Assembly: GCA_035367155.1 (NCBI GenBank)
Contig: DAOSJI010000002.1
Location: 38,786 to 102,785, forward strand
Reading direction: 5' to 3'
DNA length: 64,000 nt
Source of the DNA: Bacilli bacterium
GTDB lineage: Bacteria; Bacillota_I; Bacilli_A; RFN20; CAG-826
Shown here: positions 1 to 64,000 of the stretch, piece by piece
Layout: the number at the start of each line of letters is the position of its first letter
Position numbering within the stretch: the stretch's first letter is position 1
The notes under the pieces: generated by a model
Told to the model about the DNA's origin: nothing
The model's input: the letters and a program-made list of their open reading frames with translations, nothing else
The model's database searches: none
Made by a program: the position numbers and the translations under genes

Positions 1-2405
1 AAGATACAGGGAAAAAGTTAGGCGGAAAGAAAAATCCTTTATTATTATCCGTCCGTAGTGGTGCCCGTGTTTCAATGCCTGGTATGATGGATACCATTTT
101 AAACCTTGGTTTAAATGATGATACCGCTAAAACGATGGTTGAAGAAACAAATAATCCACGTTTTGTCGCTGACTGCTATCGTCGTTTTATCTTAATGTAT
201 ACCAACGTTGTTAAAGGTAAATCACGCGAAGCAATGGATAAAATGTTGGACGATCTAAAGAAAGCAAAGGGTGCAAAACTAGATACCGATTTAACAGCTG
301 AAGATTTAAACAAGTTAGTCAAAGACTATAAGGCATATTATCTTAAAGTTGTTGGAGAACCATTCCCACACGATCCAAAAGTTCAACTACTTGAAGCAGT
401 AACCGCTGTTTTCCGTAGCTGGGATAACGAAAGAGCTAACATTTACCGCAAAATGCACCACATTCCATATGAATGGGGTACCGCAGTTAATGTTCAAACA
501 ATGGTTTTTGGTAATAAAGGTGAAACTTCTGGAACTGGTGTTGCCTTTACACGTTCACCAGCAACTGGAGACAATCACGTATTTGCCGAATACTTACCAA
601 ATGCTCAAGGCGAAGACGTTGTAGCAGGTATTAGAACCCCATTACATATTGATTGGTTAGAAGAAAACATGCCAGAAGTTTATAGGCAATTTGCAGAAAC
701 CATCGATAAAATGGAGCATTATTATAAAGATATGCAAGATATAGAATTCACTGTTGAAGATGGTGTTCTCTATTTCTTACAAACTAGAAGCGGCAAGCGC
801 ACAGCTCAAGCAGCTCTTAAAATTGCATGCGATTTATTAGATGAAGGAACAATCAACGAAGAGGAAGCTCTTCTTCTTATTGATCCAAGTTCTTTAACCA
901 CATTACTTCTACCAAGTTTTGATGAATCAGAACTTAAAAAAGTTACACCTATCGCTGAAGGTTTACCAGCTTCGCCTGGTGCTGCAACTGGAAAATTAGT
1001 TTTTGATGCAGACGAAGCAGCGAAAAGACATGCTGCAGGTGAAACTGTTATTCTTGTTCGTCAAGAAACTTCTCCAGAAGACCTCGCTGGCATGGTTGCA
1101 GCTGAAGGTATTTTAACAATGCGTGGTGGTATGACAAGTCACGCTGCTGTTGTTGCTCGCGGTATGGGAAAATGTTGTATTGTTGGCGCAAATGCAATTC
1201 AAGTTGATGAAAAAGCTCATACAATGAAAGTTGGCAATAAAACCTATAGCACAAATGATGTAATTAGTATCAATGGTTCAACAGGTCTAGTCTATGAAGG
1301 CGAAATAAAGAAAGTCGAACCACAAATGACAGGCAATTTTGGCCGTGTTATGAAATTAGCTGACAAGCATCGTCGCCTTGGCATAAGAACAAATGCTGAT
1401 GCACCAGCTGAAGCAAAACAAGCAAAAGCTTTTGGTGCTGAAGGTATTGGTCTTTGCCGTACTGAACATATGTTCTTTGATGCAGATCGCATTTTCCATG
1501 TACGTAAAATGATTTTAAGCGATAACGTTAAAGATCGAGAAGATTCATTAAATGCAATTCTTCCACATCAAGAAAATGACTTCTACGAGTTATTCCTTGC
1601 AATGGATGGACTACCAGTAACGGTTCGTTTACTTGATCCACCTTTACATGAATTCTTACCACAAGAAGAACATTTAATCGTTGATTTAGCAAAAGCACTA
1701 AAAACTGATGTTAAAGACTTAAAAGCTAGAATTAATGCTTTACACGAATTCAACCCAATGATGGGTCATCGCGGAGTTCGTTTAACTATTACTTATCCTG
1801 AAATTTGTCGTATGCAAACTACAGCAATTATCAATGCTGCGTTACGTGCACAAAAGAAATTAGGAAAATCTATTGATGCTGAAATTATGGTTCCATTAAT
1901 TTTTGGTGCTGAAGAACTAAGATTTGTTAAAGTTGTTATAAAAGAAACTGCTGATAAATTAATTAAAGAAAGTGGACAAAAACTTGAATACCATGTTGGT
2001 ACAATGATGGAAATACCACGCGCCTGTTTATTAGCTGATGAAGTCGCAAAAGAAGCTGCTTTCTTCAGTTTTGGAACTAACGACTTGACACAAATGTCAT
2101 TTGGCTTTAGCCGTGATGATGCAACCAAGTTCCTTCCAGACTACTATGAAACTAGAATTCTCCAACAAGATCCATTTGCTACGATCGACCAAAAAGGTGT
2201 TGGCCAATTAGTCCGTAAGGCAGTTAAAGACGGTAAAGCTGCTAACAAAAAGCTTCTAGTTGGTATTTGTGGTGAACATGGTGGTGATCCTCGCTCAATC
2301 GAATTCTTTGATGCAGCCGGATTGGACTATGTTAGCTGTTCTCCATTCCGTGTACCAGTTGCTAGATTAGCCGCTGCACACGCTGCGATTAAACACAAAA
2401 AATAA
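1..2405 (+). CDS. ppdK: Pyruvate, phosphate dikinase (5' truncated by the window edge)
   Basis: The frame is open from position 3. The translation reads ...NPLLLSVRSGARVSMPGMMDTILNLGLND, contains the phosphohistidine swivel motif GGMTSHAAVVARG and has a PEP-utilizer C-terminal domain. Stop is at 2403-2405. The N-terminus lies upstream of the window. Confidence 0.95.
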   Translation, partial: DTGKKLGGKKNPLLLSVRSGARVSMPGMMDTILNLGLNDDTAKTMVEETNNPRFVADCYRRFILMYTNVVKGKSREAMDKMLDDLKKAKGAKLDTDLTAEDLNKLVKDYKAYYLKVVGEPFPHDPKVQLLEAVTAVFRSWDNERANIYRKMHHIPYEWGTAVNVQTMVFGNKGETSGTGVAFTRSPATGDNHVFAEYLPNAQGEDVVAGIRTPLHIDWLEENMPEVYRQFAETIDKMEHYYKDMQDIEFTVEDGVLYFLQTRSGKRTAQAALKIACDLLDEGTINEEEALLLIDPSSLTTLLLPSFDESELKKVTPIAEGLPASPGAATGKLVFDADEAAKRHAAGETVILVRQETSPEDLAGMVAAEGILTMRGGMTSHAAVVARGMGKCCIVGANAIQVDEKAHTMKVGNKTYSTNDVISINGSTGLVYEGEIKKVEPQMTGNFGRVMKLADKHRRLGIRTNADAPAEAKQAKAFGAEGIGLCRTEHMFFDADRIFHVRKMILSDNVKDREDSLNAILPHQENDFYELFLAMDGLPVTVRLLDPPLHEFLPQEEHLIVDLAKALKTDVKDLKARINALHEFNPMMGHRGVRLTITYPEICRMQTTAIINAALRAQKKLGKSIDAEIMVPLIFGAEELRFVKVVIKETADKLIKESGQKLEYHVGTMMEIPRACLLADEVAKEAAFFSFGTNDLTQMSFGFSRDDATKFLPDYYETRILQQDPFATIDQKGVGQLVRKAVKDGKAANKKLLVGICGEHGGDPRSIEFFDAAGLDYVSCSPFRVPVARLAAAHAAIKHKK

Positions 2406-2426
2406 GTAATTAACTTTGTTTTTGTA

Positions 2427-2460
2427 CAAAAAAAGCCGATTTTGTCGGCTTTTTTCTTTT
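2427..2460. terminator. Bidirectional rho-independent terminator between convergent ppdK and glmU
   Basis: An A-run precedes the stem agccga (2434-2439) / tcggct (2445-2450), which is followed by a T-run. The structure is usable on both strands. Confidence 0.7.
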
Positions 2461-2472
2461 ATATAATGTTGG

Positions 2473-3873
2473 TTATTTTTTATCTTTTATGTCTTTTGCT
2501 CTTTGGCGAATAACATTAGCGTATTTCTCTTTATTAATTTGTCTTTCTCGCGCAATCGCGAAATCATCTTCTCCAACATCTTTATTAATAGTTGATCCAG
2601 CAGCAATAAATGCTCCATCTTTTATTGTCACAGGTGCAATAATAGTTGTACCACTACCAACGAAAACGTTTTTTCCAATATGAGTAACAAACTTATTATA
2701 CCCGTCATAATTAGCTGTTATAGTGCCACATCCTATATTGGCGTTTTCTTCAACAATAGTGTCTCCCAAATATGTTAAATGAGCACATTTAGCACCATCT
2801 GCAAATTTAACGTTTTTAAATTCTACGAAATTACCAATTCTTGTACCATTTCCTATTACACATTCTCCACGCATTCTTGCCATTGGCCCTATAGTATTTT
2901 TATTACCTATTTTTGCTCCAACAATATGGGAAGAAATAATAACATTGTTTTCTCCAACTTCTGTATTCTCAAGATGAGTAGAACCAGTGATTCTATTATT
3001 AATACCTATTTTAGTTTTGCCAAGTAAATGTACTCCGGCACCAATATATGTATCTTGTCCAATCTCGACATAAGGTCCAATATATGTATTTTGTGGGTCT
3101 TCTAGTGAAACTCCGTTCAACATATGTTTAGTATTAATTCTTTTTCTCATTAAACTCTCTGCTTCTGCAAGTTGGGCTCTATCGTTTGTTCCAAGCATTT
3201 CAGAAGAGTCCTCTAAAGTATAGGCAGTAACTTTATATCCTTGTTTAATGAAAAGTGAAATTGTATCAGTTAAATATAATTCACCTTGTTTATTATCAGT
3301 GTTTAAATTTTTAAGTTGCTCAAATAATTTTTTATTGTTAAAAAGATATGTCCCAGCATTTACTTCTTTAATTAATTTCTCTTTTTCATTTGCATCTTTT
3401 TGTTCAACAATTTTAATAACAAAACCTCTTTCATCACGTATAATACGTCCATAACCAAAATTTGAGGCCGGTTTTGCAGTTAAAATCGTTAAATCTGCAT
3501 TGTTTTCTTTATGATGAGCTATCATTGCTTCTAGCGATTCTTTACGAAGAAGTGGTACATCTCCAGAAAGAACAAAAGTCGAACCTTCACATTTCTCTAA
3601 GATGGGTGCTGCTTGCATAACAGCATGTCCTGTCCCTTTTTGTTCTCTTTGCCAAACTGTTTTAGCTCTTTTTTCAACAATTTTTTTGGTGTATTCCCCG
3701 CCAAATCCTATTACAACAATTGTCTCTCCATTAATTAAATCTTCAACAGAGTCAATCACATAATTAACCAAAGGTTCATCTAATAAGGGATAACCAACCT
3801 TTGATATTTCATTGTTTAATGATCGCATTCTTGTCCCTTTTCCTGCGGCCAGGATAATAGCATTTAATTTCAT
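2473..3873 (-). CDS. glmU: Bifunctional UDP-N-acetylglucosamine pyrophosphorylase / glucosamine-1-phosphate N-acetyltransferase
   Basis: N-terminal LAAGKGTRM nucleotidyltransferase motif and C-terminal hexapeptide-repeat (left-handed beta-helix) region. 466 aa. Confidence 0.95.
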   Translation of the reverse strand: MKLNAIILAAGKGTRMRSLNNEISKVGYPLLDEPLVNYVIDSVEDLINGETIVVIGFGGEYTKKIVEKRAKTVWQREQKGTGHAVMQAAPILEKCEGSTFVLSGDVPLLRKESLEAMIAHHKENNADLTILTAKPASNFGYGRIIRDERGFVIKIVEQKDANEKEKLIKEVNAGTYLFNNKKLFEQLKNLNTDNKQGELYLTDTISLFIKQGYKVTAYTLEDSSEMLGTNDRAQLAEAESLMRKRINTKHMLNGVSLEDPQNTYIGPYVEIGQDTYIGAGVHLLGKTKIGINNRITGSTHLENTEVGENNVIISSHIVGAKIGNKNTIGPMARMRGECVIGNGTRIGNFVEFKNVKFADGAKCAHLTYLGDTIVEENANIGCGTITANYDGYNKFVTHIGKNVFVGSGTTIIAPVTIKDGAFIAAGSTINKDVGEDDFAIARERQINKEKYANVIRQRAKDIKDKK

Positions 3874-3874
3874 A

Positions 3875-4729
3875 TTATTTCCTCTTTTCGTATTTTACTT
3901 CAGTAGTAATCGTTTGATAACCTTTGTTTTGATATTTTTCTTTTAATTGATTTATTTTATCTATATTTTTACTCATCACAAAAATTGTACTACCTGATCC
4001 AGACATAAGAACAACTTCACAATTTTCTTTTAAGAGCTCATTTTTAAGTATTTCAATGTTAGGTTCAATTTTAAATGCCGCTCTTTCAAGACTATTATAC
4101 ACTCGTTCTCCTAAAGATGATAAATCATCTTTGTTATAAGCTTCAATAACTTCATCAAAGTTTCCGTGATCCCCGCCAACAAAACCATACATTTCGTAGG
4201 CCTTTTTTGTATTTATGCCCTCTTTTGGTTTAACTAAAAGCACTTGTGCTTTAATTGATTTAATAGGTGTTACTTTTTCTCCAATTCCTTCTACTATTGC
4301 GGTTTTGTTTGTTAAGAAAAACGGAACATCAGCTCCAACTTGTTTAGCTATACATAGTTTATCTTTATATTCTAAATTTAAATGTAATAACTCATTAACG
4401 ACATTAATTGTGGTGGCGGCATTACTACTTCCACCACCCAAGCCAGATTGTATGGGTATATGTTTTTTTATTTTTATATTAATACCCTCATTAAACTTAT
4501 ATAATGATCTCATTAATTCGATGGTTTTATATATTATGTTCTCGTTATTTGCTATTTTTGGTCCAATTATTGTCTCAATTATAGTTTTACCACTATTATT
4601 AATAATAAATTCCATCTCATCATGTAATTCTAACGGTAACATTATCATTTTTAATTCATGATAACCATCTTCTCTTTTTTTAATAATATCTAACGTTAGA
4701 TTAATTTTGCTGTAACTTTTTCTTTTCAT
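3875..4729 (-). CDS. ispE: 4-diphosphocytidyl-2-C-methyl-D-erythritol kinase (MEP pathway)
   Basis: KINLTLDI N-terminus, GHMP-kinase motif GLGGGSSNAA and GADVPFF. It overlaps rsmA by 4 nt. Confidence 0.9.
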   Translation of the reverse strand: MKRKSYSKINLTLDIIKKREDGYHELKMIMLPLELHDEMEFIINNSGKTIIETIIGPKIANNENIIYKTIELMRSLYKFNEGINIKIKKHIPIQSGLGGGSSNAATTINVVNELLHLNLEYKDKLCIAKQVGADVPFFLTNKTAIVEGIGEKVTPIKSIKAQVLLVKPKEGINTKKAYEMYGFVGGDHGNFDEVIEAYNKDDLSSLGERVYNSLERAAFKIEPNIEILKNELLKENCEVVLMSGSGSTIFVMSKNIDKINQLKEKYQNKGYQTITTEVKYEKRK

Positions 4730-5550
4730 TTTTTTCTCGTCTTGTTTAGCATTATATCAAATAATAATTGTATTTCATCTATGTTTAATGTTTCGGGTCT
4801 TCTTGATGGTAATATTTTAACCATATTTAATTTTCTTTCAGCCTCTTTTTTGTCTTTTGTTATTGCACTAAGGTTGTTTAAAATCGTTTTTCTTCTTTCC
4901 TTGAATAACAATTTCACAAATTCATAAAACGTTTTCCTATCATTTTGTGAAACAGTTTTTTTACAAACAAAGACACTTACACAAGAAGATATTTTTGGTT
5001 GTGGATAAAAATTCTCCTTATTTATAACCTTAAAAATTTCTAAATTACCCAAACTAGAAATTAATACTGAGATTGGTCCATATTCTTTGCTTCCTGGTTT
5101 AGATAATAACCTATCAATAAAATCCTTTTGTGTCATAAATACAAACTTATCTAGCTTGTTACTTTCTAGTAAAACTTTTTCTATGATTGGCGTTGTAATA
5201 TTATAAGGCAAATTAGAAACGATATTTATATTCTCTTTGATTTTGTTAAGAGGGTATTTTAAAAAGTCAGAGTGCAAAATCGTTATATTATTTACTTTTT
5301 CGGCTTCTTTTTTTAGATATTCAGCAAAACCTCTATCGATTTCGATTGCTAAAACCTTTTTATTGTTTTGTGCTAATTTTTTTGTTAGTGCTCCAAGCCC
5401 TGGTCCAATCTCAATAACATAATCTTGATTTTTTACAAGACTAGTAATATTTTCAGCTATTTCTTCATTAATAAGAAAGTTTTGACCTAAATTTTTATTA
5501 GGAGCTAAGTTTAAATCATTTAGAAGTTGTTTTGTATCTTTTAATTTCAT
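4726..5550 (-). CDS. rsmA: 16S rRNA (adenine1518/1519-N6)-dimethyltransferase
   Basis: LGQNFL motif and SAM-binding EIGPGLGALT. Sits in the conserved rnmV-ksgA context. Confidence 0.93.
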   Translation of the reverse strand: MKLKDTKQLLNDLNLAPNKNLGQNFLINEEIAENITSLVKNQDYVIEIGPGLGALTKKLAQNNKKVLAIEIDRGFAEYLKKEAEKVNNITILHSDFLKYPLNKIKENINIVSNLPYNITTPIIEKVLLESNKLDKFVFMTQKDFIDRLLSKPGSKEYGPISVLISSLGNLEIFKVINKENFYPQPKISSCVSVFVCKKTVSQNDRKTFYEFVKLLFKERRKTILNNLSAITKDKKEAERKLNMVKILPSRRPETLNIDEIQLLFDIMLNKTRKK

Positions 5551-6077
5551 TTTAAAATTTCAATAATTTGACTTTTTGTTATTTGTAGCGCATTTAGTCT
5601 TTTTAAAAATGTTTTTGTTGTAAGTTTTCTTCCTAAATTGAAAGTTTTACAAACATGTTCTCTTAATTTATTACTGTTTTCACCACTTAAGTTTAATTCA
5701 ATAAGATCAATCATAGTTAATTTATTATGGTTGGTGTCTCCTTTTACAAGATAAGGGTTTATAGTTTTTAATAGTGTTTCTTTACTACAATGAGCTAGAC
5801 CTAAATCGTCTTTTTTTATACAATCTTTTTTGTTTAAGTTAATTATTGTAGCTTTCGGAATTTCTTTTTTTATTTTCAAAGCTATTTTTTCTCCTGCTTG
5901 ATCTGGATCGGTCAGTACTAAAATTGGATATAACTTCGAGAGTTCTTTGTAATAATTTATAGTTTCACGTGAAACATAAGAACCGCCTGTTACTTCTACA
6001 ATACAATGGAGAATTGTATTTACAAGTGCTGCATCTGTTGGCCCTTCTACAATAATTACATTACTTACTTTTCTCAT
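5547..6077 (-). CDS. rnmV: Ribonuclease M5 (Toprim domain)
   Basis: Toprim motifs VIIVEGPTDA and LTDPDQAGEKI. Positioned between the tatD-like gene and ksgA, as in Bacillus. Confidence 0.85.
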   Translation of the reverse strand: MRKVSNVIIVEGPTDAALVNTILHCIVEVTGGSYVSRETINYYKELSKLYPILVLTDPDQAGEKIALKIKKEIPKATIINLNKKDCIKKDDLGLAHCSKETLLKTINPYLVKGDTNHNKLTMIDLIELNLSGENSNKLREHVCKTFNLGRKLTTKTFLKRLNALQITKSQIIEILK

Positions 6078-6851
6078 TTATTGTTTCACGTGAAATAGTT
6101 TTTTAGCGTTTTCTGTTGTTGTTTTTCCAATTGAATTTATTGTTTCATTTCTTAAGGTTGCAATCTCTTTTGCAATTAATGGAAGAAATTCACTGGTATT
6201 TAGCTTTCCTCTATGCGGATGAGGCGCAAGATAAGGACTATCTGTTTCAATTAGAAGCTTGTCCTTTGGAACAACAAGAGCTACCTTTTTAGGTTCCTTT
6301 GCATTTAAAAAAGTTACTGGTCCACCTAAAGAAATATAAAGTCCTAATTCAACAAAAGACATTACCATTTCAGCAGAACCGCTGTAACAATGCATTACCC
6401 CACCAAGTTTTGGAATATTTGTTTTTAAAACTTCATATGTTTTTTGTGTTGCTTCCCTCATATGCACAATAATTGGAAGCTTTGCCTCGTTTGCTATTTG
6501 TATTTGTTTAATAAACCATTCTTCCTGTTTCTTTTGGACTCCAACGTCTTTGTCCCAATAAAAATCTAGACCAATTTCCCCAATAGCCACTACCTTAGGT
6601 TCAGATAATAACGTTTTTAATTTCTCTAAATCACCTTTATTCGCTTTTTTTACATCACTTGGATGAATTCCAACCGCTGCGTAAACTCCTTCATGTTTTT
6701 GAGCAATCTTAATTGCATCTTTACTACTTTTTATATCCCAACCTACAATAACAAAAAAAGTAACACCTTTTTGACGTGATCTAGTTAGAATATCATCAAT
6801 ATTATTTATTAGTTTTTTATCATTTAAATGGCAGTGCGTATCAAAGAACAT
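6078..6851 (-). CDS. tatD: TatD-family metal-dependent hydrolase/DNase (YabD-like)
   Basis: FFDTHCHLN metal-binding N-terminus. 257 aa of typical TatD length. Confidence 0.9.
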   Translation of the reverse strand: MFFDTHCHLNDKKLINNIDDILTRSRQKGVTFFVIVGWDIKSSKDAIKIAQKHEGVYAAVGIHPSDVKKANKGDLEKLKTLLSEPKVVAIGEIGLDFYWDKDVGVQKKQEEWFIKQIQIANEAKLPIIVHMREATQKTYEVLKTNIPKLGGVMHCYSGSAEMVMSFVELGLYISLGGPVTFLNAKEPKKVALVVPKDKLLIETDSPYLAPHPHRGKLNTSEFLPLIAKEIATLRNETINSIGKTTTENAKKLFHVKQ

Positions 6852-6852
6852 C

Positions 6853-8181
6853 TTATTTACCTACACAAAAGCGAGAAAAAATCTCATCTGTTAAATCGTT
6901 ATCATTATGTTCGCCTAAAATTTCAAGAATTGCATTATATGCTCCGTGAAGATTAACGCTAATTAAATCAACTGGAAAATCTTCTTCAGCGTCTCTTTTA
7001 GCTAGTTTTAAATATTCTCTGACTTTTTCTAATAATCCTAATTGTCGTGCATTATTTAAACTTGGTCTAAAATAGCTTTTTTCTTCAATGCCAAAAAGAC
7101 TAATTATTTTTTCTTCTAGTACTGAAACATCTTTTTGAATAGCAGAAACATATATTGCATCTTTTTTATCATCTAATTTTAAATCTGCTTTATTATGAAC
7201 GATAAGTCTTTTTTTATCTTTTGTCATCTCTAATAAATCTTCATCTTCTTTTGTTAATTTTTCGCTGGCATCTAATACCAAAAGAACTAAGTCGGCGTCT
7301 TCAATAGTCTTTTTAGCTTTATGAATGCCGATGTTTTCTACTCTATCTTGAGATTCTCTAATTCCAGCGGTATCAAATAAGTGAAGTGTTATTCCTTTTA
7401 CATTGACACTACCTTCAACAATGTCCCTAGTTGTGCCTGCAATATCAGTGACAATCGCTTTTTCTTCTTGAAGAAAAGCATTTAAAAGAGAAGACTTACC
7501 TACATTAGGTTTGCCAACAATAGCAACATTAATACCTTCTTTAATAATTTTGCCTTGATTTCCTTCATTAATTAACTTTGCAATATCAAGGTTAATTTTG
7601 TCAATTGCGCTTATAATCATCTCTTTGTTTGCTTGTTCGATATCTTCATATTCAGGATAATCGATGTTTACTTCAATCAAACTTAACAGATCAGCGATTT
7701 TCTCTTTTATAGGTTGAATAATAGCACTCGCTTCACCAGAAAGGGAAAGAAGAGCTAAGTTTTTAGCCTCTTTTGTTGTTGCGTTTATCATGTCATTAAT
7801 CGCTTCGGCTTGAATAAGGTCTATTTTATTATTTGCATAAGCTCTTGCACTAAATTCTCCATTTAATGCAATTCTCGCACCAAACCCAAGAAGAATCTCA
7901 ATTATCTCATTAGTAATAAGTGGAGATCCATGAGTAATAATTTCAACTACATCCTCGCCCGTAAATGATTGTGGTCCTTTGTATGCAAGAAGAACAACTT
8001 CGTCTATATTCTTTCCATCTATCCTAATCTTTCCAAAAAAACTTGTTCTTTTTGTAACTTTGGTCAAATCACTAGTAAATATTTTACTAACATGTGAAAA
8101 AGCATCGCTTCCGGAAACGCGAATGATAGCTAAAGCACTTTTAATTGGGGCAGTTGCAACTGCTACTATCGTATCTAACAT
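6853..8181 (-). CDS. mnmE: tRNA uridine-5-carboxymethylaminomethyl modification GTPase
   Basis: G-domain motifs GKPNVGKSSLLN, DTAGIR and NKADL, plus the C-terminal FCVGK motif. Confidence 0.95.
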   Translation of the reverse strand: MLDTIVAVATAPIKSALAIIRVSGSDAFSHVSKIFTSDLTKVTKRTSFFGKIRIDGKNIDEVVLLAYKGPQSFTGEDVVEIITHGSPLITNEIIEILLGFGARIALNGEFSARAYANNKIDLIQAEAINDMINATTKEAKNLALLSLSGEASAIIQPIKEKIADLLSLIEVNIDYPEYEDIEQANKEMIISAIDKINLDIAKLINEGNQGKIIKEGINVAIVGKPNVGKSSLLNAFLQEEKAIVTDIAGTTRDIVEGSVNVKGITLHLFDTAGIRESQDRVENIGIHKAKKTIEDADLVLLVLDASEKLTKEDEDLLEMTKDKKRLIVHNKADLKLDDKKDAIYVSAIQKDVSVLEEKIISLFGIEEKSYFRPSLNNARQLGLLEKVREYLKLAKRDAEEDFPVDLISVNLHGAYNAILEILGEHNDNDLTDEIFSRFCVGK

Positions 8182-8236
8182 AGCATTAATATTTTATCAT
8201 ATATTGTCTTTTTCTTTTTCTATTATGGTCATAAGA

Positions 8237-8267
8237 TAAAAAAAGACCATCATTTTATGATGGTTCG
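8237..8267 (-). terminator. Rho-independent terminator closing the lipid operon, upstream of mnmE
   Basis: The minus strand reads GAACCATCAT-AAA-ATGATGGTC followed by a run of T. It lies 14 nt after the PPTase stop. Confidence 0.65.
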
Positions 8268-8280
8268 TAAACTTTTTAAA

Positions 8281-8859
8281 CTAAATGCTTTTTAAATGAT
8301 TAATCTTTGATCCTTTAGGACTAATTGATACAAAATAGCGATTTTGCTCTTTATCCTTTATTTCATATGTATCGGCATCAGCACTTATCTCTTTTAATAG
8401 TTTAATAGTGACGCCTAGACCTAGCCTTTTTATTTCCGCTTCTTTTTTAGTCCAAATTTTATAGAAATAATCTTTGTTTTTTAAATATCTTTCTAATTCC
8501 TCATCGTTTAAAATTCTTCTTGCGAGTTTATTATTATCCTTTTTAGCAATATATTCAATGTCAACTCCAACATCTTCATTAGATAGAACTACAACTACAA
8601 AATTTAAGGAGTGGGAAATATTGAAAAATAGATTTTTTATTCTTGGTTTTTTATATTTGTTATACTCAATTTTGATGTTTTCCACGGCAAAACCGCTGTC
8701 TTTTAAAATATCTGCTAATAAATACCAGCTAAAAAAACTTCTTTTAAATTGTTCGCTGTCTTTATATTTTTTAGCCTCACTTAAAAAGTTTGTTGGCATT
8801 CTTTTTTTATAAAATTCAACTTCTAAACTAGATATATCAAGAACATAAACCTTGGTCAT
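8281..8859 (-). CDS. Sfp-type 4'-phosphopantetheinyl transferase
   Basis: GVDIEYI metal-binding motif and the WTKKEAEIK motif (W-x-x-K-E-A). 192 aa. Overlaps the upstream gene by 4 nt. Confidence 0.8.
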   Translation of the reverse strand: MTKVYVLDISSLEVEFYKKRMPTNFLSEAKKYKDSEQFKRSFFSWYLLADILKDSGFAVENIKIEYNKYKKPRIKNLFFNISHSLNFVVVVLSNEDVGVDIEYIAKKDNNKLARRILNDEELERYLKNKDYFYKIWTKKEAEIKRLGLGVTIKLLKEISADADTYEIKDKEQNRYFVSISPKGSKINHLKSI

Positions 8860-9260
8860 TCAGATAATACTTTCTTTATGTAATTTGTTACTTTTTCAAC
8901 TTGATAGGATGTTTTTTTACCAAATATACACTCATTACAAAAATGTTCACAGTTATTTTTTAAAATATTATAATTTCCTTCCCCTAGTTTACTTAAGGCA
9001 CAAGCTATAATTTCTTCATTGCTCCTTTTTTCTTTTAGTTCTTGCTTAGAGAATACTTTCACTTCAAGAAATTCAACTAAAAAATCTTTTAAAGGAGATC
9101 TCATGACCACAATATCTTTTTTTAGGGTAAAAGCATCAGAAGGTAAACCAAATTGAACGACCTCACCGTTTCCAATATAGATACCATGGTGATGAATTTC
9201 TCCTACTTTAGTTCTAATATGTGCACCTGGATATGGATCAATAAGCTCCCATTTTTCCAT
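8856..9260 (-). CDS. LRAT/PLAAT-like (NlpC/P60 superfamily) Cys-His thiol acyltransferase/phospholipase
   Basis: His box HHHGIYIGNG and the Cys motif NCEHFCNE, in the order and spacing typical of the LRAT domain. 134 aa. Confidence 0.65.
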   Translation of the reverse strand: MEKWELIDPYPGAHIRTKVGEIHHHGIYIGNGEVVQFGLPSDAFTLKKDIVVMRSPLKDFLVEFLEVKVFSKQELKEKRSNEEIIACALSKLGEGNYNILKNNCEHFCNECIFGKKTSYQVEKVTNYIKKVLSE

Positions 9261-9517
9261 TATTTCCTTCTTTCAATAATATAATCTACAACATCTTCAA
9301 TGGTTTTAAATGTGTTAAAGGTTACCTCGCTCATATCTACACCATATAATTCTTCAATCGCAATAGCTAAATAAATAACACCAACTGAATTGATACCTAA
9401 ATCAGTTGTAATATTATTTTCTAAAGTAACATTTTCAACATTCATTCCATTGGGAATTACTAAATTAAATACTTTTTTTAGCTCATCTAGTACTTGTTGC
9501 TTCTGTTCTCTACTCAT
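9260..9517 (-). CDS. Stand-alone acyl/peptidyl carrier protein
   Basis: 85 aa and acidic, with DLGINSVGVIYL around the predicted phosphopantetheine Ser. Overlaps the upstream adenylase by 4 nt. Confidence 0.75.
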   Translation of the reverse strand: MSREQKQQVLDELKKVFNLVIPNGMNVENVTLENNITTDLGINSVGVIYLAIAIEELYGVDMSEVTFNTFKTIEDVVDYIIERRK

Positions 9518-11034
9518 TTTATTTTTCTTTCTGGTCTAATAATTTTTAAACTTGGTGTTCTTGCAAAGTCTTCAGTTCTTATGACTACTTTATTAATTTT
9601 TTCATATGAGTCGAGAGACTTATTAACTTTGTCAATCTTTTGTTCGAAAAATTGTTGTAAATTTTCTATATTTTTACCGGCTAAAGCACGTTGTCGCGGT
9701 AATAACTCAGCTACTAATATTGTTACTCCATTTTCATTTGTTTCATCATAAACTAGAGAATCTTGAACTTCTTCAAGTTCATTGATTTTATTTTCAATAT
9801 AAGCAGGCGATACGTTTTCTCCGTTTGGTAAAACAATTATTTCTTTAATACGTCCAGTTATATATAAGAAACCCTCTTCATCAATATGAACAAGGTCTCC
9901 AGTTCTAAAATAACCTTCTTCATCAAATGCTTTTTTATTTTCTTCCTCATCGTTATAGTATTTAATCATTAAATTATCGCCTTTAATACGTAATTCATTA
10001 TCGACTATCTTGTATTGTTGATTGGGATAAAATTTTCCAATTGATCTAGGTTTATATGTTGGTTCAGGGTTTCCAGAAACGAGGTTTGCAGATTCTGTTA
10101 ATCCATATCCTGGACAGAAGTGAATTCCTAATTTATTAAATTCAAGTGTTAGATAAGGCGAGACATGAGCGCCTCCAGCAATTACTACTTTTAAATTATT
10201 ACCTAATATACCCATTCCAACTTCTTTAGAAAGTTTGAGGAATATTTCTGCTAAAGCAGGAACTAAAACTAAAATAGTTGGATTAGCGATTTTAATTGTT
10301 TTAAATAATTGCTTCATGTCCGGAGTTGTATAAACCTTACTTCCTGTATAAAGCCCAGTAAGTAAGTTTCTTATAAGGCCAAACACGTGCGTAAAAGGAA
10401 TTAAAGAAACATATACTTGATCAAACGGCTCTTTTAGTCCAAGTGCTCCATTCCAAACACCAGTTAGAAGTGCTTTATGAGACAAAATAGCACCTTTATG
10501 TTTGCCTGTCGTTCCGCTTGTTAAAACAATACATGCAGGATCATCCGTTTTTATAGAAGAAGAAAAAGATGTTAGTTTCTTTTCAAATTTTTCGATTTTA
10601 ATAAACTTAATGTTTGGTAACTTTTCTTTTGTTAATTCCACGACATTTTCCAGCTCTTTTGCGTAAAACAAGGCTTTAATATTGTATTTAAGCATCGAAT
10701 AATAAAGTGCCGTATCGTTTAGTTGTTGTGGAAATAGCGTTGCAACTGCACCATACGCCATAGTACCTAAACTTGCTTTAACAAAGTCGTAATTGTTTGG
10801 TGCAAAAACACCTACATTTTCTTTTTCGTTAATATCGTTTTCTTTTAACTTAAAAGCAATTACAAGTGCATCATCATAAATTTGGTTATATGTGATTTCT
10901 TGTTCATCAACAACACCAATTTTGTCGCCATATTTTTTTATATGTTCCATAAAAAGTGGCATCGTTTTAATTCTTACTAAGTTAGAAAATGTCTTTTCAT
11001 CAGTAAATTGTTTAAAATATTGCGTTTGTTTCAT
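9514..11034 (-). CDS. ANL-superfamily adenylating enzyme (acyl-CoA / acyl-carrier-protein synthetase-like)
   Basis: Intact core motifs LTSGTTGKHKGA, PGYGLTES, FRTGDLV and GRIKEIIVLPNGENVSP. Confidence 0.85.
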   Translation of the reverse strand: MKQTQYFKQFTDEKTFSNLVRIKTMPLFMEHIKKYGDKIGVVDEQEITYNQIYDDALVIAFKLKENDINEKENVGVFAPNNYDFVKASLGTMAYGAVATLFPQQLNDTALYYSMLKYNIKALFYAKELENVVELTKEKLPNIKFIKIEKFEKKLTSFSSSIKTDDPACIVLTSGTTGKHKGAILSHKALLTGVWNGALGLKEPFDQVYVSLIPFTHVFGLIRNLLTGLYTGSKVYTTPDMKQLFKTIKIANPTILVLVPALAEIFLKLSKEVGMGILGNNLKVVIAGGAHVSPYLTLEFNKLGIHFCPGYGLTESANLVSGNPEPTYKPRSIGKFYPNQQYKIVDNELRIKGDNLMIKYYNDEEENKKAFDEEGYFRTGDLVHIDEEGFLYITGRIKEIIVLPNGENVSPAYIENKINELEEVQDSLVYDETNENGVTILVAELLPRQRALAGKNIENLQQFFEQKIDKVNKSLDSYEKINKVVIRTEDFARTPSLKIIRPERKIK

Positions 11035-11046
11035 TTAAGGGTCCTC

Positions 11047-11724
11047 CTAATTCTTATCATAATATTCTGCTAGTTCAAGTTCAATTTCTTTTAACTTATT
11101 TACACAGTTGTTAATCTCATCAATCGTTGGAAATTCTTTTTTAATATGGTCCTTTACATAGAACTTTGGACCAAAAACTGCTTTTTGACGATGGTACCAT
11201 TTTTTCTTCTTTTTATAATACATCGGTAATATTGGAGCGTTAGCAAATAAAGACATTAAAATTACACCGCTTTTGTAATCAGATCCATTTTTATCATGTC
11301 GATTTATTTCGCCTTCAGGAAAAATAGCTACTAAGTGTCCTCTATTTATTCTATCTTGAATTTCTTTAAAAGTTTTCAAAGAAGGATTATCTTTATTAAT
11401 AGATATAACGCGCGACTTTGTCATTAGCCATCCTCTAACTTTATCTTCATATAGATGCTCTGTTGCAACATAGCTAATTCTTCTGAACCAAAAAGCCACA
11501 CCGATTTTAAAAATATCTGTGTAACTAATGTGATTGGCTGAAATAATATACTCACCCTTAAACAAGCCTTTTCGTTTTGTCTTATAATATATTCGTTTGG
11601 GCCAAAAAACAAAAATAAGTGGCCATCCAAAAAACCATTTGACAAAATCATAAAAGAACATCTTATAATCGAAGATTTTTACAAATTTTGATACTTTTTT
11701 ATTACTATCTTTTATCTTTTTCAT
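11047..11724 (-). CDS. PlsC-family (lysophospholipid/glycerolipid) acyltransferase 1
   Basis: HX4D motif NHISYTD, FPEGE block and an N-terminal hydrophobic anchor. 225 aa. Confidence 0.8.
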   Translation of the reverse strand: MKKIKDSNKKVSKFVKIFDYKMFFYDFVKWFFGWPLIFVFWPKRIYYKTKRKGLFKGEYIISANHISYTDIFKIGVAFWFRRISYVATEHLYEDKVRGWLMTKSRVISINKDNPSLKTFKEIQDRINRGHLVAIFPEGEINRHDKNGSDYKSGVILMSLFANAPILPMYYKKKKKWYHRQKAVFGPKFYVKDHIKKEFPTIDEINNCVNKLKEIELELAEYYDKN

Positions 11725-12346
11725 CGAGCTTCTTTCCTAATGAAATAATATAGTTCCTAACATAATTTGTTAAGCGTTCAACGTTTTCTTTTTCGCTTAA
11801 AGAGTGATCATATAATTCCGTTAAATAAATTTTTTCACCAATTATACAACTCGTATAACCCTTTTTCTTAAACTTCTTATTGTGATAAACAGGTACTATT
11901 GGTGCTCCAGATTCCAAGGCTATATAGACAAAACTTGGTGTAAAAGGAAGTAGGTCCATCTCATGTTCTAATGGAAATCTTGCTTCTGGGAAAATAAGCA
12001 ATTTTTGTTTCTTATTCAATGCGTTTACTGCTTTGCTCATAAAAGTAAAATCATAGGCATCTCTTTCAACCTTTATTCCACCAATCGCTCTTGCTAGAAA
12101 ATTAAAGGCTTTGTTGTAGTGAAAAAGCGCTTCACCTATTAATGGTCGTAAATTTGATTGATAAAACACAAAAAGATAAAGAGCGAAATCATATACATAA
12201 AAATGATTTGAAACAACAATCGCTTTTCCTTTAATTCGTCGCCCTTGGGATTTTCTGTTTTCGTAATATACTTTACGACGCCTAAAATAAAACAAGGATG
12301 GTATATATCCCGTGATGCGAAGAAACCATTGAACAAACTTATACAT
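11705..12346 (-). CDS. PlsC-family acyltransferase 2
   Basis: HX4D motif NHFYVYD and an FPEARF block. 213 aa. Overlaps the downstream paralog by 20 nt. Confidence 0.75.
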   Translation of the reverse strand: MYKFVQWFLRITGYIPSLFYFRRRKVYYENRKSQGRRIKGKAIVVSNHFYVYDFALYLFVFYQSNLRPLIGEALFHYNKAFNFLARAIGGIKVERDAYDFTFMSKAVNALNKKQKLLIFPEARFPLEHEMDLLPFTPSFVYIALESGAPIVPVYHNKKFKKKGYTSCIIGEKIYLTELYDHSLSEKENVERLTNYVRNYIISLGKKLDEKDKR

Positions 12347-14264
12347 TATAAATCTTGGCTACTTTGTTTAGTTTAATCTGCATAACAATGTAGGAAACAA
12401 TATTTAGCCCAAACACTGCTAAAACAGCGTATAAAACACTAAAGTCCTTCATTTCAATATTTTGTTTTTTGCATTCCTCATATAGAGCTTTGCTATTTAA
12501 ATAAACAACATAAGCATAATAAGGAGGAAGTAAAATAGATAAAATGTAATGAATTAGTTTGGTCTTTTTTGTATTAAAAACATTAATTTTATTTATAATG
12601 CCATATCGCCATATCGCACCAAACAAGGTTCCCGATAAAACAAATAAGGCAATACTAACAGGAAGAACTTCCTCTTCAATAACGGGTTCTTTTGCTTCAT
12701 GAAAGAGGTGTTTATTTTCTTCGTATTCTTTTTCTAGGCCCAAAGCTTTTGAAACTTTTTTAGGGGTATAGTTTCTTGGCATCCTAAACGCTAGCATAAA
12801 ACCAAGAAAACAGAAAACAGAAACAATAACTGGAACAAGTATCCAAGATAAGTTATGCACTGATGCTTCACTTGCTCCAAATAATACAGCGGCTTTTTCA
12901 ACATTTTCTGCCCAAACAACACCGCTTTTCTCTTTTGAGATAAAAAGCATCTTAATAGATTCATAAACTAGACCACCTGCTATTGCTCCGACAATAGAAG
13001 AAGTAACAGCTTGGGCTGCAAAATACATAGCAGAGTGGTTTCTTTTTGTTAATTTTTCTTCAACTGAAGAGATTTGTGCAGGAATTAAGTAGGGCATCAT
13101 AAAAAACGAACCAATCGCCCATGATCCTATAACTCCTCCTACACAGCCAATAATCATTTGAAGGGTGACATTATTTTCGCCCATTACAAAACGGCTAGCT
13201 AAAACAAAAGAAAGAATACAAACAGAAAAGCTAATTAAGCATGTTTGGTACGCAAATCTAATACCTTTTCGATCCTTTACTTTATTAAATAGATATAACA
13301 TTATTGGCACTGGTGCAAAGGCACAAGTATTTAAAATCGCCATTTGTCCTCCGTCCATTCCCATACCACCATCAATTAAGGTATTCATTGAGACAAGGAA
13401 CATTTGTAGGCCAAAAAATGTACAACAATTAACCGCTAACCATCTTAAGAAAATTCTGTTAGTAAATGTAAGTTTAATACTTTCAATAATTCCAACTTTT
13501 TCTTCTTCCGCTAAAGGAGTAATATCATATCCTTCTTCAATCAATTTTTGTTCATGTTTATCACCTTCTTTAATCATAAAAACAGGAATTAACATTGTTA
13601 GCATAAGTGGAACAAGAATAAAAACCAATTTATCAATTCTAATATTTAAAGCTTTCAATAGTAACGGCACTAAAGCATATGTTAGTACATAAGAGATTGT
13701 ATCGAAAAAAGCTTTGTAACTTGAAACTTTTGTTCTTTGTTTTTCATTAATACATACTGTGGATAAACTTCCATAAAAAGCAATTAAACTCATTGTATAA
13801 GCTGCAAAGAAGATTAATGCCATTATAGTAATCCAAATGGTATTTATAATCTGATTTGTTTCTATGTTTTCTGTATTACCAATAGGTATCCACATTAAAA
13901 CATAAGTAAGAACCATCGGAATAAAACTAACAAGAATAGGAATTCTGCGTCGTCCCCATTTTGTTCTTAGCCCATCTGTTAGGGCTGCTAGCGGAATATC
14001 AATAATTCCATCAAACATCTTTGCCAACGCCCATAAAATTGGAAATATCGCAGGCAAGATTAAAGGTATCGTCGTGATTGCTTGTAGCGATCCTTCCGAA
14101 AGTGCAGCAGGATTAATCGCATCCGTAAAGTAAGCACCTAAAATAACCATCAATAAATTTGGACCAAACCCTGAAGCTGCATAAAGTATCTCCTTCCAAG
14201 GCTTGTTTAATAAGACAAATTTCTTTTTTGGTTTTTCGTTTTGCATAACCATTTCCTTACTCAT
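12339..14264 (-). CDS. GPH/MFS_2-family transporter with an extra C-terminal 3-TM module
   Basis: The loop 2-3 signature DGIIDIPLAALTDGLRTKWGRRRIP aligns with the MelB/MFSD2A motif. About 12 TM segments are followed by a charged linker and three further hydrophobic helices. 641 aa. Confidence 0.75.
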   Translation of the reverse strand: MSKEMVMQNEKPKKKFVLLNKPWKEILYAASGFGPNLLMVILGAYFTDAINPAALSEGSLQAITTIPLILPAIFPILWALAKMFDGIIDIPLAALTDGLRTKWGRRRIPILVSFIPMVLTYVLMWIPIGNTENIETNQIINTIWITIMALIFFAAYTMSLIAFYGSLSTVCINEKQRTKVSSYKAFFDTISYVLTYALVPLLLKALNIRIDKLVFILVPLMLTMLIPVFMIKEGDKHEQKLIEEGYDITPLAEEEKVGIIESIKLTFTNRIFLRWLAVNCCTFFGLQMFLVSMNTLIDGGMGMDGGQMAILNTCAFAPVPIMLYLFNKVKDRKGIRFAYQTCLISFSVCILSFVLASRFVMGENNVTLQMIIGCVGGVIGSWAIGSFFMMPYLIPAQISSVEEKLTKRNHSAMYFAAQAVTSSIVGAIAGGLVYESIKMLFISKEKSGVVWAENVEKAAVLFGASEASVHNLSWILVPVIVSVFCFLGFMLAFRMPRNYTPKKVSKALGLEKEYEENKHLFHEAKEPVIEEEVLPVSIALFVLSGTLFGAIWRYGIINKINVFNTKKTKLIHYILSILLPPYYAYVVYLNSKALYEECKKQNIEMKDFSVLYAVLAVFGLNIVSYIVMQIKLNKVAKIYNV

Positions 14265-14268
14265 ATTT

Positions 14269-15699
14269 CTATCCCTTCTTTCTATTTCTTAAAATATAAT
14301 TACTAAGTTTCCTTACTGTATCTAAATTACCATCTTCATTAAGATTAAAATCAACATTATATTTTATTTTTAGTCGCATAAGTAGGGTAATATAATCTAA
14401 ACTTGATGCTCCTAAATCAAAAATTAAATGAGAATTAAGTCGAATCTCTTTTTTGTCCTTATTTAAAATTTCGACAATTATTTCAATGATCTCTGTTGTT
14501 ATTAATTGATTTAATTCCTCTGTTGTTAAATCGTTTGTTTTAAAGTCATGAAGTGTTATTAACTCTACATTTCCTGCTTCAATTGAATGTTTTAAGATTG
14601 TTCTACTTACTTTTATTGCTTGAGGAGGTGCGATACGATCAAATGTTATATAGACTTTTTCAATATAATATTTGTTTTGTTGTAATCGCTCTAGATTCTT
14701 TTCTATTTCAGCGATTACTTCACTTTTCATTAATTCATGAAAATTATCATCTAGTTCAACAATTAGTGCTAAATACTGCGTGGTGTTTTCTTTAATGCCT
14801 ATAACTGAAAAGCGATTAATCAACTTAAAAGCTAGTGCTTTTTCAATCATGTCTGGATTGTTTTTCTCTCCGTTTGAAGAAACGACAATATCGTCTTCTC
14901 GTCCTAAAAGAAAATAATGATTTCTGTTTTTAGTAGAGATATCTTTAGTATTAAACCAAGTAGAAGGTGTAATTTCTTTAGTTCCTTCTTTTGAAATCGT
15001 TTTATATGCAAGGGAGGTTCCTTTTACAAATAAAATTTTATCTTCTATTTTGTATGATACGGATTCAAAAGGACTTCCAATTGAAGCTTTAATTCTTTTG
15101 TTTGCTCTTAATCTTAATTCTACAGAGGTTATCCCGATTTCACTCATTCCGTATCCATTAAATAAAGGATATCCAATTGCATTAATTATTCTAATTGCCT
15201 CTGGACTAATATAACTTCCGCCCGTAATAAGGAATGTTAGACTATCTCCAAATAATTTAGTTTGTATTTCTTTAAACATCCGTTTAGCAAGTCTAATGCC
15301 GAAACGTGGAAATATTGATTGAATAAAAAGACTAAAAGAAACTGCTCTATCAAAGCGTTTTTTAGTCTTTTTCCCTCTTTTATCAAGCTCTTTGTTGATT
15401 TCCTTATGAACCCCATGCCAAAGAAGAGGAACTGCAAAAAGATGTGTAACTTTATGTCTTTTAATTGTATTTAGAATTGTATCGGTTGAATAATCTTTTA
15501 AAAAGACAAAAGTTCTACTAAAAAAAGCAAACCAAAAATACATCGCAATAAGACCAAAAACATGATAAAAAGGTAAAAAGGCTAAATGTTTTAATTCTCC
15601 GTTATAATGAGTCATTATTAGTTTGTTTTTTCTAATAATTCCTTTAGTATCAAGAATTTGTTGAGCAATATTTAGTCCTTTATATACAGACTTTAACAT
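14269..15699 (-). CDS. C-terminal part of an adenylase-carrier protein fusion (ANL domain from after motif A3, plus a carrier domain)
   Basis: ANL motifs are present but divergent: NGYGMSE, WFNTKD instead of TGD, and GREDDIVVSSNGEKNNP. The C-terminal carrier domain has DLGASSLDYITL. This ORF starts inside the stop region of the upstream fragment. Confidence 0.7.
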   Translation of the reverse strand: MLKSVYKGLNIAQQILDTKGIIRKNKLIMTHYNGELKHLAFLPFYHVFGLIAMYFWFAFFSRTFVFLKDYSTDTILNTIKRHKVTHLFAVPLLWHGVHKEINKELDKRGKKTKKRFDRAVSFSLFIQSIFPRFGIRLAKRMFKEIQTKLFGDSLTFLITGGSYISPEAIRIINAIGYPLFNGYGMSEIGITSVELRLRANKRIKASIGSPFESVSYKIEDKILFVKGTSLAYKTISKEGTKEITPSTWFNTKDISTKNRNHYFLLGREDDIVVSSNGEKNNPDMIEKALAFKLINRFSVIGIKENTTQYLALIVELDDNFHELMKSEVIAEIEKNLERLQQNKYYIEKVYITFDRIAPPQAIKVSRTILKHSIEAGNVELITLHDFKTNDLTTEELNQLITTEIIEIIVEILNKDKKEIRLNSHLIFDLGASSLDYITLLMRLKIKYNVDFNLNEDGNLDTVRKLSNYILRNRKKG

Positions 15700-16225
15700 T
15701 TAATGTTGTCGCACTTGAAGTAAGGGCTATCTCGTTTTCCCACGAGAAATCGTCAATAGATTTATTAGTTGATTCAAGGTGAATTTTTTCAATATTTATT
15801 TCATTTTCTACTAAATTAACATCTTTGTCTGAAATAATTGTCTTAACTTTAAGAAGTTCGATGACATCTTTGTTTAAAGAGGGGCCTAGTTTAACGTTAA
15901 AAAGCACTGGTTTATAACCTGCCATAAGAAGACCCCAAAAAGAAAAAATCCATTCTTTCCGGTTTTCCATCATTAGTCCTACATAACTACCTTTTTCTAA
16001 AGTAATATGTTTACTAAAATAGTTTCCCATTTGTATGGACAATTCTTTTGCTTCTTTATAAGTTATTTTATGAATCTTATAATCGTTTAAATATTCACAA
16101 AATGTGTTTTCTTCTTGATAATGAATGCATTGAAAAATGTCTTTAAAAGATTGTTTAGAATTTTGAAGCAATTCTATACGTTTATTAACAATCTTTAATA
16201 GTTTTCTCATATTAAGTCTGGACAC
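15680..16225 (-). CDS. N-terminal fragment of the same adenylase (up to a degenerate A3 motif), split by a frame change
   Basis: 181 aa ending ...ALTSSATTLNVKVCI where the A3 motif TSGTTGxPKG is expected. The track start is GTG at 16225, and an alternative ATG lies at 16210. Overlaps the next ORF by 20 nt in another frame. Confidence 0.6.
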   Translation of the reverse strand: MSRLNMRKLLKIVNKRIELLQNSKQSFKDIFQCIHYQEENTFCEYLNDYKIHKITYKEAKELSIQMGNYFSKHITLEKGSYVGLMMENRKEWIFSFWGLLMAGYKPVLFNVKLGPSLNKDVIELLKVKTIISDKDVNLVENEINIEKIHLESTNKSIDDFSWENEIALTSSATTLNVKVCI

Positions 16226-16245
16226 CTTTCAATGTTGTTTTTTTA

Positions 16246-16860
16246 CTACTCGTTTGAAAGGGGTTCATCGACACTTATAGTAATTCTTCGGTTGTAGCCT
16301 GTTCCAGTTGACTCAGTTTTAATACCTTTTATCCTTCCCAAAGCGTTATGAACTGCTCGACGTTCATCTGCTGTCATTGGATCAAGTGTAACTGGTTTTT
16401 TTGTTTTAATTACATTTCGGGCTAATCTTTTTGCATGACTAGTAATCTTTCGATATTTATCACTTTTATAGTCATTAATATCGAGTAAAATTCGGACTCG
16501 TTTTTTAAATTTTCGCATTGCAGCGATTTTAACAAGTTCATTTAATGCTGCTAAAGTGCGCCCGTTTTTACCAATTAATATTGAATTGTGATTTGTTTCA
16601 ATTTCTAATATAATAACATCATCATTAAGTGATGGTTTAATATGAGGATCTTCGACAAATAAACTAATAATGCGATTTAGATAGTCGACAACATAGTTTA
16701 CAATGTCGCTTGTTTCATAAACTTCAATTTCAACTTTTTTGCTAAAAAGTCGTTTTTCCTCTAAAAGGATTTCGTAACTTAAGTCTTCAATAGGAATTCC
16801 TAAATCGTTACTAGCTTCCTCTAAAACTTGTTCTAATGTTTTTCCTTTATATGTTTTCAT
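16246..16860 (-). CDS. khpB: Jag/KhpB RNA-binding protein (Jag_N-KH-R3H)
   Basis: C-terminal R3H region LDPMTADERRAVHNAL. Conserved position downstream of yidC, with an ATGA overlap. Confidence 0.9.
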   Translation of the reverse strand: MKTYKGKTLEQVLEEASNDLGIPIEDLSYEILLEEKRLFSKKVEIEVYETSDIVNYVVDYLNRIISLFVEDPHIKPSLNDDVIILEIETNHNSILIGKNGRTLAALNELVKIAAMRKFKKRVRILLDINDYKSDKYRKITSHAKRLARNVIKTKKPVTLDPMTADERRAVHNALGRIKGIKTESTGTGYNRRITISVDEPLSNE

Positions 16861-18281
16861 GCTTTTTTCTTCTTTCTATTCATAATTGCATCAACAATTA
16901 ATGTTTGTGCAATCGAAATAAGTGCACCTGCTAACCAATAAATTCCCATTGCAGCAGGTAGCGTCCAAGACATAACAATAATCATAATAAACATAACATT
17001 CATCATCATCTTGGATTGAGATTGTTGTTTTTCTGCAGCAGGATTTTTTCCTAAACGAACAACTTCCTTCTTAGTACGTTTCTTATTTATCCAAGTTGAA
17101 AGTCTGCTTGAAATAAATTGACTAATACCCATGATTAAGAATAAAACTACCGCTGTCCACCAGCCAGCAGAGAAAAAGTTTTTCGTCATTGTTGCACCTA
17201 GTTGAGCACTTAAGTCGAGCCCTAAAACAGAGTCACTTGTTAAAATAGCACTGCCATTCATTGCCCCCCAAACTGCAATAAAGACTGGAAATTGCACAAT
17301 TAACATCAAAATTGAGCCCATTGGATTAATTTTGTGTTTCTTATAAAGCGCCATTTGAGCTTGTGCAAGAGCTTGTTTTTCATATTTATTAGTATCTGAA
17401 TTTGGATACTTTTGTTGAAGCTTTGCTAGTTCTGGTTGAAGCGCACTCATTTTTTGAGTTCCAATTGTGGTTTTAAGTGTAGCTAAAACTAAAATCCCTC
17501 TAACGATTAACGTCGTTAAAAGAATTGCGCCGACTTGTCCCCAGCCGCCAGCTCCAAATGCAATAGTTAAAACTTCAACTAATGCAGCAACCGGATAAAC
17601 TAATAACCCTTCAATCAGGCCTTTTTGCCAAGCATACTTCCATGATTTAGCACTTACTAATGACTTACTAGTGCCTGTTCCGTATTCACCTTCATGAAGA
17701 GTAATACAACTTCGCTTTTGATTTGCGATTGTCATCATGCTTTTTTCATAAAAATTATTAAAATCTTTATCTGGTACATTTTCAATTCCTAGTTCAAGCC
17801 CGAGTTGATGAACCCAAATCTTCCAGTTAGCCATTAACTCAGATCCATATCCAACGGTTGTTGAATCTTTTACGCCTAAAAATTTATAAAAACCAAATTC
17901 TTTAAAAGATTTGTATTTTACATCTGGCGTTATTGTTTCTGGATTTTCAAGACTCATGCCTTGGGTTTTGTCTGGATGAGCTTCCTTATATTTTGGAAAA
18001 GCCAATTTAAATGTTTCCTCATCGATTCTTTCCCAAAAGTCCATACTTGGTGTGACATAACCTTTGTTTTTTGCATCATTTACAAGTTTTTGGACATGAT
18101 CGTTTAAAACTGCGATTTCAGTGTTATCTTCTAATACCATTCTTGTTAGGCCTGGATCGTAGGTAAACATTAAGTGTGCTTTATCTTCTGGACTACAAAA
18201 GTTAGCAGTACAAGAAGTAAGCAAGACTAGCCCCATAGCTAGCGCAGACCATCTAATTATTTTCTTTTTGCGATTATTCAT
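16857..18281 (-). CDS. yidC: YidC/Oxa1-family membrane insertase, lipoprotein form with a long N-terminal extracytoplasmic domain
   Basis: Lipobox LLTS-C. The conserved insertase core runs from about residue 215 (PELAKLQQKY, KHKINP). The C-terminal tail is basic. 474 aa. Confidence 0.9.
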   Translation of the reverse strand: MNNRKKKIIRWSALAMGLVLLTSCTANFCSPEDKAHLMFTYDPGLTRMVLEDNTEIAVLNDHVQKLVNDAKNKGYVTPSMDFWERIDEETFKLAFPKYKEAHPDKTQGMSLENPETITPDVKYKSFKEFGFYKFLGVKDSTTVGYGSELMANWKIWVHQLGLELGIENVPDKDFNNFYEKSMMTIANQKRSCITLHEGEYGTGTSKSLVSAKSWKYAWQKGLIEGLLVYPVAALVEVLTIAFGAGGWGQVGAILLTTLIVRGILVLATLKTTIGTQKMSALQPELAKLQQKYPNSDTNKYEKQALAQAQMALYKKHKINPMGSILMLIVQFPVFIAVWGAMNGSAILTSDSVLGLDLSAQLGATMTKNFFSAGWWTAVVLFLIMGISQFISSRLSTWINKKRTKKEVVRLGKNPAAEKQQSQSKMMMNVMFIMIIVMSWTLPAAMGIYWLAGALISIAQTLIVDAIMNRKKKKA

Positions 18282-18612
18282 ATTTATCTCCTAGTTTTGA
18301 CATTGCGGTCTTTAGAATTTGCTCGTTTTCCTCAAACGATTTTACTAGAAAGCTTTTTTTAACGACCAAAATGACATCTAGAGGCATTTTAAATGAAATA
18401 TTGTTTCTAATAATTGCCCTTACTTGTCTTTTAGTTTTATTACGACCTACAGCATTAGCAAGTTTACTGCTTAGTGCGATTCCAACGCGAAGATGTTTTA
18501 GTTCGTTTGGAAGATAATAGATACTTGCTGTTTCCGTTCTTAAGAGGGCGCCTTCATTAATGATGGTATTAAATTCATTATTTTTTAAAACTCGGTATTT
18601 TCGCTTCATCAT
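18274..18612 (-). CDS. rnpA: Ribonuclease P protein component
   Basis: Basic 112-aa protein with the RNR-type motif AVGRNKTKRQVR, located directly downstream of rpmH. Confidence 0.9.
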   Translation of the reverse strand: MMKRKYRVLKNNEFNTIINEGALLRTETASIYYLPNELKHLRVGIALSSKLANAVGRNKTKRQVRAIIRNNISFKMPLDVILVVKKSFLVKSFEENEQILKTAMSKLGDKYE

Positions 18613-18626
18613 TTACCCTCGTTATA

Positions 18627-18655
18627 AGAAAAGCACCGGCAAAGCCGGCTTTTTC
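18627..18655 (-). terminator. Short GC-rich hairpin between rpmH and rnpA (possible partial terminator/attenuator)
   Basis: The minus strand reads GCCGGC-TTT-GCCGG followed by TGCTTTTCTT. The stem is only 5-6 bp. Confidence 0.35.
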
Positions 18656-18790
18656 TTATGCTGATAAGACTTTGCGTCCTTTAGCCCGGCGGGCTTTTAA
18701 AATTTTGCGTCCACCTGGAGTTGCCATTCTGGCTCTAAATCCGTGGTTTCGACTTCGTTTGATTTTACTTGGTTGATATGTTCTTTTCAT
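18656..18790 (-). CDS. rpmH: 50S ribosomal protein L34 (absent from the ORF track because it is under 60 aa)
   Basis: My own translation of the minus strand gives [44 protein letters not shown] plus stop. An AGGAGTG RBS lies upstream. Confidence 0.95.
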
Positions 18791-18834
18791 TTCTATTTCA
18801 CTCCTATCAATTAACCTTTCGGTTTTCGTCTTTA

Positions 18835-18864
18835 ATTCTATGATAACAACCTATATAAAGTCAA
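18835..18864 (-). promoter_or_regulatory. Candidate sigma-A promoter of rpmH-rnpA-yidC-jag
   Basis: Minus strand: TTGACT (18864-18859), an 18-nt spacer, then TAGAAT (18840-18835). Confidence 0.5.
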
Positions 18865-19017
18865 ACACTTATTATAAATAAGCGTTTATTTCTATATAAG
18901 GTTATAAAAATTTGCATTTTTTGTATTTAACGACAAAAAAAGCATAAAAAATGAAAAGAATCTTTTTATTTCAATCTTTCTTATGTTATTTTTTTCTTAT
19001 TTTATGCTTATTTTATT

Positions 19018-19254
19018 TTGTCCACAGTTAATTGGATTGCACTTATTAACATCGGTGGATAAATACTTATTTCGTTATTTATAATCGTAATTTTATTATG
19101 TGGATAAAATGTTAATTTCAACTTTTTATTATTAGTTTATCCTCTTTTTCCCCGTTGATAAAGCTTTTCCCCACAATTGTCCACATTGTAATTTTGTTAA
19201 TTCTGTGGAAAAGCCGTACTTAAACGGTTAATTTTACATTCCTTTTGTGGACAA
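19018..19254. promoter_or_regulatory. oriC DnaA-box cluster in the rpmH-dnaA intergenic region
   Basis: Six boxes with 0-1 mismatch to TTATCCACA/TGTGGATAA: TTGTCCACA 19018-19026, GGTGGATAA 19054-19062, TGTGGATAA (perfect) 19099-19107, TTGTCCACA 19177-19185, TGTGGAAAA 19204-19212 and TGTGGACAA 19246-19254. A very AT-rich tract lies at about 18895-19017. Confidence 0.8.
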
Positions 19255-19296
19255 ATAATTTTAGATCAAATTTATCGTTTTTCTTTACTGTTATTA

Positions 19297-19305
19297 TGGT
19301 AGAAT
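19297..19305 (+). promoter_or_regulatory. Candidate extended -10 promoter of dnaA
   Basis: TG-g-TAGAAT lies 27 nt upstream of the dnaA ATG. The RBS is TAGGAGG. Confidence 0.45.
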
Positions 19306-19331
19306 TTCATTAGTAGATAGGAGGCACCTTT

Positions 19332-20687
19332 ATGCCTAAGTCCATTTCCGAGATTACCCTCATATGGGATAGGGTACTAGACAGATTAAAGACTCATGTA
19401 ACTGAAAAACATGTTTATGATACTTTTTTTCAAAGTAGTTACGTGCATACAATTATTGATAATACACTTATTATTGTTACAAATAGTAATTTATCAAAAA
19501 CGATGCTCTCAACAACATATGCTCAAACAATTAAAGATGTTGTAAACGAAGTCACACAGTCTAATTATGATCTTAAATTCATCACAAAAGATGAAATTCC
19601 CACTACTAAGGAAGCATCTTTTATTAATAAACCCACTTTCTTTGCTAACGCCAAGATTGTTCAACACTTGACTTTTGATAACTTTATCGTTGGAGATACA
19701 AGTAACTTACAAGCTTTCCAAGCATCGCTTATGATTGCTTCAAATCCAGGTAAACTTTATAATCCTTTATTTATTTATAGTGCCTCAGGTCTTGGGAAAA
19801 CTCACCTTCTACATGCAATTGGTAATTATGTAAAAGATAATTCTCCTTCCTTGCGCGTTCTTTATATATCTGCTGATGATTTCGTTGATGAATTTATTAA
19901 ATTCGCTAAAGGAGACAAGGAAAACGAATCAATGAAAGACTACTTTAAGTCTATTGATGTTCTTTTAGTTGATGATGTTCAATTTTTAGCTGAAAAACCA
20001 AAAACAGAAGAAATGTTTTTTCACATCTTTAACAATCTAGTCAACGCTAATAAGCAAATTGTTTTAACAAGTGACCGTCATCCTAGCGAATTAAAAGGCT
20101 TAGAATCGCGCTTAGTAAGCCGTTTTTCTCAAGGTTTACAAATCAATATTACCGTTCCTGATCTTAAAACTTGTGAAGAAATTCTTCGTGCTAAAATTAG
20201 TGCTAATAACCTTGATGTTCGTGATTTTGATGATGATGTTATTACCTTTTTTGCCGAAAAATTTGGTAGCAATGTCCGTGAACTTGAAGGTTCGCTTAAT
20301 CGTTTATTATTTTATGTAACAACGATTAAAAAAACAAAACGCGTTACGATGGACATTGCTCTAGAAAGTGTTCAATCGCTAATTAGTATTTACGATGCTA
20401 AAACAAAATTAACAGAATCTAAAGTAGTAGCAGTAGTTGCTGATTATTACAACCTAACAAGCTCTCAACTTACTGGAAGAAACAGGAACAGCCAAATAGC
20501 TATGGCACGTCATATCGCGATGCATCTTGTTCGTGAACTTATGGATCTTCCTTTTGCAAGAGTGGGAAAAGTGTTTGGAAGAGACCACACAACTGTGATA
20601 AGTGCAGTCGATAAAGTGGAAAAATTACTAAAGTCCGATCAAGAACTTTCAAAAGCACTTGAAGATCTTAAAACTAGATTAGTTTAA
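19332..20687 (+). CDS. dnaA: Chromosomal replication initiator protein DnaA
   Basis: AAA+ Walker A GLGKTHL, Walker B LLVDDVQF and the C-terminal DNA-binding region FGRDHTTV. Confidence 0.98.
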   Translation: MPKSISEITLIWDRVLDRLKTHVTEKHVYDTFFQSSYVHTIIDNTLIIVTNSNLSKTMLSTTYAQTIKDVVNEVTQSNYDLKFITKDEIPTTKEASFINKPTFFANAKIVQHLTFDNFIVGDTSNLQAFQASLMIASNPGKLYNPLFIYSASGLGKTHLLHAIGNYVKDNSPSLRVLYISADDFVDEFIKFAKGDKENESMKDYFKSIDVLLVDDVQFLAEKPKTEEMFFHIFNNLVNANKQIVLTSDRHPSELKGLESRLVSRFSQGLQINITVPDLKTCEEILRAKISANNLDVRDFDDDVITFFAEKFGSNVRELEGSLNRLLFYVTTIKKTKRVTMDIALESVQSLISIYDAKTKLTESKVVAVVADYYNLTSSQLTGRNRNSQIAMARHIAMHLVRELMDLPFARVGKVFGRDHTTVISAVDKVEKLLKSDQELSKALEDLKTRLV

Positions 20688-20771
20688 AAGGTTTTATGTA
20701 ATAAAGTTAGCCAAAACTGCACTGGATTGTGCTAAACTAGATAAAGAGTAATCTAACTAAATTTATGGGTT

Positions 20772-20811
20772 TTATCCCCTAAATCCACAGCCCTTATTAT
20801 TATCATTAACT
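20772..20811. promoter_or_regulatory. Second (dnaA-dnaN) origin module: two degenerate DnaA boxes, a GC cluster and a DnaA-trio-like repeat
   Basis: TTATCCCCT (20772-20780) and AAATCCACA (20781-20789) are followed by GCCC. Then come TTA TTA TTA TCA TTA (20794-20808), which is TAA TGA TAA TAA TAA on the other strand. Confidence 0.4.
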
Positions 20812-20830
20812 TAATGGAGGAATATACAAT

Positions 20831-21967
20831 ATGAAATTAAAAATAAATCGTGATCACCTTCTTCGTGGTATCACTCTAGCTACTAGAAGCGTTCCTACTA
20901 AGTCTGCTAATCCTTTGTTTGTAAATGTCTTACTTGAAGCAAACGAAAAAGGCTTAACTATGCTTGGTTCAAGTGGAGATCTAACTATTCAAACACTAAT
21001 CCCAATTAGAGTTAACGAATTAGAAGTTCTTCGAGTCTATGCTGAAGGAAAAGCCCTTGTAAATGCTAAACTTTTAAATGAAATTATCCGTCACTTAGAA
21101 GGAAGTGAAGTTGATATCGAAGTAATTGATCAAACACTACTTCAAGTTAGTGATGGACGAAGTGAATTTAACTTAAACTCCATTAAACCAAGTGATTATC
21201 CGGATTTTGACTTAGAACATGATGGCGTTCGTTTTGCTATTGATCGCCAACTATTTGTTAAACTAGTTGATCAGACTGCGTTTGCAGCTTCAACAAAAGA
21301 AAATCGACCGATTTTAACTGCAGTTCATTTAAACGCAAAAAATGGCCATCTTGTCGCTGCAGCAACCGATACTGCTCGTCTTGCAAGAAAACAAGTTGAA
21401 CTAAAAGATAATGTGACATTTTTTGCTAATGTACCTGCTAAAACGATGCAAGATATTGCTAGAATCGTTGAAGAAACAAGAGTTGAAGAAATAGAAATCT
21501 CAGTTAGTGATAAAAAGATTCTCTTTGAATTTGATGGAACTTTTATCGCAAGTCGATTAGTTGGCGGTGATTATCCTTCAACAAAAGAAATTGTTTTAAA
21601 AACCTATAATTCGTTTTTAGAAGCTAATGCAAATGAGTTAATCAAAGCTATGGAAAGAGTATCGCTACTAAGTAGTGAACGAGAAAGAATAGTTCGTTTA
21701 TCAATGAGTGAAAATCTTGTTCAAGTTAGTAGTTCAAGTCCAAACGCAGGAAGAGCTAGCGAAACAGTCCCAACATGTCGCTACAGCGGTGAACCTCTTT
21801 CAATTCACTTTAATGTTGGTTATGTTACCGCAGCAATTAGAGCATGTGGAAGCGATGATGTCCACATTGAATTTACAGGCGAATTAAAACCCTTTGAAGT
21901 TAAAAACATAGAAGATGATACCCAAACGCAAATAATCACGCCTACACGCACTTTTATCGACAAATAA
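20831..21967 (+). CDS. dnaN: DNA polymerase III beta sliding clamp
   Basis: 378 aa with a three-domain clamp-like length. Conserved position after dnaA. The GGAGG RBS is 10 nt upstream. Confidence 0.97.
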   Translation: MKLKINRDHLLRGITLATRSVPTKSANPLFVNVLLEANEKGLTMLGSSGDLTIQTLIPIRVNELEVLRVYAEGKALVNAKLLNEIIRHLEGSEVDIEVIDQTLLQVSDGRSEFNLNSIKPSDYPDFDLEHDGVRFAIDRQLFVKLVDQTAFAASTKENRPILTAVHLNAKNGHLVAAATDTARLARKQVELKDNVTFFANVPAKTMQDIARIVEETRVEEIEISVSDKKILFEFDGTFIASRLVGGDYPSTKEIVLKTYNSFLEANANELIKAMERVSLLSSERERIVRLSMSENLVQVSSSSPNAGRASETVPTCRYSGEPLSIHFNVGYVTAAIRACGSDDVHIEFTGELKPFEVKNIEDDTQTQIITPTRTFIDK

Positions 21968-21991
21968 AGCAAAATAAATCAAAGTCATCTA

Positions 21992-22019
21992 AGGGAATAT
22001 TTATATATTCCCTTTTTTA
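21992..22019 (+). terminator. Rho-independent terminator after dnaN
   Basis: Stem agggaatat (21992-22000) / atattccct (22005-22013) followed by a T-run. An extended -10 (TG-a-TATAAT, 22028-22036) follows, for yaaA-recF. Confidence 0.7.
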
Positions 22020-22065
22020 GTTAGTTTTGATATAATTAACATAGAAACTTTTATAAGGTTTTTTT

Positions 22066-22270
22066 ATGAAAAAAGAAGATACAAAAACTACTGATTTTAC
22101 ATTAGGTCAATTTCTTAAAAAACATAACTTCGTTGCCTCTGGTGGAGCAGCAAAGTTGTTTTTGTTAGAAAATGACGTTTTAGTTAACGGCGAGCTCGAA
22201 AGAAGACGAGGACGAAAACTAAAAGAAGGTGATGTTGTTTCGGTAGATGGAAAGAAAGTGAGCGTTAAAC

Positions 22271-22299
<29 letters not shown>
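22066..22299 (+). CDS. yaaA: S4-domain RNA-binding protein YaaA
   Basis: 77 aa with an S4-like GGAAKLFLLENDVLVNGELERRRGRKLKEGD. Conserved dnaN-yaaA-recF position. Confidence 0.8.
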
Positions 22300-25332
<3,033 letters not shown>

Positions 25333-25338
25333 GAGGTA

Positions 25339-27888
25339 ATGACAATGAGTGAAGAAAGAAAAGATTTACAAGAAATAACAGTTGAACCCGGCATTGAAGC
25401 AGGCATTCAAGATGTTGAAATTTCTAAAGAAGTTAGGAGCTCATTTCTTGACTATGCGATGAGTGTCATTGTTAGTCGTGCGATTCCTGATGTTAGAGAC
25501 GGATTAAAACCTGTTCATCGCCGTATAATTTATGGCATGCATGAAGCAGGAATGCAACCCGACAAACCTTATAAAAAATCAGCTCGTATTGTAGGTGATG
25601 TAATGGGTAAATATCACCCTCACGGTGACCAAGCAATTTATAGTACGCTTGTTAGACTTGCTCAACCATTTGCGATGCGTGAAATCCTTGTTGATGGACA
25701 TGGTAACTTTGGTTCTGTAGATGGCGATGAAGCAGCAGCTATGCGATATACTGAAGCAAGAATGACGCCTCTTGCTGTTGAAATGGTAAGAGGAATCAAT
25801 GAAAATACAATTGATTTTACTAGTAACTATGATGGAACCGAAAAAGAACCAGTCGTTTTACCTGCTAGATTTCCAAATCTTCTCGTTAATGGTAGCAGCG
25901 GTATTGCTGTTGGTATGGCTACTAATATTCCTACTCATAATCTAGGAGAAGTAATTGATGCAATTAATTTAATCGCACGTGATCCAGAAGTTACTCCACG
26001 AGAAATTATGATGAAAGCTCTTCCTGGACCTGATTTTCCAACTGGAGGAACAATTTTAGGAAAAGCTGGTATTGTTAGTGCTTATGAAGAAGGAAGAGGG
26101 ACAATTGTCATTCGTTCCAAAGCTCATTTTGAAGACATGAGCGGAGGAAAAAGTAGAATCATTGTTACTGAAATTCCTTATCAAGTAAATAAAGCTACAC
26201 AAATTGAAAAAATCGTTGATTTAGTTAGAAATAAAGTAATTGACGGTATTACTGATATTCGTGATGAAAGTAACCATGAAGGAATTCGTGTTGTTATTGA
26301 ACTTCGTCGTGATGTAATTGCAGATGTTGTTTGGAATAACATTTTAAAACAAACGCAACTTCAAACGAGTTTTGGAATTATTAATCTTTGTATTGTTGAT
26401 GGTGCTCCACGTGTTTTAAATATTAAAGAAATGCTAGAAAATTATCTAGATTTCCAAGTTGAAGTAATTAAAAGAAGAACAACTTTCTTATTAGAAGGAG
26501 CTCTTGCGCGCGATCATATAGTAGTTGGTTTATTAAAAGCGATTGATAATATTGATGAAATTATTGAAATTTCTAAAACAAGCGCTAACCGAGACGAAGC
26601 GGCACAAATTATGATGGAGCGTTTCGACTTTAGCGAAATTCAAGCTCGAGAAGTACTCTCACTTACAATTGGTCGTTTAACTGGACTTGAAGTTGATCGT
26701 CTTGTCAAAGAACGCGACACTTTAGAAGAAAACATTGCAAAATACCGCTTAATTTTATCAAGTCGCGAAAATATGGTTGAAGAAGTTCTTAAAGAATTAA
26801 ACGAAATCAAAGAAAGATATGCAACCCCACGTCTTACTGAATTAAGTGATGACTTAGCAGATATTGATAACGAAGATTTAATTCCAGAAGAAGAAATTAT
26901 TATTAGTTTAACTAAAAACGGTTATATTAAGCGCACAAGTCCTGATGAATTTAGAACACAAAATCGGGGTGGAAAAGGTGTGCGTGGAATGAAAACTTAC
27001 GAAGATGATGTTGTTGATATTTTAGTCCATACAAAAACTCACACCGATATCCTTTTCTTTACTAGTTTTGGAAAAGTATATCGTTTACGAGGTTATCAAA
27101 TTCCTCTTCAGCAAAGAACAGGAAGAGGCATGCCGATTGTAAACTTACTAAATTTAGATAAAGATGAAAAAGTAAGATCAATTCTTTCAATAGATGAATA
27201 CGATGATAAACACTATTTATTCTATGTAACTAAATTAGGTACGGTTAAGCGTACTCGTTTAGATCAATTTGAATTGATTCGTCAAACTGGAAAAATTGCT
27301 ATTACCCTTAAAGACGGTGATGAATTAGTTGATGTTAAGAAAACCACAGGTGATTTATTAATTGGGATTGGTGCATCAAACGGAAAAATGGTTAAATTCA
27401 AAGAATCTGATGTTCGTTCAATGGGTAGAACTGCAGCAGGTGTTAAAGGCATAACATTAGAAGAAGGTGAATATGTTGTAGGTGTAACGACATCAAGCGA
27501 AGGAAATTATGTCTTATCGCTTTCAAGTCGTGGTTTTGGCAAAATGACTAAAGCCGATGAGTACCGCTTAACAAAACGCGGTGCTAAAGGCGTTATTACT
27601 ATGAATGTAGGCGGTAAAAACGGTGAATTAGTTGGGTTAGTTGCAGTTAGTGGCGAAGAAGACCTAATGATTATTACTGAAGAAGGAACTATTATTCGTT
27701 TATCTTTAACACAAGTTGCTAGAAGCGGACGGAATACAAAAGGCGTTAGAGTGATTCGCTTAAAAGATAAAGAAGCGATCGCCTCCTTTGCAGTCGTTGA
27801 ACATTTTGATGATGAAGAAGATGAAGAAGAACTAGAATTAAAGAAAGAAAAGGAAAAAGAAGAGGCTAACGAAAACGCTGAAGAATAA
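25339..27888 (+). CDS. gyrA: DNA gyrase subunit A
   Basis: GKYHPHGD, the active-site region AAMRYTEARM and an acidic C-terminal tail. AGGAGG at 25331-25336 fits the second ATG (25345) better as the true start. Confidence 0.98.
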   Translation: MTMSEERKDLQEITVEPGIEAGIQDVEISKEVRSSFLDYAMSVIVSRAIPDVRDGLKPVHRRIIYGMHEAGMQPDKPYKKSARIVGDVMGKYHPHGDQAIYSTLVRLAQPFAMREILVDGHGNFGSVDGDEAAAMRYTEARMTPLAVEMVRGINENTIDFTSNYDGTEKEPVVLPARFPNLLVNGSSGIAVGMATNIPTHNLGEVIDAINLIARDPEVTPREIMMKALPGPDFPTGGTILGKAGIVSAYEEGRGTIVIRSKAHFEDMSGGKSRIIVTEIPYQVNKATQIEKIVDLVRNKVIDGITDIRDESNHEGIRVVIELRRDVIADVVWNNILKQTQLQTSFGIINLCIVDGAPRVLNIKEMLENYLDFQVEVIKRRTTFLLEGALARDHIVVGLLKAIDNIDEIIEISKTSANRDEAAQIMMERFDFSEIQAREVLSLTIGRLTGLEVDRLVKERDTLEENIAKYRLILSSRENMVEEVLKELNEIKERYATPRLTELSDDLADIDNEDLIPEEEIIISLTKNGYIKRTSPDEFRTQNRGGKGVRGMKTYEDDVVDILVHTKTHTDILFFTSFGKVYRLRGYQIPLQQRTGRGMPIVNLLNLDKDEKVRSILSIDEYDDKHYLFYVTKLGTVKRTRLDQFELIRQTGKIAITLKDGDELVDVKKTTGDLLIGIGASNGKMVKFKESDVRSMGRTAAGVKGITLEEGEYVVGVTTSSEGNYVLSLSSRGFGKMTKADEYRLTKRGAKGVITMNVGGKNGELVGLVAVSGEEDLMIITEEGTIIRLSLTQVARSGRNTKGVRVIRLKDKEAIASFAVVEHFDDEEDEEELELKKEKEKEEANENAEE

Positions 27889-27897
27889 AGGTATCGT

Positions 27898-28917
27898 ATG
27901 AGACCATTAATTTACTTTCCAAAAGAGAAAGATGGCAGTATCTATCAAACCGCGCGGCTTAGAAAAAATATCAAAGCCGCTTTTGAGCATTTGAATGTTC
28001 CTTACTATGAAAAAAATCGCGGTAATATAGATATTGCTCTTTTTGGATCGCTTAGAAATAAAGATATAAACCAAATAAAAAAATGTAAAAAAAGAAACAT
28101 ACCAACAATCTTTTTTGCTCTTTACCAAGAAAGCGATTCTTTTAGTGAATTAGTTAAAATTAAAAGAACTGGACAATTATATATAAGTAAAAAAGACTTA
28201 GATTCACTAAATGAAATAGATCTCATTTTGGTTCCAAGCGAAGAAGCAAAGCGATACTTAAAGAGTTTTGGTGTAAATGCTGAAATAAAGACATTATTTA
28301 CCCCCGTAAATGTAGAACGTTTTAATAGTGAGCACGTACTTGAAAAAACAATTTTTAATAGATATTTCCGATTAAAAGAGGATACAAAAATAATCATAGG
28401 AACGACTAATACTAAAAATGTTGAAGGAGTAGAGATGTTTTCGACATTAGCTAATCGATTTCAAGATTATGTGTTTTTCTATTTTATCGAAACAAATAGT
28501 TTTAAAGATCGCTTTTTTGTAAAAAAGTTAGCAAATAAAAATCCATCAAATTTAATTGTTCGTTCATTAGTTAATGATGATGTTTTTAGAAGCGGTTTAA
28601 TGAATGCAAATTTCTATATTGAAACAAGTAATAAAAAAGTTGGTACACTTTCATTGGTAGACACATTTGCAAGTGAGACACACTTAATTGCTTGCAAGAA
28701 CGCCATTTATAACGATGTAGTTGATGAAAATGTCGCTTCGGTTTATTTAACGCTAGAAAACATTATTAACATTATTGAAAAAGGTGAAAGTTCTTATGAT
28801 AAACAACGCAAAAACGCACTAAAACGCGCAGAAAAGGCTTCAATTTCAAATTTTGCGAATAAATTAAAAGAGATAATAGAGACACTTTTAAATAAAAGAA
28901 AGCAGGTGGGAAGATGA
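27898..28917 (+). CDS. GT4-like glycosyltransferase paralog with a degenerate catalytic motif
   Basis: Collinear similarity to the GT4 at 48772-49788: LIYFPKE/LIYFEGE, KKCKKRNIPTIFF/RKCKRKNIPVIVH and DLILVPSEEAKRYLKSFG/DLIVTPTLYSENLIKSYG. The E-x7-E position reads KKVGTLSLVD. Confidence 0.5.
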   Translation: MRPLIYFPKEKDGSIYQTARLRKNIKAAFEHLNVPYYEKNRGNIDIALFGSLRNKDINQIKKCKKRNIPTIFFALYQESDSFSELVKIKRTGQLYISKKDLDSLNEIDLILVPSEEAKRYLKSFGVNAEIKTLFTPVNVERFNSEHVLEKTIFNRYFRLKEDTKIIIGTTNTKNVEGVEMFSTLANRFQDYVFFYFIETNSFKDRFFVKKLANKNPSNLIVRSLVNDDVFRSGLMNANFYIETSNKKVGTLSLVDTFASETHLIACKNAIYNDVVDENVASVYLTLENIINIIEKGESSYDKQRKNALKRAEKASISNFANKLKEIIETLLNKRKQVGR

Positions 28918-30191
28918 TTGATATTAATTTAATTAGAAGCGAACCAGAAAAAGTTAAAGCATCTTTATTAAAAAAAGGATGGGATGTAGATTTTACATCA
29001 CTTTTAGCTCTTGATAAAAAAAGACGCGAATTACGGCAAGAAGTTGAAGAAAGCAAAGCTAAACAAAATGAACTTAGTGCAAGTGTAGCTAAAGTTAAAA
29101 AAGAAGGCGGAGATACAGAAAGTATATTTACTCGTGTAAAACAAATTAAGGCTGAAAACACTGAAAAGGAAGAACTTTTGAAGAAACTTGACCAAGAAAT
29201 TCAGGTAATTTTAGATGAACTACCAAATATGCCTGATGATGACCTAAAACCAGGCGGTAAAGAAAATAATGAAGTAATAAAAACATATTTCAATAAACCA
29301 ACTTTTAGCTTTAAAACAAAAGACCATGTTGAACTTTGTGAAAGCCTGGGCTTGATTGATTATAAAAGAGCAGCAAAAATTTCAGGCGCTGGGACTTGGA
29401 TATATACTAACTTAGGCGCGCGTCTTGAATGGGCACTTATTAATTATTTTATTGATGAACATTTAAAAGATGGTTATGAAATGGTTCTACCACCTCACCT
29501 ATTAAATGAAGCTTCTGGCTATACGGCCGGACAATTTCCAAAGTTTAAAAGCGATGTGTTTTGGCTAAAAGACATGGAACCTGCAAGGTTTTTATTACCA
29601 ACGGCAGAAACAGCACTGGTCAATTTTCATCGGAATGAGATATTAACGCTCGAAGATTTACCAAAAAAATATTTCGCTTATACACCCTGTTATCGAAGCG
29701 AAGCCGGTTCATATAGAACAGAAGAACGGGGAATGATTCGTGGATATCAATTTAACAAAGTAGAAATTGTCCAATATGCGACGAAAGAAGGTAGTGATAA
29801 AGCTTTTGAAGAACTTGTTAATAAAGCAATTAGACTAGTAGAAAAATTAGGTCTTCACTTTGTCGTTTCAAAACTAGCAGCAGGAGATTGTTCCCATTCT
29901 ATGGCTAGAACATATGATATAGAAGTTTATATTCCAAGCATGGATATATATAAAGAAGTGTCCAGCGCATCAAATGCTAGATGTTATCAAGCTAGACGCG
30001 GAATGATTAGATACCGCGATAAAAATGGACAAATCGAATATTGTCATACACTTAATGCGTCAGGCCTTGCGACCTCGCGATTATTTCCTGCAATTCTTGA
30101 ACAAAACCAACAAGAAGATGGCTCTGTTATTATTCCTGAAGTATTACGTTCATATCTAGGTGGACTTAGCGTACTTAAACCCAAAAAGTAA
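28914..30191 (+). CDS. serS: Seryl-tRNA synthetase
   Basis: N-terminal coiled-coil arm, class II motif 2 YRSEAGSYRTEERGMIRGYQFNKVE and motif 3 HTLNASGLATSR. ATGA overlap with the upstream gene. Confidence 0.97.
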   Translation: MIDINLIRSEPEKVKASLLKKGWDVDFTSLLALDKKRRELRQEVEESKAKQNELSASVAKVKKEGGDTESIFTRVKQIKAENTEKEELLKKLDQEIQVILDELPNMPDDDLKPGGKENNEVIKTYFNKPTFSFKTKDHVELCESLGLIDYKRAAKISGAGTWIYTNLGARLEWALINYFIDEHLKDGYEMVLPPHLLNEASGYTAGQFPKFKSDVFWLKDMEPARFLLPTAETALVNFHRNEILTLEDLPKKYFAYTPCYRSEAGSYRTEERGMIRGYQFNKVEIVQYATKEGSDKAFEELVNKAIRLVEKLGLHFVVSKLAAGDCSHSMARTYDIEVYIPSMDIYKEVSSASNARCYQARRGMIRYRDKNGQIEYCHTLNASGLATSRLFPAILEQNQQEDGSVIIPEVLRSYLGGLSVLKPKK

Positions 30192-30193
30192 GA

Positions 30194-30222
30194 TTGGCAA
30201 TTTTATAATATTCTTATATAAT
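30194..30222 (+). promoter_or_regulatory. Sigma-A-type promoter of the SRP RNA gene
   Basis: TTGGCA (30194-30199), a 17-nt spacer, then TATAAT (30217-30222). Confidence 0.6.
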
Positions 30223-30226
30223 ATGA

Positions 30227-30309
30227 GTGCCATCGCGATGGGAATATTCCGAACCAGGTCAGGACGGGAACGTAGCAGCCTTAAGGTTGATCTCATGTGC
30301 GATGGTTTT
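30227..30309 (+). ncRNA. ffs: Small (4.5S-like) signal recognition particle RNA
   Basis: Domain IV consensus CCAGGTCAGGACGGGAACGTAGCAGCC with a GGAA tetraloop. The 5' CCATCGC pairs with the 3' GCGATGG, and a T-run follows. The ends are approximate. Confidence 0.85.
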
Positions 30310-30316
30310 AATTAAT

Positions 30317-30802
30317 ATGATGAAAACACACGAAAAATACATGAAAGAGGCCATAAATGAAGCATTTAAGGCTTTTAAAAAAGATGAAGTTCCAGTAGGG
30401 GCAGTAATTGTTTTAAATGGAAAAATAATTGCAAGAGGTCATAATACTAGAGAAAAAACAAAAGATCCAACTGGACACGCAGAAATAAACGCTTTAAAAA
30501 AAGCAACTAAAAAATTGAATTCATGGCGACTAGAAAATGCAATTCTTTATGTAACAATTGAACCATGCGCAATGTGTGCTGGAGCAATAAGTCAAGCTAG
30601 AATAAAAAAAATAGTTTATGGTGCAAAAGACAAAAAAGGTGGAGCTATTGAAAGTAACATCGAATTATATAAAAAAACAGGTCTAAATCATTATCCGGAA
30701 GTTGAAAGTGGAGTACTTGCCAAAGAATGTGGTGAAATAATTTCACACTATTTTCGTCAAAAAAGAGATAAAGCAAAAAGCAACATAACTAAGAAAATGT
30801 AA
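30317..30802 (+). CDS. tadA: tRNA-specific adenosine deaminase
   Basis: Zinc motifs HAEINALKKA and PCAMCAGAI. I moved the start to the MMKTHEKY ATG because the track N-terminus overlaps the SRP RNA. Confidence 0.9.
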   Translation: MMKTHEKYMKEAINEAFKAFKKDEVPVGAVIVLNGKIIARGHNTREKTKDPTGHAEINALKKATKKLNSWRLENAILYVTIEPCAMCAGAISQARIKKIVYGAKDKKGGAIESNIELYKKTGLNHYPEVESGVLAKECGEIISHYFRQKRDKAKSNITKKM

Positions 30803-30897
30803 GCACATACATAATTCTAAAAATACTATTTAGTTGACAAATCGAATACTAATAAATAATATTAATTTATTAATATTTTTAAAAGGAGGAAAAAAAT

Positions 30898-32196
30898 ATG
30901 AAAAAGATGACAGTTTCATTGGTAGCACTAATGTCCCTAGCAGCTTTAGCAGGTTGTACAAAAAAACCAACCCCATCATCTAGTTCAGAAGCTCCAGTTG
31001 TTTCCGATAGCACAACATCAGAAGTTGAAGATACTAGAAAACCATGGGAAAAGCTTTATTTTGGAAACAACGATGCAAGGCTTGGAAACTTTGTAGCAGA
31101 TCTACCCTTACCTGCAGACGGAGAAGAAAGTAGACTCTTAAATAGTGATGAACTTTCTGGACTTGTTGCTCTTATTCAAACAAATGATGAAGTAATTAAT
31201 GTTCAAGGAAGCATCATTGATGAACAATGGTTTGCTGGTGATGGCTCTAGAGAAGACATTTCTACAGCAGACATTGCAATTGAAGGACAAGCTCTAGCCT
31301 TAAGATATGATAACTATGTATTACATCAACAAGCTGCATATACAACCACATATACATGGGATGAAGAACAAATCATTGAAGATAGCAGTGAAGAAGTTAG
31401 TGAACCAGTTAGCGGAAGGATTTTACATCCAGGTGTAAAGAAAGATACCCTTGTTTATTTTTCAGAAACCGTATCTGAAGAACCAGGAAGTGAACCAACA
31501 AGTGAAGGACCATTAACGACTGAAGTTGAAGTAACACAAACTACTGAAACACTAGAAAACACTGTTATTAGACCCCTTGAACATGAAGGCGAAGATGTTA
31601 TTGCGGTTCAAAATAAATATGGTGGTATTCTTGGTAACGGCGTTGAATTTTTCAACTATTCTGACACACTATACAAAAACACATTCAATATCGGTGGTGG
31701 TGCTCGTTGGATTGATAGCAAAACAAATTCACAATATGGATATGACGCTTGGTATGGAGCAATAACACAACAAACAAGTTGGATGGCTGATGTTGAAGCA
31801 GGAACCCGCCAACTTGGTAAATTATACGAAGCTGAACTTATGGCCGATGGAACCATTTATCTCTTAGATAGCTGGGTTCTTACACCAAAACCAGTCTATA
31901 TTGATGGACAATATTATGGTGGTTACTTTGGATTTGTCGGTGGAGCATTAGTTGTAATTGAAGAAGGAATCGTTTCTAACTTACTTGTAAGAATAGGTTA
32001 TGTCCTTCACTACTGGCTTGGTCCAGATGCCCCACCTAATGCACAACATTACGTTCCAGAAGAAGGTCGAACATTCGATTGGACAGAATACGCTCCCTAC
32101 TATTACTTTGGTGATAATTTAGGTTTTGGCGTTCTTGATGACAATGGTGAGTTTGATCTAACTGAATGGGATATTGCTGATTTCGAAGTAGAATAA
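30898..32196 (+). CDS. Acidic surface lipoprotein, unknown function
   Basis: Signal peptide with lipobox LAG-C, a Ser/Thr-rich linker and a strong AGGAGG RBS. TTGACA/TAATAT promoter-like hexamers lie upstream. Confidence 0.7.
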   Translation: MKKMTVSLVALMSLAALAGCTKKPTPSSSSEAPVVSDSTTSEVEDTRKPWEKLYFGNNDARLGNFVADLPLPADGEESRLLNSDELSGLVALIQTNDEVINVQGSIIDEQWFAGDGSREDISTADIAIEGQALALRYDNYVLHQQAAYTTTYTWDEEQIIEDSSEEVSEPVSGRILHPGVKKDTLVYFSETVSEEPGSEPTSEGPLTTEVEVTQTTETLENTVIRPLEHEGEDVIAVQNKYGGILGNGVEFFNYSDTLYKNTFNIGGGARWIDSKTNSQYGYDAWYGAITQQTSWMADVEAGTRQLGKLYEAELMADGTIYLLDSWVLTPKPVYIDGQYYGGYFGFVGGALVVIEEGIVSNLLVRIGYVLHYWLGPDAPPNAQHYVPEEGRTFDWTEYAPYYYFGDNLGFGVLDDNGEFDLTEWDIADFEVE

Positions 32197-32212
32197 ATCT
32201 AAGCTAATCTTA

Positions 32213-32245
32213 AAAAAGCTGATAATATTATCAGCTTTTTTCTTT
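32213..32245 (+). terminator. Rho-independent terminator after the lipoprotein gene
   Basis: aagctgataa/ttatcagctt stem (32216-32237) followed by a long T-run. Confidence 0.75.
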
Positions 32246-32293
32246 TTTTAATATATAAATTGATTATAATTATAAGTAAGGAAATAAGACATT

Positions 32294-34852
32294 ATGCTAG
32301 AACTAAGAAACATACATAAAGACTACTATATTGACAAAAAACCTTTACATGTTTTAAAAGGAATTGATTTAGTTTTTCCTCGCCATCAGTTTGCAACTAT
32401 TTTAGGACCAAGCGGTTGTGGGAAAACAACGCTTTTAAATCTTATCGGTGGATTAGATTTATACACTAGCGGAGATCTTTTAATTGATGGTCAATTCACA
32501 AATACATATAAAGATAGAGATTGGGATGCATATCGAAACCATCGTGTTGGTTTTGTTTTTCAATCATATAATCTTATACCGCACTTAACAGTTGTAGATA
32601 ATGTTGAACTTTCTTTAACTTTAACTGGAATGAGTCCAAAAGAAAGAAGAGCGAAAGCAATAGAAACACTAAAAAGCGTTGGTTTAACTGATGAAATATA
32701 TAAAGATGTCACTAAATTATCAGGTGGTCAAATGCAACGAGTTGCAATCGCTAGAGCAATTGTTAATGACCCTGATATTATTCTTGCAGACGAACCAACA
32801 GGAGCTCTCGACTCAAAAACAAGTGAACAAATAATGGATATTATAAAAGAAATTAGTAAAACTAAACTCGTCATTATGGTAACTCATAACGAAAATATTG
32901 CAAAAAAATATAGTGATAGAGTTATTAGGATGCTTGATGGGGTAATTACAAGTGATAGCAATCCACCTGTAGAGACTAAAACGGAAAAAGAAGGAGAATT
33001 AAGCAACAATAAAACTTCAATGTCTTTTTTTACCGCGCTCAAAAACTCTTTTAAAAACTTAATTACTAAAAAAGGAAGAACTGTGTTGACATCAGTTGCG
33101 GGGTCTTTAGGCATTATAGGAGTTGCTCTAATTAGTTCTGTTTCAAACGGTTTTTCAAATTATATTGATCGGATTGAATCATCTGTTATGGTCGGTTATC
33201 CAATAGCTGTTATGTCAAGTTCATTTGAAATTTCAACAAGTCTTGATGACTATAAAGTAAATCGTGAAAAATACCCAGATGATGAAAAAGTATTCGTTTA
33301 TGATGAATATGATACAAGCGAATCGGGCTTAAAACTATATTTTAATGATATAAATGAAGAATATATTAATATGGTCAGAGGCTTTGAGGAAGACGGACTT
33401 GCTTCTAGTGTAATGGTTAACTATATGACAAGAAGTAATCTTATAACAAGACGACCAAACGGAAACGTTCAAAGAGTAGGGAATACGAGTTTTAGTTACT
33501 TTAGTGCGATTCCTTCAGGAACATTTAGTCCTCTCGTAGGTGATGAAGAGTTTATGTTAGAAACTTATGATTTAATTGGAGAAACATCGCGCTTTCCTAC
33601 TAATATTAACGAAGCTGTCTTAATGATTGATAGTTATAATAGAATCTCATTTCAAACATTAAGTGATATTGGTGTGTTAAATACTGGCGCCTCAACAATT
33701 AAAGAAATTGATTTTACTGATCTGATTGGAAAAAAATATAAACTAATTGATCATGATGATTATTATTTGCGTTATCCCGCTGAAGATGTAGAAGTCGAAA
33801 ATAAATTTTCAGAAACAGGAACAACAACTATAGAAAAATATCGAGTTCGTTGGGGAGAAATTGAAAGTATGTTTAATGATCCTGAAATTGGAATTGAGCT
33901 TGAAATTGTTGGGATTTTGAGGCCAAAACGCGAAACGAGAATAAGTTTATTATCCCCAGGATTAAAGTATCATCGTGATTTAGTTGAAGTCATGAAAGAT
34001 AGAAACGTCAATAGCGAAATTGGGAAAAGTTTTAGTAATAATATAGCAAGTACTAAAACAATGGATGAAATTAGGGAAATGAGCGAAGCCGAAATAGCAA
34101 ACGCACTCCAAAATGTGATTAATTTTTACTCACCATTTACAGATTCAGGAAATCCAACAGGAACAATATCATTTCAATTCTTTTTAAACTCAGCTAAATT
34201 TTATGGTGCAACATTTGAAGACATTGATACAAGTACTGAAGGAAGAACATTTATAAAAGCGGCAATCGATTCGATGTATTCTTTGGTAGAATCAATTGCA
34301 ATATTTCCTAAGGATGCAAATTCTAAGAAAATAATTCGCAACAAAATGGATAAATATAATGAAGAAAATCCTTTAGAACAAATTAAATATTTTGATGCAG
34401 TTTCTACATTGACCGATTCGCTAGCAACAATGGTCAATATCGTGACTATAGTTTTATTAGTTTTTACCAGCATTTCCTTGGTGGTTTCTGGATTATTGAT
34501 TGCAATCATCACCTATATTTCTGTTATAGAGAGAACAAAAGAGATAGGTGTTTTAAGGGCTTTAGGTGCTCGTAAAAAAGATGTGACTAGACTCTTTGAA
34601 GCAGAGACTTTTATTATTGGTTTAATCGCTGGGCTTATTGGGGTAATAGTTGCTTATTTAATTACAATTCCTTTAAATATGATTTTGAATAACGCGTTCC
34701 CCGGAGAAAACATAGGAAATATAGCAGATTTAGCACCGTTAACCGCCGTATTTTTAGTAGCTTTGAATGTGGGATTAACGATGTTAGCAGGATTAATTCC
34801 AAGTATTGCAGCAGCGCGTAAAAATCCTGTAGAAGCTTTAAGAACTGAATAA
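32294..34852 (+). CDS. Fused MacB-type ABC transporter (ATPase plus FtsX-like permease with a very large extracytoplasmic domain)
   Basis: Walker A GPSGCGKTT, signature LSGGQMQR and Walker B ILADEPTGALD. After TM1 comes a roughly 430-aa loop, then the FtsX block ERTKEIGVLRALGARKKDV and 3 TM segments. Confidence 0.85.
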   Translation: MLELRNIHKDYYIDKKPLHVLKGIDLVFPRHQFATILGPSGCGKTTLLNLIGGLDLYTSGDLLIDGQFTNTYKDRDWDAYRNHRVGFVFQSYNLIPHLTVVDNVELSLTLTGMSPKERRAKAIETLKSVGLTDEIYKDVTKLSGGQMQRVAIARAIVNDPDIILADEPTGALDSKTSEQIMDIIKEISKTKLVIMVTHNENIAKKYSDRVIRMLDGVITSDSNPPVETKTEKEGELSNNKTSMSFFTALKNSFKNLITKKGRTVLTSVAGSLGIIGVALISSVSNGFSNYIDRIESSVMVGYPIAVMSSSFEISTSLDDYKVNREKYPDDEKVFVYDEYDTSESGLKLYFNDINEEYINMVRGFEEDGLASSVMVNYMTRSNLITRRPNGNVQRVGNTSFSYFSAIPSGTFSPLVGDEEFMLETYDLIGETSRFPTNINEAVLMIDSYNRISFQTLSDIGVLNTGASTIKEIDFTDLIGKKYKLIDHDDYYLRYPAEDVEVENKFSETGTTTIEKYRVRWGEIESMFNDPEIGIELEIVGILRPKRETRISLLSPGLKYHRDLVEVMKDRNVNSEIGKSFSNNIASTKTMDEIREMSEAEIANALQNVINFYSPFTDSGNPTGTISFQFFLNSAKFYGATFEDIDTSTEGRTFIKAAIDSMYSLVESIAIFPKDANSKKIIRNKMDKYNEENPLEQIKYFDAVSTLTDSLATMVNIVTIVLLVFTSISLVVSGLLIAIITYISVIERTKEIGVLRALGARKKDVTRLFEAETFIIGLIAGLIGVIVAYLITIPLNMILNNAFPGENIGNIADLAPLTAVFLVALNVGLTMLAGLIPSIAAARKNPVEALRTE

Positions 34853-34874
34853 GACAAATGAATGGAGGATAATT

Positions 34875-35828
34875 ATGCAAAAAGACTATTTTTCAAATTT
34901 TAGAGATGCATTAGGTGCTACTAAACTTACCTTTACTGAGGGTAAAGCAAAAGGAATTGATGTAATTATTGCTCATAACAATCTTTTTACTATGTATATT
35001 CTTCCAGATCGAGGAATGGATATTTATCGCCTTGAATATAAAGGTGAAAATATTGCATATATTAGTCCTAATGGTCCAGTTAACCCGCTTCATTTAGGGA
35101 GTTCAGGAATTGAATCTTATTGGTCCACTTTTATTGGAGGTTTCTTATTAACTTGTGGGCTAGATAATGTTATGGGTCCTGAAAAAAGAGGAAATAAAAC
35201 AATTATTCAACATGGGACATATACATTAACCCCAGCAACGGATTTAAAAATAGAAACCATTGAAAATAACGGTGAACCACATTTAGAAATAAGTGGGAAA
35301 ATGGAGATTACAGCCCTATTTGGTAGTAGGTTAGTTGTAAAAAGGCTAATTACTATTAAGTACAATAATCCTTGTTTTACACTTAAAGATGTAATAGTTA
35401 ACGAAGGGCTAAAGGATGATGAGTATATGATTATGTACCACCACAACATTGGTTATCCTTTATTTAATGAAAACAGCAATTTGAATATTAATAAAAAAGA
35501 AACATACATGATTTCAAAAAATTCTACAATTGATCAATTTAATGCTTTTGATAAACCGAGTCCAAACATTGATGAAATGGTTTATATGCACAAGATAAAC
35601 AAAGGAATCAAAGATCATGTCTCGATAGAAAACGACAAATATAAGTTATTAATTGGGTGGAACCAAGAAAAACTTCCTTATATGGTTCAATGGAAGTGTA
35701 TGCAGAAAAATAATTATGTTCTAGGTTTAGAACCTGCCATGTCTCCATACCCTAAAAAAGAATATAGAACGATAAAAGTGGGTGAAGAACACACATATTT
35801 ACTTACATATAAATTCGAAGATAAGTAA
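34875..35828 (+). CDS. Aldose-1-epimerase-like (DUF4432-type) protein
   Basis: Family-level recollection of the N-terminal pattern (...ILPDRGMDIYRLEYKGENIAYISPNG) and of the size. There is no decisive motif. Confidence 0.45.
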   Translation: MQKDYFSNFRDALGATKLTFTEGKAKGIDVIIAHNNLFTMYILPDRGMDIYRLEYKGENIAYISPNGPVNPLHLGSSGIESYWSTFIGGFLLTCGLDNVMGPEKRGNKTIIQHGTYTLTPATDLKIETIENNGEPHLEISGKMEITALFGSRLVVKRLITIKYNNPCFTLKDVIVNEGLKDDEYMIMYHHNIGYPLFNENSNLNINKKETYMISKNSTIDQFNAFDKPSPNIDEMVYMHKINKGIKDHVSIENDKYKLLIGWNQEKLPYMVQWKCMQKNNYVLGLEPAMSPYPKKEYRTIKVGEEHTYLLTYKFEDK

Positions 35829-35853
35829 ATAGACTAAAAAAATTAGACAATGT

Positions 35854-35886
35854 AAAAAAACCAAGCACATAGTGTTTGGTTTTATT
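35854..35886 (+). terminator. Rho-independent terminator
   Basis: Stem ccaagcac (35861-35868) / gtgtttgg (35872-35879, one G-U pair) followed by TTTTATT. An extended -10 TGTATAAT follows. Confidence 0.6.
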
Positions 35887-35918
35887 GTATAATGAATTAG
35901 AATATACAAATTAACATT

Positions 35919-38363
35919 ATGAAAAGAACCGCAACTGAGAAAATTCGTCGAGTCGAAAGTAGGTTCAGCAGAGCTGAACGCTTTGTTGTTGCTAAAGAAA
36001 CAGGACTATCAACAGCACAAGTAGAGCTTCGTAACAAACAAGGTTTAAATAATAAAGTTCGAGAAGCGATTACAAAAACTGGGTGGGAAATCTTTAAGCA
36101 AAACTTCCTTTCGTTTTTTAATATTCTTTTATACGGTATAGCCGCGGCAATGATAGCAGTGCGCTATTACAGCGGACTTTTCTTTTTAGTAATTTTAGCC
36201 GCTAATATTTTAATTGGTTTTATTCAAGATATTCGTGCTAGAAGAACGCTTGAAAAATTATCTATACTTTCAAAACAAACAAATTTAGTTGTTCGTAATG
36301 GTGAAGAAATAGAAATTGATTCCGATCATATTGTTTTAGATGATATTTTAATTTTAAAGCTAGGTGATCAAGTTTCTGTTGATGGTGTCTTACTAAGTGG
36401 CAGCTTAAAAGTAAATGAATCACTTCTTACTGGTGAAAGTGAGCATATTGATAAAAATGAAGGTGACTATATTTTGTCAGGTTCTTTTGTAACTAGCGGA
36501 TACGCTTATGTTTTGGTTGATCGAGTCGGGAAAGCTAGATATGCTCAAACCCTTCAAACAAAAGCAAGAGCATTCAAACGACCTAAATCACAATTACTAG
36601 CATCAATTAATCAATTATTTAAAGTTATTGGTATTTTTGTAATCATTATTGGACTTTTAATGATTTTAATTAACTTTGTTCAAAACGCAACATTAGTTCA
36701 AAACGTAAAAAGTGTTTCTGGATCACTTGTAAGTATGATTCCATCAGGGATGTATTTATTAACTAGTATGACTCTTGCAGTAAGTGTTATTAGACTTGGT
36801 AAAAAAAGAACTCTTGTTCAAGAAATGTATTCTATTGAAATGCTAGCCCGCGTTGATGTTCTTTGTTTAGACAAAACTGGAACTTTAACGGATGGAACAA
36901 TGAGTGTTAGAGATGTGTATAAATTCGATGAATATGAAAAAGAAGACATGCACCTTATTTTAGGTAGCTTCTTTTTAGCTAATTCAGATAGTAACGCTAC
37001 AGCTGAAGCACTAAGGAGTTATTTTAAAACCAATGAACCATTAGAGGTGAGTAAAGTCATTCATTTTTCTAGTCATAGTAAATTTTCTGCCGTTCAATTT
37101 AGAAAAAATGATTCTTATGTTTTGGGCGCAGCTCAATATATATTAAGTGCGAAAGAACTAGCTTTAATTAATGAAAAAATCGAAGAATACAGTTCTAAAG
37201 GTTTTAGAGTGTTAACACTGGCACATACAAAAAAGTCGCTTCGTGGCGAACGGTGTCCGAAGGGTCTAAAACCAGTTGCACTTATTATTTTAGAAGATCA
37301 CATTCGCTCCGAAGCGATTGAAACTATACGATGGTTTGAAAATAACGGCGTTAAAATTAAGATTATTTCTGGTGATGATGCAGTTACTGTCGGTCAAATT
37401 AGTAAAACTTGCGGAGTTGTTGGGGCGGATCATCCACTTGATGTCTCATCAATGAGTGATGAGGAATTAATTAGACACGCTTCACAATATAGTGTTTTTG
37501 GTCGGGTTACACCCGAGCAAAAAGAAATGATTATAAGGCAACTTCAATCGGAGGGACAAATTGTTGCAATGATTGGGGATGGGGTTAATGATATTCTTGC
37601 ACTTAAAGCAGCGGATTGTTCAATTGCAATGGCTGAGGGAAGCGGAGCTGCTAGGGGAGCAAGTCATTTAATTATCGAACAAAACTTTGATGTTTTACCT
37701 TCAATTGTAGATGAAGGGCGCAGGGCAATTAATAACTTACAATTAACTTGGTCGCTTTTCTTAGGGAAAACGTTGTTTAGTATTATTATGTCGACTATGT
37801 TTTTAATTACAGCAATTTTAGGACCAGCAGGTGCTAAAATTGTTTATCCTTTTACAACACAAAATATGTACATATGGGAAATTGGGGCGATTGGAATGCC
37901 AGCCTTCTTTATTTCGCTTCAACCTAATAAAGATAAAATTAAAGGTTCATTTATGGGTAATGTTGTCTTAAAAGCTTTACCAGGTGCAATTAGTATAGTT
38001 ATTGCAGTTATATTAATCTTTTTACTTCAAAGCATTGAACAGCGGCAACCTGGTACAACATACGTGTTTGATGAAACTGCTAGAACGATGGCGACACTTA
38101 CGATGTCATTATTTAGTTTTGTAATTCTTTTTAGAACGTGTTTGCCGTTTACAAAATATCGACTTACTTTATTTATAACTATTTTTACAGCGACTCTATC
38201 TATCGTTTTAACTGCAGGTTTCTTAAGATTAGATCTATTTAATATTTATTACAAATATATTGGTACTGCTAATGTTATTCAACTTATTTTAATTAACATA
38301 TTTATTATTATCATCTATGTAATTTTAGTACGAGGAATGAGCAGAAGAAGGAGTGAAGTATAA
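35919..38363 (+). CDS. P-type (E1-E2) cation-transporting ATPase, specificity unknown
   Basis: Phosphorylation motif CLDKTGTLT, hinge GDGVNDILALKAADCSIAM and a Cation_ATPase_N-like start. TM4 reads IPSGMY instead of PEGL. Confidence 0.9.
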   Translation: MKRTATEKIRRVESRFSRAERFVVAKETGLSTAQVELRNKQGLNNKVREAITKTGWEIFKQNFLSFFNILLYGIAAAMIAVRYYSGLFFLVILAANILIGFIQDIRARRTLEKLSILSKQTNLVVRNGEEIEIDSDHIVLDDILILKLGDQVSVDGVLLSGSLKVNESLLTGESEHIDKNEGDYILSGSFVTSGYAYVLVDRVGKARYAQTLQTKARAFKRPKSQLLASINQLFKVIGIFVIIIGLLMILINFVQNATLVQNVKSVSGSLVSMIPSGMYLLTSMTLAVSVIRLGKKRTLVQEMYSIEMLARVDVLCLDKTGTLTDGTMSVRDVYKFDEYEKEDMHLILGSFFLANSDSNATAEALRSYFKTNEPLEVSKVIHFSSHSKFSAVQFRKNDSYVLGAAQYILSAKELALINEKIEEYSSKGFRVLTLAHTKKSLRGERCPKGLKPVALIILEDHIRSEAIETIRWFENNGVKIKIISGDDAVTVGQISKTCGVVGADHPLDVSSMSDEELIRHASQYSVFGRVTPEQKEMIIRQLQSEGQIVAMIGDGVNDILALKAADCSIAMAEGSGAARGASHLIIEQNFDVLPSIVDEGRRAINNLQLTWSLFLGKTLFSIIMSTMFLITAILGPAGAKIVYPFTTQNMYIWEIGAIGMPAFFISLQPNKDKIKGSFMGNVVLKALPGAISIVIAVILIFLLQSIEQRQPGTTYVFDETARTMATLTMSLFSFVILFRTCLPFTKYRLTLFITIFTATLSIVLTAGFLRLDLFNIYYKYIGTANVIQLILINIFIIIIYVILVRGMSRRRSEV

Positions 38364-39274
38364 TGAAAATTAGATTTAGCGAAGAAGTTAGGGACGCCCT
38401 TAAAAATAAAAGACCCCTAGTAGCACTTGAAACAACTATTATAAGTCACGGAATGCCTTATCCTCGAAACATTGAAAATGCTTTAGAGGTAGAAGAAACT
38501 ATTAGAAAAGAAGGGGCAATTCCAGCGACAATTGGAATAATTGAAGGTGAAATTGTCGTAGGTTTAACAAAAGAAGAAATAATTGAATTTGGCAAACGAA
38601 AAGATATTATTAAGTGTTCGCTTAGAGATTTAGCTTTTGTTTCTTTAAAAAAGAAATGGGGTTCAACCACAGTAGCGGCTTCAATCAATTTAGCAAAAAA
38701 AGCAGGTATAGATGTTTTTGTAACTGGTGGTATTGGAGGTGTTCATCGAAACGCAGAAATGACCTTTGATATATCTGCTGATTTAGATGAACTCGCAAAA
38801 ACACAAATAATTACTGTATGTGCGGGCCCTAAAGCAATTTTAGATGTTGCTAAGACGGTTGAATATCTAGAAACAAAAGGGGTTCCTACTATAGGATATA
38901 AAACTAGCAAATTACCGCTTTTTTATACGCCGACAAGTAAATTTAATGTAACGCATAAACTTGATTCAGAGCAAGAAATAGCAGCAATCTATGCAAAACA
39001 AATTAACTTAGGGTTACCTCAAGCAATACTTGTATGTAATCCAGTTCCTAAAGATGCTTCCTTTACTTTAGAAGAAGCTGAAGATTTAATAAAATTAGCT
39101 TTAAAGGAAGCTAAAGCAAAAGGAATCAAAGGAAAGGAAGAAACGCCTTTTCTACTTAGTAAAATTAATGAACTCTCAAAAGGTCGCTCTCAATTTATTA
39201 ACGAAGCATTAATTATTAATAATGCAAAAGTAGGAGCTAAAATAGCAATCTGTTTAAAAAAGGAGCTTAGTTAG
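38363..39274 (+). CDS. psuG: Pseudouridine-5'-phosphate glycosidase
   Basis: ALETTIISHGMPYPRN and GGIGGVHR motifs. TAATG overlap with the ATPase gene. Confidence 0.9.
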   Translation: MKIRFSEEVRDALKNKRPLVALETTIISHGMPYPRNIENALEVEETIRKEGAIPATIGIIEGEIVVGLTKEEIIEFGKRKDIIKCSLRDLAFVSLKKKWGSTTVAASINLAKKAGIDVFVTGGIGGVHRNAEMTFDISADLDELAKTQIITVCAGPKAILDVAKTVEYLETKGVPTIGYKTSKLPLFYTPTSKFNVTHKLDSEQEIAAIYAKQINLGLPQAILVCNPVPKDASFTLEEAEDLIKLALKEAKAKGIKGKEETPFLLSKINELSKGRSQFINEALIINNAKVGAKIAICLKKELS

Positions 39275-39278
39275 TTTT

Positions 39279-39830
39279 ATGAAAACACAAGTAAAACTAC
39301 GATTGCAGTTAAAGCAATTTTTAGCAAATGAACCATTAGATACAATAACGGTAAAAAGACTCGCTTCTTCGTGCGGAATTAACCGTCAAACTTTTTACTA
39401 TCACTATCGGGATATTTATGAATTACTAGCAGATGTTTATATTAATGAAAAAATACCAAATTTAGATAAGGTCATTACATGGGAAAAAGCACTTGATCAA
39501 ATTTTTAATTACATTATAAATAATCGACAATTTATTAATAATACTGCACAAAGTGCGGGTCATGATTTATTAGATGCCTTTTTTAACAATGTCTTTTACA
39601 ATGTGCTATTAAACGAAATTAATATTATTGATTCGTCAAAAAAATTAACTGAACAAGAAGTTAGGTTTTTATCTTCTTTTTATAGTGCGGGTTTTGCAAA
39701 TATTGTGATGCAGTGGATAGATGGGTCTCAAGAAGAAGCTCCATTAAGTGTAATCGATCGATTGATTAATTTTTTTGAAGGTAGTATTGAAAGAGTAATA
39801 CAAAGGTATTGTAGGAAACAAAATGAATAG
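39279..39830 (+). CDS. TetR-family transcriptional regulator (DhaS-like)
   Basis: N-terminal HTH ITVKRLASSCGINRQTFYYHYRDIYEL. Confidence 0.8.
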   Translation: MKTQVKLRLQLKQFLANEPLDTITVKRLASSCGINRQTFYYHYRDIYELLADVYINEKIPNLDKVITWEKALDQIFNYIINNRQFINNTAQSAGHDLLDAFFNNVFYNVLLNEINIIDSSKKLTEQEVRFLSSFYSAGFANIVMQWIDGSQEEAPLSVIDRLINFFEGSIERVIQRYCRKQNE

Positions 39831-41001
39831 TTTTATTTTTCAAATTCCAACCAAATTATATTTCGGCGAAAACCAAGAATATAAAATAGCTGACATTTTG
39901 CAAGCGCTTAATGTAAAAAGACCTTTAATTTTAATTGGTCAACAATCTGTAATTAGAAGTGGTTTATTAAAAATAGTAACGGATATACTTGATGAAAAGA
40001 AAATCGATTATCAAATATATAAAGGAATAACACCAAATCCTGAAATTTATTTTGTAAGAGAAGGTGTAAAAAAAGCAAGAGAGTTTGAAGCTGATTTAAT
40101 TTTAGCAATAGGAGGCGGATCAGTTATTGATGTAGCAAAAGGAATGGCCTGTTCTTATTTTTATAGTGGAGACCCATTAGATTTATTCATTCATACTTAT
40201 CGACCAACAGTCGCCCTTCCGATTGGAGTGATTTTAACTCATGCTGCTGCCGGAAGTGAAATGTCGACAAGTGCTGTTATAAGTGATAGTAAAAATCATT
40301 TTAAACAAGGATATAATCATCAATTGAATAGACCAACTTTTGCTATTTGCAATCCTAAATATACTTTGACATTGCCACCTCATCAAACCGCGGTTGGTAT
40401 TGTTGACATACTAATGCATACATTGGAAAGATATTTTAATAAAAGCGACGAATATGAAGTAAGCGATTATTTTGCTGAGGGACTTTTAAAAGGTGTTATT
40501 GAAGTTGGATACGCTCTAATGAAAAATCCAAATAATTTAAAAGCTAGAGCAAGTCTAATGTTATTTAGTTCATTATCACATTGTGGAATAACAAGTATTG
40601 GTAAAGAAGGACTTATGCCGATTCACGTTCTTGAACATCCAATAAGTGCATTATATCCATCGGTTGCTCATGGAGCTGGATTAGCAGTTATGTGGGGACC
40701 GTGGGCACGTCATTATGTAGAAAAAGATACTGCAAAATTTGTTTCTTTTGCACAAAACGTGCTTCAAATTAATGAACCAAGTTTAGATTGTCTAGAATTA
40801 GCTAAATTAGGCGTTAAACAACTTGATGATTATTTTAAACATTTAAATGTTAAAATAAGACTTCGCGACTATGGTGTTAAGAAGGATGATTTAGTAACTC
40901 TAGCCAAAATTGCGACCAAAAATAAAAAAAGTTCAATTTATCACTATACAGGGTCTTTAACATACGAAGAAGTGCTTCGTTTGTATGAAGAGGCCTATTA
41001 G
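39823..41001 (+). CDS. Iron-containing (group III) alcohol dehydrogenase
   Basis: GGGSVIDVAKG and conserved His-rich metal-site regions. 392 aa. Confidence 0.88.
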   Translation: MNSFIFQIPTKLYFGENQEYKIADILQALNVKRPLILIGQQSVIRSGLLKIVTDILDEKKIDYQIYKGITPNPEIYFVREGVKKAREFEADLILAIGGGSVIDVAKGMACSYFYSGDPLDLFIHTYRPTVALPIGVILTHAAAGSEMSTSAVISDSKNHFKQGYNHQLNRPTFAICNPKYTLTLPPHQTAVGIVDILMHTLERYFNKSDEYEVSDYFAEGLLKGVIEVGYALMKNPNNLKARASLMLFSSLSHCGITSIGKEGLMPIHVLEHPISALYPSVAHGAGLAVMWGPWARHYVEKDTAKFVSFAQNVLQINEPSLDCLELAKLGVKQLDDYFKHLNVKIRLRDYGVKKDDLVTLAKIATKNKKSSIYHYTGSLTYEEVLRLYEEAY

Positions 41002-42136
41002 AAAGAAGGATATTATGAAAAAAGAAGATGTACTAAGTGTCTTTGTTTACCTAGTAATGTTGCTTATAGCATTATTTATAGGACTTAGAATTATTAGCCC
41101 AGCTATTGGAGATCTTAACTATACACAGAAAGAAGCGTATGGATTTGCTATTCTTACAATCGTCGTTGGTGTTTTAATTAATGCTGTTATTTTCGAAGTT
41201 GGACACATCGTAGGGGCATTAATTGGAGGATATAAAATTTTATCCGTTAACATTTTAGGATTATGCATTTTTAGAGCCAATAAAAAATGGCGAGTGGCCA
41301 TAAAAGGCTTTAATGGTTTAACGGGCGAAACAAAGATTTTTGCAAAAAGAGCAAAAGCGAATCCGCGACTTCACTTATTTGGTCCAATCATTTTGTATTT
41401 AATTGAATTTGCAGCTGCTATTCTACTCTTTGTTTTTTTACCAAAAGAAAATGTTGTTCATCATGCCGCATTAATTGTGGCAGGTATTGGGGCAATGCTT
41501 ATTATTTATAATATTATGCCTTTTAGACTTGATACTCTAACTGATGGCTATTATTTAATGCTTTTAAGTAAGAAAGTAAACATCGAAACTTTTAATGAAT
41601 TAATGCGCATTCAATCTTTAGTTAATGATAAAGAAGAAGTAGGTGATATAAAAGTTTTTGAACAAATTACTACTTTAACTGCGACTGTAAATATGTATAA
41701 ATTTTATGAATGTTTGGATGAAAAAAAATATGATGAAGCTATGAAAATATTAAAACCCATTTTGGAAAACAAACACAAATTAGAACCAGAGATACATGGG
41801 CGAGCACTAGCACAAAAATTGTATTTATTACTGATAACAAAACCAAAAGAAGCTGTGGAACTTTTTTGGAATGATGAGTTAGGTGCAAAAGAAAAGAAAT
41901 TTATTGCTAATGACGTCAGCATGGAATCTTTAAGATCATATTTACTTTTTAACGGACTTGTTAGCAAGAGTGAAAGTGAAAGCGCTTATGTTGTATCACG
42001 TGTTCCTAAAGCATTGAAAACAAGAATGGATGAAAGAAGGAGACAAACAGAAATCGATTTATTCATTCAAACTCTTGAGGTTGTAAGAAAAGAAAATCCT
42101 ACATGGGTTATAGATGATCCAAAAATTAAAAAGTAA
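40985..42136 (+). CDS. Polytopic membrane protein with an M50/site-2-protease-like core and a soluble helical C-terminal domain
   Basis: FEVGH sits where M50 enzymes have HExxH, and NIMPFRLDTLTDG resembles NxxPxxxLDG. An alternative start is MKKEDV at about 41015. Confidence 0.45.
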   Translation: MKRPIRKKDIMKKEDVLSVFVYLVMLLIALFIGLRIISPAIGDLNYTQKEAYGFAILTIVVGVLINAVIFEVGHIVGALIGGYKILSVNILGLCIFRANKKWRVAIKGFNGLTGETKIFAKRAKANPRLHLFGPIILYLIEFAAAILLFVFLPKENVVHHAALIVAGIGAMLIIYNIMPFRLDTLTDGYYLMLLSKKVNIETFNELMRIQSLVNDKEEVGDIKVFEQITTLTATVNMYKFYECLDEKKYDEAMKILKPILENKHKLEPEIHGRALAQKLYLLLITKPKEAVELFWNDELGAKEKKFIANDVSMESLRSYLLFNGLVSKSESESAYVVSRVPKALKTRMDERRRQTEIDLFIQTLEVVRKENPTWVIDDPKIKK

Positions 42137-42217
42137 ATAACATTGCAAAAACACTATTAAAGGTTCAAAAAAGGCATCAAACCCTTTAGAATAAAACACA
42201 AAATGTGAGGTATAAAT

Positions 42218-43339
42218 ATGAAACTAATGACAATTTTAGGAACAAGACCCGAAATCATCCGTCTTTCCGCAATATTAAAAAAAGCTGACAAATATTTTGA
42301 CCATGTTATTGTTCACACAGGCCAAAATTACGATTATGAATTAAATGCCATTTTCTTTGAAGAACTAGAAATTCGTAAACCTGATTATTTTTTGGAGTGT
42401 GTAGGGAAGAATTTAGGAGAAACTTTAGGCGGAATTTTTTCGAAATCGTATGAAATAATTTTAAAAGAAAAACCAGACGCCATCTTAATTTTAGGTGACA
42501 CAAATAGTTCTCTAGCTGCAATTGCTGCAAAAAGATTAAAGGTTCCAGTTTTTCATATGGAAGCCGGAAATCGCTGTTGGGATTGGAATGTACCAGAAAT
42601 GATTAACCGCAAAATAGTTGATCATATAAGTGATATCAATCTACCTTATACTGAGAATAGTCGAAGATATTTAATAAAAGAAGGAATTGATCCAAAAACT
42701 ATTTTCGTTACTGGTTCTCCCCTTTATGAAGTGTTAAACGAATATAAAGAAAAAATAGATAATTGTGATGTTCTTAAAAGATTAAATTTAAAGAAAAAAC
42801 AATATATTTTACTCTCAGCACATCGAGAAGAAAATATTGATATTGAGAAAAATTTCGAAAAATTGATGTGTAGCGTCGAAGAAGTGGCAAAAAAATATGA
42901 TATGCCAATCGTCTATTCAATGCATCCTCGGAGTAAAAAATGGGTTGAAAAAAGAGGACATCAATTTCCTAAAAACGTTATTGCTCATAAACCTTTTGGT
43001 TTAGTTGACTATTGTTCGCTGCAAAAAAACGCTTATTGCGTTTTAAGTGATTCAGGTACATTGAGTGAAGAGAGTGCTATGTTAGATTTTCCGGGGGTTC
43101 TTATTAGAACATCTACTGAAAGGCCGGAAGCATTAGATGAGGGTTCAATCGTTATAGGAGGAATTGAAAAGGGTAATGTAATTGAAGCTCTTGAATTAGC
43201 AGTGAAAATACACAAAGCAGAAGGAAAGCAACCACTTCATCCATCCTATCTTGTAAACAATGTATCAAGCAAGGTTCTTAAAATTATTCAAAGTTATGCA
43301 AAAATCGTCAATATAACGACATGGTTAAAAGACGAATAG
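42218..43339 (+). CDS. wecB: UDP-N-acetylglucosamine 2-epimerase (non-hydrolysing, WecB/Cap5G-like)
   Basis: GTRPEIIRLS, GDTNSSLAA and HMEAGNRCWD motifs. Confidence 0.9.
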   Translation: MKLMTILGTRPEIIRLSAILKKADKYFDHVIVHTGQNYDYELNAIFFEELEIRKPDYFLECVGKNLGETLGGIFSKSYEIILKEKPDAILILGDTNSSLAAIAAKRLKVPVFHMEAGNRCWDWNVPEMINRKIVDHISDINLPYTENSRRYLIKEGIDPKTIFVTGSPLYEVLNEYKEKIDNCDVLKRLNLKKKQYILLSAHREENIDIEKNFEKLMCSVEEVAKKYDMPIVYSMHPRSKKWVEKRGHQFPKNVIAHKPFGLVDYCSLQKNAYCVLSDSGTLSEESAMLDFPGVLIRTSTERPEALDEGSIVIGGIEKGNVIEALELAVKIHKAEGKQPLHPSYLVNNVSSKVLKIIQSYAKIVNITTWLKDE

Positions 43340-43355
43340 AACACGGAGTTAAATT

Positions 43356-44123
43356 ATGTATCGAAACTTTTTTAAACGATTGCTTGATATTATTGCTTCA
43401 TTTATTCTTTTAGTCTTTTTGCTTTTTCCATTTATGATAATAGGTATTATAATTCGGGCTAAATTGGGTGGTCCAGTATTTTTTAAACAGAGACGCCCAG
43501 GGAAAAATAATAGAATATTCCATATGTATAAATTTCGTACAATGACAAACGAGCGTGATGAAAACGGCAATTTATTACCAGACAAAGATAGGTTGACTAA
43601 ACTTGGGAAATTTTTAAGAAAGTCTTCTATTGATGAATTACCTCAAATTATTAACATATTGATTGGTGATATGTCGTTTATAGGACCACGTCCAAAACTA
43701 ATTAAAGATGTAATTTTTATGAAAAACGACGAGTGCTTAATTAGGCAAGCTGTTAGGCCTGGAATTTCAGGGTGGGCACAAATCCATGGAAGAAACGAAT
43801 CCACATGGTATCAAGTACTCGAAAGAGACATATATTATGTAAAACATGTTTCTTTCTTTTTAGATGTTAAAATCTTTTTTAAAACAATAGGAGTTATTCT
43901 TTCTCAAAAAGGAATTAACACTCCTGGAGCGGCAACCCACTTTTTATATGCAGACGTTTTACTTAATGATAAAAAGATAACAAAAGAAGAACATAAACGA
44001 TTAAATGCAGAAGCGATTGAAATAGAAAAAGATTTAAACAAAGTTTATGTTTTTGGTAATAAAACAAAATTTAGTAAAGATCAGCTTAAAAAGGAACCAA
44101 AAATAAAAAAAGATAAATCTTAA
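43356..44123 (+). CDS. Initiating phosphoglycosyl transferase (bacterial sugar transferase, monotopic PglC/WbaP-C type)
   Basis: Re-entrant helix N-terminus, plus KFRTM, DELPQ and RPGISGWAQI. There is also a lysine-rich C-terminal extension. Confidence 0.88.
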   Translation: MYRNFFKRLLDIIASFILLVFLLFPFMIIGIIIRAKLGGPVFFKQRRPGKNNRIFHMYKFRTMTNERDENGNLLPDKDRLTKLGKFLRKSSIDELPQIINILIGDMSFIGPRPKLIKDVIFMKNDECLIRQAVRPGISGWAQIHGRNESTWYQVLERDIYYVKHVSFFLDVKIFFKTIGVILSQKGINTPGAATHFLYADVLLNDKKITKEEHKRLNAEAIEIEKDLNKVYVFGNKTKFSKDQLKKEPKIKKDKS

Positions 44124-44124
44124 C

Positions 44125-45252
44125 ATGAAAACCATTACTTTTTTATTGATGTATTATAAACCCGAAAATCATACAATCAATTATGTTTATAATCCAATAA
44201 TTGATGAGTATTTAAAAAATGGATATCGGGTTAATATCGTTGTCCCTAATCCGACTAGAGGGCTTTCTAGAGCAAAAATCAAAGAATATCGAAAAAAAAC
44301 CGAGGAAAAAATAAAAGACAAATTATTTTTATATCGCGTAAATTGTTTTACGTATAGAAAATATAACAAATTAAACTTATTACTTCGCTACTTGTCTGTT
44401 AGTAATAAGTGTGCGAAAAAGTTAAGAAAAATACATTCTGATATTGTTTTTTTACAAACAAGTCCGCCAATTTTTTATGCATATAAAGCTAGTAAGATAG
44501 CTAAAAGAAAAGGTGTTTCGATTATTTATAATGTTCAAGATATTTATCCAGAAAATATTTTTAAAGAAAATCGCTTACTTTATAAAATAATCAATCACTA
44601 TCAAAAGAAAACCTTAAATAACGCAGATGTTATTTCAACGCTTTCTCAAGATATGAAAAAAACACTTCTCAAAAAAGGTAATTTTGAAAATAAAATCAAA
44701 ATCATTCCTAATCCTATAACATATAAGGTTAAAGAATATAGTGAACAACAACTTAAAGAAACTGCTAATAATTATGGATTTAAGAAAGATAAAATTAATG
44801 TCGTTTATGCAGGAAACATGGGTTATTTGCAAGATATAGATGTAATTATTTCTGCCGCAAAGAAGGTCTTAGAAAAGACAAATAAATATAATTTTATTTT
44901 TATTGGTGAGGGTGCTCAAAAAGAACGATTAAAAAACGAAATAAATGATTTGAAAAATGAAAACATAAATATATATACAATGGCACCTATGGAGGTATCA
45001 CCATATATTTATAAATTGGCTGATTTTAATGTTATAAGTTTGTTACCTAATGTTATTTATACTGCTTGTCCACTTAAAACCGCTATGATAATTGAAGCAA
45101 ACAAAAATGTTATAGCGTGTGTTGATGAAGAATCTACATATATAAAAGAATTGAAAGAAAAAGTTAATGATTTAATAGTAATCCCTAATAGGGATGCAGA
45201 AAAATTAGCGAAAGAATTATTACAAAGGTTAAATAAAAATGAAAAGAAATAA
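44125..45252 (+). CDS. GT4 glycosyltransferase (WbuB/WcaI-like)
   Basis: The N-terminal YYKPEN...IVVPNPTRG pattern is typical of WbuB-type GT4 enzymes. 375 aa. Confidence 0.75.
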   Translation: MKTITFLLMYYKPENHTINYVYNPIIDEYLKNGYRVNIVVPNPTRGLSRAKIKEYRKKTEEKIKDKLFLYRVNCFTYRKYNKLNLLLRYLSVSNKCAKKLRKIHSDIVFLQTSPPIFYAYKASKIAKRKGVSIIYNVQDIYPENIFKENRLLYKIINHYQKKTLNNADVISTLSQDMKKTLLKKGNFENKIKIIPNPITYKVKEYSEQQLKETANNYGFKKDKINVVYAGNMGYLQDIDVIISAAKKVLEKTNKYNFIFIGEGAQKERLKNEINDLKNENINIYTMAPMEVSPYIYKLADFNVISLLPNVIYTACPLKTAMIIEANKNVIACVDEESTYIKELKEKVNDLIVIPNRDAEKLAKELLQRLNKNEKK

Positions 45253-46051
45253 AGAAGTACCTTATGGCACTCTTATTGTTAAAGAGTTTACGACAAAGCT
45301 TTTAAAAATAGGGGATCGTAAAATACGGATTTGGTTGCCTGATGGGTATGATGAAAACTATGAAACAGGATATCCGGTTTTATATATGCATGACGGGCAA
45401 AATTTGTTTGAATCTAGCACCTCTTATGCTGGTGAATGGTTTATTGATGAATCGCTTTCAAAGTTAAGTAAGAAAAATAAAAATTTCAAAATGATTGTTG
45501 TAGGAATCGATAATTCTCCTTTACGAATTAATGAAATGAGTTTTCTTTCAATAAAAAAGAGTTGTTATCGCTTTCCTAATAAAAGTTATGAAGGTCAAGA
45601 TTATGCAAAATTTATTGTAGAAGAAGTAAAAGAATATATTGATAAAAATTATAATACGAACCCGAAAATAAATTTAATAGGTGGATCCTCAATGGGAGGA
45701 ATCATCTCCTTTTTTATGGCGTTGGCTTATCCTGACGTTTTTGGGTACGCTTTGTGTTTTACACCAGCTGGAATGTTACATTATCAAAACGAATTAAAAA
45801 AATGGTGCAAAAACGCCATTAAAAACGCAAAAAAGCTACCAAAATTATATTTTATGGTAGGGAAAGGCGATAGGCTTGAACAAATAATTTTTAAATTTAC
45901 TGAGAAATTAATTCCCTTTTTATCTAAACAAGGTTATTCAAAAGAAAATTTGAGGTATGATGTGATAGAAGAAGCTATACATAATGAAAAATCATGGGCA
46001 AAGATTTTTCCGACTGCTATTAAATGGCTTAATATAAGGGAAACGAGTTAA
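45239..46051 (+). CDS. Alpha/beta-hydrolase esterase (putative-esterase family)
   Basis: PVLYMHDGQN and the nucleophile elbow GGSSMGG. Overlaps the upstream GT gene. Confidence 0.7.
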   Translation: MKRNKEVPYGTLIVKEFTTKLLKIGDRKIRIWLPDGYDENYETGYPVLYMHDGQNLFESSTSYAGEWFIDESLSKLSKKNKNFKMIVVGIDNSPLRINEMSFLSIKKSCYRFPNKSYEGQDYAKFIVEEVKEYIDKNYNTNPKINLIGGSSMGGIISFFMALAYPDVFGYALCFTPAGMLHYQNELKKWCKNAIKNAKKLPKLYFMVGKGDRLEQIIFKFTEKLIPFLSKQGYSKENLRYDVIEEAIHNEKSWAKIFPTAIKWLNIRETS

Positions 46052-46097
46052 TTAATATTATGATATAATTAACTAAAGGTGCTTATAGGAGATTACT

Positions 46098-48770
46098 GTG
46101 AACATATTATTAGTTAATGCTAATAACCTTCTTGGAAGAAAGTTTGCCCAAAGATTAAAAAAAGATGGGCAACAATTTTTTCAATACGGAAAAGATGACG
46201 TTAGTAATGAGTCCTTGGAAGAATTGATTGGAAAAAGCAATTTTATTTTTCATTTCGGAAACGAAGACTCTGATCGTAGAAAAGAACAACTTTATCATTC
46301 AAATGTTGTCATTACTAAACAAATAATTGAAACAATAGAAAAGCATAATTTCAAAATACCTATTGTTTTTATATCAACTGCTATAGATGGTCCTAATGAT
46401 TTTGTTGAAGTGAAAAAAGAAGCTGAAACGGAGTTAAAAACATATCAAAAAAGGAGCAAAAATCCAGTTTTTGTTTTAAAAGTTTCAAATGTTTATGGTG
46501 ATGAAAAATGTAATAATTACTATTCGCAAATTTATCATTTGATGAATTTATTAATGGTACAACAACGGCATTCTTCATTTGAAAGTGATGAAATTATCCG
46601 TGTTGTTGAGGTTGAACCATTTGTAGATTTTCTAATAACACTGCTAAAAAAAGAATCATGGAATCAATTAAACCCTCCTCATGTTGATGAATTTAAAATT
46701 AAAGACCTTGTAAAAACAATTAATGAATTTCGAAGGCTTTCTTATGTTCGTAGAACTCCAATTATTGAGACATCAAAAGATTTAGCAGCATATAAGATTT
46801 TTAGATCCTATATATCTCCAAATGCGCCCAAAATAGAATTAAGCGAAAAAGTTAAACCTAATATAGCAATAGAAAAACCAAAAGAAGTTAAAGAAACAGT
46901 TCAACAAAATGACAATGATGTTATGAGAACTAAACTTGATAAGGGATTTATTTATATTGCTGAGTGTGGGATGGAATCTAGCAAAGTATTGGAATCCTTT
47001 AAAAAGAGATTAGAAAATGAAAGCAGTAGATGTTTGTTCGTTGATAAAACCTGGTATGAAACAAATTACCAAAAGTATGTAACGAACATCCAAGCTATTA
47101 CAGAAAACTATGACTTTGTATTAATTGATGGTGTTGGATTAAGTGAAATAAGGGTTCAAATTCTTGCAAACGCATTAGATTATGGCTTTAGGAATAAAAC
47201 GGTTGTAGTTGTTGCCTCAAGAGATAATTTTAATCTTCAGTTAATTTTCATGAAATTGAAAAAACTTCATTTTTCAAAAATTGATGATGAAACAAGAGAA
47301 TCTAGAAAAGGATTTACCGAATATCTTAATAATTTTAAGTCGCTCTTTAAAAAAGAAAAATCTGTAGAAAAGAAAAAAGCAATAATTAAAGAAGAACCCA
47401 AGACGGCCAAAGTTGACATTATGACCGATACAGAAATTAATCAAGCAACTATTGGCAAAAGAAAAGTTTCTAAATTTTTCCTTTTACGTGAATTGTTCTT
47501 TATTGTTTTTATGATTTTGAGTTTAATTAGCAGTAATTTGACTTTTCAAAACGACACTAATACAAATATAAACGCGACAATTACTGCAGCGCATTATCAA
47601 GCAAATCGTGCAGAATCACGATATATCCATGGGTTTTTGAGCTCTAATTATCCTGGTTCAACTGTGGGCGCCAGCAATTTAGAAAACGCCTTCCAATATG
47701 GTAAGGATATTGAAAATGATCAAATTAGTTTTTATGTTACTTGTGTCCAAGGACCAGTGACAGGCGCCAATAGAAGTAGATTTAATATTATTTTTTCTGG
47801 TGGAAATACTATTGCAAACGCTATTGCTTTAAAAGATTATTCTTCAGATGGTCAACTGCTTAAGTATATGAGAGTTGAGCAATATTTATTAGGAGATGAA
47901 ATAGATAAAACTTCGACTAACGAAGAAGCAACGCCTATTTATATTTCTTCAACTTTAGCGGATATTATTATTGAATCTAATGAATTTATAAATAATTACA
48001 GCGACATAATTAATACAACGATAACTCGAACTTATGGTTTAATTAGTGAACAACTAGAAATTAAAAATATTATTTATACAAGCGATAAAAAAGAAAATTA
48101 TGCTGAAAGAGAACACTCAAATCCATACAGTGGAATTGACGAAGGGCTTGGCAAACACCTTAATAAAGTTATTGGACAACCAATTATTTTTCTTTTAGAT
48201 GCTGAACAATTAAATGGTTTTGAGACAAGAATTGAATTTGATGCTTTTCCTAAGGGTAAAGGAATAAAAAAACTGCTTGATAATTATTATAAGGATTTCC
48301 AAGTAATTGAAGGTGTTAACTATACAAAAAATATAAAATTCGGAATTTACAACGATGGAAAATATATTGAAGATGACTTTATATTAAATGATGTTAATGC
48401 ATATTATCAAACCAAAACATCAAGTATTAATTTTACGATGATAATATTTGCGATTTTTTCAATTTTATTTGCTTTTGTGGCAGCTAATATCTTATTAACT
48501 AATTTGAAAGAAGCTCTCAAATATAGCAATAGCAGAGTCCATGTCGTTTTAGGGCTAATTTTTACAATAGTACCAATAATTATTGTTAATTTTGCGATTG
48601 CTTTATACAAAGGTTTATCAAATTATAGTGTTTCAGCAATCGCATTACAAAATACATTTGGTATTATCGCTAACATTGTAATAACACTAGTTATGGCAGG
48701 GTTAACATTGTTCTTTTTCTTTAGTTTAAGAAAAGAAAATTATAGGAAGTCTGAAAGAGAGGCTAAATAA
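46098..48770 (+). CDS. 890-aa chimeric protein: degenerate SDR/CapF-like N-domain, degenerate BY-kinase/ParA-like P-loop domain, then a TM-ectodomain-3TM (FtsX-like topology) module
   Basis: GTG start after a TAGGAG RBS. The Rossmann position reads VNANNLLG. The Walker A position reads AECGMESSKV, and DFVLIDGVGL is Walker-B-like. Hydrophobic helices lie at about residues 470-490 and in the last 130 residues. Confidence 0.5.
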   Translation: MNILLVNANNLLGRKFAQRLKKDGQQFFQYGKDDVSNESLEELIGKSNFIFHFGNEDSDRRKEQLYHSNVVITKQIIETIEKHNFKIPIVFISTAIDGPNDFVEVKKEAETELKTYQKRSKNPVFVLKVSNVYGDEKCNNYYSQIYHLMNLLMVQQRHSSFESDEIIRVVEVEPFVDFLITLLKKESWNQLNPPHVDEFKIKDLVKTINEFRRLSYVRRTPIIETSKDLAAYKIFRSYISPNAPKIELSEKVKPNIAIEKPKEVKETVQQNDNDVMRTKLDKGFIYIAECGMESSKVLESFKKRLENESSRCLFVDKTWYETNYQKYVTNIQAITENYDFVLIDGVGLSEIRVQILANALDYGFRNKTVVVVASRDNFNLQLIFMKLKKLHFSKIDDETRESRKGFTEYLNNFKSLFKKEKSVEKKKAIIKEEPKTAKVDIMTDTEINQATIGKRKVSKFFLLRELFFIVFMILSLISSNLTFQNDTNTNINATITAAHYQANRAESRYIHGFLSSNYPGSTVGASNLENAFQYGKDIENDQISFYVTCVQGPVTGANRSRFNIIFSGGNTIANAIALKDYSSDGQLLKYMRVEQYLLGDEIDKTSTNEEATPIYISSTLADIIIESNEFINNYSDIINTTITRTYGLISEQLEIKNIIYTSDKKENYAEREHSNPYSGIDEGLGKHLNKVIGQPIIFLLDAEQLNGFETRIEFDAFPKGKGIKKLLDNYYKDFQVIEGVNYTKNIKFGIYNDGKYIEDDFILNDVNAYYQTKTSSINFTMIIFAIFSILFAFVAANILLTNLKEALKYSNSRVHVVLGLIFTIVPIIIVNFAIALYKGLSNYSVSAIALQNTFGIIANIVITLVMAGLTLFFFFSLRKENYRKSEREAK

Positions 48771-48771
48771 A

Positions 48772-49788
48772 ATGGAAGATATGAAAGTATTAATTTATTT
48801 TGAAGGCGAAAATATTATTAAAAAAAGCGGAATTGGTCGAGCAATGCGTCACCAAATGGAGGCACTAACATCAGCGAAGGTTAATTTTACAACAAATAAA
48901 AAAGACACCTTTAATTTAGCACACATTAATACTTATGGATTTAATAGCAAACGCCTTCTTAGAAAATGTAAACGAAAAAATATTCCAGTAATTGTACATG
49001 GTCATTCTACTTTTGAAGATTTTCGTAATTCATATCGAGCCTGGCAATTCCTTGCTCTTTTTTACAATAGTTGGCTCAAATATATGTATAGTAGAGCAGA
49101 TTTAATTGTCACCCCAACCTTGTACAGCGAGAATCTTATTAAAAGCTATGGTTATGATGTACCAGTTACTAATTTATCAAATGGATTAAATGTAGAAGAA
49201 TATAAACCTAGCGAAGATAAAGTAAAACAATTTAAAGATCATTTTAAAATTACAGATGAGAAAGTCATTATCGGTATTGGCTTTTTATTTGAACGAAAAG
49301 GTATTCGTGATTTTATTGAAGTTGCTAGGGCATTCCCCGATATTAAATTTATTTGGTTTGGTCATCTCTCCTGGTTACTAAGACAATCAAAAGTAAATAA
49401 AGCGATAAGAAGAAAGCCAGACAATGTAATTCTTCCCGGCTATATTGCAAACGATATTATTAAGGGAGCGATGCAATATGCTGAAATGCTCTTTTTCCCA
49501 AGCAATGAAGAAACTGAAGGAATTGTCGTTTTAGAAGGGCTCGCTAGTAAGATTCCTGTTCTTGTTAGAGACATCGGAGTGTATGAAGATTGGTTAAAAG
49601 ATGGTGAAAATGCGTATAAAGCACGTAATAATCAAGAATTTATTGAAAAAATTAAATATATAATACATAATGATAATTCCCAAGTAATAAAAAACGGTTA
49701 TCAGACGGCAATGGACCGTGATTTAAGTATTATCGGGCAAAAACTAAAGAAAATATACGAAGGAGTGCGAAAAAAGCATGTCAAATAA
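48772..49788 (+). CDS. GT4 glycosyltransferase (diacylglycerol-glycosyltransferase-like)
   Basis: Intact E-x7-E motif ETEGIVVLE and KSGIGRAM near the N-terminus. The start may be the MKVLIYF ATG at 48781. Confidence 0.8.
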   Translation: MEDMKVLIYFEGENIIKKSGIGRAMRHQMEALTSAKVNFTTNKKDTFNLAHINTYGFNSKRLLRKCKRKNIPVIVHGHSTFEDFRNSYRAWQFLALFYNSWLKYMYSRADLIVTPTLYSENLIKSYGYDVPVTNLSNGLNVEEYKPSEDKVKQFKDHFKITDEKVIIGIGFLFERKGIRDFIEVARAFPDIKFIWFGHLSWLLRQSKVNKAIRRKPDNVILPGYIANDIIKGAMQYAEMLFFPSNEETEGIVVLEGLASKIPVLVRDIGVYEDWLKDGENAYKARNNQEFIEKIKYIIHNDNSQVIKNGYQTAMDRDLSIIGQKLKKIYEGVRKKHVK

Positions 49789-50320
49789 AAAACTTGAAGA
49801 TTATTATGTTTTACTGGCACTTGATGAAGCTACGGCGATGCGCGTAAGAACAATTAAAACTTTGCAAAAAGATTTTAATATGCCTTATCGTCTTTTTTAT
49901 CCGCACCTTACTATTGCTCACTATCCTCTTGCTGAAAAGAAAAAACTAGTCAAAACGATTCGAAAATTATCTAGGAAATACAACCCATTTTCTTTAAACT
50001 TTGTTGATGTTAAATTAATTGACAAGGCACTTATTGCAATAGAAGTAGATAACAATAAAACTCTTGCTGAACTATATCAAAGAGTTCACGATAGTTTGCC
50101 CTATGTTGCAGACAAATGGACATCACCAAGTGAAACTCATTATTTGCCCCATGTTAGTCTGTATTTCAATAATGAAATTGATTTAACAGAAATGCATCAA
50201 CATTTTAAAAAAGGTTTTACTCCATTTAAAGGTGAAGTAGAAGCTCTTGAACTTTCTCTTTTTGACGGCAGGAGTTATACAATAACGCATCGATTTCCTT
50301 TAAAGAAACGCTGGTTTTAA
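49778..50320 (+). CDS. 2H phosphoesterase superfamily protein (LigT / 2',5'-RNA ligase-like)
   Basis: Two H-x-T/S-x motifs, PHLTIAH and PHVSLYF, with appropriate spacing. 180 aa. Confidence 0.7.
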   Translation: MSNKKLEDYYVLLALDEATAMRVRTIKTLQKDFNMPYRLFYPHLTIAHYPLAEKKKLVKTIRKLSRKYNPFSLNFVDVKLIDKALIAIEVDNNKTLAELYQRVHDSLPYVADKWTSPSETHYLPHVSLYFNNEIDLTEMHQHFKKGFTPFKGEVEALELSLFDGRSYTITHRFPLKKRWF

Positions 50321-50345
50321 CTTTATTTTTAAATAATTAAGTAGT

Positions 50346-50380
50346 TTAAAAATGGCCATTAAAATTAATGGCCATTTTCG
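50346..50380 (+). terminator. Rho-independent terminator closing the glycan cluster
   Basis: 12-bp stem aatggccattaa (50351-50362) / ttaatggccatt (50365-50376) running into TTTT. Confidence 0.7.
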
Positions 50381-50456
50381 TTAGATTGAAAAATACCTGT
50401 TTTATAGTAAACTAAATATGCTTAGTTTATAAAACTAAGAAGTTAGGAGAAAACTT

Positions 50457-51206
50457 ATGGAATTAAAAAACGTGATTTCAAAACGATCATATAAAACCGT
50501 TTATGCTGAAGATGGAAAAATCATCAAATTATTTGTCAAGGGTTATCCAAAAACAAATGTTTTTAATGAAGCATTAAATCAAACTAGAATGGAAGATAGT
50601 GAAATTAATGTTCCTAAGGTAATTGAAGTTGTTGAAATTGATGGTTGTTGGGCTTTTATAAGCGAAGAAATAAAAGGTAAAACACTTGAGCAATTGATGA
50701 TTGAAAATCCAGAAAAGTTAGATGAGTATTTAGATTTATTTATTGATACACAAATATTAATGTCTAAACAAAATAGTTTTCTTCTTAACCCGTTAGTACA
50801 TCGAATGAGTCGCAGAATTGCCCGTAGTGAATTACGTGCTACAACTAGATATGATTTTCAAATTCGTTTGGAAGAAATGGAACAATTCCACGAAGTTGTT
50901 CATGGAGATTATAATCCAAGCAATATAATTATTGATGAAAATGGAAAAGTATGGGTTATTGATTGGGCGCATGTTAGTGAAGGTAATGCTGCAGCTGATG
51001 TTGCTAAAACATATTTATGGTTTAATCTACATAATCAAAACGAACTTTCAGAAAAATATTTAAAGCGTTATGTCGAAAGATCTGTAATAGAAGAAAAATT
51101 TATAAGAAACTGGATGCCGTTGGTTGCAGCGTGGATTTTAGACACCGCTTTAGAAGAAAAGAAGCCGTATTTGCGGGATATTGTTAAACAAGAGATCATG
51201 AGGTAA
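50457..51206 (+). CDS. Small APH/choline-kinase-family phosphotransferase
   Basis: Catalytic loop HGDYNPSNIII and IDW metal-binding motif. 249 aa. Confidence 0.7.
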   Translation: MELKNVISKRSYKTVYAEDGKIIKLFVKGYPKTNVFNEALNQTRMEDSEINVPKVIEVVEIDGCWAFISEEIKGKTLEQLMIENPEKLDEYLDLFIDTQILMSKQNSFLLNPLVHRMSRRIARSELRATTRYDFQIRLEEMEQFHEVVHGDYNPSNIIIDENGKVWVIDWAHVSEGNAAADVAKTYLWFNLHNQNELSEKYLKRYVERSVIEEKFIRNWMPLVAAWILDTALEEKKPYLRDIVKQEIMR

Positions 51207-51210
51207 AGCT

Positions 51211-52647
51211 ATGAATATAAAATTTGAAACACAAATAAGTGAATTAAAACATAAGGTTTTGGTAAAGGTTGCAACTTTGGCTTATCAAGATAGACTTCTT
51301 GAAGGATACCGTTATATTCCTCAAGAAATAAAACCTGGACCAACTGCAACAATGCGCTGTTGCAATCATAAAGAACAAGCGATTCTGCGAGAAAGAGTAA
51401 AGTTAGCATGCGGTGGGGATAGTCGTAACCCCAACATTATGGAAGTAATTAAAATTGCTTGTGATGAATGTCCTTTAGGTGGCTATACAGTAACTAATGT
51501 TTGTCGAGGCTGTATTGCACACTATTGCCAAGAAGCATGTCCAAAAAAATGTATTTATATTGATCCTATTGACCATACTGCTAAAATCGACAAAAGCAAA
51601 TGTATTAACTGTGGATTATGTGCTAAAGCATGTCCTTATAATGCAATCATTAATTATAGAAGACCTTGTGAAACGGCATGTCACGTAGATGCAATTACAA
51701 TTGATCAATATGGAGCATGTGAAATTGATAATAACAAATGTGTCTCGTGTGGGCACTGTGCAGTAAAATGTCCTTTTGGAGCAATTATGGATAAATCATA
51801 TCTTTTAGATGCGATTGATATTTTAAAAGATAAAAAGAATGAAAAATATAACAAATATGCAATTCTTGCACCTGCTATTGCTGGTCAATTTAGGGGAGTG
51901 AGTTATGAACAAGTAGTTACGGGTATTAAAAAACTTGGTTTCACTCATGTTGTTGAAGCGGCTTTAGGTGCTGATTTAGTTGCTATTGCTGAATCTCAAG
52001 AATTAATTGAAAAAGGCTTTTTAACTTCAAGTTGTTGCCCCGCCTTTGTTGAATTAATTAAAAAACACTATCCAAGTGTAGCACCACACATTTCACATAA
52101 TTTAAGTCCTCAAGCAACGATTGCAAAGTATATAAAAACTAATGATAACACTGCAAAAATAGTATTTATTGGTCCGTGCATGGCAAAAAAAGCAGAAATT
52201 AAAAAGACAGAAGAATCAAAATGGACAGATGTGGTTTTAACATTTGAAGAACTTTTGGCTCTTTTTGTTAGCCGAGAGGTTGATTTAGATTCTCTAGAAG
52301 CAACCCCGTTAACTGATGCAAGTTATTATGGAAGGATTTTTGGTAGATCTGGAGGATTAACCGAAGCCGTTACTCAAGCGATAAAAGAACTTGAAGTCGC
52401 CGGCTTTGAGTTTAAACCCTTAGTGTGTGATGGAATAGTTAACTGTAGAAGTGCACTTAATAAAGCTAAAGGAGATACTAAAGATTTTAATTTTCTTGAA
52501 GGGATGGCCTGTGAAGGCGGATGTATTGGTGGACCAGCGGTAATTAGTAAAGGAATTCGAAATAAAATAGAAGTTGATAAATTCGCCAAAACAACTACAA
52601 AAGAAACTATTAAAAGTTCAATTAAGGATGTAGAAAAAAATGATTGA
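51211..52647 (+). CDS. [FeFe]-hydrogenase-like protein with N-terminal ferredoxin-type cluster domains
   Basis: H-cluster-type motifs SSCCPAF, GPCMAKKAE and EGMACEGGCIGGP. 4Fe-4S motifs CINCGLCAKACP and CVSCGHCAVKCP. Confidence 0.8.
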   Translation: MNIKFETQISELKHKVLVKVATLAYQDRLLEGYRYIPQEIKPGPTATMRCCNHKEQAILRERVKLACGGDSRNPNIMEVIKIACDECPLGGYTVTNVCRGCIAHYCQEACPKKCIYIDPIDHTAKIDKSKCINCGLCAKACPYNAIINYRRPCETACHVDAITIDQYGACEIDNNKCVSCGHCAVKCPFGAIMDKSYLLDAIDILKDKKNEKYNKYAILAPAIAGQFRGVSYEQVVTGIKKLGFTHVVEAALGADLVAIAESQELIEKGFLTSSCCPAFVELIKKHYPSVAPHISHNLSPQATIAKYIKTNDNTAKIVFIGPCMAKKAEIKKTEESKWTDVVLTFEELLALFVSREVDLDSLEATPLTDASYYGRIFGRSGGLTEAVTQAIKELEVAGFEFKPLVCDGIVNCRSALNKAKGDTKDFNFLEGMACEGGCIGGPAVISKGIRNKIEVDKFAKTTTKETIKSSIKDVEKND

Positions 52648-52990
52648 TAAAAAAATATATGATGAGGTTATCGCCTTTAGTAGGGATCGAGATTGGGAAC
52701 AATATCATACTGGAAAAGATTTAGCAGTTAGTCTTGTTTTGGAAGCTTCTGAATTACTTGAGGTATATCAATGGTCAGGAAGTGACCAATGGGAAAACAC
52801 CAAAAAAGAAAAAATAGAAGAGGAATTAGCAGATATTTTAATGTATGTAATTTTAATTGCAGATGCTTATAAACTTGATTTAAATGTAATTTTGAAAAAC
52901 AAATTGAGTACCAATAATAAGAAATACCCATTGGAAATGAGTAAAGGTAGCAAGGAAAAATATGATGAGCTCAAAAGAAAAAAAAGATAA
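52640..52990 (+). CDS. MazG-like nucleoside triphosphate pyrophosphohydrolase
   Basis: EASELLE and EELADILMYV metal-binding helices. 116 aa. Confidence 0.8.
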   Translation: MIDKKIYDEVIAFSRDRDWEQYHTGKDLAVSLVLEASELLEVYQWSGSDQWENTKKEKIEEELADILMYVILIADAYKLDLNVILKNKLSTNNKKYPLEMSKGSKEKYDELKRKKR

Positions 52991-53225
52991 AATATTAAAA
53001 ATAATAGCGACAATAGGTGGCGTTTTACTATTAGTAGCAGGTATGGTAATACTGGGGTATGGAATCATTAAGTATTTTGGTGCTTTGATGCATAATAGTG
53101 ATTTAGAAACTGGTCAACAAGCCATTGAGACAAGCATTTTACCTTTTATTATTAGTTCCCCATTACTCTTTGGTGGTTTTTTCTTAATAGTTTTAGGTGT
53201 TGGAAAGAAAAAAACAAAATTATGA
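52962..53225 (+). CDS. Small two-TM membrane protein
   Basis: 87 aa with two hydrophobic helices and lysine-rich ends. Overlaps both neighbours, suggesting translational coupling. Confidence 0.5.
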   Translation: MMSSKEKKDKILKIIATIGGVLLLVAGMVILGYGIIKYFGALMHNSDLETGQQAIETSILPFIISSPLLFGGFFLIVLGVGKKKTKL

Positions 53226-54115
53226 AAAAAAACAAAGGCCGTGTAAAACAAAAAAACGAAGAGTATCAAGTAAAAGAAACTTCGCAACTTTTTGATTTTT
53301 TAATGGAAAATCTTAAAGGAAGAAGTCGGAATAATATAAAAAGTCTTTTAACGAGAAAACAAATTTTAGTAAATGATATTGTAGTTTCGCAATACAATTT
53401 TGAATTGGTAAAGGGTGATGTAATAAAGGTAACACCATTTCGTAATACAGTAACGAACAAAATGAAATTACCTATCATCTACGAAGATGATATGTTAATT
53501 GTTATTAATAAACCCACTGGACTTCTTTCAATAGCAAGTGATAAAGAAAAAGAAGCTACGGCATATCGATATGTTAACGAATATCTAAGGCAAGAAAATC
53601 CTAATGCGAGAGCCTTTGTGTTGCATCGACTCGATAAAGAAACGTCTGGGATTTTGATGTTTTCTAAAACACCCAACTTAGTAAATGCATTGCACAAAAA
53701 CTGGAACCATTTCGTCACAAAACGAGCCTATTTTGTAGTGATAAAAGGAAAAATACCCCAAAATAGCGGAGTTATTAAATCCTATTTGCACCAAAGTAAA
53801 ACACAGCAAGTTTACTCTGGTGCTAAAACTAAAGACGCAAAATATTCTGAAACTCATTACGAGTTTTTAAGAGGAAATAATGAATTTTCACTTTATGATG
53901 TTAAATTACAAACGGGAAGAAAAAATCAAATAAGAGTACATTTTAGAGATTTAGGGTATCCAATTATTGGTGATGATAAATATAACGGAGAAACTACGAA
54001 AATTAAAAGACTAGGCCTTCATGCTTACGAGATAGTTTTTAAAAATCCAATTACTAAGAAAATAATGTCATTTAAAACCCCAATACCCAAAGAATTTAAT
54101 CTGCTTCTCAAGTAA
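53222..54115 (+). CDS. RluA-family pseudouridine synthase with an N-terminal S4-like domain
   Basis: Catalytic motif HRLDKETSGILMF. Confidence 0.9.
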   Translation: MKKNKGRVKQKNEEYQVKETSQLFDFLMENLKGRSRNNIKSLLTRKQILVNDIVVSQYNFELVKGDVIKVTPFRNTVTNKMKLPIIYEDDMLIVINKPTGLLSIASDKEKEATAYRYVNEYLRQENPNARAFVLHRLDKETSGILMFSKTPNLVNALHKNWNHFVTKRAYFVVIKGKIPQNSGVIKSYLHQSKTQQVYSGAKTKDAKYSETHYEFLRGNNEFSLYDVKLQTGRKNQIRVHFRDLGYPIIGDDKYNGETTKIKRLGLHAYEIVFKNPITKKIMSFKTPIPKEFNLLLK

Positions 54116-54130
54116 ATATTATTAGTATAT

Positions 54131-54166
54131 AAAAAAGTCGAAATATATGTATTTCGCTTTTTTGTT
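54131..54166 (+). terminator. Rho-independent terminator
   Basis: Stem cgaaata (54139-54145) / tatttcg (54150-54156) followed by a T-run. A TATAAT hexamer lies downstream, ahead of the next operon. Confidence 0.6.
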
Positions 54167-54197
54167 CTTTTTTCGTATAATATAAAGCGGTAGATTT

Positions 54198-55700
54198 ATG
54201 ATTAAGCAATTATTACAACATGTAAAAGATGCATTACTCTCTGTATTACCAGTCACACTGACGGTTATTTTATTACATTTTACAGGTCTTGTTCCGCTTG
54301 GAGACAATATAATTACTTTTGTAATTGGAGCCATTTTTTTAGTTGTAGGTTTAATTTTATTTAATATAGGTGTTAGTGAATCACTTTTAAAAGTTGGAGA
54401 AATGATTGGATCATCACTTGTAAAAGTTTCAAAATTTCCTTTATTAATATTAATTGTCTTTATTATGGGGTTTGTGATTACATCCGCCGAACCATCAGTA
54501 ATGCTTTTAGCGACACAAACCCCTATTAATAAATATGTTTTTGTTTTTGTTGTTGCAGGTGGCGTTGGATTATATCTCGTTTTAGCAGTTTTAAAAGTTA
54601 TTTTTAACAAACACTTTAATGCTTTTGCAATAACGACATATGTCTTAATCTTTGGCTGTGCAATACTTGTTGCACCAGAATTTTTACCTATGGCATTTGA
54701 TTCATCTGGAGTAGCCACAGGAGTAGTAACAGTTCCATTCATTATTGCGATTGGCACGGGTGTAGCAATGACTCTTTCAAAAAGAAAAGCACAAGAAGAT
54801 AGTTTCGGTTTTGTAGGATTTGCTATTCTTGGACCTATTTTATTTGTAATTATTATGGGAATTTTTAGTGATAAACCGACTTATTCTTTAAGCGAAGGCG
54901 GCGAAGTATTAACAATTACACAAATGATTTTAACCGCTATTAAACAATCGGCGATAGATAACGCATTAGTACTTGTACCCATATTAATCTTTTTTGTAAT
55001 TTATCAGGCATTTTATATTAAATTATCAAAAAAACAATTACTTAGAATTGGAATAGGGTTTATTTATGTATATGTTGGATTACTCCTATTTATTGCAGGA
55101 GCAAATATTGGTTATGTTCCAATTGGTAATCTTATTGGAGAAGTATTAGTTAATAAAAATAATTTAGCGATTATGCTAGCAATTATTGCTTTAATAGGTG
55201 GTTTAGCATGTTTAGCAGAACCAAGTGTTCATGTTTTAGGATCAAGAGTTGAGGAGATAAGTGATGGAACAATTAAGAAAACTACTCTTGTTTTGACGTT
55301 AGCAGGTGGTGTATGTATCTCAATGATGCTATCTGTAATACGTGTATATTTTGACTTTTCATTTATGTATTTTATCGTTCCAGGTTATTTTATTGCGGTC
55401 GCATTAACATTTATAGTTCCTCGTGTTTATACATCTATTGCTTTTGATGGTGGTGGTGCTGTTAGTAGTGCTCTTACTGCAAGTTTTCTCGCACCAATCG
55501 TAATGGGTGTTGCTATAGCAATTCCAGGGCGTAATTTAGTTTTAAACGGACTAGGAACAATAGGATTAATTTCGATGATGCCTTTAATAACTATTCAATT
55601 ATTAGGCTTTGGAGCAATGCTTAAAGAACGTGCTGCTATTCGTATTAGTAAGGCTAGACGAATTGAAGAATACGAAGCAGAAATTATCTATTTTAATTAA
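54198..55700 (+). CDS. Internally duplicated polytopic membrane protein (DUF1538-like)
   Basis: Two homologous halves. AEPSVMLLA matches AEPSVHVLG, and AFDSSGVATG matches AFDGGGAVSS. The family name is from recollection. Confidence 0.55.
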   Translation: MIKQLLQHVKDALLSVLPVTLTVILLHFTGLVPLGDNIITFVIGAIFLVVGLILFNIGVSESLLKVGEMIGSSLVKVSKFPLLILIVFIMGFVITSAEPSVMLLATQTPINKYVFVFVVAGGVGLYLVLAVLKVIFNKHFNAFAITTYVLIFGCAILVAPEFLPMAFDSSGVATGVVTVPFIIAIGTGVAMTLSKRKAQEDSFGFVGFAILGPILFVIIMGIFSDKPTYSLSEGGEVLTITQMILTAIKQSAIDNALVLVPILIFFVIYQAFYIKLSKKQLLRIGIGFIYVYVGLLLFIAGANIGYVPIGNLIGEVLVNKNNLAIMLAIIALIGGLACLAEPSVHVLGSRVEEISDGTIKKTTLVLTLAGGVCISMMLSVIRVYFDFSFMYFIVPGYFIAVALTFIVPRVYTSIAFDGGGAVSSALTASFLAPIVMGVAIAIPGRNLVLNGLGTIGLISMMPLITIQLLGFGAMLKERAAIRISKARRIEEYEAEIIYFN

Positions 55701-55712
55701 GGAGGCAACATA

Positions 55713-56129
55713 GTGAAAAACGCATTAACAAAACACGCTAAAACTACAGTACGAAAGCCTTTTAGTGAAACAAATGAAATTAAAAAGCTATCTTTACTAG
55801 TTACGATTGTTGATCGTGATGCCAGTGATGTTTTTGTTGATTATTTTCAAACACTAGAAAGTAACCTCCAAATCATTATTTTTGGTAAAGGAACAGCGAC
55901 AAGTGAACTAATTTCATTGCTTGGTTTAAGCGAACCCAACAAAGATATCTTATTAACTATTATTAAAGAAGAAAAAATAGATGAAGCATTTAATTATATA
56001 AAACGAAGATTTGAAATATCAAAAAAACATAAAGGTGTTGCCTTTAGTATCGGGCTTGAATCTATGATAGGTGTATCAATTTATAAATATTTATCAAATA
56101 ATGTTTTAAACAAACAAAAAGGAGCTTAA
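55713..56129 (+). CDS. PII-like signal-transduction protein paralog 1
   Basis: 138 aa with a beta-alpha-beta pattern, LLVTIVDRD...FGKGTATSE. The start is GTG. Confidence 0.5.
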   Translation: MKNALTKHAKTTVRKPFSETNEIKKLSLLVTIVDRDASDVFVDYFQTLESNLQIIIFGKGTATSELISLLGLSEPNKDILLTIIKEEKIDEAFNYIKRRFEISKKHKGVAFSIGLESMIGVSIYKYLSNNVLNKQKGA

Positions 56130-56130
56130 G

Positions 56131-56511
56131 ATGGACAAAAAAGAAACAAATTTAATTATTGTTATTATCAATTCAGGATTTGTAGATCTTGTTATGGATG
56201 CCGCAAAAGCAGCTGGAGCCGGTGGAGGAACGGTCCTTCACGGCAGAGGAACTGGAAACAAAGAAATTGAAAAACTTTTTGGTATTACAATTAGTCCAAA
56301 TAAAGAAATTGTCTTAATCGTAGTTCCTAATCAAATTAAAGATAAGGTTATGAAAGCTATTTATAATAATGCTGGCCTAGATACAGAAGGGCAAGGTATT
56401 ATCTTTTCACTACCGCTTGATCGAGTTGTAGGAGTAAATTTCAATCATTTTAACAAAAATGCTGAAAACAACAATACAACTGATGATACAAAAAATGGTA
56501 ACCAAGAGTAA
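56131..56511 (+). CDS. PII-like signal-transduction protein paralog 2
   Basis: LIIVIINSGFVDLVMDAAKAAGAGGGTVLHGRGTG is typical of the PII-like proteins that follow DUF1538 genes. Confidence 0.6.
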   Translation: MDKKETNLIIVIINSGFVDLVMDAAKAAGAGGGTVLHGRGTGNKEIEKLFGITISPNKEIVLIVVPNQIKDKVMKAIYNNAGLDTEGQGIIFSLPLDRVVGVNFNHFNKNAENNNTTDDTKNGNQE

Positions 56512-59500
56512 AAGAACAATCATTTTTAATTATCTTCATGTAACGCTATTAGCGCTTTTTTATCTTGTAACTTTGATGGTTGCTCCAAGAGGGCAATATG
56601 ATAAAGGAGTAGCGCCTTTACTTTGGTTTATATTCATTACAGTCATCCTTGTAAGTTTAATAACTATAAACATAATATTAATCATTAGAAAAAAACAAGA
56701 CAAAAAACGCATATTTGCAATTTTAACCACGTTATTGTCGCTTTTTCCTTTCTACCAATCATTGCGTAGACTTGCCAGTTTACTAAGTCCAGTAAATAGT
56801 TTATACACTGAATTTCCTGTTCTTGCAATTTTATTTATTTTAATTTTTCTTCTTTATTTAATATGTGCTGTAACATTTTTGATAAATCAATTAACCATAA
56901 TAGATAAAGAATATGAAACCGTAAAAGAAGAAAAATTAAACTTGCAAAAAAGATGGACTATTTTTCTTGAAAGATTTGGTAGAACTGAAAATCCTTTATA
57001 TTTTTATATAATTTCATTATTTATAATAGCGATTTTATTTTTCTCATCAAGTTTATTTAAAGAGTCTTTTACAATTCCTTTTGGTGGCGATTTTACTCAA
57101 CAACAGCTTCAATTTTATATTAATGGTTATGATGATTACTGGTCCTTTTTTAAGACAGGACAGTTTCCTTTATGGGACACAAATACTTTTCTTGGTGTAA
57201 ATAACATTGGATCAAATGCATTTTACTATGCACTAAATCCATTTTTTCTACCAATCTTAGTATTCCCTCGCTCCTTAGTTCCACAGGGGATCTCGGTACT
57301 AATGATTACAAAATTTGTTTTGGCCGCTTTATCTATGAGAGCTTATTTAAAATACATGGGAATAAAAGAAACTACAGCGAGACTTTTTGCATTAATGTAC
57401 GCATTTTGCGGGTGGAATGTCTATTATTTATGGTTTAACCACTTTATGGAAGTTACTGTAATGTTTCCTCTTGTATTTTTAGGAATTGAAAAAGTATTTA
57501 AAGAACGTCAACCATTTTTCTTAGCACTAAGCTTAGCAATAATGGGTTTAGCAAATTATTTCTTCTTAGTTACCACATGTATGGTCGGAGTTTTATATGC
57601 TGGATTTCGTTATATTCAACTATTTAGTAAGTTTCCCAATAATAGAGTTCGCCTTGAAGTCATCGGGATCGGGTTTTTAGGATTTTTATTTGGTATTCTT
57701 GGATCTGGCATTGCTTTTTTACCAGGATTAGATGTAGCAAGAAATAGTGATCGCGTTACAAATGCAACATATTTAGATAATCTTAAATCAACATTTAAAG
57801 CAAAAGATTGGAAAACACTTGTAGCATATTTAACTAAATGGGAAACACAAAATGAGTCTTTTGAATATAAAAAGTTTTATCCCCTCATTTCTTTTTTATT
57901 CCCAACTATATCAGATCGCAGTGTTACGTTACTGAATAGAAGTTCCTACGATAACACTATTTCTAGTTTATTTACTTTTACGCCTATAACACTTCTATTA
58001 ATTCCATCTTTGATTCATTCTTTTAAGAAAAGAAAGGCAAGTCCTTTTATAGCGCTAGGTTTGTTCCTTTTAGCTATTTTTACTCCTTTCGCGTATAACC
58101 TATTTCATGGTTTTACAAAAGAATATGGAAGGTGGCAGCTGTTCCCTGTGTTTTTACTTATTACTTATGTAGCGTCATCATATGAAGAAAGAAAAGAGTT
58201 TAAACGATGGTATTTTGATGTCTCATTTGTTGTAATTGCTTTACTTATGGGTATTACTTATTTATGGGCGTTTAATTATCAAAACAAGAATACATTTACA
58301 TTTTTATTTCAACGAGAATATGTGGCATATTATCAATTTGGGGTCCTTTTTGTCGTATATTTAACGTTTAGATATATGTATGAAAAGAAAGTAGTAAGTC
58401 CAATTTTATTTGCTCTAACAACAATTGAAGTGGTAATAATGGGTGTCTTGACACTTAATTTCCACGGGACGATATCATATCAAAATCATGTTTTCGGGGG
58501 TCAAATTAACTATAAACACGATGAAGAAGTTACTAGAAAAATTAAATCTTTAGATGGCTCCTATTATAGGGTTTATTCTACTAGTGCTAGAAAAGGAAGA
58601 GATAATCTCCCGATGGCTCTTGATTACAATGGTGTCACGACTTTTCACTCGTTGTATAATTTTGAATTAATGGACTTTAATTATTGGAGTAAGATTAACT
58701 ATAACTATTTAGGTTGGTCACTTGGTGTACACGAAAAAAGACCATTCTTGGATCAATTTCTAAATATAAAATATTATGTTATGAAACCAAGTGAAGCAAA
58801 TCCAACAATTGAAGAAAAAGACAATGTCATTTTACGCCCAAATGTTCCTCTAACACATATCTTATATGAAGAAATGTCTACTGAACATCGATTAGTATAT
58901 GGGAACGAAAATCATTTTAATACTGGTTTTGCAGTCGACAACATCATGTCATATGAACAATTTGATGGCGAAAAAATTGTCGATGTTGTGCGCAATTCAG
59001 GAAGAACAGGAATTATTAAAATTGAAGAATTATACTTAAAGTCTGCTATTCTTTCTTTTGATGATTTTAACGAAGTAAAAAAGAATCACCCTACTTTTAA
59101 TGAAATAGATTTTAAATATTATCAAATGAACGCTCATCAATATTCAAATAATTTAAGTAGCGATTTTGGTTTTAGTAAAACTATATATTATTGTAGTAAG
59201 GAATTTCCGATTACAAAACTTAATTCTAATGAATTGAATTTAAGATCTTGTACAGTCTTTAATGTTGGATCTAAACCACATGTAGGGATAGTTTTTGAAA
59301 GAAATAATGGCGAACCATTTTTATTTAACAGCGGATCTATAATTTTTCAATATCCAATAGCAGCAAAAGCCAACATTTATTTACTTGGTACTGATGGATC
59401 AGTTGTTACATATGATAATCACACATCTCCAAGTGGATCAACAACCTATAAAGTTTTACGTGGCTTTTCTGCAAGTAAAGCGATTAAACGGATAATTATT

Positions 59501-59935
59501 ATTCCGCAAGAAACATTCAAAGATTATTCGACCACGTATATTTTTGCTTATGATGAGTCAGTTCAAAATGAAATAATAGCGAATACAAAGCGATATCCAT
59601 TAGAAAACCTTAAATGGAAAAGAAACGAAATAACATTTACGACCAACTTTGAAGATGAAAAATTCGTTATTACAACAATTCCATATGACAAAGGGTGGCA
59701 TGCTGGCTATGTTAATAAAGTAACAAAAGAAAATAGTCATATTAAAGTGTATAAAACTCATGGTGGTTTTGTTGGATTTGTAGCACCAAAAGGTGACAAT
59801 CAATATTCTCTTGTTTTTGTTCCAGAATATTTAACAAGTGGTTTATTAGCTAGTTTCGGCGGGTTCTATTTTGCAATAGTCGGCTTAGTCTATCTTCGAT
59901 ATAAAAAGAAAAAGCAGCAAGTTAAAGCTGCTTGA
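56459..59935 (+). CDS. YfhO-family (GT-C-like) giant membrane protein with an extra N-terminal 4-TM module
   Basis: The FGGDFTQQQLQFY...PLWD region is typical of the YfhO start but occurs about 200 residues in. The real start is probably an internal Met (for example 56495), because the track start overlaps the upstream gene by 53 nt. Confidence 0.7.
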   Translation: MLKTTIQLMIQKMVTKSKRTIIFNYLHVTLLALFYLVTLMVAPRGQYDKGVAPLLWFIFITVILVSLITINIILIIRKKQDKKRIFAILTTLLSLFPFYQSLRRLASLLSPVNSLYTEFPVLAILFILIFLLYLICAVTFLINQLTIIDKEYETVKEEKLNLQKRWTIFLERFGRTENPLYFYIISLFIIAILFFSSSLFKESFTIPFGGDFTQQQLQFYINGYDDYWSFFKTGQFPLWDTNTFLGVNNIGSNAFYYALNPFFLPILVFPRSLVPQGISVLMITKFVLAALSMRAYLKYMGIKETTARLFALMYAFCGWNVYYLWFNHFMEVTVMFPLVFLGIEKVFKERQPFFLALSLAIMGLANYFFLVTTCMVGVLYAGFRYIQLFSKFPNNRVRLEVIGIGFLGFLFGILGSGIAFLPGLDVARNSDRVTNATYLDNLKSTFKAKDWKTLVAYLTKWETQNESFEYKKFYPLISFLFPTISDRSVTLLNRSSYDNTISSLFTFTPITLLLIPSLIHSFKKRKASPFIALGLFLLAIFTPFAYNLFHGFTKEYGRWQLFPVFLLITYVASSYEERKEFKRWYFDVSFVVIALLMGITYLWAFNYQNKNTFTFLFQREYVAYYQFGVLFVVYLTFRYMYEKKVVSPILFALTTIEVVIMGVLTLNFHGTISYQNHVFGGQINYKHDEEVTRKIKSLDGSYYRVYSTSARKGRDNLPMALDYNGVTTFHSLYNFELMDFNYWSKINYNYLGWSLGVHEKRPFLDQFLNIKYYVMKPSEANPTIEEKDNVILRPNVPLTHILYEEMSTEHRLVYGNENHFNTGFAVDNIMSYEQFDGEKIVDVVRNSGRTGIIKIEELYLKSAILSFDDFNEVKKNHPTFNEIDFKYYQMNAHQYSNNLSSDFGFSKTIYYCSKEFPITKLNSNELNLRSCTVFNVGSKPHVGIVFERNNGEPFLFNSGSIIFQYPIAAKANIYLLGTDGSVVTYDNHTSPSGSTTYKVLRGFSASKAIKRIIIIPQETFKDYSTTYIFAYDESVQNEIIANTKRYPLENLKWKRNEITFTTNFEDEKFVITTIPYDKGWHAGYVNKVTKENSHIKVYKTHGGFVGFVAPKGDNQYSLVFVPEYLTSGLLASFGGFYFAIVGLVYLRYKKKKQQVKAA

Positions 59936-59953
59936 TTAAAACGATATTAAAAA

Positions 59954-60799
59954 TTAATTATCAGTCAAAAATGCACGATATAGTGCGTTTTTGCTAACGT
60001 TATTTAGGAGACTTACAATTTTACAAGCCTCTTTTAATGAATAGTTTTCTTTTAGAAGAAGGGAGACTTGTTTTTTTGCATCTTCGAATTTTTTATCTAT
60101 ATTTGAACTTGTATTTCCTTCAACTACAATTACAATTTCTCCTTTTATAGATGTATAGTCAAAAGTTAAAAATTCTTCTAATGTCCCGTATAAATATTCT
60201 TCGTTTATTTTCGTTAATTCTCTAGCCAATGTAACTTTTCTATTACCAAGGATATTATATAAATAATTCATTGTTCTTTGTATTCTATGAGGAGATTCAT
60301 AAAAGATTAATGATTCTTTTCTTTCTCTAAGGAGACACTCCTCTTCAATTGATAAATTTAATTTTGAAGGTAAAAATCCATGAAAATAAAAAGAAGAAGT
60401 CGAGATTCCACTTCCAATAAGTGCTGGTAAAAGAGCACTAGGCCCATTAACTACACTAATATGTATGTCATTATTCAATAATTCGTTTACTAATATTGCT
60501 CCTGGATCACTAATAAGCGGATAACCTGCATCAGAAACATAAGCACCAGACAGCCCTTTTTTAATTTGATTAATTATTTCTAAAGCTTTTTCTTTCTCAT
60601 TATGCTCAAAAAGACTAATTAAAGGTTTTGAAATTTTATAATGAGAAAGAAGAACATTAGTTACACGAGTGTCTTCGCAAGCAATAAAATCTACGTTATT
60701 TAAAATTTCGATTGCCCGATTAGAAAATTCGCTTAAGTTTCCTATTGGAGTAGCAACAAAATAAAAAGGTATCTTTGTGAAAGATTTATTCCTCTTCAT
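59954..60799 (-). CDS. rsmI: 16S rRNA (cytidine1402-2'-O)-methyltransferase
   Basis: FYFVATPIGNLSEFSNRAIEILNNVDFIACEDTRVT. Confidence 0.93.
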   Translation of the reverse strand: MKRNKSFTKIPFYFVATPIGNLSEFSNRAIEILNNVDFIACEDTRVTNVLLSHYKISKPLISLFEHNEKEKALEIINQIKKGLSGAYVSDAGYPLISDPGAILVNELLNNDIHISVVNGPSALLPALIGSGISTSSFYFHGFLPSKLNLSIEEECLLRERKESLIFYESPHRIQRTMNYLYNILGNRKVTLARELTKINEEYLYGTLEEFLTFDYTSIKGEIVIVVEGNTSSNIDKKFEDAKKQVSLLLKENYSLKEACKIVSLLNNVSKNALYRAFLTDN

Positions 60800-61619
60800 T
60801 AGGATTTTTCCACTTCCCTTTTATTTCATCCAAACTGACAATAATACTGTCATTTTCATTGGTCAATTTAATTTCTTCACTAATAACATTGAAAGAATTT
60901 ACGAAATATTTCTCCCCTCGTAACTTAATAGCCTGTCCAATGGGAGGAAATTTCTTATTTGCTTCTTTATAATAATCATCCTCATACGCTAAACAACACA
61001 TTAATCTAGAGCATTGCCCGGTTAGTTTTGGGATGTTCAGTGTTAAATTTTGATTTTTAGCACGATTAATTGATATGCCATCAAAATCACGTAAAAACGA
61101 ATTACAACATAACGGAAGGCCACAGACCCCAACACCACCGACGAGCTTCGCCTTATCACGGCTTCCAATTTGTCTAAGCTCTATGCGAGTTCTTAGTTGT
61201 GAAGCTAGTATTTTTAAAAGTTCTCTAAAATCAACGCGTTGATCTGCAACATAGGTAAATATTATTTTATCGCGATCGAAAGTGTATTCTGCACTAATTA
61301 AATGCATATCAAGCTTTAAATACTCTATTTGTTTTGCGCAAAAAGCAAGTGCTTCTTGGGCGTCATTTAAATTTTGATAATGACGTGCTGTTTCATTTTT
61401 GTCCGCTTTTTTTATAATAGGTTTAAGTGCTAAGTCACTTTTATATTCGCTCATTGGTAATGGCTCACGAACAACAACACCTACCTCGGTACCTCTAATG
61501 GTTTCAACAATTACATATTCACCATTTTTAAATTCGTCAGTAGGACATGAAAAATAATATGGTTTTGAGCCTCTACTAAAGGCGATTGATAAGAAAAATT
61601 GATTTATATTATCTGACAT
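60786..61619 (-). CDS. ricT: PSP1-domain protein YaaT/RicT
   Basis: Cys-rich PSP1 region GVCGLPLCCNSFL...CSRLMCCL. Conserved holB-yaaT position. Confidence 0.88.
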   Translation of the reverse strand: MSDNINQFFLSIAFSRGSKPYYFSCPTDEFKNGEYVIVETIRGTEVGVVVREPLPMSEYKSDLALKPIIKKADKNETARHYQNLNDAQEALAFCAKQIEYLKLDMHLISAEYTFDRDKIIFTYVADQRVDFRELLKILASQLRTRIELRQIGSRDKAKLVGGVGVCGLPLCCNSFLRDFDGISINRAKNQNLTLNIPKLTGQCSRLMCCLAYEDDYYKEANKKFPPIGQAIKLRGEKYFVNSFNVISEEIKLTNENDSIIVSLDEIKGKWKNPNEEE

Positions 61620-62613
61620 CAGTACCCTCCTTGTAAATAGTTATAGCTAAATGATCAAACAGAAGTGGGATATTCACATACGAATCTAATCGTGTAAGAC
61701 TCTCAATGAAAGTAATTAAAATTTTTTCAGGGTTTTCAATTTTGGTAGAGAGGTCTTTAATCAATGGTTCATAACTTTTAAGAGTTATGTCCGCATTTAG
61801 TTTATAGTTTACCAAATCTTTGATGAAAATCGTAAATAATTCAAGATAACGACGGGCAGAATCTCTAGTTTTTGCGCCATAAGCAAACACCTTACTAACT
61901 TCCGTTTGTATAAATAATACACCTTCTTTAATATTGTTATTAAATGTATTTAATGTATTCATAATTAAATCATAAATTTTAAGATATTCCTCATCCTTAA
62001 CTTTTTCACTTATTATTTCAGCCACATTAAAAAAGTTAACTAATATTTCACTATGCAAGCGGGAAATGTTAAATTCATCGCATTTTTGTAGGATTAATTT
62101 TGAAGGAAGTAAGGATAATATAAGTTTTTGCGAACGAGATAAAATTGTAGGCAAAACATTTTCCTCGCTTTCAGTAGTTAGAAAGGCATAAATTTCTTGA
62201 CTAGGCTCTTCTAAAAATTTAAGTAACGCATTACTAGCTTCGGGCGTCATTTTTTCAACTAAATGAATCACATAAATTAATGTTCCGCCCTTTTCTATAG
62301 CAGTAGAAGAGAAAGATGTTTCTAAATTTCTAATATCACTAATTTTAATAGTCCCCTCGCGACCATCAAGAAAGATAAAATCAGGATTAAGTCCTTGGCT
62401 AAAACGATGACAACTAATGCAATTATCACAAGCAAGAGGATTTCGTTTTTCGCAAACAAGTGTTTTAGCAAGGTGTGTCGCTACTTCGATTAAAGGAGTA
62501 CCTGATCCACCTTTAATTAGATATGCATGTGAAAGACTATTGTTAGTAAGAGCATTAACAAAGGTTTTATATAATGGTTTTTGATATTCTTTTAAGTAGT
62601 GACTAACATCCAT
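61609..62613 (-). CDS. holB: DNA polymerase III delta' subunit
   Basis: SHAYLIKGGSGTP and a zinc-module Cys cluster (CEKRNPLACDNCISC). Conserved tmk-holB order. Confidence 0.85.
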   Translation of the reverse strand: MDVSHYLKEYQKPLYKTFVNALTNNSLSHAYLIKGGSGTPLIEVATHLAKTLVCEKRNPLACDNCISCHRFSQGLNPDFIFLDGREGTIKISDIRNLETSFSSTAIEKGGTLIYVIHLVEKMTPEASNALLKFLEEPSQEIYAFLTTESEENVLPTILSRSQKLILSLLPSKLILQKCDEFNISRLHSEILVNFFNVAEIISEKVKDEEYLKIYDLIMNTLNTFNNNIKEGVLFIQTEVSKVFAYGAKTRDSARRYLELFTIFIKDLVNYKLNADITLKSYEPLIKDLSTKIENPEKILITFIESLTRLDSYVNIPLLFDHLAITIYKEGTDVR

Positions 62614-63229
62614 TTTCTAATTTATCTAGTACAATTTTTAACGCATCATTTGCAACACAATTTAATTCTTGTGATGCATCTATTATGCGATAACGATCTT
62701 TATATTTAATTGAAAGTTCTAAAAAAGTTTGGCGAACTTTTTGATGGAAAGTAAGTTCTTCTAAATCAAGACGATTTATTTCATAAGATCTGTTTTTCTT
62801 AATTCTGCGCAAACCTATTTCTGGATCAACATCAAAAAGAAGAGTTAAATCAGGATAAGAACCTTCAGTAGCAAATAAATTAATATTTAATACTTCGTTA
62901 ACTCCAAGTCCGCGAGCACCCCCTTGATACGCAAGAGAAGAATCTAAGTATCGATCACAAATAACGATTTTTCCTTCCTCTAAAGCAGGCCAAACTTTTT
63001 CCTTGAGGTGTTGGCGTCTGCTTGCAGCATATAATAGAGCTTCTGCACGAGCATCTAAGAGTGTGTTTTTCTTATCTAAAATAATATCACGAATTTGTTC
63101 TGCTATTGGTGTTCCTCCAGGTTCTCGAGTAAAAAGCACGTCATAGCCTCTTTTAGTCAATTCAGCAATTAAAATTTTAGTTACGCTTGTTTTTCCGCTA
63201 CCTTCAGGTCCTTCTAGTGTTATAAACAT
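62603..63229 (-). CDS. tmk: Thymidylate kinase
   Basis: P-loop FITLEGPEGSGKTS, plus DRY and the LID region. Confidence 0.95.
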   Translation of the reverse strand: MFITLEGPEGSGKTSVTKILIAELTKRGYDVLFTREPGGTPIAEQIRDIILDKKNTLLDARAEALLYAASRRQHLKEKVWPALEEGKIVICDRYLDSSLAYQGGARGLGVNEVLNINLFATEGSYPDLTLLFDVDPEIGLRRIKKNRSYEINRLDLEELTFHQKVRQTFLELSIKYKDRYRIIDASQELNCVANDALKIVLDKLENGC

Positions 63230-63240
63230 AATAAATCCCC

Positions 63241-63840
63241 CTATTTAATTTCTTTTCTACTTTCTAATGATTTATGTAGTGTTAAGCTATCAACATAATC
63301 AATTTGACTTCCCATAGATACTCCGTATCCAATGCGTGTTACTTTAACTGGGATATCTTCTAGTAATTTCGCTATATACAGTGCAGTAGTTTCCCCTTCA
63401 ATATTTGGGTTGGTGGCAATAATAATTTCCTTAGTTTTTTCTTTATTTATACGTTCGATTAGAGAGTCAATATTTAAATCACTAATTTTAGTCAGAGAAG
63501 TTGCTCCAACAAGGCCACCTAATACATGATAACGACCGTTAAAATTAGCTAATTGTTCAAACCCTATAATGTCATTAGGTTTTGCAACAACAATAATTAA
63601 ATCGTCAGTTCTATCTAAGTTGCTACAAATTGAACATACTACATTTTCAGTATATAAACCGCAAATTGGGCATGGATGTATTTTCTTTTTTATTTCAGAT
63701 ATTTTAGTAGCTAAATCATCTAAATCTTTTTGTTGAAAATTCAACAAGGCAAAAGCCATACGCTCAGCTGATTTTGAACCAACACCGGGTAATCTTTTAA
63801 GAGCATCTATTAATTCTTCAAGTGAGCGAAGTCTCTCCAT
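63241..63840 (-). CDS. recR: Recombination protein RecR
   Basis: HhH LPGVGSKSAERMAF, zinc finger CPICGLYTENVVCSIC and a Toprim domain. Confidence 0.97.
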   Translation of the reverse strand: MERLRSLEELIDALKRLPGVGSKSAERMAFALLNFQQKDLDDLATKISEIKKKIHPCPICGLYTENVVCSICSNLDRTDDLIIVVAKPNDIIGFEQLANFNGRYHVLGGLVGATSLTKISDLNIDSLIERINKEKTKEIIIATNPNIEGETTALYIAKLLEDIPVKVTRIGYGVSMGSQIDYVDSLTLHKSLESRKEIK

Positions 63841-63841
63841 G

Positions 63842-64000
63842 TTAAAAACCTCCTGGAAGCCCTCCAGTTACTTCAATGTTAATTTTTTCTTCCGCCTCTT
63901 TAATTTTTTCAAGACATTCGTTGAAAGCTAAAATTAGCATTGTTTCTACCATTTCTTTGTTGTCCTTTTCTAACAAATCTTCATTTATATCAATTTCAAC
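63842..64000 (-). CDS. ybaB: Nucleoid-associated protein YbaB/EbfC (only the C-terminal 52 codons are in the window)
   Basis: My own translation of the minus strand gives VEIDINEDLLEKDNKEMVETMLILAFNECLEKIKEAEEKINIEVTGGLPGGF plus stop. Conserved position upstream of recR. Confidence 0.85.
   Translation of the reverse strand, partial: VEIDINEDLLEKDNKEMVETMLILAFNECLEKIKEAEEKINIEVTGGLPGGF

Follow-up and report, generated by a model that had tools for sequence, protein, structure and literature searches.

A recurrent operon for predicted carrier-protein-dependent acylation between jag and mnmE of an uncultured bacterium

Nine minus-strand ORFs between jag and mnmE, taken from the ORF list of the 64,000-nucleotide stretch analysed here (the window), form an eight-gene operon whose first gene is split in two. 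The combination is an uncharacterised, recurrent gene set, described in no paper or curated family that we found. We predict, with a probability of about one half, that it provides a self-contained, carrier-protein-dependent route for activating fatty acids and esterifying them into membrane glycerolipid.

All features named here are on the minus strand. After jag (16246..16860; Jag_N/KH/R3H in the gene table), the upstream flank of the insertion, come the two pieces of an adenylase-carrier fusion, A1T: an N-terminal fragment at 15680..16225 (Pfam AMP-binding at positions 17-139) and a C-terminal fragment at 14269..15699 with the rest of the adenylation domain and the fused carrier (AMP-binding, AMP-binding_C_3 and PP-binding). 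They are followed by an MFS_2 (GPH-type) transporter of 641 aa (12339..14264; MFS_2, 105 bits), two PlsC-type acyltransferases, PlsC1 (11705..12346; 213 aa; Acyltransferase, 64 bits) and PlsC2 (11047..11724; 225 aa; Acyltransferase, 61 bits), and a stand-alone ANL adenylase, A2, of 506 aa (9514..11034; AMP-binding, 177 bits). The last three genes encode a free carrier protein (ACP) of 85 aa (9260..9517; PP-binding), a soluble LRAT/PLAAT-type Cys-His enzyme of 134 aa (8856..9260; LRAT, 75 bits against a cut-off of 24) and an Sfp-type 4'-phosphopantetheinyl transferase (PPTase) of 192 aa (8281..8859; ACPS and AASDHPPT_N). mnmE (6853..8181) is the downstream flank. The Pfam matches of the cluster proteins all exceed the gathering score; named NCBIfam families match them only below threshold. 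When these profile searches were run on the ORFs, every domain call of the initial annotation held. The nine ORFs, their tight packing and the terminator were likewise present as it had described, the last as an intrinsic-terminator-like hairpin followed by a T-run, read in the sequence at 8246..8264. A promoter-like TATGATAAAAT stands between this hairpin and mnmE. Adjoining ORFs overlap by 1-20 nt or lie 4-12 nt apart; two spacings differ from the earlier description, since the PlsC1/PlsC2 overlap reaches 20 nt, and the gap after jag is 35 nt rather than 20 if the first gene starts at its likely ATG at 16210, which has GAAAGG ahead of it.

The order yidC-jag-mnmE is contiguous in about 30 relatives, as had been expected, and the 7.9-kb cluster occurs at the jag/mnmE junction only in this species among the relatives compared. 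Its presence there is therefore an insertion. In five relatives inspected, a hairpin equivalent to the one behind the PPTase gene directly follows jag, which places the cluster upstream of the former jag terminator. A search of the spacer between jag and A1T gave no terminator-like site. Taken together, these features make the suggested read-through from the upstream operon plausible, and because the insertion lies between jag and its terminator, the cluster is probably cotranscribed with rnpA-yidC-jag in this species. The host is an uncultured Erysipelotrichaceae bacterium, and the housekeeping operon that contains the cluster adjoins the replication origin.

In sister strains, the intact A1T is an adenylase-carrier fusion of 647 aa. 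The N-terminal fragment in the window aligns collinearly to residues 1-176 of the unbroken protein from one such strain (L001), and a base-by-base comparison traced the split to a 2-nt (TA) deletion: the run at 15681..15686 is (TA)3, as against (TA)4 in the L001 allele. The loss breaks A1T just past its P-loop. The window is 100% identical to a second locus (L002) over 13.5 kb, and the split-allele product is present on 13 contigs. The split reported for this gene is a strain allele that arose by TA loss and not a design feature. As a slippage frameshift breaks A1T, the one adenylase kept in every version of the cluster, the system is probably inactive in the strain of the window.

In comparisons with 30-66 homologues for each cluster protein, the catalytic motifs proved intact and conserved. 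In the A1T family, the A5, A7, A8 and A10 motifs and the carrier serine are conserved. The P-loop is conserved yet non-canonical (S-S-x-T-x-x-N-x-K-x-C), and A1T may accordingly depart from standard ANL chemistry. The structures that best matched an AF2 model of A1T (pLDDT 85) were A-PCP didomains, with that of McyG as the top match overall, and AasS, an acyl-ACP synthetase, at ranks 3, 9, 13 and 15. In A2, which carries the motif LTSGTTGKHKGA, all the core motifs are canonical, and the best NCBIfam matches are long-chain fatty-acid-CoA ligases. The best matches of the two adenylases together are fatty-acid-CoA ligases, MenE and 4CL. Both lack the Asp at the A4 position that is seen in amino-acid adenylases, and this, along with their fatty-acid-CoA ligase matches, identifies them by sequence as acyl/aryl-type rather than amino-acid-type enzymes. 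MenE and aryl-acid ligases score equal to the fatty-acid ligases. Likeness of fold or profile does not fix the chain length of the substrate. A2 is proposed to be an acyl-ACP synthetase.

An A-T didomain, a free carrier and an Sfp-type PPTase, with McyG heading the structural matches of A1T, could also be the parts of a small-molecule pathway of NRPS-like, Dlt-like or siderophore-like kind with no lipid link. We consider this highly improbable. Ketosynthase, condensation, MBOAT and DltD-like genes are absent from the window cluster by Pfam, and the same four types, together with thioesterase and reductase, were not found in related clusters of any version or among the 10 most recurrent neighbour families, which were the ones annotated; within this scope the earlier statement that PKS, NRPS and Dlt hallmarks are missing is supported. 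Moreover, the adenylases are without the amino-acid-binding Asp, contrary to what an amino-acid-specific pocket would show, and the neighbours are lipid genes. The Dlt system (DltA-DltC-DltB-DltD) does share with the cluster a stand-alone adenylase adjoining a small carrier protein, but the cluster has neither the MBOAT protein (DltB) nor DltD, its adenylases are acyl-type and not D-Ala-type, and no DltA model appeared among the best 25 NCBIfam matches.

Both carriers, the fused domain and the free ACP, have the conserved serine, and the motif D-l-g-x-N-S of the free ACP is conserved in 66 homologues. NCBIfam ACP models match the 85-aa protein below cut-off (44 bits against 84), which marks it as a divergent ACP. 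The matches of the PPTase were to AusB, HetI and AcpT, each below cut-off.

The motifs NHxxxxD and FPE were read in both PlsC proteins. They are conserved in 56 homologues of PlsC1, as are NHxxxxD, FPEG and KSG across the homologues of PlsC2, and PlsC1-PlsC2 fusions occur in several genomes. The transporter carries about 145 aa of additional membrane sequence at its C terminus, an extension restricted to in-cluster MFS proteins. Eukaryotic MFSD2A, a lysolipid carrier, belongs to the same MFS_2/GPH family. This shared membership is one reason to consider lysolipid salvage, in which MFS_2 would take up a lysophospholipid, lyso-glycolipid or deacylated backbone (e.g., the glycerophosphodiester or glycosylglycerol of a plant or host lipid), the PlsC pair re-acylates it from the carriers and the LRAT enzyme remodels acyl chains, following the logic of E. 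coli LplT/Aas. The parallel with the LplT/Aas parts list was drawn at the outset, and PlsC2 and A2 do match regions of MFS-PlsC-adenylase fusions (acyl-[ACP]-phospholipid O-acyltransferase, NCBIfam), whose acyltransferase region is the best NCBIfam match of PlsC2, but far below cut-off: scores for the Aas and LplT-Aas equivalogs were 61 against 1221 bits and 130 against 1349. In Lachnospiraceae-type clusters, MFS_2 lies between degV and fakA with lipase-like hydrolases flanking. On the other hand, the transporter gene is missing from 41 of the 67 loci that have the core gene order, so import by MFS cannot be the core function; a sequence search of the PDB found no relative of the protein, and nothing indicates its transport direction or substrate. 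Lysolipid salvage is, in our view, unlikely, and the headgroup remodelling first proposed with it stays hypothetical. E. coli Aas/LplT and the fused MFS-PlsC-adenylase proteins resemble the cluster in having an MFS transporter, an HX4D PlsC, an ANL adenylase and an ACP-bound acyl intermediate. The cluster differs in that its parts are separate genes and are doubled (two adenylases, two carriers, two acyltransferases), in its private carriers and own PPTase, in a transporter of the MFS_2 and not the LplT type, and in the additional LRAT enzyme.

The motifs NNCEHF and HHH were read in the LRAT protein; among homologues H23, H24 and NNCE are invariant, and Q35 is nearly so. The top seven PDB matches of its AF2 model (pLDDT 91) were the catalytic domains of PLAAT2/3/4, and the model thus has a PLAAT fold with an intact Cys-His pair. 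The gene always follows that of the ACP, and LRAT-PPTase fusions in 22 loci tie the enzyme to carrier-protein chemistry. In Anaeroplasmataceae, and in several further MAGs, the LRAT gene occurs without the other cluster genes (next to pyrG and a ROK kinase in the cases checked), and is therefore not strictly dependent on them. Mammalian PLAAT/HRASLS and LRAT proteins and S. aureus LnsA share with it the permuted papain-like fold, the catalytic Cys of NCEHF and a His. In all of them, an acyl group taken from phospholipids is first bound as an acyl-Cys intermediate and then transferred to water, an alcohol or an amine (PMC4624172, PMC7387801, PMC13559823). The cluster enzyme differs from them in being soluble, without signal peptide or membrane helix, in having Gln and not His as third polar residue, in its position beside the ACP gene, often with fusion to the PPTase, and in its putative donor, a carrier thioester rather than a phospholipid.

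As PLAAT N-acylates PE and LnsA N-acylates lipoproteins (PMC4624172, PMC13559823), and papain-fold BtrH moves an acyl group from ACP to an amine (PMC10318531), the LRAT enzyme might instead be a third (N- or O-) acyltransferase in the synthesis of a specialised, multiply acylated surface lipid (an acylated glycolipid, aminolipid or N-acylated lipid) and not bulk membrane lipid, with the MFS protein exporting or flipping the product. The presence of three enzymes for acyl transfer, and of two carriers loaded separately, suggests a product with defined, differing acyl groups, and Oscillospirales-type clusters recurrently have next to them a GT2 glycosyltransferase gene (22 loci) and one of the polysaccharide-deacetylase type. 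These two genes are, however, missing from the window form and many others, and the LRAT protein, in contrast to LnsA and the mammalian enzymes, carries neither a signal peptide nor a membrane anchor. The cluster is also retained in Mollicute-labelled MAGs (Mycoplasmataceae, Acholeplasmatales, Candidatus Pelethenecus); Mollicute-type lineages have small genomes, and a core function suits such retention better than an ornament. A specialised lipid is, on balance, an unlikely product.

A neighbourhood search showed that the gene set is co-conserved outside this genome: of 85 non-redundant related loci, 67 had the core order adenylase-carrier fusion, PlsC, PlsC, (ACP), LRAT. They belong to Erysipelotrichaceae and other Bacilli, to a Mycoplasmataceae genome (Mollicute) that reads TGA, and to many Clostridia. 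Carriers of the cluster are many gut, rumen and digester Firmicutes. The core order is kept across differing genomic contexts, and its recurrence in dozens of distant genomes means that the set is no chance product. MFS_2 (inside the locus in 26 of the 67), A2 and PPTase are absent from many versions and are accessory parts.

Neighbours in the 67 core loci were counted in two ways, by neighbour clustering and by a later presence/absence table. The commonest were alpha/beta hydrolases (43 and 34 loci, respectively), FakA (32 and 36), DegV/FakB (28 and 35) and PlsX (20 and 22), with adjacency kept and order and orientation varying, which independently supports the proposed lipid-scavenging context. 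The Fak/PlsX link favours free fatty acids as the input no less than it does lysolipids; fakA, degV and plsX can also cluster for reasons unrelated to the operon, and no Fak or PlsX gene was found in the window cluster or elsewhere in the 64 kb. A2 alone was present in 31 loci, PlsX alone in 22 and both in none. This exclusion fits two alternative sources of acyl-ACP; it largely follows lineage (Oscillospirales-type loci versus Lachnospiraceae and Bacilli types), and so represents few independent events.

The association with Fak genes and lipases, and habitats (rumen, gut and digester, from sequence-record titles) rich in free long-chain fatty acids, would also suit detoxification or buffering, with toxic free fatty acids captured on carriers and then esterified to inert lipid, or hydrolysed and exported by MFS. 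A Cys-His hydrolase next to an ACP could be the acyl-carrier thioesterase for this. Yet export needs no two dedicated acyltransferases with intact active sites, no efflux-type regulator was seen, and the MFS gene of the window lies within the biosynthetic part of the operon; we find this explanation quite improbable.

Fatty-acid activation and esterification can be compared with known routes. E. faecalis FakA/FakB-PlsX-AcpB resembles the cluster in its dedicated atypical ACP, an auxiliary protein for exogenous fatty acids that acts with PlsX (PMC6509188). The general Firmicute route is Fak-PlsX-PlsY-PlsC (PMC10146087, PMC12594616). Clusters of relatives adjoin fakA, degV and plsX, with PlsX appearing to replace A2, whereas the window cluster has ATP-dependent adenylases instead of Fak/PlsX, and A1T, the paired PlsC and LRAT are without Fak-route counterparts. 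Vibrio harveyi AasS, a soluble ANL acyl-ACP synthetase that loads free fatty acids and recycles exogenous ones (PMC12086093), is among the best structural matches of A1T; identity is about 16%, and A1T differs in its fused carrier and non-canonical P-loop.

In the proposed mechanism, the PPTase would prime two private carriers, the A1T-fused domain and the free 85-aa ACP. Judging from fold, motifs and gene pairing, A1T would adenylate a fatty acid and load its own carrier, and A2, an acyl-ACP synthetase similar to AasS in this scheme, would load the free ACP; where a genome has no A2, acyl-ACP would come from FakA/FakB and PlsX via acyl-phosphate. PlsC1 and PlsC2 would then transfer two carrier-borne acyl groups to two hydroxyls of a putative glycerol-based acceptor, the carriers being taken as donors because of the known behaviour of the PlsC/LPLAT family. 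The LRAT enzyme, the least certain step, may act on acyl-carrier thioesters through an acyl-Cys intermediate, and would shuttle or release acyl groups or add a third. MFS_2, where present, may carry a lipid-derived substrate or product across the membrane. Such a system would serve bacteria living on scavenged lipid.

When the ORF table of the window was inspected, nine tightly packed ORFs were found on the minus strand between jag (16246-16860) and mnmE (6853-8181), both of which lie on the same strand. Read from jag, the cluster begins with an adenylase-carrier fusion (A1T) that is split here into two ORFs. The N-terminal part (15680-16225) matched the Pfam AMP-binding family above the curated cut-off, and the C-terminal part (14269-15699), which includes the carrier, matched the C-terminal part of AMP-binding, AMP-binding_C_3 and PP-binding. 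There follow an MFS transporter (12339-14264; MFS_2), two PlsC-type acyltransferases, PlsC1 (11705-12346) and PlsC2 (11047-11724; both Acyltransferase), a stand-alone ANL adenylase, A2 (9514-11034; AMP-binding and AMP-binding_C_3), a free carrier protein, ACP (9260-9517; PP-binding), a Cys-His enzyme, referred to as LRAT (8856-9260; LRAT), and an Sfp-type PPTase (8281-8859; ACPS and AASDHPPT_N). All these Pfam matches were above cut-off. A hairpin and then a T-run (8264-8246, minus strand) lie directly 3' of the PPTase gene. The ORFs, domains, packing and terminator were all found as the initial annotation had claimed. No cluster protein matched a named NCBIfam equivalog, all scores being far under the cut-offs. 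The dnaA gene starts at 19332, where the cumulative GC skew also changes direction; this places the cluster about 3 kb from the origin, with its transcription co-directional with replication.

Elsewhere in the window, a surface-glycan gene cluster (42218-50320, plus strand) encodes a UDP-GlcNAc 2-epimerase, a Bac_transf priming transferase, two GT4 glycosyltransferases, an esterase, an 890-aa protein without a Pfam match and a 2'-5' RNA ligase-superfamily protein. Three plus-strand ORFs (27898-28917, 339 aa; 30898-32196, 432 aa; 40985-42136, 383 aa) also lack a Pfam match at E <= 1e-5.

The split in A1T was examined by comparison with related loci. Over 13.5 kb, one metagenome contig (L002) matches the window at 100% identity, and two other near-identical contigs (L001 and L003) differ from the window by one 2-nt indel: the minus strand reads (TA)3 at 15681-15686 of the window and (TA)4 in L001 and L003. 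The (TA)4 allele encodes A1T as a single 647-aa adenylase-carrier protein. Since the split is a 2-nt deletion in a TA run, and since sister strains and every other species compared carry one intact gene, both an ancient pseudogene and a split by design were rejected. Thirteen contigs (50 kb to 1 Mb) encode the 476-aa product that results from the short allele, which is therefore a real, common variant and not an artefact of assembly. A1T being the only adenylase kept in all versions of the system, that system is probably disabled in the window strain. The (TA)3/(TA)4 polymorphism might mark a lineage with a fixed loss of function, or it might reflect on/off switching by slippage. In a strain 97-98% identical (locus L091, contig LSQX01407907.1), the MFS gene of the cluster (4434-5840) lacks the stretch for residues 104-257, which is either a second independent lesion in the operon or an assembly artefact.

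Metagenome contigs were searched with MnmE, and yidC, jag and mnmE were then mapped onto the matches. In about 30 relatives (MnmE 55-66% identical) these three genes adjoin one another, jag and mnmE being 40-110 nt apart, so the proposed insertion at the jag/mnmE junction was borne out. A 7.9-kb cluster between jag and mnmE was found in the window species only (loci L001-L003, L011, L091 and L092, 97-100% identical). In five inspected relatives, a terminator hairpin and, after it, a promoter-like element were found in the spacer. The window has its hairpin 3' of the PPTase gene; the distance from jag to the ATG of A1T is just 35 nt, and no terminator-like site was found in this 35-nt spacer. 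Judged from this arrangement, the cluster looks to have been placed upstream of what appears to be the ancestral jag terminator, and co-transcription with rnpA-yidC-jag would then be the simplest expectation. Recent foreign DNA was rejected, as the GC and GC3 of the cluster are those of the flanking housekeeping genes and neither flanking direct repeats nor an integrase were found at its edges.

A profile of LRAT homologues was used to find relatives of the system. LRAT relatives were detected in at least 535 species-level genomes; the best 80 of these were fetched and compared with the metagenome loci, and 60 of these best 80 had the full core. Co-conservation of the set, a point raised in the initial annotation, was evident from the gene neighbourhoods: the order A1T, (MFS), PlsC1, PlsC2, (A2), (ACP), LRAT, (PPTase), where brackets mark optional genes, was kept in 67 of 85 non-redundant loci (the core loci). 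The core of the system is A1T, two PlsC genes and LRAT. The free ACP was present in 59 of the 67 core loci, and the accessory parts are A2 (31/67), MFS (26/67) and the PPTase. In several genomes the two PlsC genes are fused to give one protein of ~430 aa. The hosts of the core cluster are Erysipelotrichaceae, unclassified Bacilli, Acholeplasmatales, Candidatus Pelethenecus and one Mycoplasmataceae genome, and further Oscillospiraceae, Acutalibacteraceae, Ruminococcus, Lachnospiraceae, Butyrivibrio crossotus and Christensenellaceae. As the flanking genes vary among genomes, the gene set moves as a unit.

The bin labelled Mycoplasmataceae carries A1T, MFS, PlsC1, PlsC2, A2, LRAT and PPTase at 3600-10850 of its locus (L060). 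These genes are short ORFs under translation table 11; the alignments run through the stops, and identity is slightly higher when TGA is read as Trp, so that the system appears to exist also in a code-4 Mollicute. The LRAT gene alone, without the remaining cluster, was found at L023, L028, L029, L037, L054, L068 and L072 (Anaeroplasmataceae and a few other bins). At the loci checked, pyrG or other housekeeping genes flank it on one side and a ROK kinase, an AsnC-type regulator and ABC exporters on the other; these neighbours gave no functional hint. The databases name the cluster proteins just 'AMP-binding protein', 'hypothetical protein' or 'lecithin retinol acyltransferase family protein', and full-text literature searches aimed at the cluster found no description of it. 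The gene set is real, conserved and uncharacterised.

In A2, all ANL core motifs (A3-A10) are canonical, and the best matches were long-chain fatty-acid-CoA ligases, MenE and 4-coumarate ligases. Across 60 homologues, A1T keeps motifs A5, A7, A8 and A10 and the carrier serine; its P-loop (A3) is conserved but non-canonical (S-S-x-T-x-x-N-x-K-x-C-x-Y). The AF2 model of A1T (pLDDT 85) best matched A-PCP didomains (McyG, carboxylic acid reductase), the acyl-ACP synthetase AasS, MenE and FadD13. Amino-acid adenylases have an Asp that binds the amino group of the substrate. This Asp is absent from both A1T and A2 (PFTHVFG and LPFYHVFG); a pocket of the amino-acid type, which the initial annotation had listed, if coupled with a lack of lipid-related activity, as counter-evidence to its hypothesis, was seen in neither. 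From the fused or adjacent carriers and the structural similarity of A1T to AasS and A-PCP didomains, A1T and A2 are predicted to load fatty acid onto a carrier. The free ACP diverges from AcpP: its best ACP equivalog scored 43.6 bits against a cut-off of 84 (NCBIfam), on which the identity with housekeeping AcpP was rejected, and its attachment site is G-I-N-S, compared to G-A-D-S of AcpP, with N-S conserved.

Adenylases and carriers are also parts of other systems. A Dlt system was rejected, as neither DltB (MBOAT) nor DltD was found in the window or the related clusters and no DltA model was among the top 25 matches. An NRPS/PKS assembly line was rejected as well, there being no condensation, ketosynthase, terminal TE or R domain in the window cluster; none was found either among the 10 most recurrent neighbour families or in the genes around the B. 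crossotus cluster. That the system makes a non-lipid, NRPS-like product, for all the similarity of A1T to A-PCP didomains, is scarcely credible.

Against Pfam PF01553 (cut-off 23), PlsC1 scored 64 bits and PlsC2 61 bits, and the NHxxxxD and FPE motifs are conserved in 56 homologues of PlsC1 and 52 of PlsC2. The identity of a housekeeping 1-acyl-G3P acyltransferase was rejected (TIGR00530, 58 and 37 bits vs 103; PRK15018, 19 vs 501), as was that of an ornithine-lipid enzyme (OlsA/OlsB), for which NCBIfam models were far under cut-off or partner genes absent. The best NCBIfam match of PlsC2 was the acyltransferase part of Aas-type fusion proteins. The transporter best matched MFS_2/GPH (105 bits, Pfam). 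No NCBIfam lysophospholipid-transporter model matched it, the only hits being the gph domain and MelB, both far under cut-off. Sequence searches returned no useful PDB relatives of MFS, PlsC1 or PlsC2.

In Aas, a PlsC-type acyltransferase and an ANL adenylase are fused in one protein, whereas the cluster has them as separate genes; the LplT-type transporter is MFS_1, whereas that of the cluster is of another MFS subfamily. By analogy, the gene content predicts that the cluster functions as an Aas/LplT system would in disaggregated, duplicated form, and it may also resemble the arrangement of Fak, PlsX and AcpB in E. faecalis (PMC6509188). It belongs to neither, since the equivalog models fail widely (PRK08633, 61 vs 1221 bits; PRK06814, 130 vs 1349; PRK08043, 18 vs 886), the MFS subfamily is different and the genes are unfused. 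The rival on which these comparisons bear, lysolipid import with re-acylation, is in our view rather unlikely.

The LRAT protein (134 aa) scored 75.1 bits against Pfam PF04970 (cut-off 24.3). Its motif NNCEHF, with Cys103, was aligned to the PLAAT3 motifs, and among 27 homologues H23/H24 and NNCE are invariant and Q35 nearly so. The AF2 model (pLDDT 90.8) has a permuted papain-like fold, and its top seven PDB matches were the catalytic domains of PLAAT2/3/4 (target-normalised TM-scores 0.68-0.78). By profile, motifs and modelled fold, then, the protein may be taken as a true member of the LRAT/PLAAT family. Mammalian PLAATs have a C-terminal membrane helix, and LRAT itself has N- and C-terminal helices; in contrast, no signal peptide, membrane helix or hydrophobic anchor was seen in the sequence of the window protein, which ends in an amphipathic helix. 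The gene context is also new compared with known LRAT/PLAAT enzymes. Of the 23 long LRAT proteins, 22 are fusions with a PPTase, and this connects LRAT with carrier-protein chemistry. A literature search for characterised LRAT-like enzymes of bacteria retrieved only two kinds: S. aureus LnsA, an extracellular enzyme whose acyl donor is phosphatidylglycerol (PMC7387801, PMC13559823), and the T6SS Tox-Act1 toxins, a sister clade (PMC12994826). LnsA was the only characterised acyltransferase of this type that was found. It may be noted that, in a Foldseek search, the LRAT model also matched chain E7 of the Euglena gracilis respiratory supercomplex I+III2+IV (8iuf; E 2e-4), and that the acyl carrier subunits of 8iuf were matched by the A1T carrier domain. 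An LRAT-fold protein and ACPs thus occur together in an unrelated complex.

Flanking ORFs were clustered and the representatives annotated with Pfam; a separate presence/absence table over the 67 core loci was made later. Of the most frequent neighbours, an alpha/beta hydrolase (Hydrolase_4 type) was found at 43 loci by neighbour clustering and at 34/67 in the table. The corresponding numbers were 32 and 36/67 for FakA, 28 and 35/67 for DegV/FakB, 20 and 22/67 for PlsX, and 19 and 22/67 for a GT2 glycosyltransferase. In B. crossotus, a single strand carries A1T, PlsC1, PlsC2, A2, ACP, LRAT::PPTase, hydrolase, DegV, MFS_2, FakA and hydrolase. In Oscillospirales-type loci a plsX-fakA-degV-degV block adjoins the cluster; its side and orientation vary and the adjacency is kept. 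The neighbours of the cluster point to fatty-acid scavenging. No Fak, PlsX, DegV or similar genes were found in the remainder of the window.

Other neighbours recur in subsets of loci. Immediately upstream of A1T, 23 loci of Clostridia (e.g., L020, 6087-6557) encode an unannotated zinc-ribbon membrane protein of ~156 aa, whose C-terminal half is hydrophobic by eye. A 217-aa unannotated protein without a Pfam match is encoded just past LRAT/PPTase at L036 (10990-11643) and 11 other loci, also Clostridia, and DUF4190 membrane proteins lie 3' of LRAT in another subset. The C-terminal extension of MFS is not related to any of these three, and such a kinship was rejected.

Of the 67 core loci, 31 had A2 only, 22 had PlsX only, 14 had neither and none had both, a split that largely follows lineage and so represents few independent events. 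Such non-co-occurrence is expected if both make acyl-ACP. A2 would make it directly from fatty acid and ATP, and PlsX from the acyl-phosphate produced by FakA/FakB, the latter being an established Firmicute route (PMC10146087, PMC12594616).

From the observed domain identities, intact catalytic motifs, conserved gene order and insertion, together with the Fak/PlsX/hydrolase gene association, the A2/PlsX alternation and the LRAT-PPTase fusions, we infer the following mechanism. The PPTase would prime both carriers. A1T would load its own carrier with fatty acid, and A2 would load the free ACP, PlsX serving instead where A2 is absent. PlsC1 and PlsC2 would move two acyl groups onto a putative glycerol-based acceptor. 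LRAT would handle acyl-carrier thioesters via an acyl-Cys, whether by shuttling acyl groups, by editing hydrolysis or by acting as a third acyltransferase, and MFS would move a lipid-derived substrate or product. Stated broadly, as carrier-dependent fatty-acid activation and transfer to a glycerol-based acceptor, we give this reading a probability of about 50%. With two PlsC enzymes and possibly a third acyltransferase, the product might be a specialised, multiply acylated surface lipid, which we consider rather unlikely; that the system serves to detoxify fatty acids is very unlikely.

Within carrier-dependent activation and transfer, a more specific and tentative proposal is a new route of membrane-lipid assembly, FASII-independent and with PlsX optional, in lipid-scavenging anaerobic Firmicutes and their wall-less relatives. 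Two private carriers, charged by two dedicated adenylases, would each feed its own PlsC and in this way set the two acyl positions, and a soluble PLAAT/LRAT enzyme would act on acyl-carrier thioesters. If true, bacterial LRAT homologues would thereby have their first known role in the cytoplasm, and the family would gain a new class of donor.

Well-known families supply the enzymology of the cluster, and the activation and transfer of acyl groups in connection with lipid scavenging is, as a general purpose, of a familiar type. For experiments, the alternation of A2 and PlsX gives a clean handle, and a genome bin assigned to Butyrivibrio crossotus, a cultured species, carries the cluster. Many gut, rumen and digester anaerobes have small genomes, and their building of membranes from scavenged fatty acids is known mainly via Fak-PlsX-PlsY-PlsC in a few model Firmicutes. 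A second widely conserved module of acyl activation and transfer would alter this picture and would bear on the bypass of fatty-acid-synthesis inhibitors in such organisms, and a testable function for bacterial LRAT/PLAAT homologues would follow.

Follow-up and report, generated by a model that had tools for sequence, protein, structure and literature searches.

The best parallels to the locus analyzed here are the S. aureus cap5/cap8 clusters (Cap5E/F/G, CapM and CapL) and the fnlABC (wbjBCD)-wbuB (wbjE) clusters of E. coli O26 and P. aeruginosa O11, each of which is a single operon. Our locus has in common with them an FnlC/Cap5G-type epimerase, a CapM-like Bac_transf phosphoglycosyl transferase (PGT) and a WbuB/CapL-like GT4, and the genome also encodes FnlA-like, FnlB-like, Wzx-type and Wzy_C-type proteins. 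However, these genes are spread across at least four contigs, the FnlA and FnlB matches lie below the equivalog cut-offs, and no CapA/B-like chain-length regulator was detected. The acceptor must presumably differ as well, because no peptidoglycan or LCP genes were seen here.

Another parallel is with the glycolipid synthases alDGS of Acholeplasma laidlawii, CpoA of S. pneumoniae, BgsA of E. faecalis and IagA of S. agalactiae, a group of monotopic GT4 enzymes in the cytoplasm whose substrate is glycosyl-diacylglycerol. The second GT4 of the locus matches these families over its full length, though with scores just below both curated cut-offs, and an Mgs-like partner GT4 is encoded in the genome; this partner does not adjoin the second GT4 gene, unlike in the cpoA-spr0982 and bgsA-bgsB pairs, where the two genes are neighbors. 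The Acholeplasma and Anaeroplasma lipoglycans are polysaccharides carried on diacylglycerol-type anchors. The pneumococcal teichoic acid/type IV LTA pathway employs a Bac_transf PGT, LicD, the TacF flippase, a repeat-unit polymerase and the TacL ligase, which acts onto Glc-DAG. TacL, a Wzy_C-domain protein, is the proposed transferase of the Und-PP-linked chain onto the glycolipid anchor (PMC5727136), and the S. pneumoniae glycolipids are products of the CpoA/Spr0982 pair (PMC3901891). Enzymes of the same kinds are encoded here (Bac_transf PGT, LicD and cytidylyltransferase, Polysacc_synt, two Wzy_C proteins and DAG-glycolipid synthases), but wall and LCP appear to be missing, and the likeness appears to be one of logic only and not of demonstrated TacL/TacF orthology.

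Layout of the locus

Seven plus-strand ORFs (42218-50320) lie in the 64,000-nucleotide stretch that was analyzed ("the window"), separated in gene order by 16, 1, -14, 46, 1 and -11 nt (Table 1). The seven-gene plus-strand unit ending in a terminator that was described in the first-pass annotation is borne out in its coordinates, and the genes are tightly spaced and closed off by a hairpin. The hairpin is a perfect palindrome (dG -18.5 kcal/mol, z -5.0; none of 200 shuffles folds equally well) and is probably a bidirectional intrinsic terminator; a consensus terminator scan left it uncalled because its T-run lies partly within the stem. Upstream of the seven genes a tightly packed co-directional array reaches back to 35919 and includes unrelated genes (P-type ATPase, psuG, TetR, Fe-ADH and a membrane protein). 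In the sister species G001 the 2H gene is followed, after an 11-nt gap and without a hairpin, by an APH-like kinase gene. Co-directionality is a weak sign of common function here, because the array continues beyond the seven genes, in G001 as well.

Table 1. Features of the locus and of related genes elsewhere in the genome (C, contig; all other coordinates are window positions)
Feature	Location	Strand	Size or match
UDP-HexNAc 2-epimerase (WecB/Cap5G family; FnlC-type by orthology)	42218..43339	+	373 aa
Small monotopic phosphoglycosyl transferase (Bac_transf; CapM/PglC-like)	43356..44123	+	255 aa
First GT4 (GT4a; WcaI/WbuB-like)	44125..45252	+	375 aa
PF00756 "putative esterase", alpha/beta-hydrolase	45239..46051	+	270 aa
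Orphan membrane protein	46098..48770	+	890 aa, GTG start
Second GT4, IagA/BgsA/CpoA/Dgs-type	48772..49788	+	338 aa
2H phosphoesterase (LigT/CPDase-like)	49778..50320	+	180 aa
Palindromic hairpin	50349..50382	+	AAAATGGCCATTAA..TTAATGGCCATTTT
YfhO-family GT-C membrane protein (context only)	56459..59935	+	1158 aa; PF09586, 209 bits
FnlA-like gene	C1:23380-24432		TIGR04130, 527 bits
Full-length FnlB/WbcJ-like gene	C5:21484-22584		NF047837, 399 bits
Mgs-like GT4	C5:14895-16067		
Wzx-type (Polysacc_synt) proteins	C3:34299-35786 and C5:50047-51477		
Wzy_C proteins	C5:43456-44793 and C12:7289-8752		C12 one solitary
PMT_2 GT-C enzyme	C6:37591-39312		

A family profile search of the seven proteins gave no match to the Wzx, Wzy or ABC-2 families, in agreement with the earlier statement that Wzx, Wzy and a Wzm/Wzt pair are lacking from the cluster, and membrane segments are present only in the PGT (one or two hydrophobic segments) and the 890-aa protein (four TM). 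A YfhO-family protein, a candidate extracytoplasmic glycosyltransferase, is encoded 6 kb downstream, and its G001 counterpart is 59% identical and syntenic. Co-directional runs of unrelated genes are the norm in the window.

Gene families and their distribution in relatives

The epimerase matches PF02350 (302 bits) and TIGR00236 wecB (246 bits; cut-off 210). It is 80% identical to its G001 counterpart and 48-69% identical to epimerases within contiguous fnlA/B/C operons of sister genera (G006, G011, G012, G013, G014, G018, G019 and G021), in which the gene order is fnlA-fnlB-fnlC or fnlA-fnlC-fnlB; judged by these comparisons it is an orthologue of the fnlC-position gene and hence FnlC-type. 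The PGT (PF02397, 208 bits, residues 7-182) has one strong hydrophobic helix (residues 15-33) and a Lys-rich tail of ~70 aa. GT4a matches PF13439 and PF00534, and NF007640 at 103 bits, which is under the cut-off; its gene has a GC content of 25.6% versus 32% in the window. Its sole close orthologue (53% identity) lies directly 3' of fnlA in G004, and GT4a, the product of a variable gene, is probably an L-FucNAc transferase. The lead toward L-FucNAc in the first-pass annotation is supported by these results on the epimerase and GT4a. The esterase (PF00756, 94 bits) has neither a predicted signal peptide nor a predicted TM segment, and neither it nor GT4a was found at the corresponding locus of G001; the esterase is classed as cytoplasmic, and its gene is likewise a variable one.

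The second GT4 matches NF053513 (IagA/BgsA; 438 bits, cut-off 460) and NF049987 (Dgs; 435.5 bits, cut-off 500), both over the full length, and by these family matches is classed as a diacylglycerol glycolipid synthase, that is, a housekeeping membrane-glycolipid or anchor synthase. Orthologues with 44-60% identity are present in 14 of the 39 relatives. The gene is kept in ten other genera without the remaining cluster genes inside ~8 kb; in one of these (G012) the region 8-10 kb downstream contains genes for a CapF-like protein and an epimerase of the fnlC type. Outside the genus no PGT, Wzy_C or 890-aa family member was found within ~8 kb of a BgsA-type GT, and PGT and BgsA are encoded at separate places in G003, G007, G008, G018, G019, G020, G032 and G035. 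The independent distribution of genes that the first-pass annotation had named as evidence against its own reading is therefore seen in part, in the second GT4 on the one hand and in GT4a and the esterase on the other. The 2H phosphoesterase (PF13563, 44 bits, cut-off 27; HLTI and HVSL motifs) is 73% identical to its G001 counterpart, and its gene, a neighbor of the glycolipid GT gene in this genus, is missing beside the BgsA orthologues of other genera.

Residues 1-243 of the 890-aa protein match NF047837 (WbcJ/FnlB-type reductase; E 2e-17), and no other family match was found. After an FnlB/CapF-like N-domain (1-245) come an alpha/beta domain in the middle (~280-400) and, by prediction, TM1 (460-478), a ~300-aa ectodomain and three C-terminal TM helices. 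By inspection the N-domain has NANNLLG in place of GxxGxxG and Phe for the Tyr of YxxxK, and is a degenerate FnlB/CapF-like domain, as the first-pass annotation had said; in the genome it is not the only sequence of this kind, since a full-length FnlB/WbcJ-like gene is present on C5. Full-length relatives occur in the same genus only (82% and 33-34% identity), and a 597-aa protein (P0082) has the membrane module in common with it without the SDR-like domain. No homology to the PCP/Wzz, BY-kinase or FtsX families was detected. A cytoplasmic N-part and TM1, followed by a large ectodomain and then by three TM helices at the C-terminus, is also the plan of the MacB/FtsX permeases, but the protein has no Pfam FtsX or MacB_PCD match and lacks an ABC ATPase domain. 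Comparison with the window's own MacB-type transporter gave an hhalign probability of 0.2-0.3%; the two are alike in topology only.

Functions encoded elsewhere in the genome

Searches of the whole assembly, an 87%-complete small genome, locate an FnlA-like gene on C1 and the FnlB/WbcJ-like gene on C5, where it adjoins a UDP-sugar dehydrogenase gene; the sugar-nucleotide pathway that had been thought incomplete thus has its other members at other loci. For both FnlA and FnlB these are the top matches, yet they lie under the NCBIfam equivalog cut-offs, so the sugar could be a related 6-deoxy-L-HexNAc (L-QuiNAc, L-RhaNAc or L-PneNAc). The C5 glycan cluster encodes a GT2, a CDP-6-deoxyhexose pathway, a Wzy_C protein, LicD and a cytidylyltransferase, a GT4 and a Wzx, and C3 has a GT4-GT4-Wzx operon whose Wzx gene neighbors that of a 909-aa BspA-type LRR protein. 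Neither of these clusters contains a priming transferase, and in the 87%-complete genome PF02397 matched no gene other than the PGT of the window. Two Polysacc_synt and two Wzy_C proteins outside the locus thus speak against the unconventional export step that had been proposed. Searches of the PDB with the two Wzy_C proteins returned nothing that assigns ligase over polymerase activity.

The 87%-complete genome gave no match to the PF00953 (MraY/WecA), PBP or LCP families; since PBP, MraY and LCP genes were not found, the organism is probably wall-less, although at this completeness a second PGT, MraY or PBP could sit in the missing part. In G014 a single contiguous cluster, fnlA-fnlC-fnlB-PGT...Wzy_C-GT4-GT4, contains genes whose homologues are spread over C1, C2 and C5 here. 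The C5-type dehydrogenase gene lies inside the fnl cluster of G018, and fnlB of G004 has a homologue of the C12 Wzy_C gene as its neighbor.

Interpretation of the locus

We think it fairly probable that the locus is a composite, genus-specific juxtaposition, in which the priming module of an L-FucNAc-type Wzx/Wzy pathway with scattered genes lies beside a housekeeping glycolipid gene and the genes for an orphan 890-aa protein and a 2H phosphoesterase. The fnlC-type epimerase, PGT and variable WbuB-like GT4 would form the priming module for a glycan built on undecaprenyl phosphate, with L-FucNAc or a closely related sugar among its residues. FnlA (C1), FnlB (C5) and FnlC (window) would together supply UDP-L-FucNAc, the PGT would put the first sugar-phosphate onto the lipid carrier, and GT4a would attach the 6-deoxy-L-HexNAc; the glycan would then be elongated, flipped and polymerised or ligated in trans by the conventional enzymes of C5, C3 and C12, with the single PGT presumably serving both the C5 and C3 clusters. 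As wall and LCP appear to be absent, the acceptor would have to be lipid, protein or the medium. The second GT4 (Dgs/BgsA/CpoA-type), together with the Mgs-like GT4 of C5, would give a diglycosyl-diacylglycerol membrane lipid, and the 890-aa protein would carry a dead FnlB-gene relic fused to an orphan membrane module.

The first-pass annotation saw instead a rewired short-glycan or lipoglycan pathway with an unconventional export step. On such a reading the seven genes would suffice by themselves, and their product would leave the cytoplasm without the help of Wzx, Wzy or an ABC exporter, for example via the 890-aa protein. The lack of flippase and polymerase matches among the seven proteins, the tight spacing and the MacB/FtsX-like topology of the 890-aa protein (4 TM, large ectodomain) would fit, but the searches of the whole genome already contradict this reading, which is highly improbable: FnlA and FnlB, as well as Wzx and Wzy_C at loci without a PGT, are encoded elsewhere, G014 carries the gene set as one conventional cluster, the seven genes are not co-conserved, and FtsX homology of the 890-aa protein was not found, four TM without a detectable transporter family making a weak case for an exporter of lipid-linked glycan. 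There is a small chance that the pathway glycosylates proteins, a short Und-PP-oligosaccharide being flipped by Wzx and moved en bloc by a Wzy_C O-oligosaccharyltransferase (PglL/PilO-like) onto surface proteins or onto lipoproteins, with further sugars added outside the cell by the YfhO-type and PMT_2-type GT-C enzymes. The Wzy_C family takes in PglL/PilO-type O-oligosaccharyltransferases, and this genome has two Wzy_C proteins, GT-C enzymes in the window and on C6, and, in an apparently wall-less organism, large surface proteins such as the BspA-type LRR protein; however, C5, with its Wzx and Wzy_C, several GTs, LicD and 6-deoxyhexose pathway, looks like a repeat-unit polymer cluster, and the sequence reveals neither an acceptor nor oligosaccharyltransferase specificity.

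Set against the composite juxtaposition that we prefer, a functional coupling of the lipoglycan or type-IV lipoteichoic acid kind is less probable but deserves some weight. The juxtaposition would then be meaningful: a polymer primed by the enzymes here, and flipped and polymerised by Wzx and Wzy_C elsewhere, would be ligated from Und-P onto the BgsA/Dgs glycolipid by one Wzy_C protein (WaaL/TacL-like), and the 890-aa protein, with its dead UDP-sugar-enzyme domain inside and its large ectodomain outside, would act as a membrane scaffold or co-polymerase specific to this pathway. Such a possible lipoglycan link has the Acholeplasma and Anaeroplasma lipoglycans as a parallel and the pneumococcal TacL and CpoA/Spr0982 as precedents (PMC5727136, PMC3901891); moreover, as no PBP, MraY or LCP gene was found, neither wall nor LCP would be there to take a polymer, one of the two Wzy_C genes is solitary, and LicD and the cytidylyltransferase of C5 resemble teichoic acid genes. 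Against it, the ~8 kb around a BgsA-type GT outside the genus never contain a gene for a PGT, a Wzy_C protein or a member of the 890-aa family, the window is rich in long co-directional arrays of unrelated genes, a ligase rather than polymerase role of either Wzy_C is unsupported by the PDB searches, and the 890-aa protein has no detectable PCP/Wzz, BY-kinase or FtsX homology. The order WecB-PGT-890aa-BgsA-2H is nevertheless common to both species of the genus, even though their 890-aa proteins are only 33-34% identical; selection may have kept these genes together, which would count against an incidental juxtaposition.

The seven-gene cluster and its neighbours

The locus is best read as part of a dispersed Wzx/Wzy-type L-FucNAc pathway that lies beside a housekeeping glycolipid synthase, in a reduced, probably wall-less Firmicute; a flippase, a polymerase and enzymes for sugar nucleotides seem to be missing because only one window is in view. 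The first-pass annotation was right that these genes point to L-FucNAc and include a degenerate FnlB domain; its reading of them as a single functional unit with an incomplete pathway and unconventional export fails when the genome is considered. The seven plus-strand genes lie exactly where that annotation had placed them, separated by gaps of 16, 1, -14, 46, 1 and -11 nt. Pfam and NCBIfam HMM searches assigned families to them (see the table) and returned no Wzx flippase, Wzy polymerase or ABC-2 match among the seven, in agreement with the earlier inspection. Membrane segments are present only in the phosphoglycosyl transferase (PGT) and the 890-aa protein. The last gene qualifies as a 2H phosphoesterase on both counts, with its pair of H-x-T/S motifs and its match to the family HMM. 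A perfect palindrome at positions 50349-50382, overlooked by a consensus terminator scan, was confirmed as a hairpin by folding (dG -18.5 kcal/mol, z -5.0).

Genes and clusters of the source genome discussed in the text (coordinates without a contig are window positions)
Feature	Position	Strand	Evidence
UDP-GlcNAc 2-epimerase family	42218-43339	+	PF02350 302 bits; TIGR00236 246 bits (cut-off 210)
Small Bac_transf phosphoglycosyl transferase (PGT)	43356-44123	+	PF02397 208 bits
GT4, WcaI-like (GT4a)	44125-45252	+	103 bits, under cut-off
PF00756 esterase	45239-46051	+	no signal peptide
890-aa protein	46098-48770	+	residues 1-243 match NF047837 (WbcJ/FnlB-type reductase), E 2e-17; rest unmatched
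GT4, IagA/BgsA and Dgs families (338 aa)	48772-49788	+	full length (residues 4-334); NF053513 438.3 bits (cut-off 460), NF049987 435.5 bits (cut-off 500)
2H phosphoesterase	49778-50320	+	PF13563 44 bits (cut-off 27); motifs HLTI and HVSL
FnlA candidate (350 aa)	C1:23380-24432		best match TIGR04130 527 bits (cut-off 730); PseB 315
FnlB/WbcJ-type reductase candidate (366 aa)	C5:21484-22584		NF047837 399 bits, full length (cut-off 500)
Mgs-like GT4	C5:14895-16067	-	NF049988 245 bits, full length (cut-off 400)
Glycan cluster	C5:39168-51477	-	GT2, RmlC-like isomerase, SDR epimerase, CDP-sugar genes, Wzy_C ... LicD ... Wzx
Wzy_C protein	C5:43456-44793		family match
Polysacc_synt (Wzx-type) protein	C5:50047-51477		over Pfam cut-off
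Polysacc_synt (Wzx-type) protein	C3:34299-35786		over Pfam cut-off
Wzy_C protein	C12:7289-8752		family match
ABC-2/ABC_tran pair	C1:62199-63820		sole such pair in the genome

The cluster is embedded in about 18 kb (35919-54115) of same-strand genes which overlap or nearly abut one another and whose functions are unrelated; those not concerned with glycans encode a P-type ATPase, psuG, a TetR regulator, an Fe-ADH, a membrane protein, an APH-like kinase, an [FeFe]-hydrogenase-like protein, MazG and RluA. Gene order across this interval is kept in a sibling at 82% identity and in G001, a sister species of the same genus (in G001 without GT4a and the esterase). In this lineage function is poorly predicted from gene adjacency.

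Two other membrane proteins are encoded nearby. Directly upstream of the cluster (40985-42136) is a gene for a 383-aa, 5-TM protein which is 62% identical in G001; neither it nor a 339-aa protein encoded at 27898-28917 has a Pfam match at E <= 0.001. Further downstream, a 1158-aa YfhO-family GT-C protein (56459-59935; PF09586 209 bits, the match starting at residue 462) has a long additional N-terminal multi-TM part and is syntenic in G001 with 59% identity. It is one candidate for glycosyl transfer outside the cytoplasm, the organism having no evident wall or LTA synthase.

Sugar-nucleotide genes in the source genome and its relatives

The first-pass annotation found no FnlA and only a degenerate FnlB, and it considered the sugar-nucleotide pathway incomplete; this is true of the window and probably not of the genome. 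The FnlA candidate on contig C1 is 63-83% identical to the fnlA-position genes of relatives and has unrelated neighbours (RimO and a nuclease), and a candidate gene for an FnlB-type reductase on C5, matched over its full length, adjoins a UDP-sugar dehydrogenase gene. The window epimerase, on C2, is of the FnlC/Cap5G non-hydrolysing type by family score and orthology, its specificity being predicted. The three genes, not contiguous in the source genome, are contiguous as fnlA-fnlB-fnlC or fnlA-fnlC-fnlB in eight sister genera (G006, G011, G012, G013, G014, G018, G019 and G021), and identities to the eight sets of orthologues are 63-83% for FnlA, 43-54% for FnlB and 48-69% for the window epimerase. 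Since orthologues of the last sit inside these operons, the gene first called WecB is best regarded, on sequence and position, as the FnlC-position orthologue, and here the earlier L-FucNAc lead was well founded.

Three relatives have arrangements that bear on the other genes. G014 has, on the minus strand, the order fnlA-fnlC-fnlB-PGT-(513-aa ORF, opposite strand)-GT2-406 aa-Wzy_C-GT4-GT4-GT4-GT4, in which the Wzy_C protein is 33% identical to that of C5, one GT4 is 35% identical to a GT4 of the C5 cluster and another is 25% identical to GT4a of the window. In G018, fnlA-fnlB-fnlC-Ugd is followed by a weak Wzx-like match, plus a PGT on the opposite strand; this Ugd and the C5 dehydrogenase share 48% identity. 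G004 has fnlB directly adjoining a gene homologous to that of the C12 Wzy_C protein, and the single close orthologue of GT4a (53% identity) immediately follows fnlA there; this last placement supports a role for GT4a as a putative WbuB-like L-FucNAc transferase. Taken together, these arrangements tie the C1, C2, C5 and C12 genes to what would be one pathway. A genome of about 1 Mb disperses across several loci one conventional pathway which a relative has as a single cluster, and this is a reason for care when glycans are annotated from gene clusters in reduced genomes.

The seven window genes themselves do not travel as a unit. G001 (assembled in 3 contigs) retains the epimerase (80% identity), the PGT (63%), a homologue of the 890-aa protein (33-34%), the BgsA-type glycosyltransferase (57%) and the 2H phosphoesterase (73%); its locus has neither GT4a nor the esterase, and the APH-like kinase gene follows the 2H gene by 11 nt with no hairpin between them. 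The GC content of GT4a is 25.6%, against 32% for the window, and the gene is consistent with a variable insert specific to the glycan type. Orthologues of the BgsA-type enzyme (44-60% identity) occur in 14 of 39 relatives, and in ten other genera none of the other six genes was found within about 8 kb on each side of it; G012, with fnlA-fnlB-fnlC about 7 kb away, is a partial exception. G003, G007, G008, G018, G019, G020, G032 and G035 have their PGT and BgsA orthologues on separate contigs or with 25-95 kb between them. Independent distribution of the genes was what the first-pass annotation had itself named as evidence against its reading, and on that measure the cluster fails as a single unit.

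Candidate flippases and polymerases, and the priming transferase

Unconventional export, suggested earlier for want of a flippase, does not survive a search of the 87%-complete genome, which encodes two Wzx-type Polysacc_synt proteins and two Wzy_C proteins outside the window (polymerase and ligase are indistinguishable from the Wzy_C family match, and PDB searches with the two proteins gave no result on this point). One protein of each kind belongs to the C5 glycan cluster, which is of conventional make-up, whose CDP-sugar genes encode a CDP-glucose 4,6-dehydratase (TIGR02622, 421 bits) and a glucose-1-phosphate cytidylyltransferase (TIGR02623, 368 bits), and in which Wzy_C is followed by a 426-aa unmatched protein, an FrhB-like protein, LicD, a cytidylyltransferase, a GT4 and Wzx. 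The absence of a Wzm/Wzt pair from the window cluster was correctly noted, and genome-wide the only ABC-2/ABC pair is outside any glycan context; as a Wzm/Wzt candidate it is unconvincing, lying between chromate-transporter genes and greA.

A priming transferase is absent from both the C5 cluster and the GT4-GT4-Wzx operon on C3, and the window PGT is the sole PF02397 (Bac_transf) match in the genome; the simplest reading is that the window PGT primes the lipid carrier for both clusters.

Several genes in and around these loci deserve mention. The 426-aa protein of the C5 cluster (C5:44726-46006; L008:6726-8006 in the extracted locus) has no Pfam or NCBIfam match, and adjoining it is a 4Fe-4S protein like FrhB/FdhB (C5:46109-47350; L008:8109-9350); the pair may resemble the companions of polysaccharide pyruvyl-transferases. 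Convergent to the C3 operon is the gene for a 909-aa surface protein with leucine-rich repeats of the BspA type (PF13306, 420 bits; region C3:31550-38153, L009:4550-11153). A 573-aa, 11-TM GT-C glycosyltransferase of the PMT_2/PMT family (C6:37591-39312; PF13231, 61 bits) is a further outside transferase dependent on polyprenyl-phosphate-sugar in this genome of about 1 Mb.

Glycolipids, the acceptor and the 890-aa protein

Enzymes of the alDGS/CpoA/BgsA/IagA family add a second sugar to monoglycosyl-diacylglycerol. The second GT4 of the window matches both models for such enzymes very strongly over nearly its entire length, with scores slightly below their cut-offs. S. pneumoniae CpoA synthesises GalGlcDAG, and the A. 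laidlawii pair of synthases regulates bilayer properties (PMC3901891). The Mgs-like GT4 gene on C5 is translationally coupled to one for a 450-aa LPG_synthase_TM protein (MprF-flippase-like; C5:14895-17419, L024:4895-7419, minus strand), and the two may be a glycolipid synthase/flippase pair. By their family matches the BgsA-type and Mgs-like enzymes fit a housekeeping glycolipid route of a wall-less cell.

The window corresponds to C2:38786-102785 of the source genome. That genome (892 kb in 26 contigs, about 32% GC, 87% completeness, 0% contamination) has as its fully syntenic sibling, at 82% identity, the MAG Erysipelotrichaceae bacterium isolate AS23ysBPME_272. Searches of the 87%-complete source genome for MraY/WecA (PF00953), PBP transpeptidase (PF00905) and LCP (PF03816) gave no match, and the same searches matched 12, 10 and 7, respectively, of 14 bacterial control genomes. 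The organism therefore most likely lacks a wall, with the proviso that 13% of the genome is missing. Nothing resembling LtaS was seen among nine large multi-TM proteins read by eye. A probably wall-less bacterium has kept a full Und-P/Wzx/Wzy-type pathway with one priming transferase, which raises the question of the acceptor.

In the pathway that we propose, FnlA, FnlB and FnlC would supply UDP-L-FucNAc or some related 6-deoxy-L-HexNAc, the one PGT would place the first sugar-phosphate on undecaprenyl phosphate, and GT4a would add the L-sugar; the glycosyltransferases of C5, and possibly C3, together with LicD and the CDP-sugar enzymes, would complete the unit, which Wzx would flip and one of the Wzy_C proteins would polymerise. 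With no wall and no LCP protein, the candidate destinations are a glycolipid (by lipoglycan or type-IV-LTA logic), surface proteins (through a PglL-like Wzy_C) or the medium (by release as capsule or EPS). In S. pneumoniae the Wzy_C-domain protein TacL has been proposed to move Und-PP-linked chains onto a glycolipid anchor (PMC5727136).

The 890-aa protein has four TM segments (residues 460-478, 782-800, 816-834 and 848-866) and, as was recognised from the start, a degenerate FnlB/CapF-like N-domain: in the alignment GxxGxxG has become NANNLLG, the tyrosine of YxxxK is Phe and the cupin domain is missing, and the NF047837 score is 63 bits only. Full-length relatives are confined to this genus, and a search of genome contigs matched only the 82%-identical sibling MAG; the protein is an orphan whose position is conserved and whose sequence is diverging fast. 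A 597-aa protein, P0082, has both of the other modules, middle and membrane, and lacks the SDR-like domain, so the dead FnlB part appears from this comparison to be a genus-level accretion, for which a plausible origin is an fnlB formerly beside fnlC and PGT, as in G014.

A bolder reading treats the conserved order as a lipoglycan assembly line, in which an L-FucNAc-containing Wzx/Wzy polymer would be ligated to the glycolipid of the neighbouring synthase by a WaaL/TacL-like Wzy_C protein, and the 890-aa protein, which also has a large ectodomain, would couple cytoplasmic priming to assembly on the outside, its dead FnlB domain serving as a docking module for UDP-sugar or enzyme. The order PGT, 890-aa protein, diglycosyl-DAG synthase is indeed conserved in the genus, and the organism is apparently wall-less with no LCP gene; even so, we think this scheme unlikely. 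If true, it would, as far as we know, explain for the first time in genetic terms how lipoglycans of the Mollicute type are made. As for the 890-aa protein itself, nothing supports it as an exporter. HMM, BLASTP, hhalign and profile searches did not relate it to the FtsX/MacB, PCP or P-loop families. An FtsX/MacB permease was rejected (there is no PF02687 match, the likeness being one of 4-TM topology only), and comparison with the MacB-type transporter of the window gave nothing by BLASTP and an hhalign probability that is negligible (0.2-0.3%). A degenerate BY-kinase/CpsD-like P-loop in the middle domain was likewise rejected, with no HMM support and a P-loop-like stretch that is not kept in G001. 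Searched by profile against the PDB, neither the middle domain nor the membrane module gave a significant match; the best for the middle domain was dethiobiotin synthetase (E 0.34), which hints faintly at a MinD/ParA-like fold without being evidence for one. AlphaFold2, run on three sequences, gave a mean pLDDT of 38 with the N-domain alone moderately confident, a model unusable for the membrane module. The G001 homologue has its first 59 codons out of frame with the remainder, the break falling at an A8 run, gttaaaaaaaacgc (L026:12931-13130; G001:C1:648931-649130); possible causes are misassembly, a pseudogenising frameshift and a frame switch at a slippery homopolymer.

Follow-up and report, generated by a model that had tools for sequence, protein, structure and literature searches.

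A nearly orphan 890-residue membrane protein with a predicted CapF-type pseudo-reductase domain, encoded beside a diacylglycerol glucosyltransferase in a Bacilli bacterium

RESULTS

An 890-aa protein of undescribed architecture. In a 64-kb stretch of DNA from a Bacilli bacterium (64,000 nucleotides; the window, to which all coordinates refer), the open reading frame (ORF) at 46098..48770 (+) encodes one complete polypeptide of 890 amino acids, followed by a stop codon. The protein joins a CapF/WbcJ-type SDR domain to a small cytoplasmic α/β domain, one transmembrane (TM) helix, a large extracytoplasmic domain, and three closely spaced TM helices. Residues 1 to 243 are predicted from their sequence to form an SDR fold that lacks the residues for the usual NAD(P)H binding and sugar reduction. 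Residues 244 to 890 have no match in Pfam, NCBIfam, or the PDB, and an exhaustive search returned five matches among 1.84 billion (1.84e9) representative proteins, which makes the family nearly orphan. These results support the statement of the first-pass annotation that no protein of this architecture has been described. The function of the protein is a guess; we favor, with low confidence, an organizer of envelope glycan assembly.

The ORF starts with GTG, and an AGGAG ribosome-binding site read from the sequence (46087..46091, +) lies six bases 5′ of it. All motifs quoted in the first-pass annotation are present in this ORF, which is unbroken in six independent assemblies. An ortholog with 82% identity is a single uninterrupted ORF of 895 aa in five of five independent assemblies (L001, L002, L003, L006, and L007; three Logan runs, one NCBI MAG, and one JGI metagenome contig), and all five repeat the GTG start and the ribosome-binding site. 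The suspicion that separate genes had been fused during assembly can therefore be set aside. The protein P0001 is a 99% copy from another assembly, and the ENA copy P0003 is shortened by a frameshift that falls within the ectodomain, not at a domain boundary. Over the whole gene, dN/dS between the window and L001 is 0.10; the modules have values of 0.11 for the SDR domain, 0.07 for the middle domain, 0.08 for the ectodomain, and 0.05 for the three C-terminal TM helices (TM2 to TM4), and the two linkers have values of 0.2 to 0.5. Purifying selection acts on all modules, and the low ratio in every one of them argues that they are real, constrained domains.

The N-terminal module is a predicted CapF-type pseudo-reductase. 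Residues 1 to 243 (46098..46826, +) match positions 1 to 246 of the 372-position NCBIfam profile NF047837 with an E value of 2.3e-17. The score of 62.9 bits, against an equivalog cutoff of 500 bits, indicates homology at the domain level only. The same residues match Staphylococcus aureus Cap5F (PDB 2zkl; E value, 4e-6) and, weakly, the Pfam families NAD_binding_4 and Epimerase. The CapF-like, extended SDR assignment made at first pass is thus borne out, and so is the loss of two motifs that it had noted. The NANNLLG sequence (within VNANNLLG, residues 6 to 13) aligns to GAKGFVG of Cap5F, so that the Gly-rich GxxGxxG loop is lost; the 82% ortholog has the same loop. The catalytic YxxxK is lost as well, because FVEVK (residues 102 to 106) aligns to YGESK of Cap5F, with Tyr replaced by Phe and the Lys retained. 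The same replacement is found in the family member P0002.

The resemblance to CapF (also WbjC, FnlB, or WbcJ; the UDP-2-acetamido-2,6-dideoxy-β-L-arabino-hexul-4-ose reductase, with Cap5F structures 2zkl and 3st7) runs end to end through the N-terminal SDR domain, from a shared MNI start to the Lys of YxxxK. CapF loci and the window operon are also alike in being surface-polysaccharide loci with a UDP-GlcNAc 2-epimerase. However, CapF continues into a C-terminal Zn-cupin domain, which performs the first reaction of CapF (PMC5393024), whereas the window protein continues into about 650 unrelated residues with four TM helices. The Zn-cupin (epimerase) half is missing, as the NF047837 match ends at position 246 of 372, and the operon has no gene for a CapE/FnlA partner. 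The SDR domain is followed by a poorly conserved linker (residues 244 to 280; 46827..46937, +) that is 54% identical to the ortholog, with a dN/dS of 0.5. Met276 in this linker aligns with the start of the relatives that lack the SDR domain, and no ribosome-binding site precedes it.

The middle domain is possibly P-loop NTPase-like. Residues 281 to 415 (46938..47342, +) form a small cytoplasmic α/β domain, for which AF2 predicts a pattern of β-α repeats with medium confidence (pLDDT, 60.5). The first-pass annotation read this domain as a BY-kinase/ParA P-loop protein whose Walker A motif had lost its GK[ST] residues, and quoted FIYIAECGMESSKV (residues 284 to 297), CLFVDKTW (312 to 319), YDFVLIDGVGL (338 to 348), and VVVVASRD (369 to 376). 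The quoted YDFVLIDGVG aligns with MinD, Wzc, Etk, and BioD at their Walker B region, although a motif this short may arise by chance. A Walker A motif (GxxxxGK[ST]) was not found: the loop after strand 1 is CGMESSKV, which has a Lys but no Gly-Lys-Ser/Thr. The motif is also missing from P0002, P0006, and P0007, and no family member carries one. Of the Walker A′ motif (hhhhDxDxR), CLFVDKTWYE holds the first Asp only. The C-terminal tyrosine cluster was not found either, as the C terminus, RKENYRKSEREAK, has one Tyr.

Profile and structure searches of the middle domain stayed below threshold. With phmmer, BioD (E value, 0.046) and FlhG (E value, 1) matched from the Walker-B-like strand onward only, as did Pfam NTPase_1 (E value, 0.06). 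Comparison by hhalign with a MinD/Wzc/Etk/BioD profile gave a probability of 5% over 12 columns, in a test of low power in which the BioD control itself reached 10.7%. Using the model with a pLDDT of about 60, Foldseek placed P-loop kinases and ATPases at the top, namely type II thymidine kinases along with RuvB, RFC, and SufC, with a probability of at most 0.95, E values of at least 0.056, and TM-scores of at most 0.42. The domain is thus possibly P-loop NTPase-like, judging from short motifs and a predicted model. The quoted YDFVLIDGVGL strand and the absent GK[ST] of the earlier reading stand, but its BY-kinase/ParA assignment is weakly supported, with every match sub-threshold. With Walker A missing throughout the family, to call the domain an "inactivated" kinase is to presume an ancestry, not to show it. 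A Lys/Glu-rich juxtamembrane linker follows (residues 416 to 458; 47343..47471, +). It is 66% identical to the ortholog (dN/dS, 0.20), and the positively charged KRKVSK lies directly ahead of TM1.

The membrane module resembles FtsX in topology but not in sequence. Hydropathy places TM1 at about residues 459 to 483 (47472..47546, +; peak, 2.26), a hydrophilic region of 295 aa at residues 484 to 778 (47547..48431, +), and three TM helices at about residues 780 to 800, 816 to 836, and 848 to 875, within the segment of residues 779 to 876 (48432..48725, +). TM1 is 96% identical to the ortholog, and the three-helix segment is 94% identical. An N-in, C-in orientation fits the Lys/Arg-rich flanks by the positive-inside rule. 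The extracytoplasmic domain is mixed α/β, rich in Asn, Ile, Thr, and Tyr, and has a net charge of −13. It has no Pfam match and no PDB match, can be aligned with P0006 and P0007, and shows no long helical hairpin in the AF2 secondary structure, which is of low confidence. A family signature, YKGLSNYSVSAIALQNTFG (residues 837 to 855; 48606..48662, +), spans the outer TM3-TM4 loop and the start of TM4. It is kept in P0002, P0005, and P0007 and is partial in P0006. In the family as a whole, conservation is highest in TM2 to TM4: in a third lineage (L011/P0005) they are 69% identical, versus 58% for the adjacent true enzyme. Higher conservation than in a neighboring enzyme argues for a specific membrane job over a passive anchor.

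The first-pass annotation had described the C-terminal half as FtsX-like. Its order of TM1, large ectodomain, and three TM helices is indeed that of Escherichia coli MacB, LolC, LolE, and FtsX, and is common to P0006 and P0007. However, the Pfam families FtsX (PF02687) and MacB_PCD (PF12704) gave no match at E values of 10 or below, even with isolated segments or with P0006 and P0007. The hhalign probability against a MacB/LolC/LolE/FtsX profile was 0.2%, versus 94 to 98% for true family members in leave-one-out controls. It was likewise 0.2% against the window's own MacB-like protein, nucleotide-binding domain (NBD) included. No ABC_tran domain occurs in the 890-aa protein or among the products of the operon (40985 to 50320), and the window's sole ABC protein, a complete MacB-like fusion, is encoded 11 kb upstream. 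Foldseek found no MacB/FtsX match with the full-length AF2 model, whose pLDDT of 30 to 45 over residues 444 to 890 is too low for the search to be meaningful. At the sequence level, therefore, the FtsX resemblance of residues 459 to 876 is topological only.

The gene lies in a glycan operon and is coupled to a glycolipid synthase gene. Upstream, an operon-like run (42218..46051, +; intergenic gaps of −14 to +46 nucleotides) encodes proteins assigned by Pfam and NCBIfam: a WecB UDP-GlcNAc 2-epimerase (42218-43339, +), a small polyprenyl-phosphate sugar-phosphotransferase, that is, a phosphoglycosyl transferase (43356-44123, +), a WcaI-like GT4 (44125-45252, +), and an esterase (45239-46051, +). 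The gene order of this run is repeated in L001 and L002. Downstream, a translationally coupled gene for a diacylglycerol glucosyltransferase of the IagA/BgsA/Dgs type (48772..49788, +) begins one base past the stop codon of the ORF; its product scores 438 bits with NF053513 (cutoff, 460) and 435 bits with NF049987 (cutoff, 500). The pair is also found in L001, L002, and L011, and the coupling is kept in three lineages. The identity of this downstream enzyme shifts the context toward a glycolipid or lipoglycan. The earlier description of a glycan cluster without a flippase holds for the whole 64-kb window, where no Wzx/MOP, ABC-2, or Wzy protein turned up among the Pfam-scanned ORFs.

The family is known only from a few uncultured Erysipelotrichaceae-like bacteria, and two distant relatives lack the SDR domain. 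The gene for one of these, P0006, has a Wzx-like gene on one side and an overlapping Wzy_C gene on the other; the cluster also encodes GT4s, GalE, and UDP-glucose dehydrogenase, and no recognizable co-polymerase. P0007 has housekeeping neighbors (dnaX and prfA) and no glycan genes nearby. Its identity is about 22%, versus 45 to 73% for the neighboring housekeeping proteins of the same two genomes.

DISCUSSION

We tentatively propose that the 890-aa protein is a non-catalytic, membrane-embedded organizer of the assembly of a cell envelope glycoconjugate, either a lipid-linked glycan or a glycolipid. By role, not by ancestry, it might be likened to a polysaccharide co-polymerase or accessory protein, an analogy that we regard as equally tentative. 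In this scenario, the dead SDR domain, and perhaps the α/β domain too, would be docking or nucleotide-sugar-sensing modules, and the docking modules would hold soluble sugar-nucleotide enzymes and glycosyltransferases at the membrane. The conserved TM bundle, with the polar SNYSV...QNTFG at the outer leaflet, may bind the lipid-linked product, which would be a glycolipid or an undecaprenyl-linked glycan. The ectodomain might then act on this product or pass it on outside the cell, so as to control chain length, transfer the product, or retain it. The SDR domain may be a lineage-specific addition to an older core that comprises the α/β domain, TM1, the ectodomain, and the three TM helices.

Several observations argue for an organizer: the dead motifs, the selection on the modules, the pairing with a glycolipid synthase in three lineages, the company of WecB, a phosphoglycosyl transferase, and a GT4, and the failure of residues 244 to 890 to match any catalytic or transporter family. 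The P0006 cluster, having no recognizable co-polymerase, offers a niche that a chain-control protein would fill. On the other hand, no Wzz/GNVR profile or motif was found in the protein, the window has no Wzy polymerase as a partner, and P0007, the third independent relative, is encoded among housekeeping genes. Guilt by association is thin, since it draws on three independent genomic contexts only. The part in export or chain control that was suggested at first pass is likewise a hypothesis.

We considered three other explanations. The protein might be a lineage-specific envelope protein unrelated to glycan synthesis (a structural component of the surface, for example, or a receptor or sensor) that sits in the operon by chance and whose fused SDR domain is a stable cytoplasmic plug. 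The nearly orphan and fast-evolving family would fit this, as would P0007, with its low identity relative to its housekeeping neighbors and its lack of glycan neighbors, and an Asn/Thr/Tyr-rich, acidic ectodomain typical of surface-exposed proteins. We find the idea doubtful, however, given that three lineages keep the gene tightly coupled to that of the glycolipid synthase, that P0006 gives a second, independent glycan context, and that the SDR module is constrained and has its specific origin in a nucleotide-sugar reductase from pathways for surface polysaccharides. An unlikely explanation is a role as translocase or flippase of the glycolipid or undecaprenyl-linked oligosaccharide of the operon, comparable to that of LtaA beside YpfP in S. 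aureus. Its four-helix bundle, probably oligomeric, would move the lipid-linked sugar across the membrane after the cytoplasmic domains had captured it from the glycosyltransferases. The operon and the window do lack Wzx, ABC-2, and any other recognizable flippase, the coupling to the diacylglycerol glucosyltransferase recurs, and the highly conserved TM helices carry conserved polar residues (N797, N831, Q851, N852, and T853). But a bundle of four TM helices is small for a lipid flippase, the protein shows no similarity to the MOP, MFS, GtrA, or ABC families, and flipping needs no large ectodomain. Moreover, the P0006 cluster already holds a Wzx-like protein, and the flippase gene of the window organism may sit elsewhere in the genome.

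We consider it very improbable that the protein belongs, after strong divergence and decay of its NBD, to the FtsX/MacB-type (type VII ABC) mechanotransmission proteins, in which case the middle domain would be an ATPase relic and the ectodomain would work mechanically on an extracellular partner. The order of parts is as in MacB, from the cytoplasmic α/β domain to the three TM helices; P-loop ATPases appear in the Foldseek list of the middle domain, with SufC at low rank; and residues 612 to 735 recall, by eye only, the "LA..L...GD.I.h....V.GI" of MacB periplasmic domains. An ABC NBD, however, has about 220 aa, whereas the middle domain has about 135, without an ABC signature or Walker A. The operon also lacks an FtsE-like ATPase, the cytoplasmic TM2-TM3 loop is about 15 aa, versus about 20 to 35 aa in the controls, and the profile comparisons separated the protein from both the family and the MacB-like protein of the window.

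Among known systems, the protein shares with MacB, FtsX, and LolC-E an N-in start, TM1, a large extracytoplasmic domain, three clustered TM helices, and a C-in end, and with MacB also a cytoplasmic α/β domain ahead of TM1. No similarity to them in sequence or profile could be detected, and the protein has neither an ABC ATPase domain nor such a partner, has a shorter TM2-TM3 loop, and shows no counterpart of the conserved C-terminal FtsX tail motif. Like the polysaccharide co-polymerases with a tyrosine kinase (PCP-2; Wzc/Etk, CapA-CapB, and CpsC-CpsD), it has a single large outer domain flanked by TM helices and a cytoplasmic α/β domain with a Walker-B-like hhhhD strand, and it is encoded in a glycan cluster, beside a phosphoglycosyl transferase in the window or Wzy in the case of P0006. 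In contrast to PCP-2 proteins, the cytoplasmic domain comes first, at the N terminus, so that the domains follow the opposite order, and there are 1 + 3 rather than 1 + 1 TM helices. The Wzz/GNVR profile, Walker A/A′, and the C-terminal Tyr cluster are absent, and the Pro/Gly-rich TM2 motif of co-polymerases was not found, as NAYYQTKTSSINF ahead of TM2 has no Pro or Gly. P0006 has a Wzx/Wzy-pathway setting; P0007 does not, and neither does the window, where Wzx and Wzy are missing. Finally, LtaA beside YpfP in S. aureus and LafC beside LafA/LafB in Listeria are comparable by description: both are polytopic, belong to no enzymatic family, and are cotranscribed with a diacylglycerol glycosyltransferase. 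LtaA is a 12-TM MFS transporter, and family scans of the 890-aa protein gave no match to the MFS or any other transporter family. To our knowledge, a large ectodomain and cytoplasmic pseudo-enzyme domains have been described for neither LtaA nor LafC. Eight TM helices are predicted for LafC (PMC2764115).

At present, this is one of many orphan membrane proteins of uncultured bacteria, and its value is as a well-defined target whose domain boundaries, partners, and controls are known, more than as a finding in itself. More speculatively, and against the odds as we see them, the conserved core might be new in fold and form a new class of machinery for envelope glycans in Bacillota that are wall-less or thin-walled, either an analog of the co-polymerases or a novel translocase of lipid-linked sugars or glycolipids, to which one lineage would have added a dead CapF reductase domain that senses nucleotide sugars or docks enzymes. 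If the protein does organize or export a glycolipid-anchored polymer, it would suggest how Erysipelotrichaceae and related Mollicutes-like bacteria build surface lipoglycans when the cluster encodes none of the usual Wzx/Wzy/PCP or ABC components. In addition, it would clearly exemplify the reuse of a nucleotide-sugar enzyme domain as a non-catalytic part of a membrane protein.

Integrity and topology of the gene product

The ORF listing contains a single ORF at 46098..48770 (+) that encodes the 890-aa protein. It has a GTG start preceded by AGGAG, six bases 5'. All motifs quoted in the first-pass annotation were confirmed in the protein at the positions assigned to them. A Kyte-Doolittle scan located TM1 at about residues 459 to 483 and three more TM helices at about 780 to 800, 816 to 836, and 848 to 875, with a 295-residue hydrophilic stretch separating TM1 from the three-helix group. 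Lys and Arg residues cluster before TM1, throughout the TM2-TM3 loop, and at the C-terminal end. This placement fits a predicted N-in, C-in orientation, with residues 484 to 778 outside.

Two close counterparts occur in other data sets: P0001, a 99% copy, and P0002, an 82%-identical ortholog of 895 aa. Samples that carry the ortholog include some from anaerobic digesters, such as ERR2672658. The ortholog is unbroken in five assemblies (three from Logan, one NCBI MAG titled "Erysipelotrichaceae bacterium AS23ysBPME_272", and one JGI metagenome contig), and its GTG start and ribosome-binding site are identical in all five. The intact ORF in other assemblies rules out an assembly fusion of separate genes, a concern raised in the annotation. 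In an ENA copy (P0003), a frameshift breaks the reading frame within the ectodomain and not where two modules meet. P0003 and a Logan copy (L012, ERR3662325) are frameshifted or truncated and come from low-coverage assemblies; their defects are probably sequencing errors but might, in some strains, reflect pseudogenization. We dropped the reading of Met276 as the start of a separately translated short isoform, because Met276 lacks a ribosome-binding site.

We estimated dN/dS by the Nei-Gojobori method between the window copy and L001, an assembly carrying the 82% ortholog. The ratio was 0.10 for the whole gene, 0.11 for the SDR module, 0.07 for the middle domain, 0.08 for the ectodomain, 0.05 for TM2-4, and 0.2 to 0.5 for the two linkers. 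The rate of the gene resembles those of the adjoining GT4 (0.11) and esterase (0.08) genes. WecB, the phosphoglycosyl transferase, and the glycolipid synthase evolve more slowly (0.02 to 0.03).

The N-terminal module as a degenerate CapF-like reductase

The annotation had described the N-terminal module as an SDR that has lost its glycine-rich loop and YxxxK motif, and profile and structure matches agreed. NCBIfam NF047837 (WbcJ/CapF-type reductase) matched residues 1 to 243 over profile positions 1 to 246 of 372 (E of 2.3e-17), with a score of 63 bits against a cutoff of 500 bits. S. aureus Cap5F (PDB 2zkl and 3st7) matched the same residues with an E of 4e-6. In this alignment, NANNLLG lies opposite GAKGFVG, and FVEVK lies opposite YGESK. 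CapF is a two-domain enzyme, in which the N-terminal SDR uses NADPH and the C-terminal Zn-cupin carries out the first reaction (PMC5393024). In the 890-aa protein, the cupin half of CapF is missing. Because the window protein and the 82% ortholog share the same degenerate motifs, the module appears to be an old, selected pseudo-reductase and not a recent wreck.

The middle domain

The middle domain had been likened to BY-kinase and ParA proteins. BY-kinase membership did not hold up, since neither Walker motif (A or A') nor the Tyr cluster was present, and what stood was a sub-threshold likeness to P-loop proteins. Walker A is absent from this domain in every family member. The domain has no significant match in Pfam, NCBIfam, or the PDB. 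The sub-threshold matches are concordant and confined to the YDFVLIDGVG strand and the stretch after it: dethiobiotin synthetase (E of 0.046), Pfam NTPase_1 (E of 0.06), and the MinD-like FlhG (E of 1). In hhalign, a small SIMIBI profile of E. coli MinD, Wzc, Etk, and BioD gave a probability of 5% over 12 columns at Walker B; the BioD control itself reached just 10.7%, so this test is weak.

The AF2 model of residues 278 to 420 has a pLDDT of 60.5 (59 to 83 over the first 100 residues) and a beta-alpha-beta pattern. Foldseek found no PDB match to it below an E of 0.05. P-loop proteins dominate the top of the list, all with E above 0.05; type II thymidine kinases lead (probability up to 0.95, TM-score 0.36 to 0.42), followed by RuvB, RFC, Mpa, and SufC. 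A CheY-like receiver was rejected, as the top 50 Foldseek matches contain no receiver or flavodoxin fold and Pfam gave no hint of one. We read the middle domain as a compact alpha/beta domain, plausibly of P-loop-NTPase type, that might, hypothetically, be an inactivated kinase.

The C-terminal membrane module

The C-terminal half had been compared with FtsX/MacB permeases. The topology stood, and the profile tests did not bear out the relationship. In leave-one-out hhalign controls with E. coli MacB, LolC, LolE, and FtsX and a MacB-like protein from the window, every true member matched the others at 94 to 98% probability. However, the family profile from TM1 to the end scored 0.2% in the same test. 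Pfam returned no FtsX or MacB_PCD match at an E of ≤10 for the isolated ectodomain, the TM2-4 segment, or the distant relatives P0006 and P0007. Neither the family profile nor the ectodomain alone matched the PDB. No ABC ATPase was found within the protein or its operon, and its TM2-TM3 loop has about 15 residues, compared with about 20 to 35 in the controls. By these comparisons, the likeness to FtsX/MacB appears purely topological. The window's MacB-like protein (32294-34852, +; 852 aa) is a complete ABC_tran and FtsX fusion whose TM1 and TM2 are separated by an ectodomain of about 440 residues.

The TM bundle is the family's most conserved feature, and its signature, YKGLSNYSVSAIALQNTFG, lies in the outer TM3-TM4 loop and the start of TM4. 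The ectodomain has no internal repeat. AF2, with an alignment of five sequences only, gave a pLDDT of 30 to 45 over the membrane and ectodomain part and 37.6 for the full-length protein. With this low-confidence full-length model, Foldseek listed tandem alpha/beta ATPases and, at high local probability, CapF (3st7) and the SDR subunits of complex I (6x89 and 7aqr), none of them a global match (TM-score of about 0.1).

Relatives of the membrane core

An exhaustive phmmer search of 1.84 billion representative proteins with residues 240 to 890 returned five matches. One was the 890-aa protein, two (P0004 and P0005) were fragments of close relatives, and two were distant full-length proteins, P0006 (597 aa, E of 2e-7) and P0007 (557 aa, E of 9e-5). 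Both full-length relatives share the 1+3 TM topology and have a cytoplasmic N terminus of 150 to 180 residues. They lack the SDR domain, so the SDR fusion seems restricted to one lineage. Their start codons align with Met276. The middle domain is co-linear with the P0007 N terminus in MAFFT and BLASTP, which suggests homology, although the domain alone is not significant (E of 0.81).

Word-indexed searches with the full protein, a four-sequence profile, or P0007 returned only P0001 to P0003 or the query alone. Genome and metagenome scans added only further copies of the 82% ortholog, and tblastn against plasmids and phages and the PADLOC and PHROGs scans gave nothing relevant. This survey upholds the earlier view of the architecture as undescribed, and the core module appears to lie outside all curated families. 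The hosts of the family are uncultured.

Genomic context

The gene lies in a tightly spaced + strand run (42218-50320) of WecB, a small phosphoglycosyl transferase, a WcaI-like GT4, an esterase, the 890-aa protein, the glycolipid synthase, and a 2H phosphoesterase. The glycolipid synthase (48772-49788, +) starts one base past the stop codon and belongs to the diacylglycerol glucosyltransferases of IagA/BgsA/Dgs type, with NCBIfam scores (438/460 and 435/500 bits) slightly below the equivalog cutoffs. The glycan cluster thus combines undecaprenyl-linked and glycolipid chemistry. As the annotation had noted, it has no flippase; no Wzx, Wzy, or ABC-2 protein was found among the window ORFs scanned. 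The 82% species has these genes in the same order. The partial copy in a third lineage, L011, is 69% identical across TM2-4 and overlaps the start of a 58%-identical glycolipid synthase.

P0006 is flanked on one side by a gene with weak likeness to Wzx and on the other by a Wzy_C gene that overlaps it, in a cluster with GT4s, GalE, and UDP-glucose dehydrogenase and no recognizable co-polymerase. An IS30-family transposase (L004, 19934-20806, +) lies at the edge of this cluster. The neighbors of P0007 are housekeeping genes. A TP_methylase-PSP1-holB-tmk-recR block adjoins P0007 (L005, 2336-8326) and lies 11 kb from our gene (59954-63840, -). We rejected synteny through this block, because P0007 is on its other side and the arrangement differs. 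Between the two genomes, housekeeping proteins are 45 to 73% identical and the family members about 22%.

The window also contains the chromosomal replication origin, as indicated by dnaA-dnaN-recF-gyrB-gyrA (19332-27888, +), jag, yidC, and mnmE on the opposite strand to its left, and a GC-skew sign change near 20 kb. At the head of the glycan run is a 383-aa protein (40985-42136, +) without a Pfam or NCBIfam match; about five TM helices lie in its N-terminal part, and its C-terminal half is soluble. This protein is 93% identical to its L001 counterpart (dN/dS of 0.04), more conserved than the 890-aa protein, and by eye reads FEVGH at the place of HExxH in M50-type proteases. An unusually long YfhO-family protein (56459-59935, +; 1158 aa) has its best Pfam YfhO stretch beginning only at residue 462 (profile position 240), so the match may leave out much of the N-terminal part. 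Genes for a phosphopantetheinyl transferase, a 640-aa MFS_2 protein, two acyltransferases, and two AMP-binding enzymes, one of which has a PP-binding domain, form a run of lipid or acyl-carrier genes (8281-15699, -). Two further ORFs, one of 339 aa (27898-28917, +) and one of 432 aa (30898-32196, +), have no Pfam match at an E of ≤1e-4.

Possible roles of the protein

Judged from sequence, the protein combines an apparently dead nucleotide-sugar reductase domain and a constrained small alpha/beta domain with a predicted four-helix bundle and an outside domain that are strongly conserved and without known relatives. The family is repeatedly linked to envelope-glycan genes, above all to the glycolipid synthase. 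We tentatively suggest that the protein could be a non-catalytic organizer. In this scenario, the cytoplasmic pseudo-enzyme domains would act as docks or sensors for the sugar-nucleotide and glycosyltransferase machinery, and the TM bundle and ectodomain would handle a lipid-linked product on the outside, in a co-polymerase-like role.

The protein might instead be a translocase, which we consider rather unlikely. Two points keep us from placing it lower, the lack of a flippase in the window operon and the coupling of the gene to the glycolipid synthase; however, the presence of P0006 in a Wzx/Wzy cluster without a co-polymerase favors an organizer over a flippase. A function unrelated to glycans is doubtful, and a decayed FtsX/MacB machine is improbable. 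On present evidence, we regard the protein as an orphan with an accessory part in a pathway of known kind, and its unusual features are the pseudo-SDR fusion and an unclassifiable, highly conserved membrane core.

Follow-up and report, generated by a model that had tools for sequence, protein, structure and literature searches.

Few signal transducers are as widespread as PII proteins, and to our knowledge only two PII-transporter partnerships are understood mechanistically, those for ammonium (GlnK-AmtB) and bicarbonate (SbtB-SbtA); all characterised PII-transporter pairs that we know of are reversible. The DUF1538 family of membrane proteins is represented in the functional literature that we found by UmpAB of Halomonas zhaodongensis, a Na+(Li+,K+)/H+ antiporter formed by a UmpA-UmpB heterodimer (PMC5484666), and no functional literature was found on PII partners of the family. 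The evidence for this activity comes from one laboratory and consists of complementation of E. coli KNabc and vesicle assays (PMC5484666). The clone from which UmpAB was active in E. coli ended at umpB and thus supplied no cognate PII protein, and for that reason no PII partner figures in the paper, in which PII or P-II occurs 0 times (PMC5484666). When Pfam families are ranked as predictors of the pH optimum for growth, DUF1538 also falls in the top 20, beside Mrp, Trk and Kdp (PMC13255231). We found no literature linking DUF1538 with PII; work on Borrelia and methanogen PII-like proteins was set aside as unrelated to the module.

The locus lies in the window, by which we mean the whole stretch of 64,000 nucleotides that was analysed, and consists of a transporter gene followed by genes for two small proteins, here PII-A and PII-B:

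54129..54173, forward strand: candidate terminator, an A/U-rich hairpin (54129-54165) and then a U-run
54176..54181, forward strand: candidate -10 box TATAAT, read from the sequence, 17 nt upstream of the start codon
54198..55700, forward strand: transporter ORF, 500 aa, two DUF1538 repeats
54486..54500, forward strand: AEPSV motif of repeat 1, with E98-P99 invariant, at the break between helices 80-96 and 99-107
54696..54710, forward strand: FDSSG motif of repeat 1, with D168 invariant, at the break between helices 162-172 and 178-193
55215..55229, forward strand: AEPSV motif of repeat 2, with E341-P342 invariant
55443..55457, forward strand: FDGGG motif of repeat 2, with D417 invariant
55701..55712, forward strand: putative coupling spacer, 12 nt after the transporter TAA, with the Shine-Dalgarno (SD) sequence GGAGG at 55701-55705
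55713..56129, forward strand: PII-A ORF, 138 aa, GTG start
56131..56511, forward strand: PII-B ORF, 126 aa
56459..59935, forward strand: YfhO-like ORF, a 1158-aa membrane protein (PF09586, E 1.4e-61)

The motifs are defined by invariant columns of alignment A1, helix breaks in the AF2 model and the split relatives described below. The coordinates of the ORFs and both family calls of a first-pass annotation (two DUF1538 units, two PII-like proteins) agree with the ORFs, profiles and modelled folds reported here.

The transporter is a member of the DUF1538 family. It matches PF07556 at 353.9 bits (E 2.8e-106; Pfam gathering cut-off 22.6 bits) in two stretches, the best of which, residues 262-471, covers profile positions 1-210 of 211. 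The first-pass annotation had described the 500-aa protein as two homologous halves, and indeed, residues 43-221 align with residues 286-470 at 28% identity (BLASTP, E 6e-20), and the motif pairs on which that description was based, AEPSVMLLA (residue 97) with AEPSVHVLG (residue 340) and AFDSSGVATGVVTVPF (residue 166) with AFDGGGAVSSALTASF (residue 415), are present as quoted. The nearest NCBIfam models are those of UmpA and UmpB (NF041627 and NF041628), which the protein matches at 161.5 and 137.2 bits; as the equivalog cut-offs are 490 and 500 bits, the protein is, on these scores, a relative within the UmpAB family rather than an equivalog, and its substrate can be proposed only by inference. 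The two systems share a Pfam family and the possession of two homologous DUF1538 units, which act together in UmpAB, and among the split relatives that we looked at, both the AEP and the [FY]D-x-G-G motif persist; the two systems differ in that UmpAB is a heterodimer, whereas the window protein carries both repeats in one 500-aa chain. We propose that this chain would be the single-chain form of the two-subunit DUF1538/UmpAB transporter. The initial view that the substrate is uncharacterised, which was to be given up if the protein fell into a characterised family of known substrate, survives in part: the DUF1538 family does have a characterised member in UmpAB, but at 161 of 490 and 137 of 500 bits the window protein is too distant for the UmpAB substrate to be more than a candidate.

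The AF2 model has a pLDDT of ~95 over the membrane part of the transporter. The counts of Lys plus Arg alternate between loops and are opposite in the equivalent loops of the two repeats (0.1 versus 3.9, and 2.9 versus 0.8), and this bias sharpens the earlier description of the protein as pseudo-symmetric to a predicted 7+7-TM inverted repeat, with N- and C-termini predicted to be cytoplasmic. The fourteen helices would form two antiparallel 7-TM repeats, each with two broken helices that carry an invariant Glu (AEP) and an invariant Asp (FDxGG), and these residues would jointly form an ion site inside the membrane. E98, D168, E341 and D417 are invariant in alignment A1 and are also kept in the distant split relatives, and R382 is the sole invariant membrane-embedded base. 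The transporter has no sequence match in the PDB, and two independent models gave no PDB fold match, the top candidates (MATE, ClC and EfpA) reaching probabilities of 0.13-0.47 and TM scores ≤0.18. If a fold without a known match is set beside the frequent use of several targets by PII proteins, the membrane protein might be viewed as a sensor or anchor, with the PII-like pair relaying its state to other cytoplasmic targets. We regard this as highly improbable, given that an inverted repeat, broken helices and buried carboxylates are typical of ion-coupled carriers, that UmpAB transports (PMC5484666) and that no conserved third partner is encoded nearby.

For a carrier, the four invariant membrane carboxylates, with no invariant embedded base other than R382, favour a cation as substrate; the sole experimental result in the family is cation/H+ antiport (PMC5484666), and the correlation with pH optimum places DUF1538 with cation systems (PMC13255231). 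By analogy with UmpAB, the most likely activity of the fused clade would be Na+(Li+,K+)/H+ antiport, in which a monovalent cation (Na+, K+ or Li+) is exchanged for H+. With the same architecture and PII gating, the protein might instead move some other species (a divalent cation or ammonium, bicarbonate or a different anion, or a small metabolite); the alkali-cation transport reported for UmpAB would then be secondary, or peculiar to the UmpAB subfamily. We consider such a substrate unlikely but deserving of attention, because the window protein is only distantly related to UmpAB, NH4+ and HCO3-, not Na+, are the ions of the known PII-transporter pairs (bioRxiv 10.1101/2023.08.10.552651), split relatives adjoin a P2-type cation ATPase and no solved fold analogue constrains the choice. 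With a CPA-type Na+/H+ exchanger and TrkH already encoded in the genome, there is also no evident deficit that the module would have to make good.

The two small proteins had been taken for paralogues, and both pairwise alignment (23% identity over 107 residues, E 1e-12) and profile-profile comparison (hhalign, probability 98.3%, E 1.4e-14) support this. PII-B matches the P-II family PF00543 at 38.7 bits (E 1.3e-9; cut-off 25 bits), as do 32 of 32 PII-B orthologues; PII-A of the window has no Pfam match, and 15 of 35 PII-A orthologues match PF00543 weakly. Thus, the profile searches that had been proposed as a check return the DUF1538 and P-II models, and the PII fold of PII-A comes from its structural model. 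After a disordered basic N-terminal tail of ~25 residues, the PII-A core runs beta-alpha-beta-beta-alpha-beta in the AF2 secondary structure, as do both the A and the B domain of locus L065, which gives the ferredoxin-like fold of the PII superfamily, beta2 and beta3 being linked by a long T-loop. The AF2 domain of the window PII-A matches GlnK1, CPII, PstA and SbtB (probability 1.0, TM 0.55-0.70), and in Foldseek comparisons the small domains match GlnK, PII, CPII, SbtB and PstA (probability 1.0, TM 0.55-0.77). The PDB matches of PII-B are M. jannaschii GlnK1 and 9p1x_H, and a 9p1x chain is the best PDB sequence match for the PII-A and PII-B profiles alike. The G-[KR]-G-T loops noted at the outset, FGKGTATSE and HGRGTGNKE, sit at the base of the T-loop, which in PII-A spans residues 58-77 (nt 55884-55943) with G-x-G-T-A...L-G-L...K conserved (alignment A2), and in PII-B spans residues 38-58 (nt 56242-56304; alignment A3).

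The ligand pocket is less orthodox than the fold. We take Q39, K58, G87-D88-G89-K90, R101 and R103 to be the residues with established roles in Mg-ATP and 2-oxoglutarate binding by PII proteins, and this set is incomplete here: PII-B retains the canonical K58, G87, G89 and F92, and is without Q39, D88, K90, R101 and R103, having K at position 39 (by alignment), Q88 and I90, with V/G replacing R101 and R103. The B-loop of PII-A reads G-K-G-V-A-F. Because most of the required residues are missing, canonical Mg-ATP/2-oxoglutarate sensing is unlikely, and because the pocket departs from canonical PII in the absence of Q39, K90, R101 and R103, we put forward ligand binding by PII-A and PII-B as a candidate property.

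The spacings first reported are both confirmed, with 12 nt from the transporter TAA through GGAGG to the GTG of PII-A, and 1 nt between PII-A and PII-B, the latter preceded by the SD AGGAG (56120-56124). The SD in the spacer after the TAA is that expected of translational coupling of PII-A to the transporter, and PII-A and PII-B would be made in fixed order, presumably in equal amounts. Upstream, the module had been credited with its own terminator/promoter boundary. The hairpin (dG -12.1 kcal/mol, z -4.56 by RNA folding, with 0 of 200 shuffles folding equally well), its U-run and the TATAAT box fit such a boundary, but a consensus scan, which demands ≥3 G-C pairs in a terminator, called neither terminator nor promoter. 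The hairpin and U-run are likely an intrinsic terminator that ends the upstream rluA-type operon. The -35 element is poor (TTCGCT) and a strong SD is absent before the transporter start; together with a -10 box 17 nt from the start codon, this suggests a very short leader. There was no Rfam match at E≤1 in 52000-60500, and 33 related loci likewise showed no riboswitch or leader RNA ahead of the module; a fluoride riboswitch at locus L087 belongs to the gene after the module. At the downstream end, the YfhO-like ORF begins inside PII-B and shares its last 17-53 nt, according to which ATG is taken as the start, and the gene is predicted to be co-transcribed with the module in the window. The run-on that had been described is real here but lineage-specific: of 62 loci, the window, L024 and L032 are the only 3 in which a YfhO gene comes next, which places YfhO outside the conserved module.

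As in pairs of the GlnK-AmtB and SbtB-SbtA type, PII genes are conserved beside the transporter gene. In a set of 80 related loci in which DUF1538 is fused, the transporter is accompanied by an A gene and then a B gene in 44 and by a single A-B fusion protein in 26, the order being always A then B in these 70 loci. A second set of 20 loci contains 19 with one or the other arrangement. Cultured relatives with a natural A-B fusion include Mediterraneibacter glycyrrhizinilyticus (L055), Diplocloster modestus (L068), Aequitasia blattaphilus (L072) and Lactonifactor longoviformis (P0068). Phylogenetic profiling of the triad, which had been suggested, gave the same picture: in the family of the window, DUF1538 occurs in 46 of 60 genomes, and a PF00543 match lies ≤~1.3 kb downstream on the same strand in 46 of these 46. 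Chance adjacency of the three genes was rejected on the basis of this profile. A further protein (P0111), seen in two samples, fuses two DUF1538 units to PII-A, with a separate PII-B next. Split DUF1538 pairs also exist (L095, L101 and L104) and likewise carry PII genes; L103 was rejected as a split pair because its gene is broken by an N-run. Pairing of the transporter with the PII proteins is thus strongly backed by gene order, fusions and co-occurrence. Pfam tallies found no conserved partner among the next genes downstream (62 loci) or upstream (63 loci); RluA is upstream in 4 of 63 loci, and both YfhO and RluA are local synteny in close relatives only. Neither the neighbouring genes nor a riboswitch hints at a substrate. 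The conserved unit is confined to the three genes, since their surroundings vary, and the module is autonomous. In a sample of 299 genomes of the phylum, 67 carry it, and the PII-A profile recovers ~2,800 clusters at 50% identity. The ~0.9-Mb genome of the window (87% complete) has no second PF00543 match and no PF00909 (AmtB) match; we found no partnership with AmtB or nitrogen-assimilation targets, and the PII pair is therefore without a classical target. The genome does encode a c-di-AMP cyclase.

The strict co-occurrence and the gene fusions, together with the loss of Q39, K90, R101 and R103, the canonical residues for ATP and 2-oxoglutarate, could also be explained if PII-A and PII-B were obligate structural subunits, a permanent cytoplasmic cap rather than ligand-responsive switches. 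Such a cap would be required for the transporter to fold, to oligomerise or to funnel ions, much as CutA-type PII-like trimers may bind metals. This explanation seems doubtful to us, as UmpAB worked in E. coli with no such cap (PMC5484666), as conservation of the T-loop base, of K58 and of the B-loop G87-x-G89 is what a ligand cleft predicts, and as reversibility is the rule among characterised pairs.

Rather, we give somewhat better than an even chance to a PII-gated cation/proton transporter encoded by a self-contained three-gene operon. PII-A and PII-B would come together at the cytoplasmic side of the transporter, and we infer gating, in which their conserved T-loops would open or plug it on a small-ligand signal, with adenine nucleotides or c-di-AMP as candidate ligands. 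The natural fusion of DUF1538 to PII-A in P0111 lends such a complex indirect support. Chains folded as stop-codon read-throughs, DUF1538 plus PII-A for the window and DUF1538 plus A-B for L065, gave models of high confidence (AF2 pLDDT 90.8 and 89.2). An arrangement with PII-A on repeat 1 and PII-B on repeat 2 by two-fold symmetry was rejected, because antiparallel repeats leave the cytoplasmic face without two-fold symmetry.

The autonomy of the module, the co-occurrence with PII in 46 of 46 genomes, the PII-A-transporter fusion and the predicted 7+7-TM inverted repeat are new here. A broader proposal, to which we give a little less than an even chance, is that DUF1538 and its dedicated PII-like proteins add to AmtB-GlnK and SbtA-SbtB a third partnership between PII and a transporter, ancient in origin and widely distributed. 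Cation and pH homeostasis would then be under PII-type control through a transporter fold absent from all solved structures, the fused clade would have a hetero-oligomeric A/B cap, the second heteromeric PII complex after NifI1,2, and retention in ~1-Mb host-associated genomes without canonical PII or AmtB would point to an independent core switch. Solving the substrate, ligand and assembly would define a new class of regulated ion transporter, would explain a gene set kept in reduced gut-associated genomes and would show whether heteromeric PII complexes occur beyond NifI1,2.

Compared with GlnK-AmtB and SbtB-SbtA, the module likewise encodes a small PII-fold protein directly beside a transporter, with a long T-loop between beta2 and beta3 and structural matches that include GlnK1, SbtB and CPII. 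It differs in its transporter family, whose fold is unsolved, in having two paralogous PII proteins instead of one, in the absence of Q39, K90, R101, R103 and the Y51 uridylylation site, and in that its complex is putative. In Firmicutes, c-di-AMP controls K+ and osmolyte transporters. Like those of the module, PstA/DarA are Firmicutes proteins with a PII fold (the fold matches include 4d3h), and they bind c-di-AMP, which the window genome makes; however, in PstA the T-loop is short and the B-loop long (PMC6516651), whereas the reverse, canonical pattern is seen in PII-A and PII-B (T-loop long, B-loop short), which are therefore not of the PstA type. NifI1,2, which binds ADP and 2-oxoglutarate, resembles the module in that two diverged PII paralogues are always side by side, and the PDB entry 9p1x matched by both profiles is cited in the paper on that system, but its target is nitrogenase, whereas the partner here is a membrane protein, and its 2:1 trimer does not fit a 1:1 A-B fusion. 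The fixed A-then-B order, the co-occurrence and the A-B fusions nevertheless suggest joint assembly, as a putative A/B hetero-oligomer.

The first-pass annotation had described a membrane-protein gene followed at 12 nt and 1 nt by two small genes, with a terminator/promoter boundary of its own upstream and a direct run-on into a YfhO-like gene. The ORF calls place all three genes exactly where they had been claimed to lie, and both spacings are found in the sequence:

54129-54165, A/U-rich hairpin with a U-run (dG -12.1 kcal/mol, z -4.6, RNA fold)
54176-54181, TATAAT, between the hairpin and the transporter start
54198-55700, + strand, transporter ORF, 500 aa (ORF call)
55713-56129, + strand, PII-A ORF, 138 aa, GTG start (ORF call)
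56131-56511, + strand, PII-B ORF, 126 aa (ORF call)
56459-59935, YfhO-like protein, 1158 aa, start inside the 3' end of PII-B

Translational coupling is indicated by these short spacers, since GGAGG stands immediately 3' of the TAA stop codon of the transporter gene and AGGAG upstream of the PII-A/PII-B spacer. The upstream boundary fits in that the hairpin with its U-run precedes the TATAAT, but a terminator/promoter consensus scan called neither element. The run-on is evident from the overlap of the YfhO-like ORF with the end of PII-B; its candidate ATGs are at 56459, 56483 and 56495, and the Pfam YfhO match begins only at about residue 450 of the protein. YfhO-like homologues (33-34% identity) lie downstream of the module in only two related loci, L024 and L032, and no conserved neighbour was found among the genes flanking the module. 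An unsupported antisense ORF of 211 aa (54122-54757, - strand) that overlaps the transporter gene most likely arises from sequence composition.

At 44 of 80 loci with a fused DUF1538 gene, an A-type gene is followed by a B-type gene, and a further 26 encode a single protein of 222-266 aa with an A domain followed by a B domain. Only one PII-type ORF was found at 7 of the 80, several of them at a contig end, and neither type at 3. The pair or the A-B fusion is present in 19 of 20 further loci sampled from the phylum. Phylogenetic profiling, proposed in the first-pass annotation, bears out the association: DUF1538 occurs in 46 of 60 genomes sampled from the window's family, all 46 have a PF00543 match on the same strand no more than ~1.3 kb downstream, and DUF1538 is absent from all 8 genomes without any P-II match. 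A PII-A profile recovered 2,820 representative clusters (1,529 at E<=1e-10), and DUF1538 was found in 0 of 14 control model genomes.

Several other arrangements were noted. Four genomes of the window's family that lack DUF1538 (G309, G340, G027 and G313) have a weak PII-like match in ORFs of ~116-126 aa, either orphans or assembly gaps. In G329, G314 and G326, a strong P-II match (E ~1e-24) falls within open frames of 572-580 aa, perhaps fusions of PII with a larger protein, e.g. an ammonium transporter. A few genomes (G315, G335, G008) have two fused-DUF1538 copies, each adjoined by its own PII match in G315. A fluoride riboswitch directly after the A-B fusion gene of one locus (L087:653-724, - strand, 46.2 bits) presumably controls the next gene rather than the module.

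The large protein carries DUF1538 (PF07556) twice, with 353.9 bits (cut-off 22.6; E 2.8e-106), and the internal duplication read from its motif pairs, which we find as quoted, is borne out by alignment of the halves (28% identity across 185 residues, E 6e-20). The substrate of the module had been called uncharacterised, but DUF1538 includes UmpAB of Halomonas zhaodongensis, which is reported to be a Na+(Li+,K+)/H+ antiporter working as a heterodimer (PMC5484666). UmpA and UmpB are the nearest NCBIfam models of the window protein, which reaches 161 bits with one (equivalog cut-off 490) and 137 bits with the other (cut-off 500); because of these low scores we treat it as a distant relative whose substrate is only inferred. 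The UmpAB paper never mentions PII, and the clone studied there ended at umpB (PMC5484666); our literature search on DUF1538/PF07556 found no link of the family to PII.

The two small proteins are paralogues, as had been claimed (23% identity, E 1e-12; profile-profile probability 98.3%), and both are PII-like, PII-B by Pfam P-II (38.7 bits against 25) and PII-A by its modelled fold. The window PII-A has no Pfam match, and 15 of 35 orthologues have a weak P-II match. In a model of an artificial read-through chain of transporter and PII-A, with the stop codon read as Gly (pLDDT 90.8), PII-A forms a beta-alpha-beta-beta-alpha-beta core, for which Foldseek returned GlnK1, CPII, PstA and SbtB at probability 1.0 (TM 0.55-0.70). 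A second model, of the natural A-B fusion of locus L065 read through from its transporter, has the same fold in both domains, with canonical PII matches at TM ~0.73. By sequence, the closest solved relatives of PII-B are archaeal GlnK1 and 9p1x_H. GlnB-like sensing of Mg-ATP and 2-oxoglutarate seems unlikely, because PII-B, aligned to canonical PII, keeps K58, G87, G89 and F92 and loses Q39, D88, K90, R101 and R103, and the B-loop of PII-A reads G-K-G-V-A-F. Candidate ligands are adenine nucleotides bound without the triphosphate clamp, or c-di-AMP. The ~0.9 Mb assembly (87% complete) encodes a c-di-AMP cyclase, one CPA-type exchanger and one TrkH; no further P-II match and no AmtB were found in it, which leaves the PII pair without a classical target.

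A natural 654-aa chain of two DUF1538 units and PII-A (P0111, L105:3001-4965) occurs with the same sequence in two Logan assemblies; PII-B is still a gene of its own there, 1 nt further downstream. At L095 a truly split DUF1538 pair has two PII genes, and at L101, L102 and L104 a P-type ATPase precedes a split pair that is accompanied by one PII and a Usp protein:

L101:490-6168, also L102, distant split operon: P2-type cation ATPase, DUF1538 of 231 aa, DUF1538 of 251 aa, B-like P-II of 105 aa, Usp of 300 aa

Since the sole PII of these three operons scores as B-like (91-93 bits against 29-35), PII-B looks like the generic partner and PII-A like a derived paralogue.

From the AF2 helices and the K+R counts of 12 diverse homologues, we find that transporter loops alternate between basic and non-basic, that both termini are basic, and that equivalent loops have opposite bias (L1-2 0.1 versus L1'-2' 3.9; L2-3 2.9 versus L2'-3' 0.8). 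This fits a predicted inverted repeat of 7+7 TM helices with both termini cytoplasmic, which would imply that the two members of a split UmpA/UmpB-type pair lie antiparallel in the membrane. In the modelled protein, two helices of each repeat are broken, one with an invariant E-P (AEP) and one with an invariant D (FDxGG); E98, D168, E341 and D417 are invariant and retained in distant split relatives. Cation-coupled carriers typically bury carboxylates at such breaks. The transporter has no sequence match in the PDB, and the membrane part of both models no PDB fold match (best probability <=0.47, TM <=0.18).

A PII-gated DUF1538 cation/proton transporter is the best explanation of the module, and we favour it with modest confidence. 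That the same architecture moves a different substrate is the main rival, compatible with the low equivalog scores and, in our judgement, rather improbable. A machine-learning study of optimal growth pH ranks DUF1538 among its 20 best Pfam predictors, with Mrp, Trk and Kdp components (PMC13255231); the support that this lends to a role in cation and pH homeostasis is correlative. The original reading thus stands in its observation and in part of its interpretation, as corrected by UmpAB. If PII-A and PII-B form a hetero-oligomer here, it would be the second heteromeric PII complex, after NifI1,2. PII-regulated transport is already known; what is new here is the transporter family and its pair of PII paralogues.
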